Of a DNA stretch of 64,000 bases, positions 1 to 64,000 are shown piece by piece. Position 1 is the stretch's first letter; every line of letters starts with the position of its first letter. The notes under the pieces are model-generated. The model had not been told where the DNA came from and did no database searches. It worked only from the letters and a program-made list of their open reading frames with translations. Origin of the DNA: Gammaproteobacteria bacterium (GTDB lineage: Bacteria > Pseudomonadota > Gammaproteobacteria > JACCXJ01); the NCBI GenBank assembly GCA_050740455.1, contig JBOIDF010000001.1, positions 2,839-66,838 of the forward strand, in the 5' to 3' direction. A program made the position numbers and the translations under genes.

Positions 1-534
1 TCTCTTGTAAGCGATATCGAGCGCGAACTCCGTGATCTTTTTTTTCAATCTAGTTTGCCTCGTCTATTACGTTACGAGGATCGAAATGCCATGTATTGGT
101 CAATTGAAAATCGTGTGCCGTTTTGTACAAAAAGTTTAGTTGAGGCAGCGTTCTCACTCCCAGTCGGCAGCCTGCTTTCGCCTTTTGGTGTAACCAAACG
201 TGTTCTGCGCGCGGCTTTGCGTGGTATCGTTCCCGATATCATTTTGGACCGGCGTGACCGTATTGGATTCTTTACCCCGGAAGCTAGCCTTGTACTTAAT
301 TCTTCTAACTTCGTAACACAGTTATTCAATGAGTTTCCAGCCGATTGGTTACCGCAAATCGATTTTACCAGCATGCGGAAAACCTGGCGTGATATATCGG
401 AAGGGAAGGCGCCTTATAGGCCTGTGGTATGGCGCTGGATTAGTCTATGCCTATGGGCACGCGCTTTGCGCGAGCAACCTGCTGCTACCGCATTAACTAG
501 CTATACAAACAAATACGCCCTCGAAGAAGAGTGA
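1..534 (+). CDS. Asparagine synthase (glutamine-hydrolysing)-like amidotransferase, C-terminal part; 5' end lies outside the window
   Basis: The reading frame is open from base 1; the listed ORF start at 55 is TTG. The C-terminal block ...LRYEDRNAMYWSIENRVPFC... resembles the AsnB C-terminal synthetase domain (the xDRxxMxxSxExRxPFLD motif). Stop is at 534. Confidence 0.6.
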   Translation, partial: SLVSDIERELRDLFFQSSLPRLLRYEDRNAMYWSIENRVPFCTKSLVEAAFSLPVGSLLSPFGVTKRVLRAALRGIVPDIILDRRDRIGFFTPEASLVLNSSNFVTQLFNEFPADWLPQIDFTSMRKTWRDISEGKAPYRPVVWRWISLCLWARALREQPAATALTSYTNKYALEEE

Positions 535-544
535 AAATCGACGC

Positions 545-1624
545 TCAATCCTCTCCCTTCTTCCTGCCTCTTCCAGTGGGGGAAACGGCGCTAGAATCGG
601 TTTGAACGCATTCACTATAGGACTGGTATCGTGTTTTTCTAATCAGCGCAAAGTCTTGGTTAAATGCGCGGATAGAACTAGCGTTGAAGTATTCTGCTGA
701 GCGCTCCATAAAACATCCTTCGCTAATATGATCTAATTCATTCACGGGATAGCCGTAAGCTTTAAGCAGGCCTAAAAAGCTGATCCGCTGTCCGTCCGGG
801 CAGACAAGCTCTGAATCGTAGAGAAAGGCAAGTTCGCGATTTGAAAGTTCGTGATCGAACGACAAATCCGCGAATATCTGTCCGCTGTATTGATAAGCCC
901 GCCACTGCTCAAGCCGGAAGATTCCCGAACGGTATTCATTGGTTGTATAGGTTTTGAGAATATCGTCGGGATCGATATCGATACCCGCGCTTTTCGCGAT
1001 TCTTGTGGTTATCTCAAAGGGCGATGCTACCAGATCCTCATAACGAATTTCGATGAGCCGTGGCGAAGTGCGATAACGTCGGACAGCATCGACTTCCCGC
1101 AACCAAATCAAGGCGCTTTCGAATAGACTATAGCCGCGTCGTTTTAGCGACGCGACTACCGATCGGCCATCGCGGACGATATGAATGAACCAGTCCTTTG
1201 GAAAAGCTGCTAGATAAGCTCCGACGGTGCTGGCATTGTGCGGGGTCTTTTCCGCAAAGGCACGTATTTCACGACCCCTGAATCGCGCACAATGATGCGC
1301 GAAACGATAAATGAACTCCGGTAGTGTTTCGGCACCAGCGATTAACTCATTAAGGGTGTTTTGATTAAGTCCAATCTGAGCCAGATAACGGGTGTTGAAA
1401 AAACGAGAGCGGTGGCTGGTAGCGGACGCTAGGGGAAACGCGGATCGATTGAGTGCCTCCTGCTTGAAGTCGTTATCGTACTGATAAGCGCGCTCGACGC
1501 ACAGAATATTGAGCTCGGGTCCGCATAGGAGTCCCGGACCAGAGTCGAGTAAGTCCGCAAGCAGCGTGCTGCCGCTGCTCGGGCAACAACCAACCGCAAT
1601 AATGGGGAGCTGTAAGGGCTGCAT
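545..1624 (-). CDS. Sulfotransferase family protein (PAPS-dependent, P-loop-like N-terminus)
   Basis: 359 aa. N-terminal GCCPSSGSTLL 5'-PSB-like loop, a KTPHN..RDGRSVVAS 3'-PB-like region, and overall sulfotransferase-domain architecture. Lies in the low-GC island. Confidence 0.55.
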   Translation of the reverse strand: MQPLQLPIIAVGCCPSSGSTLLADLLDSGPGLLCGPELNILCVERAYQYDNDFKQEALNRSAFPLASATSHRSRFFNTRYLAQIGLNQNTLNELIAGAETLPEFIYRFAHHCARFRGREIRAFAEKTPHNASTVGAYLAAFPKDWFIHIVRDGRSVVASLKRRGYSLFESALIWLREVDAVRRYRTSPRLIEIRYEDLVASPFEITTRIAKSAGIDIDPDDILKTYTTNEYRSGIFRLEQWRAYQYSGQIFADLSFDHELSNRELAFLYDSELVCPDGQRISFLGLLKAYGYPVNELDHISEGCFMERSAEYFNASSIRAFNQDFALIRKTRYQSYSECVQTDSSAVSPTGRGRKKGED

Positions 1625-1627
1625 CGA

Positions 1628-3382
1628 TTAAAGTGTGAGCGACACCGTTTGTGCTTGGTCCATGGCGATAACATAACGATCAAGTTCGTTATCTGAGCCG
1701 GCATCGGGTAGGACATCAACAGAAGCCTTGAAAGGGGATTTTGAAGGTACCTTAATCTCCAAAAAACACTTGCCAGCGCTGGTGATCGTGAGGTTGCGTC
1801 CAGTACCCTCTGGCGCAACCGTTCCGCTCGTATGATAGGTTGACCTGACGGCGGCGACGTGATCGCATAAGCGGCGCACGACGGCACCTTCTGCTCGCCA
1901 AGCGTCGAGCCTCTCTTCCAGGGCGGGTGAAAAAAGGTCGGGGTGATTCGCGACTATCAGGTGCCCGCGATATCGTCGAATCAACCGCTCGTGGGAGTCC
2001 GCCCAGTACGGAGGCGATTCGACTGGTAGGGGCCGTTGAGTAAGCACGAGACCCGTGTCGCGGTCAACTTCAGGGTGAGGTACCCACTCCGTGAGCCGTT
2101 CGCCGTAAGTAAGCTTTAACGATGCCAAGGTGGATATCGTGCGGTGTCCTTGCCAGAGGCTGGCGTCTTGTCCCCCATGGTTTGTGGTGCCGAAGATTGG
2201 CGCACTGACCTCCGCACGCAATCGATCAAGGAATCCGTGGTCTCCGTTTTCCACATGGCAGACGTGCCACCCGATCTCATCGCCGGATCCTGCTGCTATA
2301 TACGCCACCTCCCTGCAATAGGTCTCTGGCTTGAAGAACCATGTCGCTTGAAACCCGTGTGTTTTCTGCCAAGCGACGTGTCGTGCCATTCCTTGACGAT
2401 CAAGAGGCCGGTCGACGTCCCGGCGCAGCGATAGCACGAATGGTGCCCACGGGGGTGCTGGTAATATCCTCAACGATACGCCAAAAGTTTCCAGTGCGGC
2501 AGCTTCAATGCGTTGTTCTGCTTCAACGGCGAGAATCTCCCGCAATGCATCTGGCGGATGACGGGATAAGCCACGCGGTAGCTCGGGCACAGTCGAAAGA
2601 ACGTTAAGGACCCCGAGCAGGCCGCCGGACTTCGGCGGTAGAGGAATGACAACATGATCTTGGGGCGCACTGACGGAGATCACGAGAGTATGCGCCAACA
2701 TGATCAGAGCCTCGATCGCCACGGGATCCGTGAGATATCGCTTGGGTTGCTGATCGATGTCATCAAGGGTAAAAAGTCCGGCGGTTCGGTCAAAAAACCT
2801 GGTGAACAACAGTTCCACCAATTTTCTCCAGGTGTGGCCGCCCCTGGCGATCTGTGCAAGCAGTTCGGGCCCCTCGCCGCGTGGCAAGCCCGGCCGGAGA
2901 CTTCTCCCGCACTGCCACCGTTCCTCGGGTTGAGGTATAGAACCCGTTGCCAAGACGGCCTTTATCCGGCGCGTATCGACATTGACGAAGTTAAGCTCCG
3001 TTTGGAGATGCTCAACGACCTTCGATAAGCGCCAGACAGTGTATGGGTTCAGCGGTTTGCCCCGCTCCAAACGCACTGCAAGGAGGTTGAGCTGGCTCGC
3101 CAGCAGTTCAGGCACCAACGCCCTGAGCGACGCATCGTCGGTGATCGGATTCGGAGAAAGAAGGACGGCAGGATAGCTTGACCGCAGCGGGTAGCTACGG
3201 GCTTCCGGCCATGCACCGGGCGGTTCCGGAACAGACAACGCGCGACGGATCATAGTACGAAAATAGTCTCCGCCAATACCCAGTAGAGGGCCAAAACCCA
3301 GGGCACGCAGCAAGTGCTCGATGACTTGATCACCTCCCGGGGATTGCCTGGAAGCGGAATGACCGGCATTAATGGAGTTCAC
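1628..3382 (-). CDS. Polysaccharide deacetylase-like (CE4/NodB-fold) domain protein
   Basis: 584 aa. Block ...FQATWFFKPETY...GDEIGWHVCHV..NHGG... resembles CE4 motifs (TWF, H-x-x-x-H). It is a paralog of the next gene, and its start overlaps the neighbour's stop by 4 nt. Confidence 0.45.
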   Translation of the reverse strand: MNSINAGHSASRQSPGGDQVIEHLLRALGFGPLLGIGGDYFRTMIRRALSVPEPPGAWPEARSYPLRSSYPAVLLSPNPITDDASLRALVPELLASQLNLLAVRLERGKPLNPYTVWRLSKVVEHLQTELNFVNVDTRRIKAVLATGSIPQPEERWQCGRSLRPGLPRGEGPELLAQIARGGHTWRKLVELLFTRFFDRTAGLFTLDDIDQQPKRYLTDPVAIEALIMLAHTLVISVSAPQDHVVIPLPPKSGGLLGVLNVLSTVPELPRGLSRHPPDALREILAVEAEQRIEAAALETFGVSLRILPAPPWAPFVLSLRRDVDRPLDRQGMARHVAWQKTHGFQATWFFKPETYCREVAYIAAGSGDEIGWHVCHVENGDHGFLDRLRAEVSAPIFGTTNHGGQDASLWQGHRTISTLASLKLTYGERLTEWVPHPEVDRDTGLVLTQRPLPVESPPYWADSHERLIRRYRGHLIVANHPDLFSPALEERLDAWRAEGAVVRRLCDHVAAVRSTYHTSGTVAPEGTGRNLTITSAGKCFLEIKVPSKSPFKASVDVLPDAGSDNELDRYVIAMDQAQTVSLTL

Positions 3383-5106
3383 GGCATCGATTGTTTCGTG
3401 TTCGGCTCGATGGCAATGGCCACCGTGGATGTAGAACCGTTTGAGGACAGAACTACTCTCGGTTGAGCCTCGGCCAAGTTGACGTGGGCTACGCGGGTCC
3501 CCTGAAGCAGGACGACGGAGTGAGCATTATCGCCGTGCCCGATAGAGAGTGTCGCGGAGTACGGTAAGGGTTGTCCCCAGGTCAAAGACATGCTTCGCGT
3601 ACCGTCCTTACGGTAGACGCAATTGCGCGCGAGTGCCCAGCTTGCGACTTCGGCCATTGTCGCTGGCCATACACCGGCGAGATCGAGGCCGTTGGATAGC
3701 GCGATCATTTCTTCGATGTGTATGTCGGGGTGATTCATGATCACACAGTGTTCTCCGTTGGCGAGCGCTTTCGCTGATTCGGGAAGCAATGTGCTCAGGC
3801 AGTGGCCCTCGGGACGCGTACTCCGATCCAGGCCGCGGTGCCGCGCGGGAAGTACGAGGCTCGACGCAGTCGGAATGTCATTATCCACGACGATTGCCAA
3901 GGTCGGTAAAGATATATGGCCGCCCAGAAGCTCGCCGTAGGACATGCCCGATGCTTGAGCCCAGCGAATCTGATGCTGGCCTAAATAGCCTGCCGCGCCA
4001 CCGCCGCCGTGAGCCGTGTATCCAGCAACGGGAACATCCGCCTGTTCCCGAAAAAACTTTATTTCCCTCTCATACCATTGACCGAAATCGAATGCCTCGG
4101 TATGCAACGCTATCTCATGTCCGGCGGAAGTTACCTCGCCAATAAGTTCCGGGTGATAGGAAGCGACGCGCCAAAACCATGTGGATTTGATGCCTCGCTC
4201 CACATAGCATTGAAGCAGACGGGAGATATCCGCCCGCTGTTTTTGAACTTTCGGCGTATCGAATTTTAGATCTCTATCGAAGTCGTGGCGAACCGTCAGG
4301 CAAGCGCACTTCGAATGCGGCCATCGGTCTACGGCTATGGTTACCCTATCGTGCCGTCTGAACCATGCCTCGCTGGCGCTGAGTAACCAGCGTTCAAGCG
4401 GTTCAAGGTTGGACCAAGCGGTCATGGCATAGTAACCGTGCGGGTAGGGGGGCATTAGGTGGTGCTGTACCATGATGTCAAGCAGCGGCACGCCGAACAA
4501 CAAATGCGGTCCGCTGCGCACCCCAAGTACGTAACGCAATCCTGATGTGTCTACGCCCCAGACTATTGGATCGCCATCGTTCAACCGTTCAAACGCCTGA
4601 AAGCGGAATGTCTGTGGCGTCCAACGGCGATCGTCGGCTTCGAAGGGGTAGGGTTCGGAGATTTCAGTGCGGTTCGCGGGGATGCGCCGCAAAGATACTC
4701 GGTTAAAACGCAATGTGCCAAGATGCTCACCCTGCCCGTCGAAAAGTTCCAGCTGTTCGGCCATTAACATGCGCGTGGCTATCTCGAGGTGTGAGAGTAC
4801 CGAAGCGGCAAGCGGGCCTTCAAAAACCAAAGGCAGGCTGCTAAATGATTCCTGCCAGGCTGTTGAGCGCGTAACAAAACCGAATGCTTGGGCAGTGGCT
4901 GGCGAGGGTGTTTCTACCCGGGAGAGAATCCAACCGTATTTCTTTAAAATGACCTCGAAAGCGGCGCTGAAATAGAACCGGCATTCGTCATTTTGGACCG
5001 ATCGAACGAGCGAATCAGGTGGACGGAAGATCAGCATGGTAGCATATGGCGACTGCTGTTTCTCGGGGCGTGCAATCGATCTTAGTTCCAAGGACACCGA
5101 TGCCAA
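3379..5106 (-). CDS. Polysaccharide deacetylase-like (CE4/NodB-fold) domain protein
   Basis: 575 aa. Contains ...LTVRHDFDRD...IKSTWFWRVASYHPELIGEVTSAGHEIALHTE..., CE4-like motifs. Confidence 0.5.
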   Translation of the reverse strand: MASVSLELRSIARPEKQQSPYATMLIFRPPDSLVRSVQNDECRFYFSAAFEVILKKYGWILSRVETPSPATAQAFGFVTRSTAWQESFSSLPLVFEGPLAASVLSHLEIATRMLMAEQLELFDGQGEHLGTLRFNRVSLRRIPANRTEISEPYPFEADDRRWTPQTFRFQAFERLNDGDPIVWGVDTSGLRYVLGVRSGPHLLFGVPLLDIMVQHHLMPPYPHGYYAMTAWSNLEPLERWLLSASEAWFRRHDRVTIAVDRWPHSKCACLTVRHDFDRDLKFDTPKVQKQRADISRLLQCYVERGIKSTWFWRVASYHPELIGEVTSAGHEIALHTEAFDFGQWYEREIKFFREQADVPVAGYTAHGGGGAAGYLGQHQIRWAQASGMSYGELLGGHISLPTLAIVVDNDIPTASSLVLPARHRGLDRSTRPEGHCLSTLLPESAKALANGEHCVIMNHPDIHIEEMIALSNGLDLAGVWPATMAEVASWALARNCVYRKDGTRSMSLTWGQPLPYSATLSIGHGDNAHSVVLLQGTRVAHVNLAEAQPRVVLSSNGSTSTVAIAIEPNTKQSMP

Positions 5107-6223
5107 TTAGATTTCGTTTAAAACAACGGCGATACTCAAGCGGATCGATAAGCCTGCAGGTGTATCCAGCTGATAGAAACCAACCAATTATTTCGTGGAA
5201 CGAGTGGCGATGGGCGAAGAGACAGGTCCAGCGGTCACGCATGGAATGCTCGGAATGTCGAAAACGCCAGACATCCTTTTTCAAGCCTTTGCGACGATAT
5301 TTCCGAAAGTGTTGCAGGGCCAGTAGCTTTACGAAGATACTCTGTAGCGGTTCCGGGAGCCTTGCGATCTTAGGGCGCAAAAAGAGTTCTGCAAGATAAC
5401 CGAGTTTTTTCGCGAGCTTCCCGCGTTGTGCGTCTTCCAAGGCGTAGACCCATATGTAGATATCCGCATGAGGTGCAGCGAACCGCCGTGCGCTAGCGAA
5501 TGCACGCTCCGTATTATAGGTATGATGTAGCACGCCGTGGCTGTATACAAGATCAAAGCTCTCCGGCGCGAATGGTGGCGCGAAGACCGACGCGATGCCA
5601 TTGTGTGCGAGCGGACAGGCCTTAAGGCGCGCGGCTACGCGTAGGATGGACGTGTTCAGGTCAATTCCGAAAACCATCCGCTCTGTGACCTGTGCTAAGA
5701 ACATACTCTCTAGCCCCGAGCCGCAGCCAATGTCCAAGGTTTTGAATCCATTGGCGGGCGGGGCGGTCCTTGGCCAGCAGAGTTCTAATCTGATGAAATC
5801 GCAACGTTCCTCATGGTTGTACGTAAACGTTAGTTCATCGCCTTCATCGATGCTTGCCCATTCTGCGGTAAAGCTCTTCTGCGTAAGTAGCTCGCCGGGA
5901 CGTGGCTTTGCGTCCGGCCTGCGGCGGCCGCGCCACGCATGGTGGTGCTGGGCATTTTCCGCTTCGAACCGATCGATGAGCGCATTGTTGAAATCCAAGA
6001 GTATTGGAACGCCGCGATCAATGGGATACCAGTAACCGGCGCTTTCGCTCAAGAGGACGCCGCTATTGATCTGTCGGCTAAAGTCGTTAACCGTGAAACC
6101 GAGAGCTTCTAATCTACCCTGATCTTCTTGGGATAAGGCCACATCTTCTTCCTCGAAGGGTAAGAGATGTAGCGGTTCGCCGCTAATCGGGCAGCGATAA
6201 ATGGACGACGCCCAGACCTTCAT
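5015..6223 (-). CDS. Class I SAM-dependent methyltransferase with N-terminal Trm112-like zinc-ribbon
   Basis: 402 aa. The N-terminus has a CPISGEPL Trm112-like motif. The central LDIGCGSGLESMFLA is SAM-binding motif I, followed by ..DLVYSHGVLHH.. Confidence 0.65.
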   Translation of the reverse strand: MKVWASSIYRCPISGEPLHLLPFEEEDVALSQEDQGRLEALGFTVNDFSRQINSGVLLSESAGYWYPIDRGVPILLDFNNALIDRFEAENAQHHHAWRGRRRPDAKPRPGELLTQKSFTAEWASIDEGDELTFTYNHEERCDFIRLELCWPRTAPPANGFKTLDIGCGSGLESMFLAQVTERMVFGIDLNTSILRVAARLKACPLAHNGIASVFAPPFAPESFDLVYSHGVLHHTYNTERAFASARRFAAPHADIYIWVYALEDAQRGKLAKKLGYLAELFLRPKIARLPEPLQSIFVKLLALQHFRKYRRKGLKKDVWRFRHSEHSMRDRWTCLFAHRHSFHEIIGWFLSAGYTCRLIDPLEYRRCFKRNLIGIGVLGTKIDCTPRETAVAICYHADLPST

Positions 6224-6282
6224 CCCATTTGCACTTTATATTTAGCCGGCGCTATAGATTAGGAGCGATAGAGGCAACGATT

Positions 6283-7491
6283 TTACTCGCCTCGTTGGAT
6301 GACACGAAACAGCGTACGCGCTCCTGCACTAGATGCCGGTATCTCGACTGTGGCAGTCGATAGGTAATACTTGATGTCACCGAACGGCGCCAAAAGCTCA
6401 TCGAGCTCTTGCGATTCAAACATGATGTCGAAATCACGTTGGTATTGCTGCGATTTGATATTCTCGTGGACTATGAGTAACCCGCCCGGGTTAAGTGATT
6501 TCCACGCCCGCTGTAGGGTCCGGGCGCGCCGTTCTCGCGGCACGTAAAGCAAAGACCCAACAAAGCTGATGATGTCGTATCGTTCCGGGAACGGATACTC
6601 CTCGGCGGGGGATAAAGCATAGCGCAAGCGACCCTTCAATTCCGTTTCAAAGTATCGGTAAAGAAAATTGCCGATGTATAGGTTGAACGGCGCAATATCG
6701 CAACAGACGGCCTGTTGTATTCCGGTCGAATGGTCGAGCAGCATTTCAGCACAGAGCAATCCATATCCGCCCCCTACGTCACACAATGCTAGCCTGTTTC
6801 TTCTGGTTAAATATTGGTGGATGATGGCTCGGATGACGGCGCTCTTATAGGATATTCCCCAACAATAATAGACTTGTTGCAAGAACGCGTCTTTGAGGGT
6901 TGTGGCGGCCAATCTGCTTTGAGAATCTACCCAATCGGTAGGCAGCAGGAAGTCATTAAAAAGCTCGAAGCTATCGTCGGTCGCACGCACGACTTGGCGA
7001 TCGGGCCAAGAGTATTGCTCGATCGACACCCGTGTCACCGCGCTCAAAAACCAATCCAGCGTGGAAGGAGCGGATGGCGGGGCCGGTTCGGTAAAAACGC
7101 TCGCATAACTTGGATGGTTATCGTGTAGGTTAACCGCGCCAAGCTTTTCACGCAGTAACTCAGCCGACCAATAGCCCTTTTTTTGTGCCTCGGCGTGATT
7201 CGTTATGGGTAAGAGCAACTCTCCCCCGGGGTGTACCGATTTCAATAGGGACCTTAACAGGCACGATCCCCAATTATTGGAGAATAGTCGAAGGCTGCGC
7301 CCAACCATAATCGACGCGAATGCTCTCGCGGGCATGGGAAACAAAATATTCCCCACGCCGGACGGTTCCCACGGAAACCCGAGTGCCTCCGACGTCAGGG
7401 TGAAGCGTCGTGCGGATTTAAAATGATGATGAGGGAATCCTTGTTCATCGGCGTCTTTGTGAGCGATGTCGTAATGCAAGCTCGCGTGCAA
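6283..7491 (-). CDS. Class I SAM-dependent methyltransferase
   Basis: 402 aa. LCDVGGGYGLLCAEML is motif I, and ..DIISFVGSLLYV.. follows. The divergent AT-rich region 7492-7804 is upstream. Confidence 0.6.
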   Translation of the reverse strand: MHASLHYDIAHKDADEQGFPHHHFKSARRFTLTSEALGFPWEPSGVGNILFPMPARAFASIMVGRSLRLFSNNWGSCLLRSLLKSVHPGGELLLPITNHAEAQKKGYWSAELLREKLGAVNLHDNHPSYASVFTEPAPPSAPSTLDWFLSAVTRVSIEQYSWPDRQVVRATDDSFELFNDFLLPTDWVDSQSRLAATTLKDAFLQQVYYCWGISYKSAVIRAIIHQYLTRRNRLALCDVGGGYGLLCAEMLLDHSTGIQQAVCCDIAPFNLYIGNFLYRYFETELKGRLRYALSPAEEYPFPERYDIISFVGSLLYVPRERRARTLQRAWKSLNPGGLLIVHENIKSQQYQRDFDIMFESQELDELLAPFGDIKYYLSTATVEIPASSAGARTLFRVIQRGE

Positions 7492-7804
7492 GATGGTAAG
7501 TCCTCTTTTAGTCGAATCGGCGGAGGAGGTCAGTGCTGATGTTTTTTTGTCGCTTATTTCGCCGTCGGTTGCCGTTTCCGCGCATATTAATTGGGCCTCG
7601 CTCGTGTGTGATGCTGGTTGGAAAAAATTCCGGGCAAACCGTATACTACTAGCGTAGATTATGAGCTAAGGCGACAACGGGACGGCGAAATACTAACAAA
7701 GTTCTCCTAATAAATATTGGAAGCAGGTTGCTCGTGTCAAACTCGATCAAGAATCTTTCTCAATGCCAAGCAACGCTGGCCTGAATCAATGCTGTTTATA
7801 AATA

Positions 7805-8947
7805 TTGTCACGATGCCGGGAGATCGTGATCGTCTATTCGAGTCAACTGCGCATGGCTGAAATTGTACCATTGCCATCGAGACGATGGCGCAGGGCCGAA
7901 AATATTCTCAAGATTGCGCTAAGCAAACTGCGACGCAAGATGATGATCTTGCGTTCGGCCCTTTCGCCCGGTTCGACCCATGACGCTATGGATATCATGG
8001 TCCGGGTGCTGCGACTAAACGATCGGCAGATCAATAAGATTAAGATGCTTGCCGAAGTGCGTAACGAGTCGCTGGATACGACATTGCGCCGGACGCTGTC
8101 GAACTTAGTAAGCACCATACCTAAGCGCGTCGCACCTATGAACGTCTTGCGGGCGCTGGACTATAGGGACATCCGCACGGAAGATGGCTTGGTAAGGATT
8201 GAGTTAAGCAACGGGCGCATCTTTTATAATTATCCCTCGCGTACCCGTTATGTGCATATCTACGGAGCGCTACGCGATATCGTCCCTCGCGGTTTGAAAG
8301 CCGAAACCTATCAGCCGGCGACCGACGTCGTGAAAAGATATGCGTGGGGCGCCCATGGAGGTTATTTTCCGGGACCCGGTGGCGTCGTGATAGAAGGGGG
8401 GGCGTTCATCGGCCTCAAGGCAATCCGGATGGCCGAAGCGGTTGGACCCAGCGGAAAAGTCATCGCTATCGAGATTGGACGCCGAAACTTCGAGGTCATG
8501 TGTCGCAATATCAATGCAAATGGCATGGAGCACATTATTACCCCACTGCACTGCGGCATCTGGAAAGAACCCGGTCAGATGGAGGCAGAGTTCGAATACG
8601 CTAATGCCTACCATCTGGCGAAACCTGATGAGCACGACTGGTGTACGCGCAAAGAAACGGTAGAAACTACGACGTTAGACGATATCATCGATCAACAACA
8701 ACTGGAAACTGTTGATTATCTCAATCTTCAGTTGAATGGGGCAGAGTACGAAGGCCTGCTCGGTCTCAAACGGCGACTTAACGATGTGAAAATTCTTTAT
8801 GTGGCAGCGTATTACACTCGTAACGGCGTACGCCAGGTCGAGGCGGTTTCAAATCTGCTAAAGAGCAAAGGCTGCAAGCTGCTGGTCGTGTCACCATTAG
8901 GTTCAATAACTGCCGTGACGCCCCGCTTCTCAGCAGGATATGGGTGA
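7805..8947 (+). CDS. FkbM-family methyltransferase
   Basis: 380 aa. GGVVIEGGAFIGLKAIRMAEAVGPSGKVIAIE plus ..LNLQLNGAEYEGLLGL.. match the FkbM domain. The 5' start is uncertain. Confidence 0.6.
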   Translation: MSRCREIVIVYSSQLRMAEIVPLPSRRWRRAENILKIALSKLRRKMMILRSALSPGSTHDAMDIMVRVLRLNDRQINKIKMLAEVRNESLDTTLRRTLSNLVSTIPKRVAPMNVLRALDYRDIRTEDGLVRIELSNGRIFYNYPSRTRYVHIYGALRDIVPRGLKAETYQPATDVVKRYAWGAHGGYFPGPGGVVIEGGAFIGLKAIRMAEAVGPSGKVIAIEIGRRNFEVMCRNINANGMEHIITPLHCGIWKEPGQMEAEFEYANAYHLAKPDEHDWCTRKETVETTTLDDIIDQQQLETVDYLNLQLNGAEYEGLLGLKRRLNDVKILYVAAYYTRNGVRQVEAVSNLLKSKGCKLLVVSPLGSITAVTPRFSAGYG

Positions 8948-9244
8948 GGGAGATACGACTAACTTCCCGAGCCAGTGCGATGCGAGATCGTCGTAACCAA
9001 GGTGTGGAAACAATGAGAGGCAAAGCCTAAGATAGGCGCAGCCACTGGGCACACCTTTGATGATTCGGATCTCGAAGATTTCACAAATTTGTACCAGCTC
9101 TCCGACTCTGATCGGGGTCGTTCCGACATCAAGGAATTTACGGTCAAACTCCACACAACTTCCGCTTTTGACGGTATCTTAGAAACTCCGGCCGAGCTGA
9201 AAGCCACCATTTAAGTATGTAGCGTAGTACGTTACACTACGAAA

Positions 9245-9530
9245 GTGATCCGAAGCTTCCGGCATAAGGGTTTGGCCGCCTTCTTTATGGAGGGCGACGC
9301 CAAAGGCATCCGGCAGGATCAACGGAAGCGATGCCAAATACGGCTGAACGCCTTATGCCGCCTCGACATTTGAGGATTTGAACATCCCCGGCTTTGACCC
9401 ACACTTGCTACACGGCAAGCCCTCGCGTTACGCGATCAAGGTCAACGGGCCGTGGCGGATCACCTTTGAATGGGTCGATGGCGATGCATGGCGCGTTGAC
9501 TTGGAACAATTCACTGAGATTGAACAATGA
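9245..9530 (+). pseudogene. higB: higB (RelE/ParE-fold toxin) disrupted by a frameshift
   Basis: A GTG at 9245 opens VIRSFRHKGLAAFFMEGDAKGIRQDQRKR.., a HigB N-terminus, which runs into TGA at 9371. The HigB C-terminus (..NIPGFDPHLLHGKPSRYAIKVNGPWRITFEWVDGDAWRVDLEQ) continues in the +1 frame (9366-9530) and overlaps the higA start in ATGA. Confidence 0.6.
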
Positions 9531-9850
9531 GCACGAAGCACGAGTATCCTGTCAAGCGTGACCCGAAACTGCCACCGACGCACCCCGGCGAACTATTGAA
9601 GGAAGACGTGTTACCCGCCTTGGGTTTGTCGGTGTCGGAAGCCGCCCGTCAGTTGCGGGTAAGTCGTCAGACCTTGCACCGCATTTTGTCGGGTGCAATG
9701 GCGGTAAGCCCAGAGATGGCTTTGAAGTTGGGCCGGTTTTGCGGTAACGGTCCTGATCTGTGGCTACGCATGCAGATCGCCTATGACCTATGGCACGCCG
9801 AACGGCGGATCGGAAAAGAACTCAAGCTGATCCCGGGACGAGCGGCGTAG
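9527..9850 (+). CDS. higA: HigA-type HTH (XRE) antitoxin
   Basis: 107 aa. The sequence ..HPGELLKEDVLPALGLSVSEAARQLRVSRQTLHRIL.. is typical of HigA, and the gene sits immediately downstream of the higB remnant. Confidence 0.8.
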   Translation: MSTKHEYPVKRDPKLPPTHPGELLKEDVLPALGLSVSEAARQLRVSRQTLHRILSGAMAVSPEMALKLGRFCGNGPDLWLRMQIAYDLWHAERRIGKELKLIPGRAA

Positions 9851-10274
9851 CGCAACGGCAACATCACGCCCCGCCCGAGGGCGAAACCGCTTTTCTTACT
9901 AGGTAGATCGTTTCTCCAATTCATTTACGTTATGGCAGTCTTGAATATCGCCTCGGAACGCTATAGGTCGTCATACCTGCGAAAGCAGGTATCCAGGATT
10001 TATGCCGGTTTGCTGGATGCCAGCTTCCGCTGGCATGACGGCCGTTCTTGGAATTCAAGTCGTAAACGTTTATATAAAACACACTACTAGGAAAGCTACT
10101 GACCATCATGAACGCCATGCTGAAAAACAATAGCGCCTGGAACCCGAAAACCGCTTGACATGGAACACGGTTGCTCTCCCGGTGGGAGAGGGAGTTCTTA
10201 AATTTCAAATATTTGTGGCTAGGCTTTCGTCGATGTCGGAAAGGCTTTCTCGCTCGAGGTGGGGCAAACAAGTT

Positions 10275-10856
10275 ATGGACGTAATCGGTGCCTCGCTCGG
10301 GCTCGCCTTGAGTGCCTTGCCGATGCTCCTCATCGCCCTCTCGATCCTGGTGACGATGGGGCGTCCCATCCTCTTCCGGCAAACGCGCCCGGGATTGCGG
10401 AGGGTGCCTTTCGACATCCTCAAATTTCGAACGATGCGGTGCTCGGCGGGAGCCCTCAATGAGTCTGACGAAGCACGGCTCACGCCGCTCGGGCACTTCT
10501 TGAGGAGCTTGAGCCTTGATGAGTTACCCGAGCTTTGGAACGTGCTGAAGGGCGAGATGAGCCTGGTCGGTCCGAGGCCGCTGCTGATGGAATACCTCAA
10601 TCTCTATTCCCCGGAACAAGCGCGCCGGCAGGAAGTGAAGCCGGGGATCACGGGCTGGGCCCAGGTCAACGGGCGGAACGCGCTCGGCTGGCGGGAGCGG
10701 TTTGAGTTGGATGTCTGGTATGTCGATCATCAAAACCTCTGGCTCGACGCGAAGATCCTTCTCCTAACCGCCGGCGCCATGCTGCGCCGGAAGGGGATCA
10801 ACGCGGAGGGCCACGCGACCATGCCGCCCTTTAGGGGAAACAATGCCGGAGGGTAA
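10275..10856 (+). CDS. Bacterial sugar transferase (PglC/WbaP-C-like initiating phosphoglycosyltransferase)
   Basis: ..MGRPILFRQTRPGL..FDILKFRTM..LDELPELWNVLKGEMSLVGPRP.. is the hallmark of the small phosphoglycosyltransferase family. There is an internal ATG with an upstream GAGGTGG. Confidence 0.85.
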   Translation: MDVIGASLGLALSALPMLLIALSILVTMGRPILFRQTRPGLRRVPFDILKFRTMRCSAGALNESDEARLTPLGHFLRSLSLDELPELWNVLKGEMSLVGPRPLLMEYLNLYSPEQARRQEVKPGITGWAQVNGRNALGWRERFELDVWYVDHQNLWLDAKILLLTAGAMLRRKGINAEGHATMPPFRGNNAGG

Positions 10857-11481
10857 TCCTGTATATATTTTGGGCGCCGGAGGTCATGCCAAGGTCGTGG
10901 CGAGTACGCTGCTCGCGGCGGGATACCGCGGGGCGGGCTTTTTCGATGACGATGCCGGCAAGTGGGGACAGACCGTGTTGGGGCTGCCCGTGCTCGGAGA
11001 TCTCAGCCAAGCACTGCGTATTGAGGGGGGGATGACGGCGGTCATCGGAATCGGCGACAATAAGCGGCGCCGGGAGATAGCCACAACCTATACGAATATC
11101 AAGTGGCTCAGTATCGTCCATCCCCGTGCCTATGTGCATCCTACGGTGCGGCTTGGCCGGGGAACGGTGATTTTCGCGGGTGCCGTGATTCAAGCGGACG
11201 CCCGGATCGGAGAGCATTGCGTCGTGAATACCCTGGCCTCCGTGGATCACGATTGTAACATCGGGGCGTTTGTGCACATTGCCCCCGGTGCTCATCTCGC
11301 GGGTAACGTCCTGGTCGGGGAGGGCGTATTGATTGGGCTTGGCAGCAGCGTGATGCCCCATGTGTCGATCGGGGCCCGCACGGTGGTCGGGGCCGGATCG
11401 GCGGTCGCCGGCAACTTACCTCCGGATGTGACCGCAACCGGCCTACCGGCACGTATTCTCAAGATCCGCCGACATGCTTAA
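10843..11481 (+). CDS. Sugar N-acetyltransferase (PglD/NeuD-like, left-handed beta-helix)
   Basis: N-terminal VYILGAGGHAKVV is a Rossmann-like loop, followed by hexapeptide repeats (..GAVIQADARIGEHCVVNT..). Confidence 0.8.
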   Translation: MPEGNPVYILGAGGHAKVVASTLLAAGYRGAGFFDDDAGKWGQTVLGLPVLGDLSQALRIEGGMTAVIGIGDNKRRREIATTYTNIKWLSIVHPRAYVHPTVRLGRGTVIFAGAVIQADARIGEHCVVNTLASVDHDCNIGAFVHIAPGAHLAGNVLVGEGVLIGLGSSVMPHVSIGARTVVGAGSAVAGNLPPDVTATGLPARILKIRRHA

Positions 11482-12598
11482 ACCGATCGCCATGTCCGCC
11501 GCGGATTTGGATGATACCGATCTGCAGGCAGTGCACGATGTGCTGCGTTCCGGCCGCCTGGCCCTCGGGCCCAAGGCGGAGGAATTCGAAAACCTCATGG
11601 CCGGCTATATTGGGGTCCGGCATGCGGTCGCGGTGAATTCCGGCACCGCGGCCTTGCATTTAATCCTGTGCGCCTTGGGCATCGGTCCCGGCGACGAGGT
11701 GTTGGTGCCATCGTTTACCTTCGTCGCCAGCGTCAATGCGATCCTCTATGTGGGCGCGGCGCCGGTGTTCGTGGATATCGAGCCCGAGACCTACACGCTG
11801 GATGCGGGCGATCTGGAGTCCAAGATCACGCCCAAGACCAAGGCGGTCATGGCGGTCGATGTGTTCGGTCACCCGATCGAATGGGAGGATGTTTTAACTA
11901 TCGCAGGGCGCCACGCTCTGGTCGTGATCGACGACTCGGCGGAAGCGCTCGGCGCGGAATATCGGGGAGAGAAGATCGGCCGATTCGGTAGCGCCGCCGT
12001 GTTTGCGTTCTATCCGAACAAGCAGATCACCACCGGCGAGGGCGGCATCGTGGTCACCAACGATGACGGCCTGGCCCGCGTAGTACGCAGCCTGCGCAAT
12101 CAAGGGCGAGACGCGGAGCACGCGTGGTTGCAACATGAGCGGCTCGGGTACAATTACCGCATGAATGAAATGTCGGCCGCCCTGGGCGTATCGCAACTAC
12201 GAAAGATCGACCGCATCCTGTCGAGGCGGAATCACGTCGCGAAAATGTATACGGAGCGTTTGAGCTTACTCGATCTGGTGCGGCCGCCGGTGATCAAACC
12301 GCAGGTGACGATGAGCTGGTTCGTGTATGTGGTGACCTTGGCGGATGGGCTAGACCGCAACGCCCTGATCCATGCGCTGGAGCGGCAGAGCATTCCCGCG
12401 CGGGGATACTTTAGTCCGATTCATCTCCAGCCGTTCATTCGCGAGCGCTTCGGCACCAAGCCCGGGATGTTGCCCATCACCGAATCGGTGGCGAAACGCA
12501 CCCTAGCCCTACCGTTTCACAATCGCATCACCGAAGCGCAGGTGGACCAGGTGGTTACAGGGCTTGAAGAAGCCGTGAAGCGTGGTAACGCGGCCTAA
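11474..12598 (+). CDS. DegT/DnrJ/EryC1/StrS aminotransferase (PglE-like)
   Basis: 374 aa with typical PLP-dependent sugar aminotransferase blocks (..AVNSGTAALHL.., ..GYNYRMNEMSAALGVSQL..). Confidence 0.85.
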   Translation: MLKPIAMSAADLDDTDLQAVHDVLRSGRLALGPKAEEFENLMAGYIGVRHAVAVNSGTAALHLILCALGIGPGDEVLVPSFTFVASVNAILYVGAAPVFVDIEPETYTLDAGDLESKITPKTKAVMAVDVFGHPIEWEDVLTIAGRHALVVIDDSAEALGAEYRGEKIGRFGSAAVFAFYPNKQITTGEGGIVVTNDDGLARVVRSLRNQGRDAEHAWLQHERLGYNYRMNEMSAALGVSQLRKIDRILSRRNHVAKMYTERLSLLDLVRPPVIKPQVTMSWFVYVVTLADGLDRNALIHALERQSIPARGYFSPIHLQPFIRERFGTKPGMLPITESVAKRTLALPFHNRITEAQVDQVVTGLEEAVKRGNAA

Positions 12599-12609
12599 GA
12601 GGGGAACGC

Positions 12610-14496
12610 ATGTCCAAGCATTTGAAAACCTGGCACCTGCGCGCCGCCGCCTTCCTGCATGATCTCATGATGATCCCGCTCGCCTGGCTGTGCGCTTATT
12701 GGTTGCGTTTTAATCTCGGGAGCATCCCGCAGGAATTCTTGACCGCGGGGGTCGGCGCTCTGTTCGTGGTCGTCCCCGTCCAAGCCGTCTTTTATTGGTA
12801 TGTCGGCCTCTACCGGGGTGTTTGGCGTTTCGCCTCGCTGCCCGATCTCATGCGCATCGGGCAGGCGGTGCTAGCGGGCGCCCTCGTGTGCGCGGCGGTG
12901 TTGTTCATGGTCACCCGGCTGCAGGGAGTGCCGCGTTCGGTCTTTCCTCTCTATGCGATCATTCTCGGGGGCTTGCTCGGTGGCCCGCGCTTCGCTTTCC
13001 GCTGGTTTAAGGACTATCACCTGCGCTCGCGCACCGGCCAGCGGGTCATCATCGTGGGTGCGGGGCAGGGGGGCGAATTGCTCATTCGGGACTTGATGCG
13101 CGATCCGGAATGCCGCTACCGGCCGGTCGCGTTTTTGGACGACGATCTCGCGAAATCGGGGCGCGAGATCCATGGCCTGCGGGTGCTGGGGACGAGCGAT
13201 GACTTGCCCGCCGCGGTGGACCGCCTGGATGCGCGGATGGTGATGATCGCCATTCCCTCGGCCACCTCGCGTCAAATGAAGCGTCTGGTCGAGTTGGCGG
13301 AGCGCACCGGGTTGCCGGTGCGCACCTTGCCGAGCATCCATGACGTGATGGCCGGCCGCGCCGGGATGAATGATCTCCGCGAGGTGCTGATCGAGGACCT
13401 CCTAGGGCGCGAGCCGGTGGCGCTCAACTGGAACCTGATTCGATCCCGCCTCTCAGGAAAGGCCGTGTTGATCACGGGCGCCGGGGGCTCGATCGGCGCG
13501 GAGCTATGCCGTCAGATCGCTCAGTTGTCGCCGGGAAAGCTCGTCGTTCTTGATCACTCCGAATTCAATCTTTATGAGTTGGATCTCGATCTCAAGACAG
13601 TCTTCCCGGACGTGGAGACGAGCTTTCATCTGTGTAATGTCTGCGATGAAGCCGCGGTGCGGCGCCTCATGCAGCGCCACGCGCCCGAGGTCGTGTTCCA
13701 TGCCGCGGCCTATAAGCACGTGTCCATGCTCGAATCGCAACTGCGGGAGGCCGTACACAACAATGTGCTCGGGACCAAGACCGTGGCCGAGGCCGCGCAT
13801 GCCGCCCGGGTGAGCCAATTCGTGCTCATCTCGACGGATAAAGCGGTGAATCCCGTGAATGTCATGGGGGCCAGCAAACGCGCTGCCGAGATAATCTGTG
13901 AGAATTTGCAGCAACGCTCCGCCACCCGCTTTACGACCGTACGCTTCGGAAACGTCTTGGGCTCGGCGGGCAGTGTGGTGCCGTTATTTCGTAAACAGAT
14001 CGGCTCGGGCGGCCCGGTCACCGTGACCCACCCGGAGGTCATGCGTTACTTCATGACCATCCCCGAGGCCTGCCAATTGATCATGCAGGCCGCCGCGATG
14101 TGCGAGAGCGGTGAAATTTTCGTGCTCGATATGGGAGAGCCGGTCAAGATCAGCGATCTCGCCGAGCAAATGATACGGCTCTCGGGGAAAGTCCCCGGCG
14201 CGGAGATCGAGATCGTGTATACGGGCCTGCGGGCCGGGGAGAAGCTCTTCGAGGAACTATTCCATGATCAGGAAGCCTTGCGCGCGACCAAGCACAAAAA
14301 GATTTTGCTGGCGCGTCACCGGCATGTCGATTCCAACGTGCTTAAATCGACCTTGGCGGAAATGGCCGAAGCCGTGGCCCACTACGATGAGGCACGCTTA
14401 CAGTCTTTGCTGCACCGCTTGGCGCCCGAATTCCCAACCCAGGCGGGCGAGAGCGCGACGGCCGCGGTGGTGCCGTTCACGCCCCGCGCGGGATAA
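12610..14496 (+). CDS. Membrane-anchored UDP-GlcNAc 4,6-dehydratase (PglF/WbpM/CapD family)
   Basis: 628 aa with N-terminal TM helices and an ..LITGAGGSIGAELCRQ.. NAD-binding site. CapD-like epimerase/dehydratase fold. Confidence 0.85.
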   Translation: MSKHLKTWHLRAAAFLHDLMMIPLAWLCAYWLRFNLGSIPQEFLTAGVGALFVVVPVQAVFYWYVGLYRGVWRFASLPDLMRIGQAVLAGALVCAAVLFMVTRLQGVPRSVFPLYAIILGGLLGGPRFAFRWFKDYHLRSRTGQRVIIVGAGQGGELLIRDLMRDPECRYRPVAFLDDDLAKSGREIHGLRVLGTSDDLPAAVDRLDARMVMIAIPSATSRQMKRLVELAERTGLPVRTLPSIHDVMAGRAGMNDLREVLIEDLLGREPVALNWNLIRSRLSGKAVLITGAGGSIGAELCRQIAQLSPGKLVVLDHSEFNLYELDLDLKTVFPDVETSFHLCNVCDEAAVRRLMQRHAPEVVFHAAAYKHVSMLESQLREAVHNNVLGTKTVAEAAHAARVSQFVLISTDKAVNPVNVMGASKRAAEIICENLQQRSATRFTTVRFGNVLGSAGSVVPLFRKQIGSGGPVTVTHPEVMRYFMTIPEACQLIMQAAAMCESGEIFVLDMGEPVKISDLAEQMIRLSGKVPGAEIEIVYTGLRAGEKLFEELFHDQEALRATKHKKILLARHRHVDSNVLKSTLAEMAEAVAHYDEARLQSLLHRLAPEFPTQAGESATAAVVPFTPRAG

Positions 14497-14500
14497 GGCT

Positions 14501-14633
14501 GGTTAAAATCTATTCCCCGCGGTCTTGCCGCGGGGACCTTAGCGATGGGGTTTCCAAAGGGGAGAAGCGCAGCTCTCCCCTTTGGTCGCCCCACGGGGTT
14601 GCATACCCCGTGGTGGCGAAATCTAAATTGACT
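14501..14633 (+). repeat. Family-1 three-hairpin intergenic element, copy 1
   Basis: Three consecutive perfect stems (CCCCGCGG/CCGCGGGG; CCAAAGGGGAGA/TCTCCCCTTTGG; CCACGGGGT/ACCCCGTGG). Near-identical copy at 25354-25484 on the opposite strand. Confidence 0.8.
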
Positions 14634-14634
14634 T

Positions 14635-15498
14635 TCAGTCACGGTTGATCGGAACCTTAAGATAACAGCGCCCATTCGACTCGGGCGGTGGAAACTGACC
14701 GGCACGGATATTAATCTCCAGCGAGGGGAAGAGGAGCTTTGGCGTCGCGAGTTGCTTATCCCGTGCATTGCGGAACCGGACGTAATCCTCCTCGCTCGTC
14801 GCCGCGTTGATTTGGATGTTGTGCTCCTGTTGTTCGGCCACCGCGGTCTCCCAGCGGTGTGTTCGCCGCTTTTCAGTCAAATAGTCATGACAGAGGAAAA
14901 GCCGGGTCTCGGGCGCCAGCGCATAAAGCTTTTGGATCGAGCGATAGAGCATCCGGGCATCGCCTCCTGGGAAGTCCGCTCGCGCCGAGCCGTAATCGGT
15001 CATGAACAAGGTGTCTCCAATGAAGGCCGCATCGCCGATGAGATAAGTCACGTCGGCTCGAGTGTGGCCGGGCGTGTAGAGCACATGCGCTTCCAGCGCC
15101 CCGATCCGAAAGCGTTCCTCTTCTTCGAATAGGTGATCGAATTGCGAGCCGTCGGCTCTGAGCTCATTGCCCAAGTTCAGTATACGCTTCCAGGTCTGCT
15201 GCACCTCGACGATGTGCTCTCCTATCGCGATGCGTCCGCCGCACTGCGCTTTTACCTCCTGTGCCGCACTCAGCCGATCGGCATGGCCATGGGTCTCCAA
15301 GATCCAATGGACGGTGAGCCCATGCGCTCGAATCCAAGCGATGACAGGCTCTATGCTCGCGGTACTCGTCCGCGAAGCTCCATTGTCGTAGTCGAGCACC
15401 GGATCGACGACCGCGCAATGGGGACCATGGGGCTCCCGCACCACATAGGTGAGCGAGCCGGTGGGTTCATGCATGAAGGCGGTAACGATGGGGTTCAT
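14635..15498 (-). CDS. MBL-fold metallo-hydrolase, persulfide dioxygenase (ETHE1/Sdo)-like
   Basis: Motif ..ETHGHAD.., a ..YTPGHT.. block, and an ETHE1-like C-terminus (..EDYVRFRNARDKQLATPKLLFPSLEINIRAG). The likely start is MNPIV...; the ORF as listed extends to 15525. Confidence 0.6.
   Translation of the reverse strand: MNPIVTAFMHEPTGSLTYVVREPHGPHCAVVDPVLDYDNGASRTSTASIEPVIAWIRAHGLTVHWILETHGHADRLSAAQEVKAQCGGRIAIGEHIVEVQQTWKRILNLGNELRADGSQFDHLFEEEERFRIGALEAHVLYTPGHTRADVTYLIGDAAFIGDTLFMTDYGSARADFPGGDARMLYRSIQKLYALAPETRLFLCHDYLTEKRRTHRWETAVAEQQEHNIQINAATSEEDYVRFRNARDKQLATPKLLFPSLEINIRAGQFPPPESNGRCYLKVPINRD
14646..14723. repeat. 78-bp direct repeat, copy 1 (3' end of the MBL-fold gene)
   Basis: 72/78 identical to 17021-17098. 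Confidence 0.85.
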
Positions 15499-16074
15499 CA
15501 TGTTTATGGTCCTACTGGGGATCACTGGGGAGATACATCTTGGCTTTGTCGAGCGCGTAGCTTCAAGGAAAGCCGCTCACCTGCCAGTCGTTGGCCGGGA
15601 AACGTGCGGGAACTAACGAATGTCGCCGAGTATCCCTTTGCCGTGGGGCGGGGGGCGAGATCCGGCTCTCCGAGTTTCGGGAGCCAAGGACGTTCCGACT
15701 CGGAATTATGGTTTTCTGGCCACATGGTTTGGCTTTACAGCTCTCGCAGGAACGCAGCCAGGTCCTACTTCTCGGCTTCGGTAAGCTTGATTCCCAGCAC
15801 CAGATTGAAGAATTATACCGTATCGTCCAGAGTGAGCAGCCGTCCATCATGCAGGTAGGTCGGCGAGTCCCTAATGCCGCGTAGCGGGAAAGTGCCGTCG
15901 GCCGAGTCCATCCGGCCATTGATCATCTGCGGCTTGTAGAAGCGCTCGACCTTAGAAGCACGCCGGGGCAGGCTGGCGTATAATCATGGGTGCCTGGAAT
16001 TTCCCAGGCGGGGCTCGTACGAGCGCCGGCCGAAGGCTGGCCGGGCCCGAAGGGCGAAAATCAAGGAGGACAGA

Positions 16075-16310
16075 TGGCCACGATCGAAAACCTCGTGCTA
16101 GAGCAACTCCGCGAGCTACGCAATGATGTGGCCGCGTTTCGGACCGACATCGGCGCCCGCATCAGCCGAGTCGAAATGCGTCTAGGCGCCATCGAGGCGC
16201 GTTTGAGCAGCGTTGAGTCGCGCCTGGCCGATATCGAAGCGCATCACGAGCAACGCTTAGAGCGCCTCGAGCGCCGGCTCGAGTTGACCTCGCCAGGCGA
16301 GCCATCGTGA
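16075..16310 (+). CDS. Small coiled-coil protein (78 aa), unknown function
   Basis: Strong RBS AAGGAGGA 7 nt upstream of the ATG. Heptad-rich sequence ..LRELRNDVAAFRTDIGARISRVEMRLGAIEARL... Confidence 0.5.
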
Positions 16311-16329
16311 TCATCGCGGTGATATTCCC

Positions 16330-16512
16330 ATGAGCGCCGACCGAACTCTCGCGATTGCCGGCCTGGTCGTCTTGGGCGCGGCGCTTGTGTGGTTCTTCGG
16401 CCGCGCCTTCGTGATGCTCGGTTGGAATAACGTTCTTAAGGTGTTCCGAGATCCGCCGTTCCTTTTGGCTCTGCTCGGCCTGCTCTTGGTCGTGGCGTCG
16501 TACTTATTATGA
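16330..16512 (+). CDS. Small membrane protein (60 aa, two predicted TM helices)
   Basis: Hydrophobic sequence ..LAIAGLVVLGAALVWFF.. and ..FLLALLGLLLVVASYLL. Tightly packed between two coiled-coil genes, with a 4-nt overlap onto the next ORF. Confidence 0.45.
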   Translation: MSADRTLAIAGLVVLGAALVWFFGRAFVMLGWNNVLKVFRDPPFLLALLGLLLVVASYLL

Positions 16513-16784
16513 CGTACCACGAAAGCGTCACGCTCGGGCTGGTGCGCGAGATTCAGGTCGAGCTCAGAGAGATGCGCGGCGAGATCAAAGCCGCGATTGA
16601 GTCGCTCGACGCAAGATTGAAGGTCCTCGAAGAAGAGCGGCGGAGGCTGGACAAGGGAATACTCAAGATGCGCGAAGAAGATCGCCAGGAACAGGCCGCC
16701 ATCGGCATCGATGACGAGCGCGAGGTCGGTTCATCCCCGCGTGTGCGGGGTATCCGGCGCAGTCAGACGGAAACGCGGCGGTAA
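16509..16784 (+). CDS. Small coiled-coil protein (91 aa), distant paralog of 16075-16310
   Basis: ..LVREIQVELREMRGEIKAAIESLDARLKVLEEERRRL.. has a similar heptad pattern to the first small gene. Confidence 0.45.
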   Translation: MTYHESVTLGLVREIQVELREMRGEIKAAIESLDARLKVLEEERRRLDKGILKMREEDRQEQAAIGIDDEREVGSSPRVRGIRRSQTETRR

Positions 16785-16993
16785 GGCTGGTTGAATTATC
16801 AGGGCGGCGCCTGGCGCGCGGTCCGCGCACGCGGTTCCACCCGCGCCCCCGCCGGCACTGCGGCGCGGGAAGCACCGCGACTGATCGGCGGCTGCCATCT
16901 GCGACCGGACGGTACATGCCCCAAAGGGTTCTGCGTGCGTGTACGCTATTTCTTTTGCACGCTATGGAAATCGTAACGTGGACAGGTGCAGCA

Positions 16994-17010
16994 GATTTTT
17001 TCACAAGCTC
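16994..17010. repeat. Solo MITE terminal inverted repeat (GATTTTTTCACAAGCTC)
   Basis: Matches the right terminal inverted repeat of the MITE at 22168-22310. Confidence 0.5.
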
Positions 17011-17020
17011 CCAGCCCGCA

Positions 17021-17098
17021 TGATTGGAACCTTCAGATAAGAGCGTCCATTCGACTCGGGCGGCGGAAACTGACCGGCACGCATATTAATCTCCAGCG
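17021..17098. repeat. 78-bp direct repeat, copy 2: orphan duplicate of the MBL gene 3' end (~25 codons, no upstream part)
   Basis: The reverse-strand translation ..EINMRAGQFPPPESNGRSYLKVPIM.. matches the C-terminus of the 14635 gene. Confidence 0.8.
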
Positions 17099-17117
17099 TC
17101 GTTAAGCTGCGCGCGCG

Positions 17118-17417
17118 TTAGCGCATCTCCTTGAGCGGCTTGTTAGCCGTATGCTCCACCAACTGGCCTTCGACGAACTTATGAAGCACGCTCGAAACAA
17201 GTGTTTGGTACGGTATGCCATCGGCAAGAGCGCGCTTCTGTAACGCGCGGAGGTCCTTAGATGAAATACGTATGTTGATACGACTATCCTTTTTAAAGGT
17301 TGCCGCAGCCGTCGCTCTATGACGCTCAATCTCTTTATCTACATCTTTGACTCGCTTTAGCGTGCCTTTCTCGAATGCTCGCAAAATCTCTTTCTCTTCA
17401 GGATCAAGTCTACTCAT
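17118..17417 (-). CDS. brnA: BrnA-type ribbon-helix-helix antitoxin
   Basis: ..DSRINIRISSKDLRALQKRALADGIPYQTLVSSVLHKFVEG.. is typical of BrnA. It overlaps the brnT stop. Confidence 0.75.
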   Translation of the reverse strand: MSRLDPEEKEILRAFEKGTLKRVKDVDKEIERHRATAAATFKKDSRINIRISSKDLRALQKRALADGIPYQTLVSSVLHKFVEGQLVEHTANKPLKEMR

Positions 17418-17691
17418 TAGATTCACCCACATACCTTTTTGTGGCTTTCCGGCTCGGAATTATGGTTTTGAGGAATATCACCTCATCCGATTCGACATAT
17501 GGCACCAGATACGCATAGCCTTCGACGATTACGACGGAGATCTTCTGGCCAGCGTAACGCTTCTGGTTTGGGTGCTCGAAGACGTCAATCTCGTCACCCG
17601 CCTCAATATGAAATACAACTTCCTCGAACGATATACCGCGCTCCCTTATCAATTGCTCGTTCTTTTCCGGGCTCCACGTGTAGTGCCTCAT
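17410..17691 (-). CDS. brnT: BrnT-type (DUF497) ribonuclease toxin
   Basis: 93 aa. ..WSPEKNEQLIRERGISFEEVVF.. matches the BrnT/DUF497 family. It sits upstream of, and overlaps, brnA. Confidence 0.75.
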   Translation of the reverse strand: MRHYTWSPEKNEQLIRERGISFEEVVFHIEAGDEIDVFEHPNQKRYAGQKISVVIVEGYAYLVPYVESDEVIFLKTIIPSRKATKRYVGESNE

Positions 17692-17726
17692 CTAACGATG
17701 ATACCAAACTGTGTGCCATATGTACT

Positions 17727-17750
17727 CCCGTGGCGAAATCTAAATTGACT
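17727..17750 (+). repeat. Fragment of the family-1 element (last 24 nt: CCCGTGGCGAAATCTAAATTGACT)
   Basis: Matches the 3' end of the 14501-14633 element. Confidence 0.5.
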
Positions 17751-17947
17751 ATGGCGGCGCCTCGCGCGCGGTCCGATAGCCGCAGCGCCGGCACTCCACT
17801 TTCTCGATGCCGGAACTGCCGCCGAAGGCAAACGACACTTCCACCACTCGAAAGTCGTGGAATCCCAATATACAGAGGAGTCGTCCTAGCTTTTTTAACC
17901 ACTCGTTTATCATTTTGCCGCCTCCGTCGTGAGAATCCGTAGGACCC

Positions 17948-17968
17948 AGAGCTTGTGAAGAAATCGTC
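17948..17968. repeat. Solo MITE terminal inverted repeat (AGAGCTTGTGAAGAAATCGTC)
   Basis: Matches the left terminal inverted repeat of the MITE at 22168-22310. Confidence 0.5.
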
Positions 17969-17984
17969 AGCGACCGAGAGCCAG

Positions 17985-19436
17985 TTACACCTTGCCCTGG
18001 GATAACGCATGCAACGCCAAGAATTCATCCGCGTCCCGCGGGCCCCAGGTGGCAAAGCTCGGCTCCGGATCCTCGGCATAGGCTTGCTTGATCTCTGCCA
18101 GCCAATCGCGCGCGCGGGGCAGCGCTTGAGGGTCGAGGCCGTAGGGGACGGCCGCATTGAGTCCAAAGACCTTGGCGCGCAAGGTGGGCGTGATTTCGGG
18201 ATAACCGTAACGCTCGCGGTATTCGGGGGCGATCTGAAAGGCGCGGAAGGCCTGGATCTGGTCTTGCGGGCTGCCGTACCAAATGGAGTCGGTGCCCCAG
18301 AGCACGTTGTTTTCGCCCACGTATCTGAATAACTTCCCGAGCACGTGGGCGGCTTGATCGGGGTCCTGCATCAACTGCCTCCAAGTGGTGCCGAGCTCCG
18401 CGTACACGTTGCTGTTCGGCGCGATGCCATTGTCTTCGAGCGATTTCACCAGTGAATCGACACCGCCCGCGGCGTTCTTCGGATCGTAAGGACCCTCGCG
18501 GCGGCCGGGATCGAATCCCGAGTGATAGACGATAAAGCTCACGTCCGGGTAACGGCGCGCGACGATCCCGATATCCCGGCAGGTGGAATACTCGTAGTCG
18601 AGATTGAACAGCGGGATCCCCTTGTGGATGCAAATCAACTTGACACCCAAGGCACGCGCTTTCTCTATGAACGCGATCCCGGTGCGCTCATCATCGAGCC
18701 AATAGCCCACTCCATCGGGCCCCCACTGGGTGTAGGTCTTCCACGCGCTGACGCGGTAGTCTTCCTTTTGGCGCGCCATGGCGTCAATGGCCCCCGGGAG
18801 GTTCGGATGCACGAGACCGTGGATGAGGAGCCGATGCCGACCTTCCATTGCCTCGACCAGCGCGCGGGTAGCCGCGGCGTCCGCCAGCGACAAGGGATTA
18901 TCCTCGGGCGCGGCAGGGACGGCCGAGAGCACGGCCATGTCGGTATCGCTGTCGAGGAATATCTCCCGCAGGAAGTGCTCGGCGGAGAAGCACTCGATGG
19001 CGTCGCCTCCGCAGTCCGCCTGTGGAAAGAAGCGCAGAATGTAGGTCCAGCGGTTCGTAAGCTTGCGCCAGCTCCCCTTGGGGTTCACATGGTGGGTTTG
19101 AATATCGAAGATGAACTCCTCCCCGCCGATGCGCTCCCCGGCCGCGGCGGGTTCGAAAGCGGCCTCCCGCGGCACGGCGTAGAAACCGCCGGCCTTGCCA
19201 CAGCGCGCAAACGCCTCGTTCATCGACAGCAAGGTCGCGGCCGCGCCGCAGATGGATTTTAGAAACGCGCGCCGGCCGAGACCGAGCTTTCTCGCCGTTC
19301 CGGTGGCGTTTTCTCGCGCCAAGCGATTGGCGTAGCGCACGCCCGCCGCCACCGGCCGCGGCAGGAACTCCCCGTTCGAGGTCGCATCGAGCTTGATGGG
19401 TAAGCGCCGGCCTCCGGGGTCAAAACGTTCGCTCAT
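17985..19436 (-). CDS. Amidohydrolase-family (TIM-barrel metal-dependent hydrolase) protein with twin-arginine signal
   Basis: 483 aa. N-terminal ..GRRAFLKSICGAAATLL.. is a Tat motif. Amidohydrolase_2-like blocks are present (..IFDIQTHH.., ..VKLICIHKG.., ..GTDSIWYG..). Confidence 0.6.
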   Translation of the reverse strand: MSERFDPGGRRLPIKLDATSNGEFLPRPVAAGVRYANRLARENATGTARKLGLGRRAFLKSICGAAATLLSMNEAFARCGKAGGFYAVPREAAFEPAAAGERIGGEEFIFDIQTHHVNPKGSWRKLTNRWTYILRFFPQADCGGDAIECFSAEHFLREIFLDSDTDMAVLSAVPAAPEDNPLSLADAAATRALVEAMEGRHRLLIHGLVHPNLPGAIDAMARQKEDYRVSAWKTYTQWGPDGVGYWLDDERTGIAFIEKARALGVKLICIHKGIPLFNLDYEYSTCRDIGIVARRYPDVSFIVYHSGFDPGRREGPYDPKNAAGGVDSLVKSLEDNGIAPNSNVYAELGTTWRQLMQDPDQAAHVLGKLFRYVGENNVLWGTDSIWYGSPQDQIQAFRAFQIAPEYRERYGYPEITPTLRAKVFGLNAAVPYGLDPQALPRARDWLAEIKQAYAEDPEPSFATWGPRDADEFLALHALSQGKV

Positions 19437-19444
19437 GGTTTATT

Positions 19445-19550
19445 CACTACTGCCCCGCCGCTTGCAACGGCCCACGTAAGCCTTGGGTTTTCAAAGGGGA
19501 GTAGTTGCAACTCTTCCCTTTGCTCGCCCGCGGGCGATATGGCGATATCC
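19445..19550 (+). repeat. Degenerate family-1 element copy upstream of leuS
   Basis: CCCCGCCGCTTGCAACGG...TTTCAAAGGGGAGtagttgcaaCTCTTCCCTTTG... aligns with the first two hairpins of the 14501 copy. Confidence 0.45.
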
Positions 19551-19706
19551 ATTAATTAACTATAGACCATCACCGGCGCTTTGATCGGGGGAGATATGCC
19601 CAAACCCTGTCTACTGCGGGGATCGCGTTGCGGAAATGGGCGCGGCGCAACGCCCGCCGGCTCCCCGGTTGTGGCAGGTGAGCCCGCTGCGGTATTCTCA
19701 GTGACT

Positions 19707-22160
19707 ATGGAGGCGCGATACCAACCGGCCAGCATCGAGCCCGCGATGCAACAACGATGGGAAGAGCAGCGGGTGTTTGCGGCCAGCGAAGAGCCGGGGC
19801 GGGAGAAATTCTACTGCCTTTCGATGTTCCCCTACCCGAGCGGGCGCCTGCATATGGGCCACGTCCGCAATTACACGATCGGCGATGTGATCGCCCGTTA
19901 TCAGCGCCTGCGGGGGAAGAACGTCCTGCAGCCGATGGGTTGGGACGCCTTCGGGCTGCCGGCGGAGAACGCCGCCATCGATAACCGCGTGCCCCCGGCG
20001 CGCTGGACCTATGAAAACATTGCCACTATGCGCGGCCAGCTCAAGCGTTTGGGGTTTGGGTATGACTGGGCACGCGAGCTGACCACCTGCCGGCCCGAGT
20101 ATTACCGCTGGGAGCAGTGGTTCTTTATACAGTTATTTAAGAAAGATCTGGTCTATAAGAAGACCGCCGTCGTCAATTGGGATCCGGTCGACCAAACAGT
20201 GCTCGCCAATGAGCAGGTCATCGATGGCAAGGGCTGGCGATCCGGGGCGCCCGTCGAGCGGCGCATGATCCCCCAGTGGTTCTTGAAGATCACCGATTAC
20301 GCCGAGGAATTGCTCACCGGTTTGGAGGGGCTCGAGGGTTGGCCGGACGCCGTGCGCACGATGCAGCGCAATTGGATCGGACGCTCCGAAGGCGTCGAGG
20401 CCGAGTTTTCGATCCCCGCACTTGGGGAGAGCGTGACGGTGTTCACCACGCGCCCGGACACGCTCATGGGCGCGACCTATCTCGCGGTCGCCGCCGAGCA
20501 CCCCTTGGCGGCGCGCTTTGCGCAACGTGATCCCGCGTTGGCCGGGTTCGTCAACGAGTGCCGCCACATGGGTACGAGCGAGGTGGAGCTCGAGACCATG
20601 GAGAAAAAAGGCATGCCGCTCGGGGTTGAAGCCCTGCACCCTATCACCGGCGAGGCCTTGCCGGTGTGGGTCGCCAACTTCGTGTTGATGGGCTACGGCA
20701 CCGGGGCGGTGATGGCGGTGCCCGCCCATGATCAGCGCGACTATGAGTTCGCGCGCCGCTTCGGCCTGCCGATTAAGCAGGTGGTGTTCCCCGGGGATGC
20801 TCTCAGCGCGGACATATCGGAGGCCGCGTTCATCGAACCGGGGGTGCTGAGAAATTCAGGCGCGTTCGATGGTTTAAGCTCGGCAGCGGCCTTCGCGGCC
20901 ATCGCCGAGTGTTTGCATGAGAACGGCAAAGGGCGGCGCAAAGTGAACTACCGTTTGCGTGACTGGGGCGTGTCCCGCCAGCGCTACTGGGGCTGCCCGA
21001 TCCCGATGCTCAATTGCCCGCGGTGCGGCCCCGTGCCGGTCCCCGAGGAGCAGTTGCCGGTGGTACTTCCCGAAGAGGTAGAGTTTCAGGGCGTGGTTTC
21101 TCCCATCAAGCGCATGCCGGAGTTTTACCAGGCACACTGTCCGGCCTGCGGCGTAACCGCCGAACGCGAGACCGACACCTTCGATACTTTTTTCGAATCC
21201 TCGTGGTATTACGCCCGTTACTGTTGCGCGGACAGCAGCGAGCGCATGCTCGATGCTCGGGTCCGCTACTGGCTGCCCGTGGATCAATACATCGGCGGCG
21301 TGGAGCATGCCGTGCTGCATTTGCTTTATGCCCGGTTTTTCCACAAGCTGATGCGCGACCTAGGAATGGCGCCGCATGCGGAGCCCTTCACGCGCCTGCT
21401 CACCCAAGGGATGGTGCTGAAAGACGGCGCCAAGATGTCGAAATCGAAGGGTAATACCGTCGATCCGCAAGCGCTCATCGATAAGTACGGGGCCGATACG
21501 GTGCGCTTATTCACCATGTTCGCGGCTCCGCCGGAGCAATCCCTCGAGTGGTCGGACACCGCCGTCGAAGGTGCGTTTCGCTTTCTCAAGCGTCTCTGGC
21601 GCTTCGCGGCGGAGCAACTCGCAGGCGGTGCCGCGGCTGCGGTCGATAAGACCCGGCTGACGCCGGCGCAAGCGGAATTACGCCGCCAGATCCATCAGAC
21701 GATCGCCAAGGTCAATGACGATATCGGGCGCCGCTATACGTTCAATACCGCGATCGCGGCGGTCATGGAGCTTACGAATGCCTTGACGGGTTTCAAGGAT
21801 AATTCCGAGCAGGGGCGCGCGCTGCTGCGCGAAGGTCTCGAGACCATCGCGATAGTGCTGTCCCCGATCGTGCCCCACATCACCGAGGCGCTCTGGGCCG
21901 CCCTCGGCCATGCGGATCTGGTCGCCAACGCGCGCTGGCCCACGGTCGATGAGGCCGCCCTGGTGCGCTCCGAGATCCGGCTAGTGGTGCAGATCGACGG
22001 TAAGAAGCGGGCCGATCTCACGCTCGCCGCGGGGACACCGGAGGCGCTGGTCAAGGAGATCGTGCTCGCCGATCCCAAGGTCCGGCGCTACCTCGAGGGT
22101 CACGAGATCGAGAAGCTCGTGGTGGTGCCCGGGCGCCTGGTGAACATCGTGACCGTATGA
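19707..22160 (+). CDS. leuS: Leucine--tRNA ligase
   Basis: [20 protein letters not shown].. start, [12 protein letters not shown] (HIGH motif) and KMSKSKGN (KMSKS motif). About 818 aa from the ATG at 19707. Confidence 0.95.
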
Positions 22161-22792
22161 TGAAGTCAGAGCTTGTGAAAAAATCGTCGCGAGCGAAGGG
22201 AGGTCGTGTTCCGCCGGCGCGCAGGAACCGGAGTGTATTTAAATACATGAGGATTCCGAGCACCGCCGGAACGCGAGATCCCGAGCGCAGCAGATTTTTT
22301 CACAAGCTCTCAGTGGCCGTCCTGGCGATCATCCTGTGTGGATATGGATGCGGATTTCACCTGCGCGGATCGAGCCCGGTGGCGCTTCGCTTCTCGGGCG
22401 TGTTTGTCGAGGCGGCCGGCGCTCCGCAAGTGGCGGCGCAATTGCGGCGGCAGTTGCAATATAATGGCGTTGTGCTAACGTCCAAACCCACCCGTGCGGA
22501 GGCTGTGGTTACGCTCAGAGACGAGCGCTTCGAGCAGCGCGTGCTTTCGGTCGATCCGCGCACCGGCAAGGTGCGCGAGTACGAGCTAGCCTATCGCGTC
22601 GATTTGATGGTGGCCGGCGCCAAGGGGCATTCCTTGCTCGCCGCGCAAAGCATCGATCTGGTGCGCGATTACACTTTCGATGAGACCGCGGCGCTTGCCA
22701 AATCCGATGAAGACCAGCTCTTGCGGCAAGAAATGATTCAAGACGCGGCCGCGACGGTGCTTAGACGGCTCGAAACCATTAAAGCGAAGTAA
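22157..22792 (+). CDS. lptE: LPS-assembly lipoprotein LptE; 5' region overlaps a MITE and the true start is uncertain (alternative ATG 22247)
   Basis: ..[12 protein letters not shown].. matches the E. coli LptE lipobox context (..AGCGWHLRD). The rest is LptE-like. The ATG overlaps the leuS stop in ATGATGA. Confidence 0.75.
22168..22310 (+). mobile_element. MITE (ERIC/Correia-like), copy A
   Basis: Terminal inverted repeats AGAGCTTGTGAAAAAATC / GATTTTTTCACAAGCTCT. Internal palindrome TGTATTTAAATACA. Lies between leuS and the lptE lipobox. Confidence 0.75.
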
Positions 22793-22980
22793 GGAAGCTC
22801 TGCAAACGTGTCGCGAGCAAGCCTAGATGCGCGAAGCAGCGGAGCGAGTCGCGAGACATATCAGGTAGATAGGCGAGCGAGGAGCGAGCACGCGAAGACG
22901 CGGGGAGCGGTCCAGGGACGGCCGCGCTTTGAGAAGCGAGGAAAGCAGATGGGCTGCGCAGTACCTTTTGCAGAGCTTCC
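22793..22980 (+). mobile_element. MITE (same family), copy B, 188 bp
   Basis: Terminal inverted repeats GGAAGCTCTGCAAA / TTTGCAGAGCTTCC. The GCGAGC-rich core is about 90% identical to copy D (51259-51402). It begins 1 nt after the lptE stop and ends 5 nt before the holA ATG. Confidence 0.85.
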
Positions 22981-22985
22981 GTAAG

Positions 22986-24059
22986 ATGACGGCAGCCCGC
23001 CCGCGGCCCCGGGCAAAGCTCAAACCCGCCGAGCTTGGGGCGCGCATCGAACGCGAGGGGCTCGAACGGCTCTATCTCATCGCGGGCGATGAGCCCTACC
23101 AGTGTCTGGAGGCGATGGACCAGATCCGATCCCAGGCGCGTGCGCTCGGCGTCACGGAGCGCGTGGTGCTCGAAGCGCAAGCGGGATTCGACTGGCAACG
23201 CCTGCGCTACGAGGCGAATCACCTGAGCCTCTTCAGCGACCGCCGGCTCATAGAGCTTACCCTCGCGCACGTTCCCCCGCGGAACGAAGGCGCGCAAGCC
23301 ATCATCGCCTATACCCAAGGGATGTCAGCGGACACCGTGGTGGTGATCCGCGCGCCCGTCCTCGATTACAGAGCAAAGCAAGGCGCATGGTACCAGGCCA
23401 TCGAAGCCGCGGGCGTGGTTGTCGAAGTCGCGCCGGTGCCGCCCGAGGCGATGCCGGACTGGATCCTGCGGCTCGGCGAACGGCGCGGTCTCATCCTGGA
23501 TCAGGAGGCGGCGATGTTCATTGCCGAGCGGGTCGAGAATAACCTGCCCGCGGCAAGTCAGGAGCTTGAGAAGCTCCGGCTTTCCTTGCCGGGCGGCAAG
23601 GCCGGTCTCGAGGACGTCGTCGCGGTGGTCACGGACAGCAGCCGTTATGACGTGTTCGCCCTAGTCAATTGCGTGTTGGAAGGGCGCCAGGCACGATCCC
23701 TGTCCGTGCTCGCGGGACTCCGCGCCGAGGGTACCGAAGCCGCGCTCGTGACCTGGTCTCTGGTGCGTGAGCTGCGGATCCTATGCCGCTTGGCTTATAA
23801 TCAGGCGCGCAAGCTTCCTTTGGAGCCCGTGTTCGAGGAATTCCGAGTCTGGGATCGGCGTAAAGCGGCCTTGAAACCGGCACTGCGGCGCCACACCGTC
23901 GCCAGCTTGCGGGAGTTGCTGCTGGCCGCTCATCAAGTAGAACGAGCCATCAAAGGCGCGAGCCCAGGAGATCCGTGGCTCATGCTGGCGGAGGTGGCGA
24001 TCGGCCTCGCCGCAAGCAATGCCTCACGACGGCAGCGGAATTACAATGTGAACGAGTGA
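22986..24059 (+). CDS. holA: DNA polymerase III subunit delta
   Basis: ..[11 protein letters not shown].. in the N-terminal region matches HolA. It follows leuS-lptE, the conserved gene order. Confidence 0.8.
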
Positions 24060-24805
24060 CCTAGATAGACCTGGCGTACGGTGTCGTTGGCGAGAACGGT
24101 CTCCGGCGCGCCCTCCGCGATGATGGTTCCTTCATTGACGATATAAGCCCGATCGCAGATCCCCAGGGTCTCGCGGACGTTGTGGTCGGTAATCAAGATC
24201 CCGATCCCGCGCGCCGCAAGCTGTTTGATGACCTTCTGAAGATCGAGCACCGAAAGCGGATCGACGCCGGCGAAGGGTTCATCGAGCATAATGAACTCGG
24301 GCTCCGCCGCCAGTGTCCGCGCGATCTCCGTGCGCCGCCGCTCGCCTCCCGACAGGGTTTCGCCCACACGATCGGACACCTGCTGAAGATGGAACTCTTG
24401 CAGCAGGCCCGTCAGCCGGCGTTCGCGCTCAACCGCATCGATGACCGATCGTATTTCCAGTACCGCCAGGACGTTTTCCCTTACCGTGAGCTTTCTGAAG
24501 ATGGAAGGCTCCTGCGGTAGATAGCCCAGTCCTAAACGCGCGCGCTGGTCCATCGGCAAGGCGGTAATGTCGCGGCGGTTGAGAAACACGGCGCCGGTGT
24601 CATTCGGCACGAGACCCACGATCATGTTGAAGCTCGTGGTCTTACCCGCGCCATTCGGACCGAGCAAACCGACGACTTCTCCGCTGTTAACCTTTAGGCT
24701 GACATCCTTGACGACCTGCCGCGACTGATACGTTTTGGAAAGGTGCCGGGCGCTGATGACGTGGGTCGATTTTTCGCCGGGTTCATTCTTTTGGTCGAGA
24801 TCCAC
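24041..24805 (-). CDS. lptB: LPS export ABC transporter ATP-binding protein LptB (putative GTG start; no canonical ATG nearby)
   Basis: ..[21 protein letters not shown].., ..[16 protein letters not shown].., ..[12 protein letters not shown].. are nearly collinear with E. coli LptB. The ORF as listed extends to 24943. Confidence 0.85.
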
Positions 24806-25358
24806 CAGCGCCGGAGCCGCGATTGGTTCCGTTTGGTTCCGTCTTTTTGGCTGGAGGAATGATGATCCGTACCCGGCCATCGTCCGTGGCCCCGTTGTCA
24901 TCGGATAGCTCGCCGGGGCGCGCCTTTCTTGCTTTAAGGACATTGCGAGCGGTATCGTAGGTCATGTGGTGGCCGGTGTAAATCTGCCCCCGTTGCACGA
25001 TTTTGACCTTGTTGGTCATATGGATCAGTTGCTCTTGCGCCTGATACCTCATGTTGAGGGCCTCGCCCTCGATATCCTCCTCCTCGTTGTCGGGGCGTTG
25101 CCGGTAAGTCGCCGGGCTGCCTTCCAAGAGCGCTTCTTTCAGCTGTTGGTCGGGCGCATAGTTCAAGGTGAGGGTGTGGCCGGTGAAGCGCGTGCTCCCT
25201 TGGATGACGATGACATTCCCGCGGTAGATCGCAACCCCTGCCTTATCGTCGATTTCCACGAAGTCTGCCGTGACTTCAATCGGTTGATCGCGATCGGTGG
25301 ACAACGCGGCGGCGGCCGTGACAAAGAATAAACCCGCCAGCAACACGCTGGAAGTCAA
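24783..25358 (-). CDS. lptA: LPS transport periplasmic protein LptA (TTG start at 25358, or GTG at 25376)
   Basis: Signal peptide ..[20 protein letters not shown], then the OstA-like fold (..[44 protein letters not shown]..). The listed ORF's extra N-terminus is encoded by the family-1 repeat. Confidence 0.8.
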
Positions 25359-25484
25359 TTTAGATTTCGCCACCACGGGGTATGCAACCCCGTGGGGCGA
25401 CCAAAAGGGAGAGCTGCGCCTCTCCCCTTTGGAAACCCCATCGCTAAGGTCCCTGCGGCAAGACCGCGGGGAATAGATTTTAAC
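25354..25484 (-). repeat. Family-1 three-hairpin element, copy 2 (between the lptC stop and the lptA start)
   Basis: The reverse complement is ~97% identical to 14501-14633. One stem mismatch is G-U compatible. Confidence 0.85.
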
Positions 25485-26064
25485 GCTTTTCGTCATAATG
25501 AGTCCGCACGTTTTTCAGCAATTCGACCAGGCCAAACGCAAGCCGCGCACGCATCCCGATTCCCCGGGTGATGGACGTGGGCGTGATGATCGTGGCGGCG
25601 CTATCGGTTTCAGCATAGCGCTTTTTGGGCAGTATCCTGAGATCGGGCGCTTGCACCTCGATCTCGCGCACGCCCTCGGGGTTTCGGCGCCACACTCTCA
25701 CGTTTCCGTACAGCAAGACGGTATCGTTGTTGGCCCCGATCCATCCCGAGTCGGCACGGGCGAACCACGGCGCCTTCGGATTATCGCTATAGAGCTCGAG
25801 GGTGGGATGAAGGAGTTGGGTGGTGTCATCCCCGAAGTGGAACATGCGCTTGGCGCGGAGCCTGCTTTCGAGCCTTCCGCGCTCGTCCATGGCGGTGCGG
25901 ACGAAGTTCTCCATGTAAGAATCCGGTTCATCCGGGCCGACCGCCTCGCGGGTGATATTCTGCTCTTCCAGGCGCTCCAGGATCCAAGCGGTGGTGCCGG
26001 CGCAAACGCTAAGTGCGATCACCCCCGGCCAGTGCTTTAGCTTGCGGAAGCTTAGAATCGTCAC
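25480..26064 (-). CDS. lptC: LPS export inner-membrane anchor protein LptC
   Basis: 194 aa with an N-terminal TM helix and LptC fold. Position is between kdsC and lptA. Confidence 0.8.
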   Translation of the reverse strand: MTILSFRKLKHWPGVIALSVCAGTTAWILERLEEQNITREAVGPDEPDSYMENFVRTAMDERGRLESRLRAKRMFHFGDDTTQLLHPTLELYSDNPKAPWFARADSGWIGANNDTVLLYGNVRVWRRNPEGVREIEVQAPDLRILPKKRYAETDSAATIITPTSITRGIGMRARLAFGLVELLKNVRTHYDEKR

Positions 26065-26077
26065 AGAAGCTGTTCTT

Positions 26078-26221
26078 AGAGGTTGTGAATAAATCTGCTG
26101 CGCATCCCGATCGCGGCGTCGCGTGCTCGCTCGCTCCTCGCCTATCTGGTTGATATGTCTCGTCGCTCACTCCGCGGCTCCTTGCGCTCGGAATGCTCGC
26201 GACGATTTATTCACAACCTCT
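26078..26221 (-). mobile_element. MITE (same family), copy C, inverted relative to B/D
   Basis: Terminal inverted repeats AGAGGTTGTGAATAAATC / GATTTATTCACAACCTCT. The core is the reverse complement of the B/D core. It fills the kdsC-lptC intercistronic gap. Confidence 0.8.
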
Positions 26222-26766
26222 TAGCTCAAGTACCGGCCGTAAAGGTTTGCGAGCGCGCCTTGCGCATCGAGGAGCAGCTCGCACAATTCGCGCACGGCGC
26301 CGCGTCCGCCGGGTTGCCGTGTCCGCCAATGCGCATGCTGACACACTAAATGGTGCGCATCGGCCACGGCAACCGCAAGTCCGGCGCGCATCATGACCGG
26401 CAAATCCGGCACATCGTCTCCCATGAACGCCGCCTGCTCGGCGCTCAAGCCGAGCTCGCGGAGCAGCGCATTGAAGATCGATAGCTTGTCGGAGGCCCCC
26501 TGGTAGATGTACCGTATCCCGAGCTCCGTCATGCGCTCTTCGACCGCCGCCGAAGCGCGTCCCGAAATCACGGCGATGTGTAAGCCGGCTTCCCGCAGCA
26601 TGGCCAGCCCCTGCCCATCGCGGGTGTGAAACAGCTTCAACTGCTCGCCTCGCTCGCCCAGGATCAGACTGCCGTCGGTCAGCACCCCGTCGACATCGAA
26701 TGCGGCGAGGCGGATCTTCGCGGCCCTGGCCTTGACCCGATGCAGCGGTTCCGCGAGGTCCGCCAT
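26221..26766 (-). CDS. kdsC: 3-deoxy-D-manno-octulosonate 8-phosphate phosphatase
   Basis: ..FDVDGVLTDG.. HAD motif I and ..FMGDDVPD.. motif. Confidence 0.85.
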   Translation of the reverse strand: MADLAEPLHRVKARAAKIRLAAFDVDGVLTDGSLILGERGEQLKLFHTRDGQGLAMLREAGLHIAVISGRASAAVEERMTELGIRYIYQGASDKLSIFNALLRELGLSAEQAAFMGDDVPDLPVMMRAGLAVAVADAHHLVCQHAHWRTRQPGGRGAVRELCELLLDAQGALANLYGRYLS

Positions 26767-26776
26767 GACGGGCGCG

Positions 26777-27775
26777 TTACAGGACTCCGGCGCGCAGTAA
26801 ATCGTGCATGTTCAGCACGCCGCGCAGATCGCTTTTTTCGTCGGCGACTAACAATGCGTTGATCTTGTGCCGCTGCATCAGGTTGAGCGCTTCGGCCGCG
26901 AGGCAGTCTTGGCCGACGGTGACGCATGCGGGCGTCATGACGCTCCGCATGCGTGCTCGATGGACGTCGACGCCGCGGTCCAGGGCGCGGCGCAGGTCGC
27001 CATCCGTGAAGATACCGGCGATCCGCAGCCCGTCCTCGACGATCGCCGTCATACCCAGGCCCTTGCGCGACATTTCCACCAGCGCGTCCCGCAACAGCGC
27101 CTCGGTGGTGACCACCGGGATCTCGTCCCCGGTATGCATGAGATCGGAAATACGCAGCAGCAGCCGCCGCCCCAATATCCCGCCCGGATGCGTCTGCGCG
27201 AAGTCCGCGGCGTTGAATCCGCGCGCCTCGAGGAGGGCGATGGCCAGCGCGTCTCCCATGGCCAGGGCCGCGGTCGTGCTCGAAGTCGGCGCCAAGCCCA
27301 AAGGACAAGCTTCTTGTGCCACGCTGACATCCAAGTTGACGGAGGCGGCGCGTGCGAGGGTCGATTCGGGCTTGCCGGTGAGAGCGATGAGCGGGATCCC
27401 TAGGCGTTTAATGAGCGGCAGCAAAACGATAAGTTCCACGGTTTCCCCGGAGTTGGACAGCGCGAGCACCACATCCTTGGTGGTGATCATGCCCATGTCG
27501 CCGTGGCTGGCCTCGCCGGGGTGAACGAAGAATGCCGGGGTGCCCGTGCTGGCCAAGGTGGCTGCGATCTTGCCGCCGATATGGCCGGACTTACCCATGC
27601 CCAATACCACGATTCTGCCCTCGCAACTCAAAAGGTAACGGCAGGCGCCGACGAACTCCGGGCCGATGCGCGCGCCGAGAGCGGCCACCGCTTGCGCCTC
27701 ATTGTCGATGACCGAACGTCCCAAGGCTTGCAGCCGTTCGCCGGCAACGCGCTCGTCATGGAGATGGTCACGCAT
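26777..27775 (-). CDS. kdsD: Arabinose-5-phosphate isomerase (SIS + tandem CBS)
   Basis: ..VVLGMGKSGHIG.. SIS domain and a C-terminal CBS pair. Precedes kdsC. Confidence 0.85.
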   Translation of the reverse strand: MRDHLHDERVAGERLQALGRSVIDNEAQAVAALGARIGPEFVGACRYLLSCEGRIVVLGMGKSGHIGGKIAATLASTGTPAFFVHPGEASHGDMGMITTKDVVLALSNSGETVELIVLLPLIKRLGIPLIALTGKPESTLARAASVNLDVSVAQEACPLGLAPTSSTTAALAMGDALAIALLEARGFNAADFAQTHPGGILGRRLLLRISDLMHTGDEIPVVTTEALLRDALVEMSRKGLGMTAIVEDGLRIAGIFTDGDLRRALDRGVDVHRARMRSVMTPACVTVGQDCLAAEALNLMQRHKINALLVADEKSDLRGVLNMHDLLRAGVL

Positions 27776-27865
27776 GAGTCAAAAAATTCCGCTACGCTAG
27801 TAGTGCTCCAAGGGCAAGAAACCCGTTTATCATTTCAAGTACACCAAACGTTGACATGAAATTCT

Positions 27866-28924
27866 ATGGTAAGTGCGCGGCATTTGCATGTGGACTACAT
27901 TACGACCGCCGTGAAAAGAAACCGGATCCCGATGCGTCACGATGATCTCAAGCTCTGGGTAACCCAGATCCTCAAGACAGGTGAGTTTCAGCTGAGCGCG
28001 GCCTCGAGCGACGCTAGCTTCCGGCACTACTGGCGGATCCGGCATCGGGATCGCTCCTATATCGTGATGGACGCGCCGCCCGAGCGGGAGACTTGCGACG
28101 CTTTCATAGACATCGCCAAACGTCTGGGAGAGGCGGGTTTGAATGCCCCCAAGGTATTGGCTGGCGATCTTGCGCGTGGGTTTTTGCTCTTAACGGATCT
28201 CGGAACCAGGCTCTACCTCGACGAACTGCAATCGGACAACGCCGGGCAGCTTTATAGCAACGCCTTGAACGCCGTCGTCGCGATGCAGGTGCGCGCCGAC
28301 GGCCGGGGACTCCCCCCTTACGATCGCGATGCTCTGATGCGGGAGATGGAGTTGTTTCGGGGATGGCTGCTAGCGAAGGAACTCGGTCTGCGCTTATCGG
28401 CCGGCCAAAACGCGTCGCTCGACGCGAGCTTTGCATTTTTGGCGGAATCGGCCTTGTCGCAACCTCGAGTCTTCGTGCATCGCGATTTCCATTCCCGAAA
28501 CCTATTGGTCAGCGTGGGCAATGATCCCGGGATCCTCGATTTCCAGGACGCGGTGATCGGTCCTGTCACTTATGACGTTGTTTCTTTACTACGGGATTGC
28601 TACATTCGCTGGCCACGGGAGGAGATCGAGGCCTGGGCCGCCGAGTATTACCGGCGGGCGCTTGAACATGGCATTTTAAGTGGCGTGAGCCTCACGGCGT
28701 TTTACCGCTGGTTCGATCTGATGGGCGTGCAGCGGCATCTCAAGGCCAGCGGAATATTCGCGCGTTTATGGCATCGCGACGCTAAGCGCGGCTACCTCAA
28801 TGATATTCCTAGAACGCTCGCGCACATTGCCGATGTGAGCGTGCGCTACCCGCAATTGGATTCGCTGCATGGCCTGCTGGTCGCAGAAGTCATACCTGCG
28901 ATTAACGAACGGTACGCGCGATGA
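27866..28924 (+). CDS. amgK: Aminoglycoside-phosphotransferase-fold kinase, likely anomeric MurNAc/GlcNAc kinase (AmgK-like)
   Basis: ..VFVHRDFHSRNLL.. kinase catalytic loop. The stop overlaps the start of the downstream nucleotidyltransferase, the amgK-murU arrangement. Confidence 0.55.
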   Translation: MVSARHLHVDYITTAVKRNRIPMRHDDLKLWVTQILKTGEFQLSAASSDASFRHYWRIRHRDRSYIVMDAPPERETCDAFIDIAKRLGEAGLNAPKVLAGDLARGFLLLTDLGTRLYLDELQSDNAGQLYSNALNAVVAMQVRADGRGLPPYDRDALMREMELFRGWLLAKELGLRLSAGQNASLDASFAFLAESALSQPRVFVHRDFHSRNLLVSVGNDPGILDFQDAVIGPVTYDVVSLLRDCYIRWPREEIEAWAAEYYRRALEHGILSGVSLTAFYRWFDLMGVQRHLKASGIFARLWHRDAKRGYLNDIPRTLAHIADVSVRYPQLDSLHGLLVAEVIPAINERYAR

Positions 28925-29589
28925 AGGCGATGATCTTGGCCGCGGGCAAGGGGGCGCGCATGCGCCCCTTGACCGATCGTCTGCCCAAGGCGCTGCTGCA
29001 AGTCGCGGGCAAAAGCCTGATCCAATATCAAGTCGAGCGCTTGGTGGGCGCGGGAATCACGGATATTACCGTCAATCACGCGCTGCACGGCGATCTCATC
29101 GAGCAGACGCTGGGTACCGGCGCCGTCTTGGGCGCCTCGCTGCGCTATTCGCGCGAGGGGACCGAGGCGCTGGAAACCGGTGGGGGTATTTTACGGGCCC
29201 TGCCGTTCCTGGGACCGGGGCCGTTTATCGTGGTCAACGCGGACATCTGGACCGACTACCCCTACGAAAAATTAGCGGGCCAACCGCAACGGCTGGCGCA
29301 TGTGGTGCTGGTGGATAATCCGCCGCATCATCCCGCGGGAGACTTCGCGCTCAGCGGGCATGGCGTGGCATTGTCCGGGGATCGGCGGCTAACCTTCGGC
29401 GGGATCGGCGCCTATCGGCCGGAGCTGTTCGACGATTGCCTGCCGGGCACGTTTCGGCTCTCCGCGGTGCTGCGCATCGCGGTATCCCATGGCTTGGTGA
29501 CCGGGGAGCGCTACGGGGGAGCCTGGGTGGACGTCGGCACGCCCGAGCGATTGTTGGCGGCAGAGAACCTCGTTCAATCGCGACGCTGA
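28921..29589 (+). CDS. murU: Sugar-1-phosphate nucleotidyltransferase, MurU-like
   Basis: MKAMILAAGKGARMRPLTDRLPKALL.. nucleotidyltransferase N-terminus; 222 aa. Confidence 0.6.
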   Translation: MKAMILAAGKGARMRPLTDRLPKALLQVAGKSLIQYQVERLVGAGITDITVNHALHGDLIEQTLGTGAVLGASLRYSREGTEALETGGGILRALPFLGPGPFIVVNADIWTDYPYEKLAGQPQRLAHVVLVDNPPHHPAGDFALSGHGVALSGDRRLTFGGIGAYRPELFDDCLPGTFRLSAVLRIAVSHGLVTGERYGGAWVDVGTPERLLAAENLVQSRR

Positions 29590-29643
29590 CCCGAAGCGAT
29601 GCAGCTTGGTATCTGCATTGCTTCCGGTTAGTTTGATGCAGTA

Positions 29644-30795
29644 GTGCGCTTTTCGGTAGTAACCATGACCTTGACTAATGACCTCGCCTTGGTGCTAAGC
29701 GGCGGCGGCGCCCGCGGCGCCTATCAGGTGGGATTCGTGCAATCATTGGCTCGCCGGCATCCGGAGCTAGAGATCCCCATCATCACCGGTGTGTCGGCCG
29801 GGGCCATCAATGCCGCCTATCTCGCCAGCCAGCCCACGGGGTTTCTCGAACGGGCGGAGACGCTCGCGGGGCTCTGGTCCGGCTTGACCACCGACCAAAT
29901 ATTTCGCGTTGACTTGTTATCGCTCGCGCGCAACGTCGCGCGTTGGAGCACCCGGTTGCTCTTAGGGCGGTCGTCAAACCGCGTGAGCGCGCGCAGCATG
30001 GTGGACACGGCGCCTCTTTGCGCCATGTTGGAACGCCTGCTCCAGCCCGCGCACCGTCATCTGCCCGGTATCGGGCACAACCTCGCCCGGGGACGCCTGA
30101 AGGCCGTAGCCATCACCGCCTCGAGCTATTCCACCGGCCAGTCCGTGACCTGGGTGCAAGGCACCGAACCGGTCCATTGGGAACGCGGTCACCGGAAACT
30201 GGTGCGCTGCAAGATCCGGCTCGATCATATTTTGGCGTCGGCGGCCCTACCCTTGCTCTTCCCCGCCGTACGCATCAACCGCCGCTGGTTCGGCGATGGC
30301 GGGATCCGCATGACTGCGCCCCTCGCGCCCGCGGTACATCTCGGCGCCGAGCGCATCCTGGCTGTCTCGACGCGCTTCGTTAACGGGGTTGATGCGATCC
30401 CCCACGTCGATTCCTATCCCCCGCCTGCTCAGGTCGTCGGCGCATTGTTCAACGCCATCTTTTTGGATGTTTTCGATCACGATGCAGCGCGGCTCCAGCA
30501 CGTCAACGATCTGATCGGCAAGATCCCGGTGCGGGAGCGCGGGGATCTCCGTCCCATCAAGCTGCTCTTGCTCCGGCCCTCGCGCGATCTCGGCAAGCTT
30601 GCAAGCGAGTACGAGGCCGCCCTCCCGCGCGCGTTTCGGTTCATGACCCGGGGACTCGGCACGCAGGAGACCCGATCCAATGACATCTTGAGCTTGCTCA
30701 TGTTTCAGCCCGACTATCTCGCGCACCTCATCGAAATTGGATATGAGGATGCCGAGGCGCGACGCGGCGAAATCGACGCCTTCCTGGAATCATAG
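29644..30795 (+). CDS. Patatin-like phospholipase family protein
   Basis: ..LSGGGARGAYQVG.. oxyanion loop and ..GVSAGAINAA.. GxSxG. Confidence 0.8.
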   Translation: MRFSVVTMTLTNDLALVLSGGGARGAYQVGFVQSLARRHPELEIPIITGVSAGAINAAYLASQPTGFLERAETLAGLWSGLTTDQIFRVDLLSLARNVARWSTRLLLGRSSNRVSARSMVDTAPLCAMLERLLQPAHRHLPGIGHNLARGRLKAVAITASSYSTGQSVTWVQGTEPVHWERGHRKLVRCKIRLDHILASAALPLLFPAVRINRRWFGDGGIRMTAPLAPAVHLGAERILAVSTRFVNGVDAIPHVDSYPPPAQVVGALFNAIFLDVFDHDAARLQHVNDLIGKIPVRERGDLRPIKLLLLRPSRDLGKLASEYEAALPRAFRFMTRGLGTQETRSNDILSLLMFQPDYLAHLIEIGYEDAEARRGEIDAFLES

Positions 30796-31017
30796 CTACT
30801 ACCAGCGGGGCGGGTAAGCCTCATGTGCCTCACCCATGGTAGAGCAGATTTACGGCCAGACCCCCGCGGGTATAGAGCGCGTCGCGGTCTCATAGGTCCC
30901 GATGGCGCCGAGCATCACATGCAGCGCTGAGCAGAGATCACCCCTTGCGTCAATGCATGAGGTCTCGGAAGACCTATGCCTGTACCCGCCGTTCGTCACT
31001 CGATCGTCCGCGTCGAG

Positions 31018-31482
31018 CTAGAACGTAACGGTAACGGTGATATTGTCGGAGTAGCTGCCGACGGCGATGTTTTGCAGCGCGGGCACACGCCCGTATAGGG
31101 TATGGTTGACGGTCACCCCAAACAGCACCAGCGTGATGTTATTGCTTACGAACGACGTCCCGGCGCTGCCGTCCCCCCACACGTTGAGGCGGGTGGCAGC
31201 GGTGTACAAGTTGTAATTGAGCCGATTCGCCCCGCTCGCCATCTGTCTCGGCGCATAACTGCCGCTCAGGCCGGTGCTGAGCTTGATGTTGTAGTTGACC
31301 AAAAGCCCCAGTAGGCCGGTGCACTGGACCGTGATCGTCCCCGTCGCATCGCGGGGGCTGGCGTTGAAGACATTGTACGAACCGAAAGAAACAGGCGTTG
31401 CACTTACAGTACAGGCGGCCCTCGCTGCCGTGGAAAATACAATAAGAGCTAGACCGAGGAGTACCACGCAAAACCGTTTCAT
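31018..31482 (-). CDS. SCPU-domain (Csu-type) pilin subunit, second copy
   Basis: Signal peptide MKRFCVVLLGLALIV.. and the SCPU C-terminus ..YSDNITVTVTF. It is the last gene of the chaperone-usher operon. Confidence 0.7.
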   Translation of the reverse strand: MKRFCVVLLGLALIVFSTAARAACTVSATPVSFGSYNVFNASPRDATGTITVQCTGLLGLLVNYNIKLSTGLSGSYAPRQMASGANRLNYNLYTAATRLNVWGDGSAGTSFVSNNITLVLFGVTVNHTLYGRVPALQNIAVGSYSDNITVTVTF

Positions 31483-33821
31483 GGGACCACCCCGCGGCAT
31501 TCAAACGGACCGAGCCGCGGCAGAGGACCGGCGGCCTTCGGCAGCCGCACTTCGAAACGGCACCGCTGGCCGCGCCAGCGTGCTTCCAGCCGATTGAACC
31601 TCGCTAATTCGGTAACGTAAACCTCGCCGCGAAACGCGACCGGGAATTGCTCTTTTCCTCCAACCACGCGCACGATTGCGCCCGCCGGCAACGGGGAGCG
31701 GTCGCTCAGTACGATCGTCAGCAGCGCCGCGTTTGCTGGGCGAACGCCGAAATCGGCGAGCACGCCGCTCCGAAACGCCGGGGTGACGTCCATCCGCAGG
31801 GCGGCGAAACGCGCATCCAACGGCAAATCCGCTTGCTCGATGCCGATATTGTTTTTCTCGTATGCGCGAACCCTGGGAACCAGCGCGGTGCCTCTCGAAT
31901 TGGTACGCGCCACCGGCTGATTTTCGGCATAGATCCCCACGTTCGGGTAGTTGCCTACGCGAACCACTGCGAAGCTCTCGCTGATGCGGCGCGCGAGAAA
32001 CGCTTCGTTGCCCAGGGCGGCGAGCCCGCCCGATGCGCTTAGACGGTAGGCATCGGCGTCGCCGAATTGCGAAGTTTCGGCGCCAAACGTCCCGATGTCG
32101 TTCTGATAGAAAACCCCCGCTTCGGCGCGCGAATCGGTTCCTTCGAGGCCCAGGAGGCGATAGCCGAGCCCAGTCCCCTCGGGAAGGTTGCGCTGGATCT
32201 GGAAAGCACTCTGGTGATCGGCGTTCTGCTGGGTCCAATTGACGCTCGCGTTGGAGCGCTCGCCAAAGGCAAGGGTCAAGGTGATTCCTAAGCTGGTATC
32301 GCGCACGCCGGTTAAGCTCTGCAACGCGAATACCGAGAGGTGGTAATCGCGAAATATGTTACGATCGTATCCAACGCTGACGAATTCCACCCTTGGCTGT
32401 GACCGGTTGTCCTGCAGCAGGTAGCTCAGCGAAAAGGTGTCGCTTCCATCGGGAGAGACCGATACCCGCGCTAGGGTCGTCTGGCGGAGCTCGCCTTGAA
32501 CGCGCCCGAGCTGCGCAAAGTGCGGCGTGGTCCACTGCGATTGCACGCCGTAGCTTACGCGGCGCGCCTGGCGATCGAGGCCGAGCGCAAACAGCCCGCC
32601 TCCGCCTGCGTCGCTGCTGCTTGCCACCAGCGCAGCGTTCGCTACGCCGATTATGGGCCAAAGGTAGCTGGCGGAAAAGCCCAGCGCTTGCTGATCCTTC
32701 AGCACTTCGGCGCGCGCCTCTGCGGTGAGGCGATCGGTGACGCCCGCCCGGTACGTGGCGGCGCCAAATCCTCGCCCGTAATCGTTACTTTCGATGCCGA
32801 AGTTCTCGCGCTCGAATCCCAGATCAAAGGTGTAGTCGGTAAGCCCGGCTCGCAGCAGCGCCTGGCTTACGTAGTACGGAACGACCAGCACCCGTTGCCT
32901 TCCAAGCAGATCACGCACCACCAGTTGGACATCTCCGGCCCCGGTGGTCAGGGGCACGTTGGGGATCTCGAACGGGCCGGGAGGTACGCTTTGCTGTAGC
33001 CTCAAAGCGCTGTTGGCGAACAGCTCAACGGTGGAAGGGATCCTTGCTTCTCCGCTGAGGGTAGGCAGCGGAAATGTAATAAACTCAGGCTGGGTGGCAA
33101 AATTGGTTCCCCATTGTATCCCCCCGAAGCGCACCGAACCGCCCCACGCGCCAGGGCGCCCGATGGCATCTCCAAGCCGCAGGGTGCTGAGTCGTTCCGG
33201 ATCATCGGCGGTCCAGGTGGTCTCCAAGCGGGTGAACGAGTTCTGATCGCCGATATCGCGGGCAAGCGTCGTCGCGGTGCCCACCCCGAGGCGGTGGAAT
33301 AGCCCGAGCTCTATCAGGCCCGTCCAAGTTGCTGTGCGCCTCTGGTGCTGGAATTGAAGGTCGTAGTTGAGGAATCCGCCCAAGTCGATTTCCCCGGGCA
33401 GTGCAAATCTTTGCGACGGGACTCCCAGCACCGTCGCGGCAAAAATGTCGGGGGAGCCTTCGATATTAAGTTCCTGCGTGCGTTCGTCGAGTTGGTAGCT
33501 CAACCCCGGCACCGCATCGAGAGCGAAATACTCGATACCGCGAAAAAATGCAGCAGGGACAGCGGGCGGAGCGATGCGCCAATCCTGGAAGTCTGTTGCG
33601 GTCGCAAGCAGACGGCCGTCCGCCGAAATCAGTAAGCGTTTTGGCGCGCCCGTTTCTGCGCCGTTGATGCGAACTGAGAGCCAAGCCTGGGAATAACCCT
33701 GGGTCTCCTGCGCCGATACCTTGCGCAGCTTGAAACCTGGCGCGTCACGGGTTGGGGCCGAGACTGCGGTTGACTGCACGCCGGAGAGCGAAAGCGCGAT
33801 CCCGCCAAGCAGCACACCCAC
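31479..33821 (-). CDS. Fimbrial outer-membrane usher protein
   Basis: 780 aa. PapC/CsuD-like length and position between the chaperone and pilin genes. Confidence 0.75.
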   Translation of the reverse strand: MGVLLGGIALSLSGVQSTAVSAPTRDAPGFKLRKVSAQETQGYSQAWLSVRINGAETGAPKRLLISADGRLLATATDFQDWRIAPPAVPAAFFRGIEYFALDAVPGLSYQLDERTQELNIEGSPDIFAATVLGVPSQRFALPGEIDLGGFLNYDLQFQHQRRTATWTGLIELGLFHRLGVGTATTLARDIGDQNSFTRLETTWTADDPERLSTLRLGDAIGRPGAWGGSVRFGGIQWGTNFATQPEFITFPLPTLSGEARIPSTVELFANSALRLQQSVPPGPFEIPNVPLTTGAGDVQLVVRDLLGRQRVLVVPYYVSQALLRAGLTDYTFDLGFERENFGIESNDYGRGFGAATYRAGVTDRLTAEARAEVLKDQQALGFSASYLWPIIGVANAALVASSSDAGGGGLFALGLDRQARRVSYGVQSQWTTPHFAQLGRVQGELRQTTLARVSVSPDGSDTFSLSYLLQDNRSQPRVEFVSVGYDRNIFRDYHLSVFALQSLTGVRDTSLGITLTLAFGERSNASVNWTQQNADHQSAFQIQRNLPEGTGLGYRLLGLEGTDSRAEAGVFYQNDIGTFGAETSQFGDADAYRLSASGGLAALGNEAFLARRISESFAVVRVGNYPNVGIYAENQPVARTNSRGTALVPRVRAYEKNNIGIEQADLPLDARFAALRMDVTPAFRSGVLADFGVRPANAALLTIVLSDRSPLPAGAIVRVVGGKEQFPVAFRGEVYVTELARFNRLEARWRGQRCRFEVRLPKAAGPLPRLGPFECRGVVP

Positions 33822-33873
33822 CCGAAGCGCCTTACTGAGTTCCAGGGCGAGATCCTCTTACAGCGGACCGCCC

Positions 33874-34596
33874 TCACTGAGGTTCGAGGGCGAGATCCGC
33901 TTCGAGCGGACCGCCATCCGTTTCTGCCGACAAATGGATAGTGTGGCCTGGCAAGCCATCTGGTAACCGCACCACCCATTCCCGCGCTTGCCCCGCGAGA
34001 ATGTAGCCCGGAGCTTTGATCTCCGCAAGCGCTGACGCACCGGCGGTTGGCTTGAGGGCGAGGACGATGATCTGGGTATGCGCGTTGCCGGTGTTGCTCA
34101 CGCGGAGTTTGACCTCGTCTTGCCCGCTGCGCAACACACGCCAGTTAAGCTGCGGGCGAGCTGCGATAGCCGGCGCAACAAATATCGGAAGACCCACTCG
34201 CAACGCCACCCGCAGCCCCTGGTAGCCGGGCTGCGGGGGTGGGGGAACCTCCTCGAAGAATAGCCGGTAGGTTTGCTCGCGCCTGGCATCGACCGGTTGC
34301 GTCAATCCCACGCGAATTACTTGTGAGGCCGCGACCGGAAGGGTGAAAATCGGCGGGGTGGCGAGCACCTCGTCACTGCCGGCGTAGACATCCTGATCGC
34401 CGTCCATGGCCCACTTGAGCAACTGGAGCTGCACGACGACGACGGCATCCCCGTTATTCTTGACGGTGATGACCTCCGTCGGAGTCTGCTCGCTTAGATT
34501 GGCGCGCAGCGGAGTGAATTCAAAGCTGCCGGCGTAGACAAACTGAGCGCCCCACAGGCATCCGATAAGCAAGCCGGCAGTGAAGGGCGCGCGCAA
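33874..34596 (-). CDS. Periplasmic pilus chaperone (PapD/CsuC-like)
   Basis: 240 aa with a signal peptide and a PapD-like N-domain (..TPLRANLSEQTPTEVITVKNNGD..). Confidence 0.7.
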   Translation of the reverse strand: MRAPFTAGLLIGCLWGAQFVYAGSFEFTPLRANLSEQTPTEVITVKNNGDAVVVVQLQLLKWAMDGDQDVYAGSDEVLATPPIFTLPVAASQVIRVGLTQPVDARREQTYRLFFEEVPPPPQPGYQGLRVALRVGLPIFVAPAIAARPQLNWRVLRSGQDEVKLRVSNTGNAHTQIIVLALKPTAGASALAEIKAPGYILAGQAREWVVRLPDGLPGHTIHLSAETDGGPLEADLALEPQ

Positions 34597-34602
34597 GAGC
34601 TA

Positions 34603-35091
34603 TCAAAAGGTCACGGTGGCGGTGATAAGATCAGTATAGCCTCCCACCGGAACGTTCTGCAACGCCGGGATCCGGCCAAATACGGCAGTGCCCACCGCCA
34701 GACCGGTACCCACCAGCGCGACCGTATCGGTACCGATCGTATTCCCCCACACCACTGCGCGCGCGGCATCCTGGAAGAGCGAATATGTCAGCAAATTGGC
34801 GCCGCTGGTCATCTTACGCGCCGCCACGGTGGCGCCGGTACCGGTGCCCGCATCCAGCCCGATGTTGTATGGGGCGGCCAGCGTGCAGGTCGTGGTCACC
34901 GTCGAGCTTGCATCGGTGGGTAGCGCTGCGGTCGGAACATACGCACCGAAGGCCAGGTTGGTCGCGCTGATGGTGCACGCGGCTGCCACGGTTGCGGTCA
35001 CCGTGAACGTGGTGGTTGCAGTAGCCGCCAGCACCGGCGCGCAACCGAGGGCTAATAGTGCAGCAAGTCCAGCGCGTAGAATTTTCCTCAT
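34603..35091 (-). CDS. SCPU-domain (Csu-type) major pilin subunit
   Basis: Signal peptide MRKILRAGLAALLALGCAPVLA, a Thr/Ala-rich body, and C-terminal ..YTDLITATVTF. Confidence 0.7.
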   Translation of the reverse strand: MRKILRAGLAALLALGCAPVLAATATTTFTVTATVAAACTISATNLAFGAYVPTAALPTDASSTVTTTCTLAAPYNIGLDAGTGTGATVAARKMTSGANLLTYSLFQDAARAVVWGNTIGTDTVALVGTGLAVGTAVFGRIPALQNVPVGGYTDLITATVTF

Positions 35092-35558
35092 GAACGTAGC
35101 TCCTTTGTGTTGTCGTCAGAAATGGTTGCTGTGGGGAGCTGCGCGTCGGCTCAGCTTGTCCCGCATCGGTTGGAACAATTGTCATGCCAACTGTGACTAG
35201 TCATTCTGCTTTACACATCCGTGCTAAAGGAATCGAAGGGTGAAACTGGGTTGGGCGGCGATGAAGCGAGGTCGCCCTTTATGAGGGCGATACGCATCCT
35301 TGTTTTCTATCATGGTGTGTCGACCCTAAGAGGATCCGCACCAGTCACCCCGATTGCAATGGAGTTCTTTCACAGGCTCTCAGGTCCTCGCGCGGTGTTA
35401 TGTTCTTCGCTGCAGGCGGATACAATCGCCGTAAGCGCTGCTTCGAGCACCTGCGTGGTAGATTTATTGACAACCATTGAGCAGAGGCCTGTCAGGAACG
35501 CCTTGCCCACGCGCCTTTCCCGGGGGCCGCGCCGTGCTTTCGAGTATAATGCCCGCCC

Positions 35559-36806
35559 ATGTTCAAGCCACTCGGTCTCTACATCGGCCTGCGCTACACG
35601 CGCGCCAAGCGCCGCAACCACTTCATTTCGTTCATATCGATCATTTCCATGCTGGGGGTCGCGGTCGGCGTGACGGCGCTCATCACCGTGATCTCGGTGA
35701 TGAACGGCTTCGAGAAGGAATTGCGGGGGCGTATCCTCGGGGTTACCGCGCATGCGACCATCGTCGAGCGCGGCCGGCCGTTGCGCGATTGGCGGGCCGT
35801 GAGCGCGGTGATCGATCGCGATCCCCGGGTACGCGGGTCCGCACCTTTCATACGCGCCGAGGGCATGGCGACGCGCGCGGGCATCGTCCAGGGGGTGATC
35901 GTCGAAGGCGTGTTGCCGGACCAGGAACCCAAAGTTTCGGTGGTGGGGGAGCGCATGCGCACGGGCCGTTTGACGGACCTCAAACCGGGCGGATATAACA
36001 TCTTGCTCGGCGCCGCCTTGGCGCGAGCCCTGCGCGCCGAGGTCGGGGATAAGATCACCCTGGTCGTACCGCAAGCGATGGCGACGCCCGCGGGCATCCT
36101 ACCGCGCCTCAAGCGCTTTACCTTGGCGGGGGTGTTCGAGATCGGCATGCACGACTACGACGCCGCCTTGGCCGTGGTCCATCTCGAGGATGCAGCGCGC
36201 TTGTTCCGGATCCAGGGGGGCGTGAGCGGGATCCGCATCAAGGTCGATGATATGTTTGCCGCGCCGCGCATCAGCCGCGAGCTCATCCGCGGCCTCTCCG
36301 AACAGTATGCGGCCGTGGACTGGACCCAGCAACACGTCAATTTCTTCCAAGCGCTGAAGACCGAGAAGATCGTGATGTACGTGATCCTGATGCTGATCGT
36401 GGCAGTTGCGGCCTTCAATATTATCTCGACGCTGGTCATGGTAGTCACCGACAAGGCCGCCGATGTCGCCATCCTGCGCACCCTCGGCCTGACACCGGGG
36501 GGCATCATGTCGATCTTCATCGTGCAAGGGACGGTGATCGGCTTTGTCGGGACCTTGCTCGGGCTGCTGGGCGGGGTGCAGTTGGCGACGCACGTCGATA
36601 CCTTGGTCCCGGCGATCGAGCAGTTCTTTCAGACGCAGTTTCTACCCCCCGATATTTACTACATCAGCGAGCTGCCCTCCGACATGCGCTGGCCGGATGT
36701 CATCCGCATCGCCGTGATCGCCTTCACCCTCTGTCTCTTGAGCACCTTGTACCCCGCCTGGCGCGCCTCCCGGACCCAACCCGCGGAGGTCTTGCGTTAT
36801 GAATAA
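35559..36806 (+). CDS. Lipoprotein-releasing ABC permease LolC/E family
   Basis: 415 aa with MacB-like periplasmic domain and FtsX C-terminal TM domain; the next gene is lolD. Confidence 0.85.
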
Positions 36807-37485
36807 TGGGGTGGTGCTTTCGTGCCGCGAGCTGCAGAAATCGTTTTGCGAGGGCGGGCTCGAGGTCCATGTGCTCAAAGGTATCAATCTCGCGGTCGCG
36901 GCCGGTGAATTGATCGCGATCGTCGGCGCCTCCGGTTCCGGTAAGAGCACCTTGCTGCACCTGCTCGGGGGATTGGATGTTCCCACGGCCGGCACGGTCG
37001 AGGTTTCGGGTGCGCCGATGAGCGCCTTGAGCGAGGCCGAACGGGGCTTGTTGCGTAACCGCACGCTGGGGTTCGTGTACCAGTTTCATCACTTGCTGCC
37101 CGAGTTCACCGCCCTCGAGAATGTCTCCATGCCGGTATTAATCGCCGGGGCGAGGCCGCGCGATGCCAAGGCACGGGCGGCTGAAATACTTGAGGCCGTG
37201 GGTCTAGGCCAGCGTTTGCAGCACAAACCGGGAGAGCTGTCGGGCGGGGAGCGTCAGCGGGCGGCGGTGGCGCGCGCGCTGGTGACGCGCCCCAAGTGTG
37301 TTTTAGCCGATGAGCCGACCGGGAATCTCGACGAACATACGGCGCAGCAGGTGTTCGAGGTCATGCTTGAGCTTAACCAGGCCTTTGGGGCGACCTTGGT
37401 GATCGTGACCCACGATATGCGCTTGGCCGAGCGCATGCACCGCGTGCTGCGCCTGACCGAGGGGCGCTTGGAAAACTCTCAATAG
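36799..37485 (+). CDS. lolD: Lipoprotein-releasing system ATP-binding protein
   Basis: ..[16 protein letters not shown].., ..[15 protein letters not shown].. ABC ATPase motifs. Confidence 0.85.
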
Positions 37486-38024
37486 CCGGCTTCGCGGCGT
37501 TGGTTGTGGCGCGCTTTCAGGCGCCGGAGGAGGTGCAGCCGCCACAGGCACTGAACGCTAAAATAGCCGACCACAGCGCTGGCGGCCCCGAGAAGTAGAC
37601 ACCCGAGCAAGAACGGCGCCCAACTTTGGACGAGCGTGCTTGTGACCCAGTCGATGGTCGGGTCGAAATCCGCGTTGAGGGCCGGTAGGCCCAGCAACCA
37701 GGCGCCTATCTTATAGGCAATCACGCTGAAAGGAACGACAGTGACAGGATTCGTTGCCCAGGAAGACAGGACCAGGACCGGGAGGTTCACCCGCAACGCG
37801 ACGGCGGAGACGGCCGCGAGCGGGGTGTGCACGGGTAGCGGGATGAAGGCGATGAAAAGACCGGTGGCGACGGCCCAGGACGCGGAGCGGCGATTAATAT
37901 GCCATAAGCTCGGATCATGCAAGCGATGGCCGAGAAAGCTGACGAAACGGTTACCGAAGAGCTTATGCTTGGCGGGCTGGTAACGCTGAAAGAATTCCTT
38001 GGGATGCACGCTGCTGATCTCCAT
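37479..38024 (-). CDS. DUF2062-family membrane protein
   Basis: Start taken at [19 protein letters not shown].. (the listed ORF extends to 38222). It lies beside comEC and lolD, a common DUF2062 context. Confidence 0.5.
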
Positions 38025-38080
38025 TGGGAGGCCGTTCGTTCCCGGCGCGCCGGCTGCGACGCTAGCGCTATACTGATGGT

Positions 38081-40399
38081 GTGGATTCTCGTCGTCAAGG
38101 AAGACGTCGCGTGCGTACGGCAACGCTAGCTTTTCTGCTCGGCGTCTTAGCGCTATACCCGTTTCCCGATCTGCCCGATGCCCGCTTGGGCGCCGTCGCC
38201 TTGCCGCTGCTCGCGGCGTCAATCCGATTTCACTCCCTGCGCGTTCCGGCGTGGTTTGCGCTGGGGTTTGCCTGGGCCTTGCTCCGGGGGTCCTCTATCC
38301 TCGCGGCCGGGCTACCGCCGGCGCTCGAAGGCGAGCCTCTCGTCATCGAGGGAACCGTGGCCGGTCTTCCGCGCGCCTACGAGCGTGCGCTCAACTTCGA
38401 TATGGACGTGGCGGCGGTAACCGGAATGGGTCGGGACTGGCCCTCCCCCGGGCGCGTGCGCCTGAGCTGGTACGGCCGGGAGCGCATCCTCGTTCCCGGG
38501 GAGACCTGGCGATTGGCGGTGAAACTGAAACGTCCGCACGGATTCATGAATCCCGGCGGCTTCGATTATGAAGGCTGGTTGTTTCAGCACCGCATCCGGG
38601 CGCTCGGTCATGTCATCGATAGCCACCGAAACCGGCGCTTGGAGGCCGCTCGCGGCGCCCCGGTCGATCGCTTGCGCCAGCGGCTGGCGCTGAAGCTCGC
38701 GGGGGTGGCGCGGCAGTCATCCCAGGGTAATGTATTGACGGCCCTGGTGATCGGGACGCAGGACGCCATCGGCGCGGAACAATGGCAGGTCTTCAACCGC
38801 ACCGGCACCTCGCATTTGGTCTCGATCTCCGGCCTGCACATCGGGCTCATCGCGCTCCTTGGCTTTTGGGTGGGCCGGTGGCTCTGGTCCCTGCCGGGAT
38901 TTACCGTCCTGTACGTTGCCGCCCCGCGTGTCGGCGCGCTCTGCGCAACGCTGGCCGCGCTCATGTACTCGGGCCTCGCGGGCTTTTCGGTGCCCACGCA
39001 GCGTTCCTTCATCATGGTCGCGGTATTGATGTCCGGGACCATCGTAAACCGCTTATTCAAGACCATCGACCTCTGGTTCATCGCGCTATTGCTGGTGCTG
39101 ATCCTGGATCCGTTTAGCGTGCTGGCGCCGGGCTTCTGGCTGTCCTTCGGGGCAGTGGCCTTGATCCTTTATGGGATGGGCGGGAGGGTCGCGCCTTCCG
39201 GCCTCTGGTGGCGGATCGCGCGCCTGCATGTCGTGGTGGCGATCGGCTTGACCCCGGTGCTGTTGCTGATCTTCGGCCAGAATCCCACCGTGGGTCCGGT
39301 CGCGAATGTCCTCGCGGTACCGTGGGTAAGCGTGGTGGCGGCGCCGTTGGCCTTGGCCGGCACGGCCTTATGTTTTGTCTGGGAGTGGGCGGGGATCGCC
39401 TTGCTGGATCTGGCGCTTAAAAACCTGGAGGGGCTTTGGGTTTATTTACAGTATCTATCGGAACTCGACTATGCCACCTGGGTGCGGGCCGTTCCGGTGC
39501 CTTGGATCGGTGGGGCGGCGCTGATCGGCGCTTTGATCGTGCTCGCACCGCGCGGCATCCCGGCCCGTTGGCTGGGGCTCGTGTGGTTGCTCCCGCTCCT
39601 AATCACACCGCCACCGCGCCCGAAAGAAGGAGAGCTATGGTTCACTTTGCTGGATGTCGGGCAGGGCCTTTCCGCGGTCGTGCAAACCCGCGACCGCACC
39701 TTGGTATACGACACCGGGCCGAAGTTCAATGAGCGCTTCGACGCCGGCCGCGCGGTGTTAGTCCCCTTTCTCAGGCAACACGGCATCGCGCATGTCGATA
39801 CGCTCCTCATCAGCCACGGCGACAGTGATCACACGGGCGGGCTCGGCAGTCTGCTGGCGGAAGTCTCGGTGGGACGAATTCTCGCGAACGGACCTATCGG
39901 CGGCCGGCGGGTCTCGGTGTGTCGAGGCGGTCAGCGCTGGCGCTGGGGCGAGGCGAACTTTTCGGTGCTGCATCCCGCACTCGATGCGAAGGGTTCCGAC
40001 AACAACCGTTCCTGTATCCTCAAACTTTCCCTCGGGGACAGGTCCGTATTGCTACCGGGCGATATCGAGGCCGAGGCGGAACACGAGTTATTGAAGCACC
40101 ACCGGGAGAGCCTGAAGGCGGACATTTTGGTGGCCCCCCATCACGGGAGTAAAACCTCGTCCACGGCGAGCTTTATCGATGCGGTCGCCCCCGACTACGT
40201 GCTTTTCGCCGTGGGCTATCGAAACCGCTATCGCTTTCCTGATGCCGATGTTCTGCGCGACTATCGGGCGCGGGGCGCCATCCCGTTGCTGAGCGCCGAG
40301 GAAGGCGCGATTCGGTTTCGCTTCGGCCCTGGGGCCCGCCACGCTCCGGAGCTCTACCGTAAAGAGACGAGGCGGTTTTGGCGGGCCGATGCCCCTTGA
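38081..40399 (+). CDS. comEC: DNA internalization-related competence protein ComEC/Rec2
   Basis: 772 aa, polytopic membrane N-terminus plus a C-terminal MBL domain (..ISHGDSDHTGG..). Confidence 0.85.
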   Translation: MDSRRQGRRRVRTATLAFLLGVLALYPFPDLPDARLGAVALPLLAASIRFHSLRVPAWFALGFAWALLRGSSILAAGLPPALEGEPLVIEGTVAGLPRAYERALNFDMDVAAVTGMGRDWPSPGRVRLSWYGRERILVPGETWRLAVKLKRPHGFMNPGGFDYEGWLFQHRIRALGHVIDSHRNRRLEAARGAPVDRLRQRLALKLAGVARQSSQGNVLTALVIGTQDAIGAEQWQVFNRTGTSHLVSISGLHIGLIALLGFWVGRWLWSLPGFTVLYVAAPRVGALCATLAALMYSGLAGFSVPTQRSFIMVAVLMSGTIVNRLFKTIDLWFIALLLVLILDPFSVLAPGFWLSFGAVALILYGMGGRVAPSGLWWRIARLHVVVAIGLTPVLLLIFGQNPTVGPVANVLAVPWVSVVAAPLALAGTALCFVWEWAGIALLDLALKNLEGLWVYLQYLSELDYATWVRAVPVPWIGGAALIGALIVLAPRGIPARWLGLVWLLPLLITPPPRPKEGELWFTLLDVGQGLSAVVQTRDRTLVYDTGPKFNERFDAGRAVLVPFLRQHGIAHVDTLLISHGDSDHTGGLGSLLAEVSVGRILANGPIGGRRVSVCRGGQRWRWGEANFSVLHPALDAKGSDNNRSCILKLSLGDRSVLLPGDIEAEAEHELLKHHRESLKADILVAPHHGSKTSSTASFIDAVAPDYVLFAVGYRNRYRFPDADVLRDYRARGAIPLLSAEEGAIRFRFGPGARHAPELYRKETRRFWRADAP

Positions 40400-40450
40400 C
40401 CCCGCCGGATCCCGGAGGCGGGGTTGAGCGGTCGCCGCTCGGGCGCCCGC

Positions 40451-41002
40451 TCAAGGCAGGAGATCGGCGACCGCGACCGCCTGGCTCGCCCCGCTCGGCA
40501 CGAGCGTTTCACCCTTTTTTACAATACGGTGCTCAAGATAATCTGAGCCTTGCGGGTTCCGGTAGACCTCGAGCACACCCTCGATGAGGTTGGCCAGCCA
40601 GTATTCCGGGACCCCATTCCGGGCATACAGCACCCGCTTTGTGGAACGGTCGTAGGCGAGCGTGGTGTCGGCGATCTCCACGAGGAGCACGGCGTTGCTC
40701 GGGTGGCTCGTGAGGAAGTCCCGCGGCCTGCCCGGGACGATCGCGAGATCGGGCTCCGGTGCCGAGCCGGCGTCCAGGGCTACGGGAGACTGGATACGGA
40801 CGACATAGCCGTCTCCGTACGCACGGCGCAAGGCGTCGTGCAGGAGGCAGAGGGCCACCGCGTGCGCTTCGTTCTGAGGCGCCATATCCACGATCTCCCC
40901 GTCGATCAACTCCAGGCGTTGGTCGGGTTCGAAGCCCCCGAGCCGCACTACACGCTCATATTGCTCGCGCGTCCAACGATGAGGCTTGGGAAGGGTGCTC
41001 AT
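40451..41002 (-). CDS. Uma2-family (DUF820) PD-(D/E)xK endonuclease
   Basis: 183 aa. Contains ..ELIDGEIV.. and ..PDLAIV.. blocks. Confidence 0.7.
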   Translation of the reverse strand: MSTLPKPHRWTREQYERVVRLGGFEPDQRLELIDGEIVDMAPQNEAHAVALCLLHDALRRAYGDGYVVRIQSPVALDAGSAPEPDLAIVPGRPRDFLTSHPSNAVLLVEIADTTLAYDRSTKRVLYARNGVPEYWLANLIEGVLEVYRNPQGSDYLEHRIVKKGETLVPSGASQAVAVADLLP

Positions 41003-41165
41003 GACAACTCTAACATAGTCTAAGGGTGGACCTGAAACAACCAGGGGTCAGGTCTCCTATCTTGCATACATTCAAACGATGATTACTACGGCATGTGTCG
41101 TATTCTACGGTGAATCGTGAAGACTATTGAAACGGCCAACGCCGTTGGGTGCAGGTTAACCACTC

Positions 41166-41870
41166 TCAGTATCTGCGATTGCCTGCCGGCCGATACAGCC
41201 GCACGTGGCGATATTTAAAGAATGGGATCAGCGCCATGCCCGCGACAAAGCCGCTCGCATGAGCAACAAACGCCACGCCCCCTTGGTCCGCGCTGGTGAG
41301 TGCCGAATTGAGCAGCTGCACGCCAAACCATAGGCCCAGAACCCACAACGCGGGCAGGCGCATGAGCTGCGAGAGAAAGCCGAAAGGTATTAGAACCAAG
41401 ACTTGGGCACGCGGGAAGAGCAGCAGATAAGCGCCGAGCACGCCCGAGATGGCGCCACTGGCGCCGATCATGGGGATCTTGCTTTCTGGGTTGAGCAAGG
41501 ACTGGCCAAGCGCCGCGATCGCACCGCACGCAAGGTAGAACACCACGAAGCGCCGATGCCCCATGGAGTCTTCGACATTGTTGCCGAAGATCCACAGGTA
41601 CAGCATGTTGCCGATGAGGTGCATGAAACCGCCATGCAGGAACATGGACGAAAAGACCGTGAACCACGCCGGCGCCATCACCAGCTCCGGCGCTAATTCA
41701 ATGTCCGTGAAGAATAAAGCGGGGATGAACCCTAAGCCATAAACGGCCTGATCATAAGCTTCGGAACCCAAGCTGCTCTGCCACAGGAAGATCAACGTGC
41801 AGGCACCGATGAGAGCCACCGTCACCAGCGGGGTGAGGGCGGCCGGGATATCAGCGCGTAGTGGAATCAT
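41166..41870 (-). CDS. Rhomboid-family intramembrane serine protease
   Basis: GASGAISGVLGAYLLLFP contains the GxSG motif; six or more TM helices. Confidence 0.8.
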   Translation of the reverse strand: MIPLRADIPAALTPLVTVALIGACTLIFLWQSSLGSEAYDQAVYGLGFIPALFFTDIELAPELVMAPAWFTVFSSMFLHGGFMHLIGNMLYLWIFGNNVEDSMGHRRFVVFYLACGAIAALGQSLLNPESKIPMIGASGAISGVLGAYLLLFPRAQVLVLIPFGFLSQLMRLPALWVLGLWFGVQLLNSALTSADQGGVAFVAHASGFVAGMALIPFFKYRHVRLYRPAGNRRY

Positions 41871-41952
41871 GAGCGTTCACAATGGGTGCTTAGCAATCCT
41901 CAAACCGTATAATATACGATGACACCCTACCGGCGAGTCCGCACAGCTCACA

Positions 41953-42243
41953 ATGACAAGCGAAAAGAAGATCGATAGCCCGCTTCTCGCCTCCTATGTC
42001 ATCGCGGTTCTCACCGAGGATCACGGCGATCGCATGTTCGTCGCGCTCGATCAATACCGAAATCGGTTGGTCTGGTCGCGGAAGTATCGGCCGTCGGTCG
42101 TGTATGACAGCGCCGACAAGGCGCTCATGGCGATGGAGGACATCAGCGGCGGAAGACATCCGCATTTGCTCGACGAAAAAGCGGGGGTGGATCTCGCGAC
42201 GATGTGCGTATTGGAAACGAGCATTTCCTTCCGGTTTAGCTAA
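41953..42243 (+). CDS. Small hypothetical protein (96 aa), first gene of the ATP-grasp/GCS2 cluster
   Basis: ORF with no recognisable domain. It is co-directional with, and 9 nt upstream of, the C39-like peptidase gene. The RBS is weak. Confidence 0.4.
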   Translation: MTSEKKIDSPLLASYVIAVLTEDHGDRMFVALDQYRNRLVWSRKYRPSVVYDSADKALMAMEDISGGRHPHLLDEKAGVDLATMCVLETSISFRFS

Positions 42244-42251
42244 GGCTTTGG

Positions 42252-42977
42252 ATGACGCTCCCGACAGAAACGCGGCTGCCCATCATCATGCAGCCGCAAC
42301 CGGACGAGGCCACCTGCGGTCCGACCTGCCTGCATGCCGTGTATCAATTTTACGGCGGCAAGGACAGTCTGCACGCCGTGATCGAACGTACCCAGAGCCT
42401 CGACACCGGCGGTACGCTGGCTGTCTTCCTCGCCTGCGATGCCTTGCGCCGGGGCTATGCCGCAACCATCTACACCTATAACCTGCAAGTCTTCGATCCC
42501 ACCTGGTTTAAAGCACCTGGCGCCGATCTGAGCGAACGTCTGCGGCAACAGATGCGGTATAAAACCGACGAGAAACTACAAACCGCTTGCCGTGGCTACT
42601 TGGAATTCCTTGTCCTCGGGGGGCAGTTGCGCTTTACCGATCTCACGCGGCGCTTGATCCGCGAATATCTTGGCCGCTCTATACCGATCCTCACCGCCTT
42701 GAGCGCGACCTATCTCTATCGCAGCATGCGCGAGTACGGGCCCAAGGACACGCCCGACGATATCCGCGGCGAGCCGTCCGGCCATTTCGTGATACTGTCC
42801 GGATACAATCCGGCCGAGCGCACGGTATTGGTCTCCGATCCCTTGCTGCCGAACCCACTGTCCGACTCCCATCTCTATGCGATCGACGTGGACCGAGTGA
42901 TCTCCTCCGTGCTCCTGGGGATCCTCACCTACGACGCCAATGTGCTCCTCATCCGGCCGCGATCCCAAGCGCAGTGA
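42252..42977 (+). CDS. Papain-fold cysteine peptidase, C39-like
   Basis: ..QPDEATCGPTCLHAV.. has the catalytic Cys context, and a later ..PSGHFVILSGY.. supplies the His. Confidence 0.55.
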   Translation: MTLPTETRLPIIMQPQPDEATCGPTCLHAVYQFYGGKDSLHAVIERTQSLDTGGTLAVFLACDALRRGYAATIYTYNLQVFDPTWFKAPGADLSERLRQQMRYKTDEKLQTACRGYLEFLVLGGQLRFTDLTRRLIREYLGRSIPILTALSATYLYRSMREYGPKDTPDDIRGEPSGHFVILSGYNPAERTVLVSDPLLPNPLSDSHLYAIDVDRVISSVLLGILTYDANVLLIRPRSQAQ

Positions 42978-42986
42978 CGCCCTTCG

Positions 42987-44459
42987 ATGTCTATTCTTAT
43001 CGTCGTCAATAATCCTCGGGATTGGCCCTTGCACATTCCGGGGGTGGAGGTCGTTCCGGCGCGCGCCTACCTGAGCGATTCCAATTACAGCGTGGACCGC
43101 AGCGCTAAGGTCTTCAACCTTTGCAAATCCTACCGTTACCAGAGCGTCGGCTACTACGTCTCGCTGCTGGCCGCGGCCCGCGGCCACAAACCGCTCCCGA
43201 ACGTCAACACCATCGAAGATCTCAAATCGCAGAATATCATCCGCTTGTTGGCCGAGGACCTGGACGATACCATTAAGCGCGCGCTTACGCCCCTCAGTAG
43301 CGAGGAGTTCACGCTCAGCATCTATTTCGGACAGAATCCTCAGGGGCGCTATGAAACCCTGAGCCGGCAGCTTTTCAACCTGTTCGAGGCGCCTGCCCTG
43401 CGTGCCCAGTTCGTCCGCGACCACGAATGGCGGCTCAAAAACGTGCGCCCCATCGCTGCTAGCGAAATTCCCCCCGAGGATCATGACATCGTGGTCGCCG
43501 CGGCCACCAACTATTTCTCCGGACAGAAACGTCGCGTGCGTAAGCGCACGGTGCCGCGCTACGCCTTGGCGATCCTCCATACCCCTAGCGAGCCCCGAGG
43601 CGCTTCCGATGCCAAGGCCCTGCAGCGCTTCGAGAAGGCTGCGGAAGCCGTGGGGCTCGATGTCGAAATCATCTCCAAGGACGATATAGGACGGCTCGCG
43701 GAATTCGACGCCTTGTTGATCCGCGACACCACGGCGGTCAATCACTATACCTATCGCTTCGCCCGGCGCGCGGCCGCCGAGGGCTTGGTTGTCATCGATG
43801 ATCCGGACTCCATCCTCAAATGCACCAACAAAGTCTACCTGGCCGAGCTGCTCTTGCGTCACGGCGTCCCCACGCCCAAGACGCTCGTCGTTCACCGTGA
43901 CAACATCGATCAAATCGCCACCACGCTCGGCCTGCCGTGCGTCGTGAAACAGCCCGACAGCTCGTTCTCGCACGGGGTCGTGAAGATCGAGAATCTACAG
44001 GATCTCGAACCCACGGTGATCCAGCTTTTGGAAAAGTCCGAGCTGGTCGTGGCGCAGGAATTCCTGCCCACGGAGTTCGATTGGCGCGTGGGGATCTGCG
44101 ATCGCCGCGCGCTCTACGTCTGCAAATACTTCATGGTCCGCCGCCACTGGCAGATCGTCAAGCGCGATGATTCCGGGCAGATCGGCGGCGAAGGGAGCGT
44201 ACAGACGCTGAGCGTGGGTGAAACCCCCGAGGAGGTGATCCGCGCCGCGTTGAAGGCGGCGGATCTCATCGGGGACGGGCTCTACGGTGTCGATATCAAG
44301 CAAATTGGCCGGCGCTGCTGCGTGATCGAGGTCAACGACAACCCGAATATCGACGCCGGATACGAGGACGCCGTGCTGCGCGACGGCCTTTATCGCGAGA
44401 TCATGGGGATATTTTTGAGGCGGATCGTGGAACATAAGCAAGCCAAGCACGAACGATGA
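42987..44459 (+). CDS. RimK-type ATP-grasp ligase with ~250-aa N-terminal extension (RLAN-like)
   Basis: C-terminal ATP-grasp (..LGLPCVVKQPDSSFSHGVVKI.., ..GVDIKQIGRRCCVIEVNDNPNI..). The N-terminal MSILIVVNNPRDWPLHIPGVEVVPARAYLS.. domain is not RimK-like. Confidence 0.7.
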   Translation: MSILIVVNNPRDWPLHIPGVEVVPARAYLSDSNYSVDRSAKVFNLCKSYRYQSVGYYVSLLAAARGHKPLPNVNTIEDLKSQNIIRLLAEDLDDTIKRALTPLSSEEFTLSIYFGQNPQGRYETLSRQLFNLFEAPALRAQFVRDHEWRLKNVRPIAASEIPPEDHDIVVAAATNYFSGQKRRVRKRTVPRYALAILHTPSEPRGASDAKALQRFEKAAEAVGLDVEIISKDDIGRLAEFDALLIRDTTAVNHYTYRFARRAAAEGLVVIDDPDSILKCTNKVYLAELLLRHGVPTPKTLVVHRDNIDQIATTLGLPCVVKQPDSSFSHGVVKIENLQDLEPTVIQLLEKSELVVAQEFLPTEFDWRVGICDRRALYVCKYFMVRRHWQIVKRDDSGQIGGEGSVQTLSVGETPEEVIRAALKAADLIGDGLYGVDIKQIGRRCCVIEVNDNPNIDAGYEDAVLRDGLYREIMGIFLRRIVEHKQAKHER

Positions 44460-45697
44460 TCGCGGCGAGCGCAAGCCCCCTGTCCTTGTTCGCCGGCTAC
44501 GGGATCGAGCTCGAGTACATGATTGTCGATTCTGCGAGCTTGGATGTGTTAGCGATCGCCGATAAGCTTATCCATGCCGTGACCGGCGATTATCGATCCG
44601 AGGTCGAGCAAGGAGAGCTTGCCTGGTCCAACGAGATGGTGCTGCATGTTATCGAGATCAAGACCAATGGACCGGCCGGCGCGCTCGAGCCCTTGCCGGC
44701 GCTGTTCCAACGCGACATCACGCGCGTCAACGAGTTACTCGCACCGCATGAAGCCTGCCTGATGCCCGGGGCGATGCATCCTTGGATGGATCCGCGCAGC
44801 GACACCCGGCTTTGGCCGCACGAGTATAACCCCGTCTACGAGGCCTACGAGCGGATCTTCGGCTGCCAGGGACATGGGTGGTCGAATCTGCAAAGCGTGC
44901 ACCTTAACCTGCCGTTCGCGGGCGATGCTGAGTTCGCCCGGTTGCATGCCGCCATTCGCGTGCTGCTCCCGGTGTTGCCTGCCCTCGCCGCAAGCTCGCC
45001 CATCGTCGAAGGACAATGCACCGGCATGCTCGACTACCGGCTCGAAGCCTATCGGTTAAACGCGCGCAAGATCCCCTCGATCACCGGGCGCGTGATCCCC
45101 GAAACCGTGTCGAGCCGCGGAGATTACGAGACCGGGGTCCTCGGCCCGATGTACCGCGATATTGCGCCCTCCGATCCGGACAGCATTCTGCGGCACGAGT
45201 GGCTAAACTCGCGCGGCGCCATCGCGCGCTTCGACCGTTCGGCGATTGAAATCCGCGTCCTCGATATTCAGGAATGTTCGCTGGCGGACTTGGCGGTCCT
45301 GGCCGCGATCGTGAGCGCGTTGCAGCGCCTCGCCGCCGAAGACTGGGGCGATCTCCAGGCACAACAAGCGCTTACGACCGAGGAGCTTGAGGCTATCCTG
45401 CTGGAAACCGCGCGTAGCGGCGAACAGGCGGTCATCGACAATACGCGCTTCCTGCGGGTGGTGAGGTTTCCGGATCGGCGTTGCGAGGCGCGGGATCTCT
45501 GGCATCATCTGATCGAGGCGGCGCCCGCGGGCGAGATCTGGCGCACACCTCTGCGGACGATCCTGCGCTCGGGCCCGCTCGCGCGGCGGCTGCTGCGCGC
45601 CGCGGGTAAGGAGCCGAAACGCTCGCGCCTCATCGCGGTTTACGCCGAGCTTTGCCGCTGCCTGGCTGCGGGACACCAGTTCCTTGGCCTCGATTGA
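44456..45697 (+). CDS. Carboxylate-amine ligase, GCS2/YbdK (gamma-glutamylcysteine-synthetase-like) family
   Basis: ..YGIELEYMIVD.. is the N-terminal signature of COG2170 ligases. It overlaps the ATP-grasp stop by 4 nt. Confidence 0.7.
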   Translation: MIAASASPLSLFAGYGIELEYMIVDSASLDVLAIADKLIHAVTGDYRSEVEQGELAWSNEMVLHVIEIKTNGPAGALEPLPALFQRDITRVNELLAPHEACLMPGAMHPWMDPRSDTRLWPHEYNPVYEAYERIFGCQGHGWSNLQSVHLNLPFAGDAEFARLHAAIRVLLPVLPALAASSPIVEGQCTGMLDYRLEAYRLNARKIPSITGRVIPETVSSRGDYETGVLGPMYRDIAPSDPDSILRHEWLNSRGAIARFDRSAIEIRVLDIQECSLADLAVLAAIVSALQRLAAEDWGDLQAQQALTTEELEAILLETARSGEQAVIDNTRFLRVVRFPDRRCEARDLWHHLIEAAPAGEIWRTPLRTILRSGPLARRLLRAAGKEPKRSRLIAVYAELCRCLAAGHQFLGLD

Positions 45698-46400
45698 TTG
45701 CGTTATTGTCACCTGCGAGCACGCGAGCCGGCGCGTGCCGTTCCGCTACCGTGCGTTATTTCGTGGTCAGGAAGCGGTGCTGAAAACTCATCGAGGGTCC
45801 GATCTCGGCGCGCTACGGCTCGCGCGCGAGCTTGCGACGGCGCTGGAAGCACCGCTCTTCGCCGGGAGCGTAAGTAGGCTCCTAATCGATCTGAATCGCT
45901 CCTTACATCACCTGAAGGTGTACTCCGCGATCACGCGGGCTTGTACCGAGAACGACCGGCGGCGGCTCGCCGCGAATTATTACCTGCCGTACCGGAATGC
46001 GGTGGAACAGTGGATCGCGCACCGCGCCCGCCGAGGCCGCACCGTTTTGCACCTTTCCATCCATAGCTTCACGCCGGTTTTGGACGGCCAGGTACGGCAT
46101 GCCGATATCGGGCTTCTTTACGATCCCCGGCGGGCGTTGGAACGAACGCTCTGCGGCGCTTGGCGCCGGGCCCTTTGCAGGGCGGCGCCTGCGCTTACGC
46201 TACGGCTAAATTACCCTTATCGCGGTAAGACGGACGGCTTTACGGCATACCTCCGCCAGCGGTTCCCTTCTAGCGCTTATCTCGGGGTCGAAATAGAAGT
46301 CAACCAAACGCTTGTCCATAGCGGCTGGAAGCGGCTACGACAGTTGCTTCGCGCGACACTCAAGGAAACTCTTTGCAGCATGCTTCCATCGCCTGTCTAA
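45684..46400 (+). CDS. N-formylglutamate amidohydrolase (FGase) family protein
   Basis: ..VIVTCEHASRRVP.. and ..LHLSIHSFTP.. are FGase motifs. It overlaps the upstream stop. Confidence 0.65.
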   Translation: MASIDCVIVTCEHASRRVPFRYRALFRGQEAVLKTHRGSDLGALRLARELATALEAPLFAGSVSRLLIDLNRSLHHLKVYSAITRACTENDRRRLAANYYLPYRNAVEQWIAHRARRGRTVLHLSIHSFTPVLDGQVRHADIGLLYDPRRALERTLCGAWRRALCRAAPALTLRLNYPYRGKTDGFTAYLRQRFPSSAYLGVEIEVNQTLVHSGWKRLRQLLRATLKETLCSMLPSPV

Positions 46401-46504
46401 TCGCTGTTTAATAGCAACTGCGACGCCCCGATCAGCTCCGCCCGAGCCCGGGTGCAGTGTGCACGGCTTTTGCCCTTGATGAGCATCGGGAGACTAAACT
46501 AATC

Positions 46505-47974
46505 ATGACCAAGACTGCAGCGATTCCATTCCAGGCATTACTCGGCGGCCTCTTTCTAGCCTTGGGAGCCTTGATTCCGGCGGCTTCCGCGGCCACCCCG
46601 CGGGCTGACACCGCTTCCAGGAGCATCCGCGACCCGTTCCCCCAGCCGCCGGAACTGCGAGATGCGGTGGATTTTTGGCGGCGGGTGTTCGCCGTTTGGC
46701 GACGCGACCAGGTCGTTTTGCACGATACCGAAAACCTAGGCATCGTCTACGACATCGTTGAACTTCCCGGGCCGGTGGCGGACGCACAGACCCCACGCCA
46801 ACAAGCCTACGTGCGTGCCCGGCGCCAATCCTTGGAGCGCGGATTGCGGGAGCTGGCGCGCCGGGTCAAGTTTAGGATGGGCTTGAACAAAGAACAGCAG
46901 CGTCTGCTTGGCGTGATCCGTCACGGCGCCGGCACCCATGTCCTGGCGGGCGCGGATTCCCGGGTACGGGCTCAGCGCGGTATGCGCGAGCGGTTCCTGA
47001 AGGGTCTGGAGATCAGCGGCCGCTATGACCGGCTCATGCGCGCTATATTCCGCGACGCGGCTTTGCCCGAGGATCTCGCGCTCCTACCCCACATCGAATC
47101 GTCGTTTGTTAACCATGCACGCTCCTCGGCGGGCGCCGCCGGGATGTGGCAGTTCATGCCGGCGACCGGCCGGCGGTTCCTCCGCATCAACAGCGCGGTC
47201 GATGAACGCTTCGACCCGATCCTGGCCGCGCACGGCGCCGCGCGCTATTTGCGGAACGCCTACGATGATCTCGGCGACTGGGCCCTGGCCATCACTTCTT
47301 ATAACCACGGCGTCGGCGGGATGGTGCGCGCTCAGCGGCAGTTCGGGCGTGACTTCGGCCGCATCGTCCGGAGCTACCGCGGCAAGACCTTCGGATTTTC
47401 CTCACGTAACTTTTACGCGGAATTTCTGGCTGTCCGTTCCATCCTTGATGCGGAGCGGCGCTATTTTCCCGAAGGGGTGCGCTACCAACGTCCCCTAGAC
47501 CACCAACGCATCCGGTTGAAACAAGCGCTGCCCCTCACGCGACTAGCAGCGAGTTACGGCGTTCACCGCGAGCTTCTCGTTGACCTTAACCCGGCCTGGA
47601 CACGGCGGGCGGCGCGCGGACTCGTTTCCCTACCGGCGGGTTCCGAGATCTGGTTGCCGAGCGGCGCTCGGGTTGCGAGTACGCGGACTTACGCAGAATC
47701 GGTATCACCGGCGGGCCGGGAGTTCATCCGCCCGAGCGGAGAATTCCTGCGCGCGGGTTTGGTCTACAACCCGATAGAGTTTTCGCCGCGCCCCACCGAA
47801 ACGCCGCGGCGGAAGCGGTCTAAGGAACGTACCCATATCGTGCGCAGAGGCGAGTGGCCCATTTTGATCGCAAGCCGATACGACGTACCGTTGAAGGATC
47901 TTATGGTTTTGAACGATATCGGGCGCCGGGGCATCATCCGGCCCGGACAGCGATTGCGTATTCCGGCGCGTTAA
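46505..47974 (+). CDS. mltD: Membrane-bound lytic murein transglycosylase (SLT domain + C-terminal LysM), MltD-like
   Basis: ..ESSFVNHARSSAGAAGMWQFMPATG.. is the SLT catalytic region. The C-terminal ..HIVRRGEWPILIASRYDVPLKDLMVLNDI..IRPGQRLRIP is a LysM domain. Confidence 0.7.
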   Translation: MTKTAAIPFQALLGGLFLALGALIPAASAATPRADTASRSIRDPFPQPPELRDAVDFWRRVFAVWRRDQVVLHDTENLGIVYDIVELPGPVADAQTPRQQAYVRARRQSLERGLRELARRVKFRMGLNKEQQRLLGVIRHGAGTHVLAGADSRVRAQRGMRERFLKGLEISGRYDRLMRAIFRDAALPEDLALLPHIESSFVNHARSSAGAAGMWQFMPATGRRFLRINSAVDERFDPILAAHGAARYLRNAYDDLGDWALAITSYNHGVGGMVRAQRQFGRDFGRIVRSYRGKTFGFSSRNFYAEFLAVRSILDAERRYFPEGVRYQRPLDHQRIRLKQALPLTRLAASYGVHRELLVDLNPAWTRRAARGLVSLPAGSEIWLPSGARVASTRTYAESVSPAGREFIRPSGEFLRAGLVYNPIEFSPRPTETPRRKRSKERTHIVRRGEWPILIASRYDVPLKDLMVLNDIGRRGIIRPGQRLRIPAR

Positions 47975-47996
47975 GGAAAATAAATCAAACCGCGCC

Positions 47997-50900
47997 ATGA
48001 CGCTTAAGGCACGTAAAATATTGGTGAGGATCTTGTCCTGGAGCGCGCTGGCCGGGCTCGTAACCGTCGGGGCGCATTTCCTTGCCGAGGAAATGGATTC
48101 GTCGGCGCTCCAATCCCGCTATCTTTCTTCCTTAGGCACGCAACTGACTTATACCCTGGAACCGGGATCGAGCGCGCGAATTCGCTTTCCCGAGACCGGA
48201 CCCTATGATTTGCGGCTCGGTTATGTCGGCCTCCCGGCCTTTCTTAAGCGTCTGCGGCAGTTCGGTTACGAGATCAAAAGGCAAGCACGCTTCTCTCCCA
48301 TGCTGGAGCGGGTGTTCGACGCCGGATTGTTTACCGCCTACCGGGAGAAAACCCAGGGGGGGCTCCGGATCTTCGATCGCGACGATCGCCTGCTTTTCAA
48401 AGCGATGTACCCGGCGCGTGTCTACCCGGACTTCGGGTCGATTCCACCGCTCGTGCTGCACACCTTGCTTTACATCGAAAACCGGGAACTGCTGGATGAG
48501 AACAAGCGCCATAAGAATCCGGCGATAGAATGGGACCGCTTCGGACGGGCGGTGCTCGAAGGACTGGCGCAAAAACTGGGCGCCAATATCCATGTCACCG
48601 GGGGCAGCACGCTGGCCACACAACTGGAGAAATACCGTCATTCGCCGGGTGGCCAGACAGCTTCTGTCGGGGACAAGCTACGGCAGATGGCGAGCGCCTC
48701 GTTGCGCGCTTACCTCCAGAGTCCCGACACCTTCGAGTCCCGGCGCGGGATCGCGCTTGCCTATGTGAATACCGTCCCGCTCGCGGCCGCCCGCGGTTAC
48801 GGCGAAGTTCACGGCCTCGGCGATGGCCTGTGGGTCTGGTACGGCCAAGATTTTTCGGCGGTGAACGGTCTGTTGCGCGAGGAAGGTATCGGCGGCGCTG
48901 GGCTCGCGGAGCGGGCAGCCGCCTACCGCGACACACTGTCGCTGCTATTGGCCCAGCGGCGTCCAGCGTACTTCCTCGGGCGCGGTCATAAGGCGCTGCA
49001 ACGCTTAGCCGACAGCTACCTGCGGCTCCTAGCGACTGATGGGATCATCCCAGCCGCTTTGCGTGATGCCGCGCTCAGCAGACGCAACGTGCCGCACCAC
49101 GGACCGGTGGAGAAAGCGCAACGAAAATTTACCGATCATAAAACCGAGACCGTGCTTCGCTCTCGTTTAGCCCAGGCATTGGGTGTCTCGCGCTTGTACG
49201 ATCTGGATCGGCTGGATCTGAGCGCAAAAAGCACCATCGATAAATCAGCGCAGCAGGCCGTGACGCAGGCTTTGCGAAATCTTTCTGTTGCGGAACACGC
49301 CCACGCAGCGGGGCTCGTTGGGTTTCGCTTGTTTGGCGAAGGCAACGATTTAAGCCGTGTCGTGTATAGCATGATCCTATTCGAGCGCAGCCCGAAGGGT
49401 AATCTACTCCGGGTGCAGACCGATACTTACGCAAACCCGCTCGACATCAACGAGGGCGTGCGACTGGATCTCGGATCGACCGCCAAGCTGCGTACTCTAG
49501 TGCATTATCTCGAGCTCGTGGCCGAGGTGCATCGGCGCTACGCGGGCGGCAAGGGCAAGGAACTTAATAAGCCCGACGTTCATGCGCGCGACCGCCTATC
49601 GCAGTGGGTGGTCGACCAGTTGCGATCAAACCCGCATCTGACGCTCTCCGCGCTACTGGACGCCGCTTTGGAACGGCGGTATTCGGCCAACCCCGGGGAA
49701 CGATTTTTCACCGGCGGAGGGCTGCATAGTTTCGTCAATTTCAACGGCGCGGATAACGGCAAGATCCTGTCCGTCCGGGAGGGATTGCGCGATTCCGTAA
49801 ACCTTGTTTTTATCCGCATAATGCGCGACATCGTGCGTTACCATCTGTACAAACCCGGGGGCGTGGGACGTAAGACCGAATCCGCCGACGGCGAGTGGCG
49901 CCGCAAGTATCTTGAGCGTTTCGCCGACCAGGAGGGCCAAGTTTTTCTGCGCCGCTTCTATGCGAAGTACCGCGGCAAAAAACCGGGCCAAGTGATGGAC
50001 TTGCTCACCGAGAGCGTCTACCCTACCGCGGTGCGTCTGGCTACCGTCTATCGCTCGGTTTTTCCCGAGCGCACCTTGCGCGCGTTTAGCGGATACCTGC
50101 GCCGCCGCGTCGATGCTGCTCACCTTTCGGAGCGCAAGGTCAAACACCTCTATGATAAGTATTCTCCCGAACGCTACAACCTGCACGACCGCGGTTATAT
50201 AGCCCACATCCATCCGCTGGAGCTCTGGCTTGTGACTTACCTCGTAGCACATCCCGCCGCGCCCTTCGCGGACGTTGTTGCGGCGAGCACGCAACAACGC
50301 CAGGAGGTGTATCAATGGCTGTTTAAGACCCGCCGTCAGCATGCCCAGAACAAACGCATTCAAGGCCTGCTAGAAATAGAGGCTTTCGGAGACATTCACA
50401 GCGCCTGGCAACGCCTCGGATATCCGTTTCAGACCCTCACGCCTTCTTATGCTTGCGCTATCGGCGCCTCGGCGGATCGTCCCGGGGCGCTGGCGGAGCT
50501 CGTTGGGATCCTGCTTAATGGGGGCGTGCGCTATCCGACGGTCCGCTTCGAATCCCTGCACTTCGCGGCGGACACGCCTTATGAGACAGTTATCGAGCGG
50601 CCGCTCGCGCATGGACAAGCGGTGCTTGCGCCCGAGGTCGCGGCCGCGGCGCGCGCCGCGCTCATCGATGTGGTTGAGAACGGCACGGCGCAGAGGCTTA
50701 AGGGGGCAATTAAAGACGCTCACGGCGTACCATTGGTTGTCGCCGGCAAGACCGGCACCGGCGATCATCGCCGAGACGTTTATGGCGCGGGCGGACGCTT
50801 GATCGAGTCGCGCGTTCTAAACCGCACGGCGACCTTCGCCTTTACGCTTGGCGAACGGTTCTTCGGCGCCATCACCGCGTTTGTGTCGGGTCCGGAAGCG

Positions 50901-51068
50901 GCACGTTATCGCTTTACGAGCGCGCTACCGGTGCAGGTTTTGAAATCCCTTGCGCCGATCCTAGAGCCTGTCATCGCGCGCGGAGAGCCTGCGGCAGTTC
51001 GGGGAATCCTCGCCACTAAAGATAACCCATCGGTGCAGGCGATGATCAAGGGAGCGCACGAAGGTTAA
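47997..51068 (+). CDS. Large class-A-PBP-like protein (divergent GT51 transglycosylase + transpeptidase motifs), 1023 aa
   Basis: N-terminal TM helix, a GGSTLATQLEKY GT51 motif, a later STAK (SxxK) and AGKTGTG (KTG) motif. Confidence 0.6.
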   Translation: MTLKARKILVRILSWSALAGLVTVGAHFLAEEMDSSALQSRYLSSLGTQLTYTLEPGSSARIRFPETGPYDLRLGYVGLPAFLKRLRQFGYEIKRQARFSPMLERVFDAGLFTAYREKTQGGLRIFDRDDRLLFKAMYPARVYPDFGSIPPLVLHTLLYIENRELLDENKRHKNPAIEWDRFGRAVLEGLAQKLGANIHVTGGSTLATQLEKYRHSPGGQTASVGDKLRQMASASLRAYLQSPDTFESRRGIALAYVNTVPLAAARGYGEVHGLGDGLWVWYGQDFSAVNGLLREEGIGGAGLAERAAAYRDTLSLLLAQRRPAYFLGRGHKALQRLADSYLRLLATDGIIPAALRDAALSRRNVPHHGPVEKAQRKFTDHKTETVLRSRLAQALGVSRLYDLDRLDLSAKSTIDKSAQQAVTQALRNLSVAEHAHAAGLVGFRLFGEGNDLSRVVYSMILFERSPKGNLLRVQTDTYANPLDINEGVRLDLGSTAKLRTLVHYLELVAEVHRRYAGGKGKELNKPDVHARDRLSQWVVDQLRSNPHLTLSALLDAALERRYSANPGERFFTGGGLHSFVNFNGADNGKILSVREGLRDSVNLVFIRIMRDIVRYHLYKPGGVGRKTESADGEWRRKYLERFADQEGQVFLRRFYAKYRGKKPGQVMDLLTESVYPTAVRLATVYRSVFPERTLRAFSGYLRRRVDAAHLSERKVKHLYDKYSPERYNLHDRGYIAHIHPLELWLVTYLVAHPAAPFADVVAASTQQRQEVYQWLFKTRRQHAQNKRIQGLLEIEAFGDIHSAWQRLGYPFQTLTPSYACAIGASADRPGALAELVGILLNGGVRYPTVRFESLHFAADTPYETVIERPLAHGQAVLAPEVAAAARAALIDVVENGTAQRLKGAIKDAHGVPLVVAGKTGTGDHRRDVYGAGGRLIESRVLNRTATFAFTLGERFFGAITAFVSGPEAARYRFTSALPVQVLKSLAPILEPVIARGEPAAVRGILATKDNPSVQAMIKGAHEG

Positions 51069-51258
51069 GCTGCGCTCCGCGCGATTGGCGCCCGTGTCGA
51101 AACGTCGAGCGCGCGAATTCGCGTACATTCACGCCGCGCTACATGCGCGGTTTTTCGCGGCTTCGTGGCATGACCCGCGAAATACTGCGGGAGTTGTGGA
51201 CGGTTGGTCGGATCGCTCGACCCATCGTTCCATGCGACAGGAGGCGAGCTAAAACTAA

Positions 51259-51402
51259 GGAAGCTCTGCAAAAGTGTCGCGAGCAAGCTCAAATGCGCGA
51301 AGCCGCGGAGCGAGTCGCGAGACATATCAGTTAGATAGGCGAGCGACGAGCGAGCACGCGACAAAGCAGATGGGCTGCGCAGTAACTTTTGCAGAGCTTC
51401 CC
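51259..51402 (+). mobile_element. MITE (same family), copy D
   Basis: Terminal inverted repeats GGAAGCTCTGCAAAAG / CTTTTGCAGAGCTTCC. The core is ~90% identical to copy B. Confidence 0.85.
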
Positions 51403-51525
51403 TAAGTGTCCCGGCAAATGAATTGCTTAGCTGAGGTTGGGCGACACGGACATGCTCCTGGCACGCAAATAGCGTGAATCCCTATGAGAGCACAAGAAGC
51501 CTTGACCACATTAGAGGAAATCACA

Positions 51526-51699
51526 ATGGCGAATCTGAATGAACGCTTCGGAGAGATAGAGTCTGCTCACGTCCAACACGTAAGCCGGGAAGACACGCTC
51601 GTTAACTGGTCCCTGGATGATTTCTCAGACATCGTGCCCATGTCGTTGCTCCGTGACGACAGCAGTTTGATGAAAGTCCCTGACGAATCCACCCACTGA
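51526..51699 (+). CDS. Small acidic hypothetical protein (57 aa)
   Basis: GAGGA RBS 8 nt upstream of the ATG. No domain recognised. Confidence 0.35.
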   Translation: MANLNERFGEIESAHVQHVSREDTLVNWSLDDFSDIVPMSLLRDDSSLMKVPDESTH

Positions 51700-51721
51700 T
51701 ATTCTGTGACCGGAGAGCCCC

Positions 51722-51925
51722 ATGACACGGACACAAGCTGTAGCGGTAGACGAAATCCGGCTCTCCCGGCTGATCGACCAACGCTACGGCGACGGGCAAA
51801 TCTATCTGAAGGACGCCAATGAACAACCCGTTCTACAGGCGGCTATTTACTTGGGACTGGTGAGTGAAGAGGGCTACATGACCCGCCACGGCAAACGGTT
51901 ATGGGCCCAGCATATGGGCGGCTAG
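51722..51925 (+). CDS. Small hypothetical protein (67 aa)
   Basis: GGAGAG RBS. It is co-directional with, and 22 nt after, the previous small ORF. Confidence 0.35.
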   Translation: MTRTQAVAVDEIRLSRLIDQRYGDGQIYLKDANEQPVLQAAIYLGLVSEEGYMTRHGKRLWAQHMGG

Positions 51926-52097
51926 TGCGCCTTACGGTAAGCGTCGTAACCATGGATGACATCTAGCGTACTTGTAGACTGACGGTCGATCCGATGATGT
52001 CGTAACGGGAGGTCCGTCATGACAAGCGAGTCGATCGCGAGGCAGGGGAGGCGCGTACCCGGTGGCGGCAACCCCCGGATTGATCAATAGTAATCCC

Positions 52098-52358
52098 ATG
52101 AACGACATGGTGCCGACTTTGCCGGTAACTGCCGTACTGGACGTAATGGGTTTAAAGTGCCCATTGCCGTTGCTCAAGACCAAAGTCGAGCTGAACCGGA
52201 TTCAGCCGGGGCAAATCCTGCGGGTCTTGGCGACCGATCCCATGGCGGTCGTGGACCTGCGGGCGTTTTGTGTACGCAGTGGACACGAGATGCTGCGTTG
52301 GGACGAGCGCGGACGGGTGTGGGAATTTTTCATCCGTAAAGCGGCGAGCGATTCATAA
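52098..52358 (+). CDS. tusA: TusA-family sulfurtransferase
   Basis: ..LDVMGLKCPLPLLKTK.. contains the CPxP motif. Confidence 0.8.
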   Translation: MNDMVPTLPVTAVLDVMGLKCPLPLLKTKVELNRIQPGQILRVLATDPMAVVDLRAFCVRSGHEMLRWDERGRVWEFFIRKAASDS

Positions 52359-52850
52359 CGATCGCGAAACGCTTGTTCGTTTCTTTTTGAAACAAAAAAC
52401 AACGAGCAAAAACTTCTTGGCCTGCGCGTAAATCCCGGGCTGCTTGCTTTCTCGCGGTCCGGCCACGTTTAACACCTGGATGCGGTTTTCCGCCATCCAT
52501 CCGTGAATAATCTCGGTTCCCGGTGGGTGTTGCAGGTCAATGATTATACTCGGTTTGCTGTTGCGAGCCGCCCATCGTGCCGTCAGCGCCGTACCACCGT
52601 CCATTACATCACGTATCAGAATAAGGGTCCCGTCCGCATCGAGCACGTTGCGTTCGGTGCGGTCTCCATAGCGCTCGGAATCAAGCTCACGTAGAGGGTA
52701 ATGTGCCGGAATGCGTCCATCTTCCGCACGCCTCCCGCGCGGGCACCAGCCTCCGCAAGGGATCCCCAATTCCAGGGCGGTATCGAGGGCCGCACGGTCG
52801 ACGCCTGTCTGGCCACCCGATAGGATGCGCATGATGTCCGGTTTTTTCAT
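52353..52850 (-). CDS. Rossmann-like SLOG / putative molybdenum-carrier family protein
   Basis: N-terminal ..ILSGGQTGVDRAALDTALELGIPCGGWCPRGR.. signature. It has an odd Lys/Phe-rich C-terminal tail. Confidence 0.5.
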   Translation of the reverse strand: MKKPDIMRILSGGQTGVDRAALDTALELGIPCGGWCPRGRRAEDGRIPAHYPLRELDSERYGDRTERNVLDADGTLILIRDVMDGGTALTARWAARNSKPSIIIDLQHPPGTEIIHGWMAENRIQVLNVAGPRESKQPGIYAQAKKFLLVVFCFKKKRTSVSRSL

Positions 52851-53045
52851 GCCGCGAATGCCGTATCGCTTTTACAATGGTTCGTTTAAGGTGGTATCTT
52901 CACGTTATCATAGGCAGGCGGAATTCTTGATGGAACGGGCGCAAAGGCTTGTTCCGGGAAATTAACGGCAAAGAATCGGCGCGTTGTGTGGGCGGCGAGC
53001 AGAGCGGATTGAAGAGAACCGAATCAACGAAACACGAGCGGAAGC

Positions 53046-53441
53046 ATGAGTAATATTCCCGAGGACCGTAAGTACACCTCCAGTCACGAATGGGTAAAAC
53101 CACTCGATGACGGTACGATGCGGATCGGCATTACCGATCATGCCCAGCAGGCGTTAGGCGATATGGTGTTCGTAGAGTTACCGGAAGTCGGCGGGGCTTA
53201 TCCGGCCACGGCGGAATGCGCCGTTGTGGAATCGGTAAAGTCGGCATCGGATCTTTACTGTCCGCTGTCCGGCGAAATCGTGGAGGTGAATGAGGCGCTC
53301 AATCAAAGTCCGGAAATCGTCAACCGTGATCCCTACGGCGAAGGCTGGATCTTTCGGCTCAAACCAGATGACGTGAATGAGATGAATCGTCTTTTGGATC
53401 CCGACGAATACGCCGACGGACTGAAAGACGAGCAACATTAG
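53046..53441 (+). CDS. gcvH: Glycine-cleavage H-protein-like lipoyl carrier, standalone (LbpA-like candidate)
   Basis: ..[11 protein letters not shown].. is the lipoyl-lysine motif; 131 aa. No gcvT/gcvP are adjacent. Confidence 0.8.
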
Positions 53442-53579
53442 AACTGATTACCACGAGCTCGTCACGGCCCCGGCAGCGATTTGATGAGCAAGCCTTGAAA
53501 TCGCCCGAGTGCGGACCTCCTCGCGATAAGATCGCGTGGACCGTGAGGTACCTCAACGACCCGTCAGGAGCATGAATAA

Positions 53580-54077
53580 ATGGCAACGATTACTTTCAAG
53601 GGCGCCCCGATACATACCAACGGCAATTTACCGGCGGTCGGCAGCCAGGCCCCCGATTTCACCCTCGTAGACAGCGCGCTGAATGATGTCACGTTGGCGA
53701 CATACCAGGGCAAGAAGAAACTACTGAATATCTTTCCAAGCCTCGACACACCCGTGTGCGCCGCGTCCACGAAGCGTTTTAACGACGCGGCGAAAGGCTA
53801 CGGCGATGTGGTCTTTTTGATGATCTCGGCGGATCTACCGTTCGCAATGACGCGCTTTTGTAAGGCGGAAGCGACAGCTAACGTGATCCCCCTCTCTTTG
53901 ATGCGATCGCGAGCCTTCGCTCGGGACTACGGTGTTTTGATCGAGGACGGTCCTCTTGCAGGAGTCACGGCGCGGGCTGTCGTGGTCCTGGATGGACACG
54001 ACCGGGTTATATTCACACAGCTTGTCCCCGAAATCGCCCACGAGCCGGATTACGATCGCGCGTTGGCAGCACTTTAG
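53580..54077 (+). CDS. tpx: Thiol peroxidase (atypical 2-Cys peroxiredoxin)
   Basis: ..PSLDTPVCAAST.. contains the peroxidatic Cys. Confidence 0.85.
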   Translation: MATITFKGAPIHTNGNLPAVGSQAPDFTLVDSALNDVTLATYQGKKKLLNIFPSLDTPVCAASTKRFNDAAKGYGDVVFLMISADLPFAMTRFCKAEATANVIPLSLMRSRAFARDYGVLIEDGPLAGVTARAVVVLDGHDRVIFTQLVPEIAHEPDYDRALAAL

Positions 54078-54357
54078 AAAGCGGTTCGCCCTTTTCACTA
54101 CTATCGCGCCGCTTGCGAGCACTTTAGCCTTGGGGTTGCCAAGAACCTGACGCCCCAGGACCTGCGCGGCTAGCGCGGGCACCTCGTGTCCATCATTACC
54201 GGATCCCCGGTCCAGACGGTCGTTATTAAATATAGCTATATAAACATAGAAATATATTCTTTTGACGAACCTATCTTCCGCGCTACAGTGCTCGCAATGA
54301 TAGCCGCCATGGGAACCGACGACCGCATCACGTTACTTTGGACCGGAGATCCCTACC

Positions 54358-54546
54358 CTGCAAGGCAATCGCGCTAAGGTCCCCCTTGGGAGCGGTCAAA
54401 CCTCGTCTCTCTCAGTCGAGGACATCCGTTTCGCGCTTCAGGGGCTTCACTACGGCGCCGTGGAGATCACCGTCCACAACGGACAAATCGTGCAGATCGA
54501 GCGCAAGGAAAAGCTCCGTGCTTCCTCCGCCCCTGCAAGACAGTAA
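54358..54546 (+). CDS. YezD/DUF2292-like small protein; start codon unresolved
   Basis: The ..IRFALQGLHYGAVEITVHNGQIVQIERKEKLR.. frame is open from 54304 but holds no ATG/GTG/TTG. Candidate starts are CTG at 54358 or ATC at 54349; alternatively, a +1 slip from the overlapping 54186-54377 ORF. Confidence 0.35.
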   Translation: MQGNRAKVPLGSGQTSSLSVEDIRFALQGLHYGAVEITVHNGQIVQIERKEKLRASSAPARQ

Positions 54547-54667
54547 AACGGAGCTGACCAGACCGGCCTATTAACCCCACCAGTTAACTGGAGGTAATTA
54601 CAGCTAGCATTTAACCAGGAGCCGACCGGGCCACCGGAGGTTCTCGTGAAAATAGGAGATTATTTCT

Positions 54668-56089
54668 ATGAGAAACTCCACGCTCACCCTCCTGGGCGGG
54701 CTCGCCACGGGTTTTCATGCTTCGCTCGCCGCGGAGGAAGCCATTCCGCCCGCAGTACAGCAGCGCATCGACGAGCTCGACCTCAAGGTACGGACGCTCG
54801 AGCGGCGGCTCGAGGTCGAGCAGGAAGTCAAGCTCGCCGAGACGGCGAAACAGACGGCCACCATGTCCGCGGGCGCCGATGGCTTCGCTCTTAAATCGAC
54901 CGACGGCGCCTTTCAGTTGAAGCTGCGCGGTGTGCTGCATGCAGACGGCCGGTATTTTTTCGAGGACGAAGACCGAACGAACGGCGACACCTATTTGCTC
55001 CGCCGCGCCCGCCCGATCCTGGAAGGCACGGTCTTCAAGATCTTCGACTTCCGCTTCATGCCGGATTTCGCAGGTGGCCGGACGGTTATCCAGGATGCCT
55101 GGCTGGACGGTCGTTTCCTGCCGTGGCTGCAGCTCAGAGGTGGCAAGTTCAAGACGCCTTTCGGTATCGAACGGTTGCAGTCGGCAACAGCAATTCGGTT
55201 CGTCGAGCGCGCATTTCCCAATAACCTGGTTCCTAATCGCGACATCGGCGTCGAGCTGCATGGCGATTTTGGCCAGGGGATCGTGAGCTATTCGCTGGCG
55301 TGGTTGAACGGGGTCAACGATGGGCGCTCGAGCGAGGACTTCGGCGATGTGGACAACAACATCGACAAGGATCTCGCGGCCCGGATCTTCGCCCATCCCT
55401 TTCTGCAAAGCGATTTCGTGCCCCTGCAAGGTCTCGGGTTAGGCTTCGCGGTGAGCTACGTCGATGCCCGCGGCAGCACCGCCTCGCCCAATCTGCCTGA
55501 CTACCGGACCTCGGGCCAGCAGAGGTTTTTCTCGTATCGCACCAGCGCGACCAATCCAGCCAGCAACACCTTCGCCGACGGCGAGCGGCTCAGGCTCTCA
55601 CCTCAAGGTTACTACTACTATGGGCCTTGGGGGTTGCTCGCCGAATACGTCACCGTTTCGCAAGATGTCGACCGGGCGGTAGGCGCCACAATCCGTGAAG
55701 AAGATCTCCGTCACGACGCCTGGCAGATCGCGGGGAGTTATGTCCTGACCGGCGAGGAATCGACCTATAAGGGCGTGCAGTCCACGCGTCCGTTCTCGAT
55801 CGAAAACGGACATTGGGGCGCCTTCGAAATCAAAGCCCGCTACAGCGAGCTGGACCTCGACGAGGACACCTTCGCGGGCGGCGCCGATTCATTCGCCGAT
55901 CCCACCACGGCCGTGGAACAAGCGTCGGCCTGGGCCGTGGGCTTGAACTGGTATCTCAATCAAAACGTCAAGTTTGTGGTCGACTACGAGCACACGGTGT
56001 TCGACGGCGGTGGCGGCGGCACCGCGGACTTCCCGCGCGATCGGGAGGATGAAAACGTCGTCCTCAGCCGGGTCCAACTCGCTTTTTGA
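54668..56089 (+). CDS. OprO/OprP-family anion-selective porin
   Basis: 473 aa with a signal peptide, an N-terminal coiled-coil segment and the porin O/P body (..LRRARPILEGTVFKIFDFRFMPDF..). Confidence 0.7.
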   Translation: MRNSTLTLLGGLATGFHASLAAEEAIPPAVQQRIDELDLKVRTLERRLEVEQEVKLAETAKQTATMSAGADGFALKSTDGAFQLKLRGVLHADGRYFFEDEDRTNGDTYLLRRARPILEGTVFKIFDFRFMPDFAGGRTVIQDAWLDGRFLPWLQLRGGKFKTPFGIERLQSATAIRFVERAFPNNLVPNRDIGVELHGDFGQGIVSYSLAWLNGVNDGRSSEDFGDVDNNIDKDLAARIFAHPFLQSDFVPLQGLGLGFAVSYVDARGSTASPNLPDYRTSGQQRFFSYRTSATNPASNTFADGERLRLSPQGYYYYGPWGLLAEYVTVSQDVDRAVGATIREEDLRHDAWQIAGSYVLTGEESTYKGVQSTRPFSIENGHWGAFEIKARYSELDLDEDTFAGGADSFADPTTAVEQASAWAVGLNWYLNQNVKFVVDYEHTVFDGGGGGTADFPRDREDENVVLSRVQLAF

Positions 56090-56119
56090 TCTATCCCAAT
56101 AAAGCCAAGGAGAAATGCT

Positions 56120-57136
56120 ATGTCTACAAGAGAAGGTTTGCTCGCACTGACCGTCACCACCTTAGTGTTATCGCTGATCAACCCGCTAGCATCCTGGGCT
56201 AAGGAGATCAGTTTGCTCAACGTCTCCTATGATCCGACGCGCGAGCTGTACCAGGAGTATAACGCCGCGTTCGCGAAACACTGGCAGGAAAAGACCGGCG
56301 ATACCGTGACCGTGCAGCAGTCGCATGGCGGCTCCGGTAAGCAGGCACGCGCCGTCATCGACGGGCTCGAGGCGGACGTGGTGACCCTGGCTCTCGCCTA
56401 CGACATCGATGCCATCGCCGAGAAATCGGGCTTCATCCGCAAAAACTGGCAATCCGATCTACCGGGCTCGAGTTCCCCCTACACCTCCACGATCGCCTTT
56501 CTGGTGCGTAAGGGTAATCCCAAGGGGATCAAGGACTGGGATGACCTCGTTAAGCCCGGCGTTTCGGTGATCACGCCGAATCCCAAGACCTCCGGAAGCG
56601 CCCGCTGGAATTACCTCGGCGCCTGGGGTTACGCCTTGTTGAAATCGAATCGTGACGAAGCCAAGGCCAAAGACTTCATCGCCAAGCTCTATAAGAACGT
56701 GCCGGTGCTCGATACCGGGGCGCGCGGCGCCACCACCACCTTTGTCCAACGTGGCATCGGAGATGTGCTTATCAACTGGGAGAATGAGATTCTGCTGGCC
56801 GGCAAGGAGTTAGGCCCGGATAAGTTCGACATCGTCGTGCCGCCAAGCAGTATCCTGGCCGAGCCTACGGTCGCCGTGGTCGAAAAGGTCGCGGACAAGC
56901 ACGGCACGATCGAGGCCGCGCGCGCCTATCTTGAGTATCTCTACACCAAGGAAGGCCAGGACATCGTCGCCAAGCACTTTTACCGGCCGGTGGATGCGGA
57001 GGTCGCGGCCAAATACGCCTCCCAGTTCCCGAAGCTGACGCTGTTTACGCTCGCGGAAATAGTGGGCGATTGGAAGAAAACCAATCAGGTCCACTTCGCC
57101 GATGGCGGGGTGTTCGATCAGATCTACGGACAGTGA
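56120..57136 (+). CDS. sbp: Sulfate/thiosulfate ABC transporter substrate-binding protein
   Basis: 338 aa. ..[32 protein letters not shown].. is typical of Sbp/CysP. Confidence 0.85.
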
Positions 57137-57191
57137 GCAAAGCAATAGAGGGCTTTAGCCATTAACCCGTCCAAGACTGAGGAGAAACTCT

Positions 57192-57353
57192 TATGACTGA
57201 TTTTATATGGGGCTTTATTCTGGGTCTGCTCGTTAGCAGCTTCGGCGTCTTTCTCACGCTGGCCCTAGCGTACGTCGGCGCGCGTGCGGATGCAGACGAG
57301 TTGGCCGATTGGCGCAGCCTGGGCACAGAGGACGATTGGGTATGGATCGGTTA
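57192..57353 (+). CDS. Small membrane protein (53 aa), not in the ORF track
   Basis: GAGGAGAAACTCTT-ATG RBS. MTDFIWGFILGLLVSSFGVFLTLALAYVG.. is a single TM helix. It sits between sbp and mop. Confidence 0.4.
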
Positions 57354-57621
57354 GAGGTGCTCAACCGCAATGCGGTGCGGCCAGATCATACGCTCCTGCC
57401 TCCACCACCTCCCCGGTCCGCTCGGGCCGGGGTCTTTTAAGCGTGAGGGGAGCTATGGGAATCGCCGTCGCGCGGATGCCGGGATGGGCCGCGAGTTTTC
57501 TTAGGGTGCGGTAAGCACATGCGGAGCAGGCGGCGGATAGCTCGTGGAGACGAGCATCAGTAAGCGGTTGCATGATCAGTGCTGCCACGTGAGTTTAACT
57601 TAGATAATAGAGGTATATATC

Positions 57622-57837
57622 ATGACCATTAAAGCGATCAATGTACGCAATCAGTTTCGCGGCAAGATCAAGGAGATCGTCGAAGGACCGGTGCTCTCGG
57701 AGGTGGATGTCGAAACGCCGTCCGGAATAGTGACCTCAGTGATCACCTCACGCTCGATCGCAGAGCTCGATCTCAAGGTGGGGTCGAAGGTGCTGGCGCT
57801 GGTGAAATCGACCGAAGTGGCACTTGCGAAACTATAG
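57622..57837 (+). CDS. mop: TOBE-domain molybdate/anion-binding protein (Mop-like)
   Basis: 71 aa. MTIKAINVRNQFRGKIKEI.. is typical of a TOBE domain. Confidence 0.75.
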   Translation: MTIKAINVRNQFRGKIKEIVEGPVLSEVDVETPSGIVTSVITSRSIAELDLKVGSKVLALVKSTEVALAKL

Positions 57838-57984
57838 GATGAATTCCCAGCGTAGCGGGGGGGGGCAGCCGCCGGTCCGCTCGATTCCATCCGCGGACCG
57901 CACTAACGCAACACCCTAGGAGGCTTACCATGCAACCCCGGCCAGCCAGCACACAGCGGACACCCAAGCGGTAGGAGGAGCAGC

Positions 57985-58916
57985 ATGCCGGTCAGTCAGA
58001 TCATCGATTATTTCAATGACCAGATGCGGGTCGCGCCTATGCGCTTCCTGCCCGAGGATCCGATTCGTTCGCGCTACGGGGCGGTCGAGGGGTATTTCGG
58101 ACCGCTGCGGCTGACGAGCGTGTTTCAGCCCCTCGTCGCGATCGCCTCCAGCGGGCGCCTCGCCGTCGGCCATCAAGCCTATTTGCGCGCGTTCGGTGCG
58201 AACCACGCGGCGCTACCGGCGCCCGAGGTCTTTGCGAGCGCCCGCGAAGCGGCGGCGATCGTATATCTGGATCGGCTGTGCCGCACGGTGCATATGCTCA
58301 ATTTTCTACGCCAGGCGAACGAGGATGGCTGCTTATTTCTACACGTGCACGCCCGCCATATCCTGGCGGTCCCCCATGATCATGGCGAGTACTTCGAAGG
58401 TCTCTTGCACCGCTGCGGCCTGACCCCGGAGCGCATCGTGATCCAGGTCGGTCCGCCGAGCATAGCGAACGCCGATGAACGCCGCCGAACGCAAGCCGCG
58501 CTAAGAAACTACCGGCGGCGCGGCTATCGCCTAGCTTTGAACGTCACCTCCGGCGTCCACAGGGGAAATATTCTCGAACACGTCTCGGAGCTCCAACCGG
58601 ATTACGTGCGACTCGACCGCACTTGCCTGGCGATGGGGACAGTCAGGCCGCGTTGGCACGGGCTATGACCTTGATCGCTCTTCTCCACGAATCAGGAGTC
58701 AAGGTCATTGTCCATGGCCTTGAGATCACGGCGCAGGTTCGTGCCGCCAATGAATACGGGGTGGATGTAGCCGCGGGAGATCACTTCGGCCGGCCGAGCC
58801 CTGATCTCAGCAATGGTGTCCTCGACCCGGTGGACGGCAGTCGTCCATTCGGAAGCCGCACAGCGGCCGGTACGGGGCCGTTTCGGGCGGGTGACGTATT
58901 CTTACGTTATGCATAA
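57985..58916 (+). pseudogene. EAL-domain protein with degenerate active-site motif, split by a frameshift near a GGGG run (~58635)
   Basis: Frame 1 carries the EAL N-half (..FQPLVAIASSGRLAVGHQAYLR.., ..GYRLALNVTSG..) and ends at TGA 58668. Frame 3 continues with ..LIALLHESGVKVIVHGLEITAQVRAANEYGVDVAAGDHFGRP. Confidence 0.55.
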
Positions 58917-59260
58917 TAGTTATTTATAGCTATAAGCAATCGTCTGCTAGATTACGCAACATGGCGCCGTTCCCCGAGTTTCTTTTTTACTGAATCTACG
59001 CGCTCTGGCTGCTCAGCACAATTACCGGCCGGTGCACGCGGACCCAGCCGACCTGAAGCGCTTTCAGGAGGTCAAGCGCATCACCGTGGACGAGTAAGTT
59101 CGGCGGATGGACGCAGGCCACGCATTTCGGCGCAGTCGGCGTTTTGGACCGGTTGCATGGCACGCGAATAGGACCCCTCCAATGACCCGCCATATCGTCC
59201 GCTCGATCGCGTGGGCGCAACTGGCTATGGGTCTGCCCCTGCTCTGATCGTTCCTGGACC

Positions 59261-60163
59261 ATGCGCCCATCAATTATGAAGATGCGGCCGTCTCCCAGCC
59301 GTTCCCCGATCCCGGGGTTCGGACTGACGCTGGGCTACACGATGATCTACCTCAGCCTGATCGTGCTGGTCCCGCTCGCTGGGGTTTTTGTCAAAGCGGC
59401 CGGGCTCGGTCTTGACGGCCTCTGGCCGATTCTCGGTTCGCCTCGTGTACTGTCGGCGCTGAAGCTTTCCTTCGGAACGGCGCTGATCGCGGCGGCCATC
59501 AACCTGGTCTTCGGCATGCTCGTGGCCTGGGTATTCGTGCGCTACGAGTTTCCGGGCAAGCGGCTGTTCGATGCGACGATTGATCTGCCTTTCGCGCTGC
59601 CGACCGCGGTCGCCGGCATCGCCCTGACTGCGCTCTACGCGGGCAACGGCTGGGTCGGCCCGTTTCTGGAACCGCTGGGCATCAAGGTGGCCTACACGCC
59701 GCTCGGCATCGTCGTCGCGCTGACCTTCGTCGGCCTGCCGTTCGTGGTGCGCACGGTGGAGCCGGTGCTGAGGGACGCCGAGAAGGAACTGGAGGAGGCT
59801 GCCGCCTCGCTCGGCGCTACGCGCTGGCAAACGGTGAGCCGCGTCGTTTTTCCGGCCATCCTGCCCGCGCTCTTGACCGGCTTCACGCTGGCCTTCGCGC
59901 GCGGAGTCGGCGAATACGGATCGGTGATCTTCATCGCCGGCAATCTGCCGCATGTGTCCGAGATCGCGCCGCTGCTCATTGTCATCAAGCTGGAGGAGTA
60001 TAGCTATGCGGGCGCCACCGCGGTGGCGGCAGCCATGCTGGTCATTTCCTTTGCCATGTTGCTGGTCATCAATGCGCTGCAGGCGTGGACCAACCGCCAC
60101 CGGACGCAGCGCCATGTCGAACCTGCACTGCCTCATCCTGTACTTCAGGGAGCCGGAGCATGA
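59261..60163 (+). CDS. cysT: Sulfate ABC transporter permease CysT (CysU)
   Basis: ..[24 protein letters not shown].. parallels E. coli CysT. Start is uncertain (alternative ATGs at 59276 and 59282). Confidence 0.85.
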
Positions 60164-61065
60164 GTCCCCGGATCGACCACTCACTGCTCGATCCGATCCG
60201 GCTCCCCTTCGAGCCGCTGCTACAGCGCAATGCCGTGATCACCGAGCAGCCTTGGGTCCGTTGGTTACTGACGGCCGGCGCGCTCGCCTTCCTGATGGTG
60301 TTTCTTCTGCTTCCCCTGGTCGCTGTCTTTACGGAGGCCTTGCGCGGCGGCTTCAAGCTGTACTGGGAGTCCTTGAAAGAACCCGACGCACTGGTGGCGA
60401 TCCGGCTGACCCTCACCGTCGCCGCCATCGCGGTGCCGCTGAATCTCGTCTTCGGCGTGGCCGCGGCCTGGGCGGTTACCAAGTTCGAGTTCCGTGGCAA
60501 GTTCTTCCTTATCACCCTTATCGACCTGCCGTTTTCGGTGTCGCCGGTGGTCTCCGGGCTGATCTACGTGTTGATGTTCGGCGCGCAGGGCTGGTTCGGT
60601 CCTTGGCTGGCCGCGCACGACATCCACATCATCTTCGCCGTGCCGGGTATTGTGCTGGCCACGGTGTTCGTGACCTTTCCCTTCATCGCGCGCGAGCTGA
60701 TCCCGCTGATGCAGGAGCAGGGCACGGACGACGAGCAGGCGGCGCTGTCCCTGGGCGCGAATGGCTGGCAGGCCTTCTGGCGGGTCACGGTGCCGAACAT
60801 TAAATGGGGCCTGCTGTACGGCCTGCTGCTGTGCAACGCCCGCGCCATGGGCGAGTTCGGTGCGGTCTCCGTGGTCAGCGGCCACATCCGCGGCGAGACC
60901 AATACCATGCCGCTGCACGTGGAAATCCTCTACAACGAATATAACTTCGCCGCGGCCTTCGCCGTGGCCTCGCTCTTGGCCGGGCTGGCCTTGATCACGC
61001 TTGCGCTGAAGTCCTTCCTCGAAGCACGGCACGGCGCCGAGCTTTCGGCCTCGCATCGTCATTAA
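60160..61065 (+). CDS. cysW: Sulfate ABC transporter permease CysW
   Basis: Start taken at [11 protein letters not shown]...; carries the EAA-loop permease fold. Confidence 0.85.
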
Positions 61066-61076
61066 CGAAGCCACTC

Positions 61077-62207
61077 ATGGACATTCGAATCCGCCACATC
61101 CACAAAAGCTTCACCGGCTTTCCCGCGCTCGTGGACGTCAATCTCGACATCCGGTCGGGCGAGTTGATCGCGCTCTTGGGTCCGTCCGGCTCCGGCAAGA
61201 CGACGCTGCTGCGCGTCATCGCCGGGCTTGAATTTCCGGACTACGGGGAGATTCTTTTCGGCGCCGAGGACATGGCGCGCAAGCCCGTGCGTGAGCGCCG
61301 CGTCGGCTTGGTGTTCCAGCACTACGCGCTGTTCAAGCATATGAGCGTGCTGGACAACATCGCCTTCGGTCTGCGCGTGCAGCCGAGGTTCTTGCGGCCC
61401 GGTGAAGCCCAGATCCGCCGCAAGGCGGTCGAGCTGCTGGACCTGGTGCAGCTCGGCGGCCTGGAGCGCCGCTACCCGCACCAGCTGTCCGGCGGCCAGA
61501 AACAGCGGGTGGCGCTGGCCCGCGCTCTGGCGATCGAACCGCGCGTGCTGCTCTTGGACGAACCGTTCGGCGCGCTCGACGCCAAGGTGCGCAAGGACCT
61601 GCGCCGCTGGCTGCGCGAGCTGCACGACCGGACCGGCTACACGACCGTGTTCGTCACCCACGACCAGGAAGAGGCGCTGGAATTGGCCGACCGGGTGGTG
61701 ATCATGAACCGTGGGTGCCTCGAGCAGGTCGGCACGGTGGACGAAGTGTACGAGCACCCGCGCACGCCGTTCGTCTTCGACTTCCTGGGCGGCACCAACG
61801 TGCTCGACGCCGAAGTGCGCGGACGCAAGGTGTTCCTGCGCGGCGCCGAGCAGCCGCTGGTGACCGACATCATCCATCCCGACGGCCCAGCCGATCTCTA
61901 CGTGCGCCCCGGCGACCTGCGCCTTGCGGACCCGGGCTGGCACGGCATCGAGGTGCGCGTAAGCACCGTTCAACGCACCGGGCCTATCGTGCGCGCCAGC
62001 GCCGAAGTATTGGCCAACGGCACCAGCGTCAGCGTCGAACTGCCTCATCTGCACCACGACGCAGCCAGGTTCCAGGCGGGCGCCACGCTGCGGCTGAGGA
62101 TGATGCAGTTCTGCGTTTACCCCCGAGCCGTTGCGGCGCATGCGCACCCGATTACGGATTCTCGGGAACCAACCGCCGCCGAATCGCAAGAGCGCACCCG
62201 CGTCTAG
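61077..62207 (+). CDS. cysA: Sulfate/thiosulfate import ATP-binding protein CysA
   Basis: ..[12 protein letters not shown].., ..[15 protein letters not shown].., and a C-terminal TOBE-like regulatory domain. Confidence 0.9.
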
Positions 62208-62336
62208 TGACGCCTTCGGAGCGCTCGATGATCGCCACGACATCCTTGACACGGCGGCGCCGGTGGCGCCCGACAAATCCGAGCCTGCTTATCGATGAGC
62301 GGTAGGAGGATCGAGCCCGGAACCCAAGCGTCAAGT

Positions 62337-63254
62337 TCACGCGCCCGAACGTTGCGCGGCAATCATCGTGATGTCATCGTATTGCGGGGCCGAGCCTTGG
62401 TAATCGGTCAGGGCCTTCAGCAACCCATCGCACATCGCTTGAGCGGGCACACCCGTGTGCGCACGCAGCGCCGCTTGCAAGCGATCGACGCCGAACGCGT
62501 GCTCGCGCGCATCCACCGTGTCGGTGATGCCGTCGGTGTAGAGAAACAGGGTACCGCTTTGGGGAATGATCATCGTTGCCTCATCGAATCGGGGATCATC
62601 AATGATTCCCAGGGGTTGCCCGGAGCCTTGGGGCATGAGCTCGGCCTGGCCCGCCGCATCGATGAGGATCGGTAGCTCGTGCCCCGCGCGGGCATAGTCG
62701 AAGCGCCCGCTATGGATATCCAGCACTCCGTAGAGAACCGTGACGAAGAGCCCCGTGTCGCCCATCTCCAGCAGATGACGGTTGACCCGGCGCAGGGTCT
62801 CGCCGGGCGCCTCGAATCGGCTTGCCTCGGCGCGCCACAGCGCGCGCGCCTGGGCCATGAAAATCGCCGCGGGCACTCCCTTGCCGGTCACATCGCCCAC
62901 GACGGCGCCGATTGCCTGATCGCTCAAAGCTATGAAGTCTAAGAAATCGCCGCCCACCGCGCGCGCCGGGGCCATGCGCATTCCGAAATTGAACGCCGGG
63001 GAGCGCGGCACTGCCTTGGGAAGAATGCCTATCTGGATCTCGTGCGCGAGCTGGAGCTCGCGCTCTAATTTCTCCTTCTCGATGATTTGGCTTTGCGCGG
63101 CTTTCAGACTTTCGTAAGCCTCGGCGAGCCGGCGGTTCTTTTCCGGGCTGAACGTTTCACCAGACTCAAACGCCATGCAAGCCATTAGATGATTGGCGTC
63201 CGTGCCGAGTGTCCGCGCCACTTCACGCACCCGGTTGCGAAATTCCTCCGGCAC
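62337..63254 (-). CDS. PP2C-family (SpoIIE/RsbU-like) serine phosphatase
   Basis: ..GGDFLDF.., ..GDVTGKGVPAAIFMA.., ..LYTDGITD.. motifs. Confidence 0.75.
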   Translation of the reverse strand: MPEEFRNRVREVARTLGTDANHLMACMAFESGETFSPEKNRRLAEAYESLKAAQSQIIEKEKLERELQLAHEIQIGILPKAVPRSPAFNFGMRMAPARAVGGDFLDFIALSDQAIGAVVGDVTGKGVPAAIFMAQARALWRAEASRFEAPGETLRRVNRHLLEMGDTGLFVTVLYGVLDIHSGRFDYARAGHELPILIDAAGQAELMPQGSGQPLGIIDDPRFDEATMIIPQSGTLFLYTDGITDTVDAREHAFGVDRLQAALRAHTGVPAQAMCDGLLKALTDYQGSAPQYDDITMIAAQRSGA

Positions 63255-63330
63255 CTTTCGACCCCCATGCCAGCATCGGTCCTCCTCGGTTCGTATTCGA
63301 TTCTTAAGGGCCTCGCCATGGGCGAGAAGA

Positions 63331-64000
63331 TCATACAGGCGATCGATGCAATGTGGGAGACTTGAGCCCGGATGTGGCTGGAATCACCGGCGTCTGCGAG
63401 CGCACATCGAGGTTTTGCGCGCGGTGCCGCAGCATGTGGTCCATCAAGACCAGCGCCAGCATGGCCTCGGCGATAGGCGTCGCGCGGATCCCAACACAGG
63501 GATCATGGCGGCCGAGGGTGACGACTTCGGCGGGGTTACCGAGGATATCGATCGAACGGCCCGGCAAGCGCAGGCTCGAGGTCGGTTTAAGCGCGATGCC
63601 GACGACGATATCCTGGCCGGAGGAGATACCGCCAAGGATCCCGCCCGCGTGGTTGCTGAGAAATCCTTCAGGCGTCATCTCGTCGCGGTGTTCGGTCCCC
63701 TTTTGGGTCACGCTCGCAAACCCGGCGCCGATGTCCACACCCTTGACGGCATTAATGCCCATCATGGCCTTGGCGATGTCGGCATCGAGCCGATCGAAGA
63801 CCGGTTCTCCGAGACCCGGCGGTACGCCGGTGGCGACCACGTTGACGCGCGCGCCAATGGAGTTACCTGCCTTGCGCAAGGCGTCCATGTAGGCTTCTAG
63901 CTCCGGGACCCGATCCGGATCGGGACAGAAAAAGGGATTCTGGTCTGCGGCCTCCCAGTCTCGCAGCTCGATGCGGTGGGACCCGAGCTGCGCGAGATAG
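63331..64000 (-). CDS. aroC: Chorismate synthase, C-terminal part; N-terminus lies beyond the window end
   Basis: ..[47 protein letters not shown]... The reading frame continues open to base 64000. Confidence 0.85.

What the first reader, a model, noticed from the sequence alone, without database searches (positions are those of the whole stretch)
41953..46400. Compact five-gene ligase/hydrolase cluster with an RLAN-RimK ATP-grasp: candidate peptide- or amide-tagging system
Five co-directional genes run with 4-14 nt overlaps and look operonic. They are a small ORF, a C39-like peptidase, an RLAN-RimK ATP-grasp, a GCS2/YbdK carboxylate-amine ligase and an N-formylglutamate amidohydrolase. Two mechanistically distinct ATP-dependent amide-bond ligases plus two amide/peptide hydrolases, with no transporter or regulator, fit the peptide-ligase neighbourhoods predicted in comparative-genomic surveys of ATP-grasp, GCS2 and FGase genes. 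To my knowledge none has been biochemically solved. The 96-aa upstream ORF could be a substrate or scaffold protein. The cluster is flanked by unrelated genes (rhomboid, mltD), so it is self-contained.
Basis: partly seen in the sequence, partly recalled or inferred. Interest (0 to 1): 0.75.

Follow-up and report, generated by a model that had tools for sequence, protein, structure and literature searches.

The report
Conserved glutamyl-ligase and hydrolase gene cluster
This is a real, widely conserved bacterial cluster of two ATP-dependent amide-bond ligases and two hydrolases whose product is still unknown; the small 96-aa gene next to it is a bystander, not its substrate.

Summary
The ORFs and all four domain assignments hold: C39-like cysteine peptidase (42252-42977), RLAN+RimK ATP-grasp (42987-44459), GCS2 ligase (44456-45697) and FGase-family amidohydrolase (45684-46400).

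In 80 genome loci from many phyla:
- the peptidase lies directly upstream of the RimK gene in 59 of 76 assessable loci;
- GCS2 lies directly downstream in 54 of 66;
- FGase follows in 31 of 57.

So the unit is a three-gene core with a frequent fourth gene, not five genes. The 96-aa ORF has only 11 homologue clusters. Two homologues, at 72% and 64% identity, sit in unrelated contexts. No small ORF is co-conserved with the cluster, so it encodes no tag or precursor of its own.

Catalytic residues look intact in the peptidase and the ATP-grasp, and conserved candidate residues are present in the other two enzymes.

My best reading, at moderate confidence, is a cytoplasmic module that makes and trims a small glutamate-containing peptide or amide. 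Tagging of a protein encoded elsewhere remains a live rival.

The neighbourhood type is, as far as I recall, already predicted by comparative genomics. I found no experimental study of it. This is one more member of a recognised but biochemically unsolved cluster, of moderate interest.

The parts
42252..42977 (+). g2: cytoplasmic papain-fold cysteine peptidase of the C39-like type (241 aa) with a roughly 100-aa, mostly helical addition to the C39 core. First gene of the conserved core.
42987..44459 (+). g3: RLAN-RimK ATP-grasp ligase (490 aa). RLAN domain aa 25-170 (43059-43496); pre-ATP-grasp region about aa 190-280; ATP-grasp aa 281-456 (43827-44354).
   Evidence: Pfam RLAN 3e-49 and RimK 6e-10. 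All NCBIfam RimK, LysX and MptN models score far below their cut-offs. More than 8000 homologues; in the 80 genome loci identity runs from 54% upward, median 59%, across phyla. PDB sequence hits are only RimK and LysX, over aa 236-460. R246, R374 and N450 align with RimK R64, R189 and N262, which contact poly-Glu in PMC10092738, and are invariant. K321, D436, E448 and N450 are also invariant.
44456..45697 (+). g4: GCS2 / YbdK-superfamily carboxylate-amine ligase (413 aa). Its start overlaps the g3 stop by 4 nt.
   Evidence: Pfam GCS2 4e-30 over aa 16-294. YbdK and GshA NCBIfam models are all far below cut-off. Invariant G16, E18, E20, N59, E60, H64, H108, R253, R267 and others in 14 diverse homologues. 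The only PDB sequence hit is plant glutamate-cysteine ligase, E 0.006. Directly downstream of RimK in 54/66 loci.
45684..46400 (+). g5: FGase-family (N-formylglutamate-amidohydrolase-like) hydrolase, 238 aa from a TTG start. A frequent but not universal fourth gene.
   Evidence: Pfam FGase 2e-25. The HutG equivalog TIGR02017 scores 16.9 bits against a cut-off of 278.75. Nearest solved structure is 2odf, hypothetical protein Atu2144, E 7e-23. The N-terminal (T/S)CEH motif is kept only with the TTG start. Present in 31/57 assessable loci.
41953..42243 (+). g1: small 96-aa gene 8 nt upstream of g2. Probably a real protein and probably co-transcribed here, but a lineage-specific passenger and not part of the conserved module.
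   Evidence: No Pfam, NCBIfam or PADLOC match. Only 11 homologue clusters. Homologues at 72% and 64% identity lie in unrelated neighbourhoods. Beside the cluster only in L001-L004.

Best explanation
g2-g5 form a self-contained cytoplasmic enzyme module that builds and trims a small glutamate-containing peptide or amide, without a ribosomal precursor or a dedicated tag protein.

Proposed steps (all inferred, none shown):
1. The RLAN-RimK ATP-grasp (g3) activates an acceptor carboxylate as an acyl-phosphate and adds an amino acid, most likely L-glutamate, through an alpha-amide bond.
2. The GCS2 ligase (g4) activates a glutamate gamma-carboxylate and joins it to an amine, the chemistry of gamma-glutamylcysteine ligases. 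The two ligases would therefore make two different amide bonds in one product.
3. The FGase-like hydrolase (g5), whose family cleaves N-acyl-glutamate, removes a terminal glutamate. That would reverse the RimK step.
4. The C39/papain-fold enzyme (g2) cleaves or transfers the peptide through a Cys-acyl intermediate.

Shown here: domain identities, intact catalytic residues in g2 and g3, tight co-conservation of g2-g3-g4 with or without g5, and the absence of a co-conserved small gene. Inferred: the substrates, the order of steps and the nature of the product.
For: Domain assignments.

Catalytic or candidate residues:
- g2 Q16/C22/H178/D196 invariant.
- g3 residues equivalent to RimK's poly-Glu contacts invariant.
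- g4 E18/E20/E60/H64 invariant.
- g5 CEH motif kept.

Same order and strand across phyla: 59/76, 54/66 and 31/57.

Self-contained unit:
- Genes that follow GCS2 in loci without FGase are unrelated: an oxidoreductase, a sigma-54 regulator, anthranilate synthase and GH57.
- No small ORF is co-conserved beside the cluster in distant loci.
- g1 is unlinked.

Possible fusions: single-ORF C39::RLAN-RimK and RLAN-RimK::GCS2 proteins exist in metagenomes, and some RLAN-RimK proteins carry an N-terminal GNAT domain.

Precedent: the NAGGN operon. It encodes the peptide-bond-forming Ngg, an amidotransferase and a glutamyl aminopeptidase, has no transporter, and shows 51-84% identity between distant bacteria. 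It makes a small dipeptide osmoprotectant (PMC8070244). High conservation and an in-operon peptidase therefore do not require a protein substrate.

The best NCBIfam relatives of g3 include ligases for non-protein acceptors (MptN, CofF, glutathione synthetase), beside LysX and the S6 ligase.
Against: No product, substrate or phenotype is known. Nothing here measures chemistry.

- Classical RimK and LysX act on protein C-termini.
- Thirteen loci carry RLAN-RimK alone, so the ligase may not depend on the other three.
- The fusions could be lost-stop or frameshift artefacts. g2 and g3 are in the same frame in the window.
Confidence: 0.45

Rival explanations
1. Reversible protein or peptide tagging of a substrate encoded elsewhere. 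RLAN-RimK adds glutamate(s) to a protein C-terminus, as RimK does on S6. GCS2 then links a glutamate gamma-carboxylate to a lysine or other amine, as PafA does with Pup. The C39-like peptidase and the FGase-like hydrolase act as processing or erasing enzymes.
For: - g3's closest solved relatives, RimK and LysX, act on protein C-termini.
- All four proteins are strongly conserved across phyla.
- The GS/GCS2 superfamily includes PafA (my knowledge).
Against: - No tag, carrier or precursor gene is co-conserved.
- g1 is unlinked.
- g3 fails the S6-ligase equivalog model: 41 bits against a cut-off of 331.
- By my by-eye alignment, RimK's acceptor-binding S7/R8 are replaced by H198/T199.
- Small-molecule operons can be equally conserved.
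Confidence: 0.25
2. Salvage or catabolic pathway. The two hydrolases are the primary activities, breaking down gamma-glutamyl or N-acyl-glutamyl peptides such as cell-wall or glutathione-like peptides. The ligases re-use the pieces.
For: - FGase relatives are catabolic; HutG acts in histidine degradation (family knowledge).
- g2 resembles PeiR, a cell-wall isopeptidase, and Alr0975, which I know as a glutathione-cleaving enzyme.
- In this window the cluster is followed by an MltD-like gene and a PBP1-type transglycosylase gene.
Against: - The cell-wall neighbours are not conserved outside close relatives.
- FGase is the least conserved member: 31/57 loci.
- No transporter or hut genes are linked.
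- Two ATP-spending ligases as the conserved core argue for synthesis rather than breakdown.
Confidence: 0.1
3. One reading: a five-gene system in which the 96-aa protein g1 is the substrate or scaffold that gets tagged.
For: g1 lies 8 nt upstream of g2 on the same strand and is probably co-transcribed. It is a real conserved small protein.
Against: - It has only 11 homologue clusters.
- Homologues at 72% and 64% identity sit in unrelated contexts.
- It is absent from 76 of 80 genome loci that carry the ligase.
Confidence: 0.03
4. The adjacency is a chance event or an annotation artefact, and the genes work independently.
For: Thirteen loci have RLAN-RimK alone, as do P. aeruginosa, Azospirillum and Aeromonas paralogues.
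Against: - The same order and strand recur in 50+ loci across many phyla, with short gaps or overlaps.
- Possible gene fusions exist.
Confidence: 0.02

Closest known systems
RLAN-RimK / GCS2 / FGase / papain-like peptidase neighbourhood, predicted by comparative genomics (Iyer, Abhiman, Burroughs & Aravind 2009, Mol Biosyst 5:1636, the source of Pfam RLAN PF14401). Cited from memory; the paper is not in the library.
   Same: Same four families, same order, and the same lack of a transporter or regulator. The window's cluster is a typical member.
   Different: Nothing differs in kind. New here: numbers for core versus accessory genes, exclusion of g1 and of any co-conserved small ORF, and candidate fusion and GNAT-fused architectures.
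RimK (ribosomal protein S6 poly-alpha-glutamate ligase) with the RimB protease in Pseudomonas
   Same: RimK-type ATP-grasp with conserved Mg/ATP residues and Glu-contact residues. A ligase paired with a protease (PMC10092738).
   Different: g3 carries an extra 180-aa RLAN domain. It scores 41 bits against the 331-bit S6-ligase cut-off. Its partners are GCS2, FGase and C39 rather than RimA/RimB. No link to rpsF was seen.
NAGGN osmoprotectant operon (asnO-ngg-peptidase; PA3459-PA3461)
   Same: A non-ribosomal peptide-bond-forming enzyme, a second amide-forming enzyme and a glutamyl peptidase in one operon with no transporter. Highly conserved across distant bacteria. Glutamine/glutamate-centred (PMC8070244).
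   Different: Different families (asparagine synthetase, M42 peptidase). The GNAT-RLAN-RimK proteins found here do not hit an Ngg model. g3 itself has no GNAT domain.
Glutathione / phytochelatin route (gamma-Glu-Cys ligase, ATP-grasp glutathione synthetase, papain-fold phytochelatin synthase)
   Different: No Pfam Phytochelatin hit for g2. g3 falls in the RimK clade, not the GshB clade. g4 is below every GshA cut-off. There is no evidence for cysteine as a substrate.
Pup-PafA-Dop pupylation
   Same: A GS/GCS2-superfamily ligase that activates a C-terminal glutamate gamma-carboxylate, paired with an eraser hydrolase (my knowledge).
   Different: No Pup-like gene is co-conserved. No proteasome or Mpa genes are nearby. 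The eraser belongs to a different family.
C39 double-glycine peptidase domains of bacteriocin ABC exporters (PCAT1, ComA, LahT)
   Same: Best structural match, with the same Gln/Cys/His/Asp arrangement.
   Different: g2 is a stand-alone cytoplasmic protein with a roughly 100-aa addition. There is no ABC transporter and no leader-peptide gene.

Membership tests
RLAN-RimK ATP-grasp family (PF14401 + PF08443) | N-terminal RLAN domain followed by a RimK-type ATP-grasp in a protein of about 490 aa | tested here: met
   RLAN 166.9 bits (cut-off 25) at aa 25-170. RimK 39.6 bits (cut-off 21) at aa 281-456. The 119 further listed homologues are 64-83% identical at 485-494 aa, besides one at 99%.
RLAN-RimK ATP-grasp family (PF14401 + PF08443) | ATP-grasp catalytic and nucleotide/Mg-binding residues retained | tested here: met
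   K321, D436, E448, N450, R246 and R374 are invariant in 20 sequences. They align to RimK R64, R189 and N262 (residue roles from PMC10092738).
Conserved C39-like / RLAN-RimK / GCS2 (+/- FGase) gene neighbourhood | The genes are adjacent, co-directional and in this order | tested here: met
   The window has all four. Frequencies in 80 loci: 59/76, 54/66 and 31/57.
Canonical RimK (30S protein S6--L-glutamate ligase) | Scores above the equivalog cut-off of NF007764 | tested here: not met
   41.4 bits against a cut-off of 331. rimK_fam TIGR00768 scores 68.1 against 143.4.
YbdK / GshA-type GCS2 ligases | GCS2 domain present | tested here: met
   PF04107 105.6 bits (cut-off 21).
YbdK / GshA-type GCS2 ligases | Membership of a named equivalog (YbdK, cyanobacterial GshA, EgtA) | tested here: not met
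   TIGR02050 62.9 against 176.4; TIGR02048 34.5 against 249; TIGR03444 16.1 against 370.8.
HutG N-formylglutamate deformylase | FGase fold, above the HutG equivalog score, and hut gene context | tested here: not met
   The FGase domain is met (90.7 bits). TIGR02017 scores only 16.9 against 278.75. No hut genes lie in the flanks.
Peptidase C39 (bacteriocin-processing double-glycine peptidase) | Papain-like fold with Gln/Cys/His/Asp catalytic residues | tested here: met
Peptidase C39 (bacteriocin-processing double-glycine peptidase) | Fused to or beside an ABC exporter, with a double-glycine leader-peptide gene nearby | tested here: not met
   Stand-alone 241-aa protein. There is no ABC exporter next to the cluster and no co-conserved small ORF.
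Pup-like or ubiquitin-like tagging system | A small tag protein encoded with the ligase | tested here: not met
   g1 is unlinked in other genomes. No small ORF of 18-110 aa is conserved in the flanks of 58 upstream and 48 downstream regions beyond close relatives.
RiPP ATP-grasp systems (graspetides / microviridins) | Precursor peptide gene and an MdnC-type ATP-grasp | tested here: not met
   No precursor gene. g3's best matches are the RimK, LysX and MptN clade.
Phytochelatin synthase (C83) | Pfam Phytochelatin domain; gamma-Glu-Cys transpeptidase activity | tested here: inconclusive
Known anti-phage defence systems | Match to a PADLOC model | tested here: not met
   No hit for any of the five proteins.

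The most novel reading that the evidence does not exclude
The module is a new kind of reversible protein modification system with no dedicated tag gene. RLAN-RimK would install C-terminal glutamate(s) on a housekeeping protein encoded elsewhere. The GCS2 ligase would convert the glutamate gamma-carboxylate into an isopeptide or amide link, as PafA does. The C39-like and FGase-like enzymes would act as the two erasers. RLAN would be the substrate-recognition domain.
Probability: 0.2. Interest if true: 0.8.

Novelty: new member of a known kind. Interest (0 to 1): 0.42.

Why it matters
The cluster is widespread. Median identity to the window's proteins is 48-59% across phyla. Yet none of its four enzymes has a known substrate.

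Solving it would assign function to a large set of genes now named only 'RimK family protein', 'glutamate-cysteine ligase family protein' and 'N-formylglutamate amidohydrolase'. It could reveal either a new glutamate-based metabolite, such as an osmolyte, a thiol or a storage or signalling peptide, or a new bacterial protein-glutamylation cycle.

This window adds no unusual feature to that question. The useful outputs of this check are:
- the definition of the real unit: a three-gene core plus FGase;
- removal of the 96-aa ORF as a candidate substrate;
- a list of culturable carriers: Thiobacillus thioparus DSM 505, Legionella adelaidensis NCTC12735, Tautonia sp. JC769 and Sulfurirhabdus autotrophica.

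Tried and rejected
1. g1 as substrate or scaffold: rejected on distribution and context.
2. A hidden small tag or precursor ORF: all ORFs of 18-110 aa within 700 nt of the cluster ends were clustered. Only synteny within single lineages was found.
3. Defence system: no PADLOC hit.
4. RNA elements: no Rfam family reaches its gathering score anywhere in the window. There are no consensus promoters and no internal terminators in 41100-48100.
6. Extra conserved neighbours: clustering of all flanking ORFs gave only the four families plus antisense shadow ORFs. Genes after GCS2 in loci without FGase are unrelated. An ORF abutting a solo RimK (L012) is not a diverged C39.
7. GNAT-RLAN-RimK as the known Ngg enzyme: no Ngg model hit. 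The GNAT part is only weakly RimI-like.
8. Literature: nine full-text searches found no experimental work on this cluster. Iyer et al. 2009 is not held. The only mentions of PA1345 in P. aeruginosa papers are rows in two gene tables, one a list of predicted Cpx-regulator binding sites and one a differential-expression list. I equate PA1345 with the P. aeruginosa solo paralogue by gene order only.
9. The 465-aa antisense ORF at 42576-43973: treated as a high-GC shadow ORF, because the + strand genes have thousands of homologues.
Full report
**What is in the sequence.** Five co-directional ORFs lie on the + strand between 41953 and 46400:

| gene | coordinates | length |
|---|---|---|
| g1 | 41953-42243 | 96 aa |
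| g2 | 42252-42977 | 241 aa |
| g3 | 42987-44459 | 490 aa |
| g4 | 44456-45697 | 413 aa |
| g5 | 45684-46400 | 238 aa, TTG start |

The g1-g2 and g2-g3 junctions are gaps of 8 and 9 nt. g3/g4 overlap by 4 nt and g4/g5 by 14 nt. No consensus promoter was found anywhere in 41100-48100. The only two terminator-like sites lie downstream of g5, inside the MltD-like gene. GC content does not differ from the flanks. The window is an exact match to contig CDIABF010000018.1 of the metagenome-assembled genome GCA_975305705.1. A relative with 97% protein identity is labelled as an uncultured gammaproteobacterium.

**Domain checks.**
- g2: Peptidase_C39_2, E 5e-9.
- g3: RLAN, E 3e-49, plus RimK ATP-grasp, E 6e-10.
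- g4: GCS2, E 4e-30.
- g5: FGase, E 2e-25.
- g1: no match in Pfam (even at E<=10), NCBIfam or PADLOC.

The flanks are a rhomboid gene and a Uma2 gene on the opposite strand upstream. An SLT+LysM (MltD-like) gene and a PBP1-type transglycosylase gene lie downstream.

None of g3, g4 or g5 reaches the cut-off of any named NCBIfam equivalog:
- g3 against the S6-glutamate ligase model: 41 bits, cut-off 331.
- g4 against YbdK: 63 bits, cut-off 176.
- g5 against HutG: 17 bits, cut-off 279.

They are therefore distinct subfamilies, not orthologues of the characterised enzymes.

**Are the enzymes active?**
- g2: a 24-sequence alignment has invariant Q16, C22, H178 and D196. This is the oxyanion Gln, Cys, His and Asp layout of papain-fold and C39 peptidases.
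- g3: residues aligned to RimK R64, R189 and N262, which contact the poly-glutamate chain (PMC10092738), are R246, R374 and N450. All three are invariant, as are K321, D436 and E448.
- g3, by my own by-eye alignment (an inference): RimK's acceptor-binding S7/R8 are replaced by H198/T199.
- g4: E18, E20, N59, E60, H64, H108, R253 and R267 are invariant in 14 diverse homologues. I read these as the metal and nucleotide site of the GS/GCS2 fold. That rests on family knowledge and was not verified structurally.
- g5: a (T/S)CEH motif at residues 10-13 appears in the N-terminal alignments of the homologues (all 35 start within the first 12 residues; 14 were inspected). It exists only if the TTG at 45684 is the start. 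The deposited annotation begins at the GTG at 45735 and removes it.

No obvious signal peptide is visible in any of the four N-termini, so I take them to be cytoplasmic. That is an inference by eye.

**Is the cluster conserved?** g3 has more than 8000 homologues. The next 119 listed, after one 99% match, are 64-83% identical and 485-494 aa long. They carry labels from Proteobacteria, Planctomycetota, Verrucomicrobiota, Nitrospirota, Acidobacteriota, Fibrobacteraceae, Bacteroidetes, Thermodesulfobacteriota and others.

tblastn with the window's proteins gave these counts, restricted to loci with enough flanking DNA:

| neighbour of the RimK gene | loci | median identity to the window's protein |
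|---|---|---|
| C39-like, directly upstream, same strand | 59/76 | 58% |
| GCS2, directly downstream | 54/66 | 53% |
| FGase, following GCS2 | 31/57 (31 of 48 with GCS2) | 48% |

RimK itself has a median identity of 59%. The rhomboid, MltD-like, Uma2 and PBP genes are conserved only in near-identical relatives. Genes that follow GCS2 where FGase is missing are unrelated to one another.

Thirteen loci carry RLAN-RimK alone. Most carry Gallionella/Gallionellaceae, Nitrosomonadales, Nitrosomonas or Nitrosospira labels, and two are labelled Verrucomicrobiota. More distant solo paralogues exist in P. aeruginosa, Azospirillum and Aeromonas. The unit is therefore a three-gene core with a frequent fourth gene.

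**The 96-aa ORF.** g1 has only 11 homologue clusters among 5.8 billion proteins. It is probably a real protein, since homologues go down to 59% identity. The 72% homologue lies between a ParDE pair and an aldehyde dehydrogenase. The 64% homologue lies between an MFS transporter and a GNAT gene. Neither has a ligase cluster nearby. g1 is a passenger in this lineage.

I also searched 700 nt on each side of the cluster in 58 upstream and 48 downstream regions for any conserved ORF of 18-110 aa. Only synteny within single lineages appeared. The module therefore encodes no tag, carrier or precursor of its own.

**Other architectures.** A full HMMER scan with the RLAN region found only 834 representative clusters. 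Among the full-length hits, most are about 490 aa with RLAN at the N-terminus. Exceptions:
- Proteins with an N-terminal GNAT domain ahead of RLAN-RimK. The GNAT part is weakly RimI-like and does not match an Ngg model.
- Single-ORF C39::RLAN-RimK proteins: P0263, P0276, P0307 and P0369.
- One RLAN-RimK::GCS2 protein: P0353.

These hint at physical coupling. However, g2 and g3 share a reading frame in the window, so a single lost stop codon would give the same picture. I treat the fusions as suggestive only.

**How it most likely works.** All four families centre on glutamate-type amide chemistry (family knowledge):
- RimK-clade ligases add an amino acid, usually L-Glu, to an activated carboxylate.
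- GCS2 ligases activate a glutamate gamma-carboxylate toward an amine.
- FGase hydrolyses N-acyl-glutamate.
- Papain-fold enzymes cleave or transfer peptides through a thioester.

The simplest reading is two 'writers' making two different amide bonds and two 'erasers or processors'. FGase would be the direct reverse of the RimK step.

No substrate gene travels with the module. An operon of similar logic makes the small osmoprotectant NAGGN, and its enzymes are 51-84% identical between distant bacteria (PMC8070244). That operon has a peptide-bond-forming enzyme, a second amide-forming enzyme and a glutamyl peptidase, and no transporter. On this basis I favour a small glutamate-containing peptide or amide as the product (confidence about 0.45).

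The main rival is glutamylation or isopeptide tagging of a protein encoded elsewhere (about 0.25). It is supported by g2's closest resemblance to true peptide-processing C39 proteases and by the protein substrates of RimK and LysX. A glutathione/phytochelatin-like thiol peptide is one attractive special case of the favoured reading. The three superfamilies match that pathway, but nothing here points to cysteine.

**Comparison with what is known, and novelty.** From memory, this neighbourhood was described by Iyer et al. 2009, the study behind Pfam RLAN. I could not read that paper. Nine full-text searches found no experimental work on it. The P. aeruginosa solo paralogue, which I equate with PA1345 by gene order only, appears in the literature only as a 'hypothetical ATP-binding protein' in two gene tables.

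The window's cluster is a typical member with no unusual feature. It is a new member of a recognised but unsolved kind. Interest is moderate: the open question is real and the family is large, but this instance does not make it more tractable beyond the clarifications above.

Noticed in passing
window 45684-45735: The deposited annotation of this contig starts the FGase gene at GTG 45735 (221 aa). The TTG at 45684 restores a (T/S)CEH motif seen in the N-terminal alignments of the homologous loci (35 aligned, 14 inspected), so the deposited start is probably wrong.
   Followed up: yes
P0320, P0304, P0313, P0387, P0329 (hits): A recurring GNAT + RLAN + RimK architecture. The GNAT part is weakly RimI-like (58 bits, below cut-off) and is not the Ngg family. 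It suggests an N-acylation step coupled to ligation in a sister branch.
   Followed up: partly
P0263, P0276, P0307, P0369, P0353 (hits); window 42252-42987: Metagenomic single-ORF proteins join C39 to RLAN-RimK, and one joins RLAN-RimK to GCS2. g2 and g3 are in the same reading frame in the window, so these may be real fusions or lost-stop/frameshift artefacts.
   Followed up: partly
L090 (NZ_CP133752.1 32459-45925): P. aeruginosa has a solo RLAN-RimK paralogue (44% identity, 529 aa) convergent with a PLP-dependent aminotransferase and near ggt, aatJQMP and pagP. By gene order I take it to be PA1345, listed in the literature only as a hypothetical ATP-binding protein with a predicted Cpx-regulator binding site upstream.
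   Followed up: partly
L090 (NZ_CP133752.1) and L093 (NZ_AP026896.1, 4.9 Mb): Two PLSDB 'plasmid' records look like chromosomal DNA. One carries P. aeruginosa housekeeping genes and the other is 4.9 Mb long.
   Followed up: no
L007 3049-5487, L010 3419-5839, L017 5-778: In loci labelled Gallionellaceae or Nitrosomonadales the solo RLAN-RimK gene has a LonB/LonC-like protease gene within about 6 kb upstream. Orientation and distance vary, so this is probably lineage synteny.
   Followed up: partly
window 57985-58916: An EAL-domain gene is split into two adjacent ORFs of 227 and 83 aa. This may be a frameshift or a pseudogene. It sits inside a sulfate/molybdate-type ABC transporter region (about 56120-62207).
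   Followed up: no
window about 30900-34500 (- strand): A chaperone-usher pilus cluster with two SCPU (spore-coat-U-like) subunit genes, a PapD-like chaperone and an usher.
   Followed up: no
window 1628-5106 (- strand): Two large adjacent ORFs (584 aa and about 552-575 aa) with no Pfam family on record. They lie next to three methyltransferase genes and sugar-modification genes (Bac_transf, PglD-like, DegT aminotransferase, epimerase/dehydratase) up to about 14.5 kb, probably a glycan biosynthesis locus.
   Followed up: no
window about 17100-17700 (- strand): A BrnT/BrnA-like toxin-antitoxin pair, on weak or faint Pfam hits only. A Uma2-family endonuclease gene lies at 40451-41002, just upstream of the rhomboid gene.
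   Followed up: no
window 42576-43973 (- strand): A 465-aa antisense ORF spans g2 and g3. It is almost certainly a high-GC shadow ORF. The same artefact appeared opposite the C39 and FGase genes in many other loci.
   Followed up: partly
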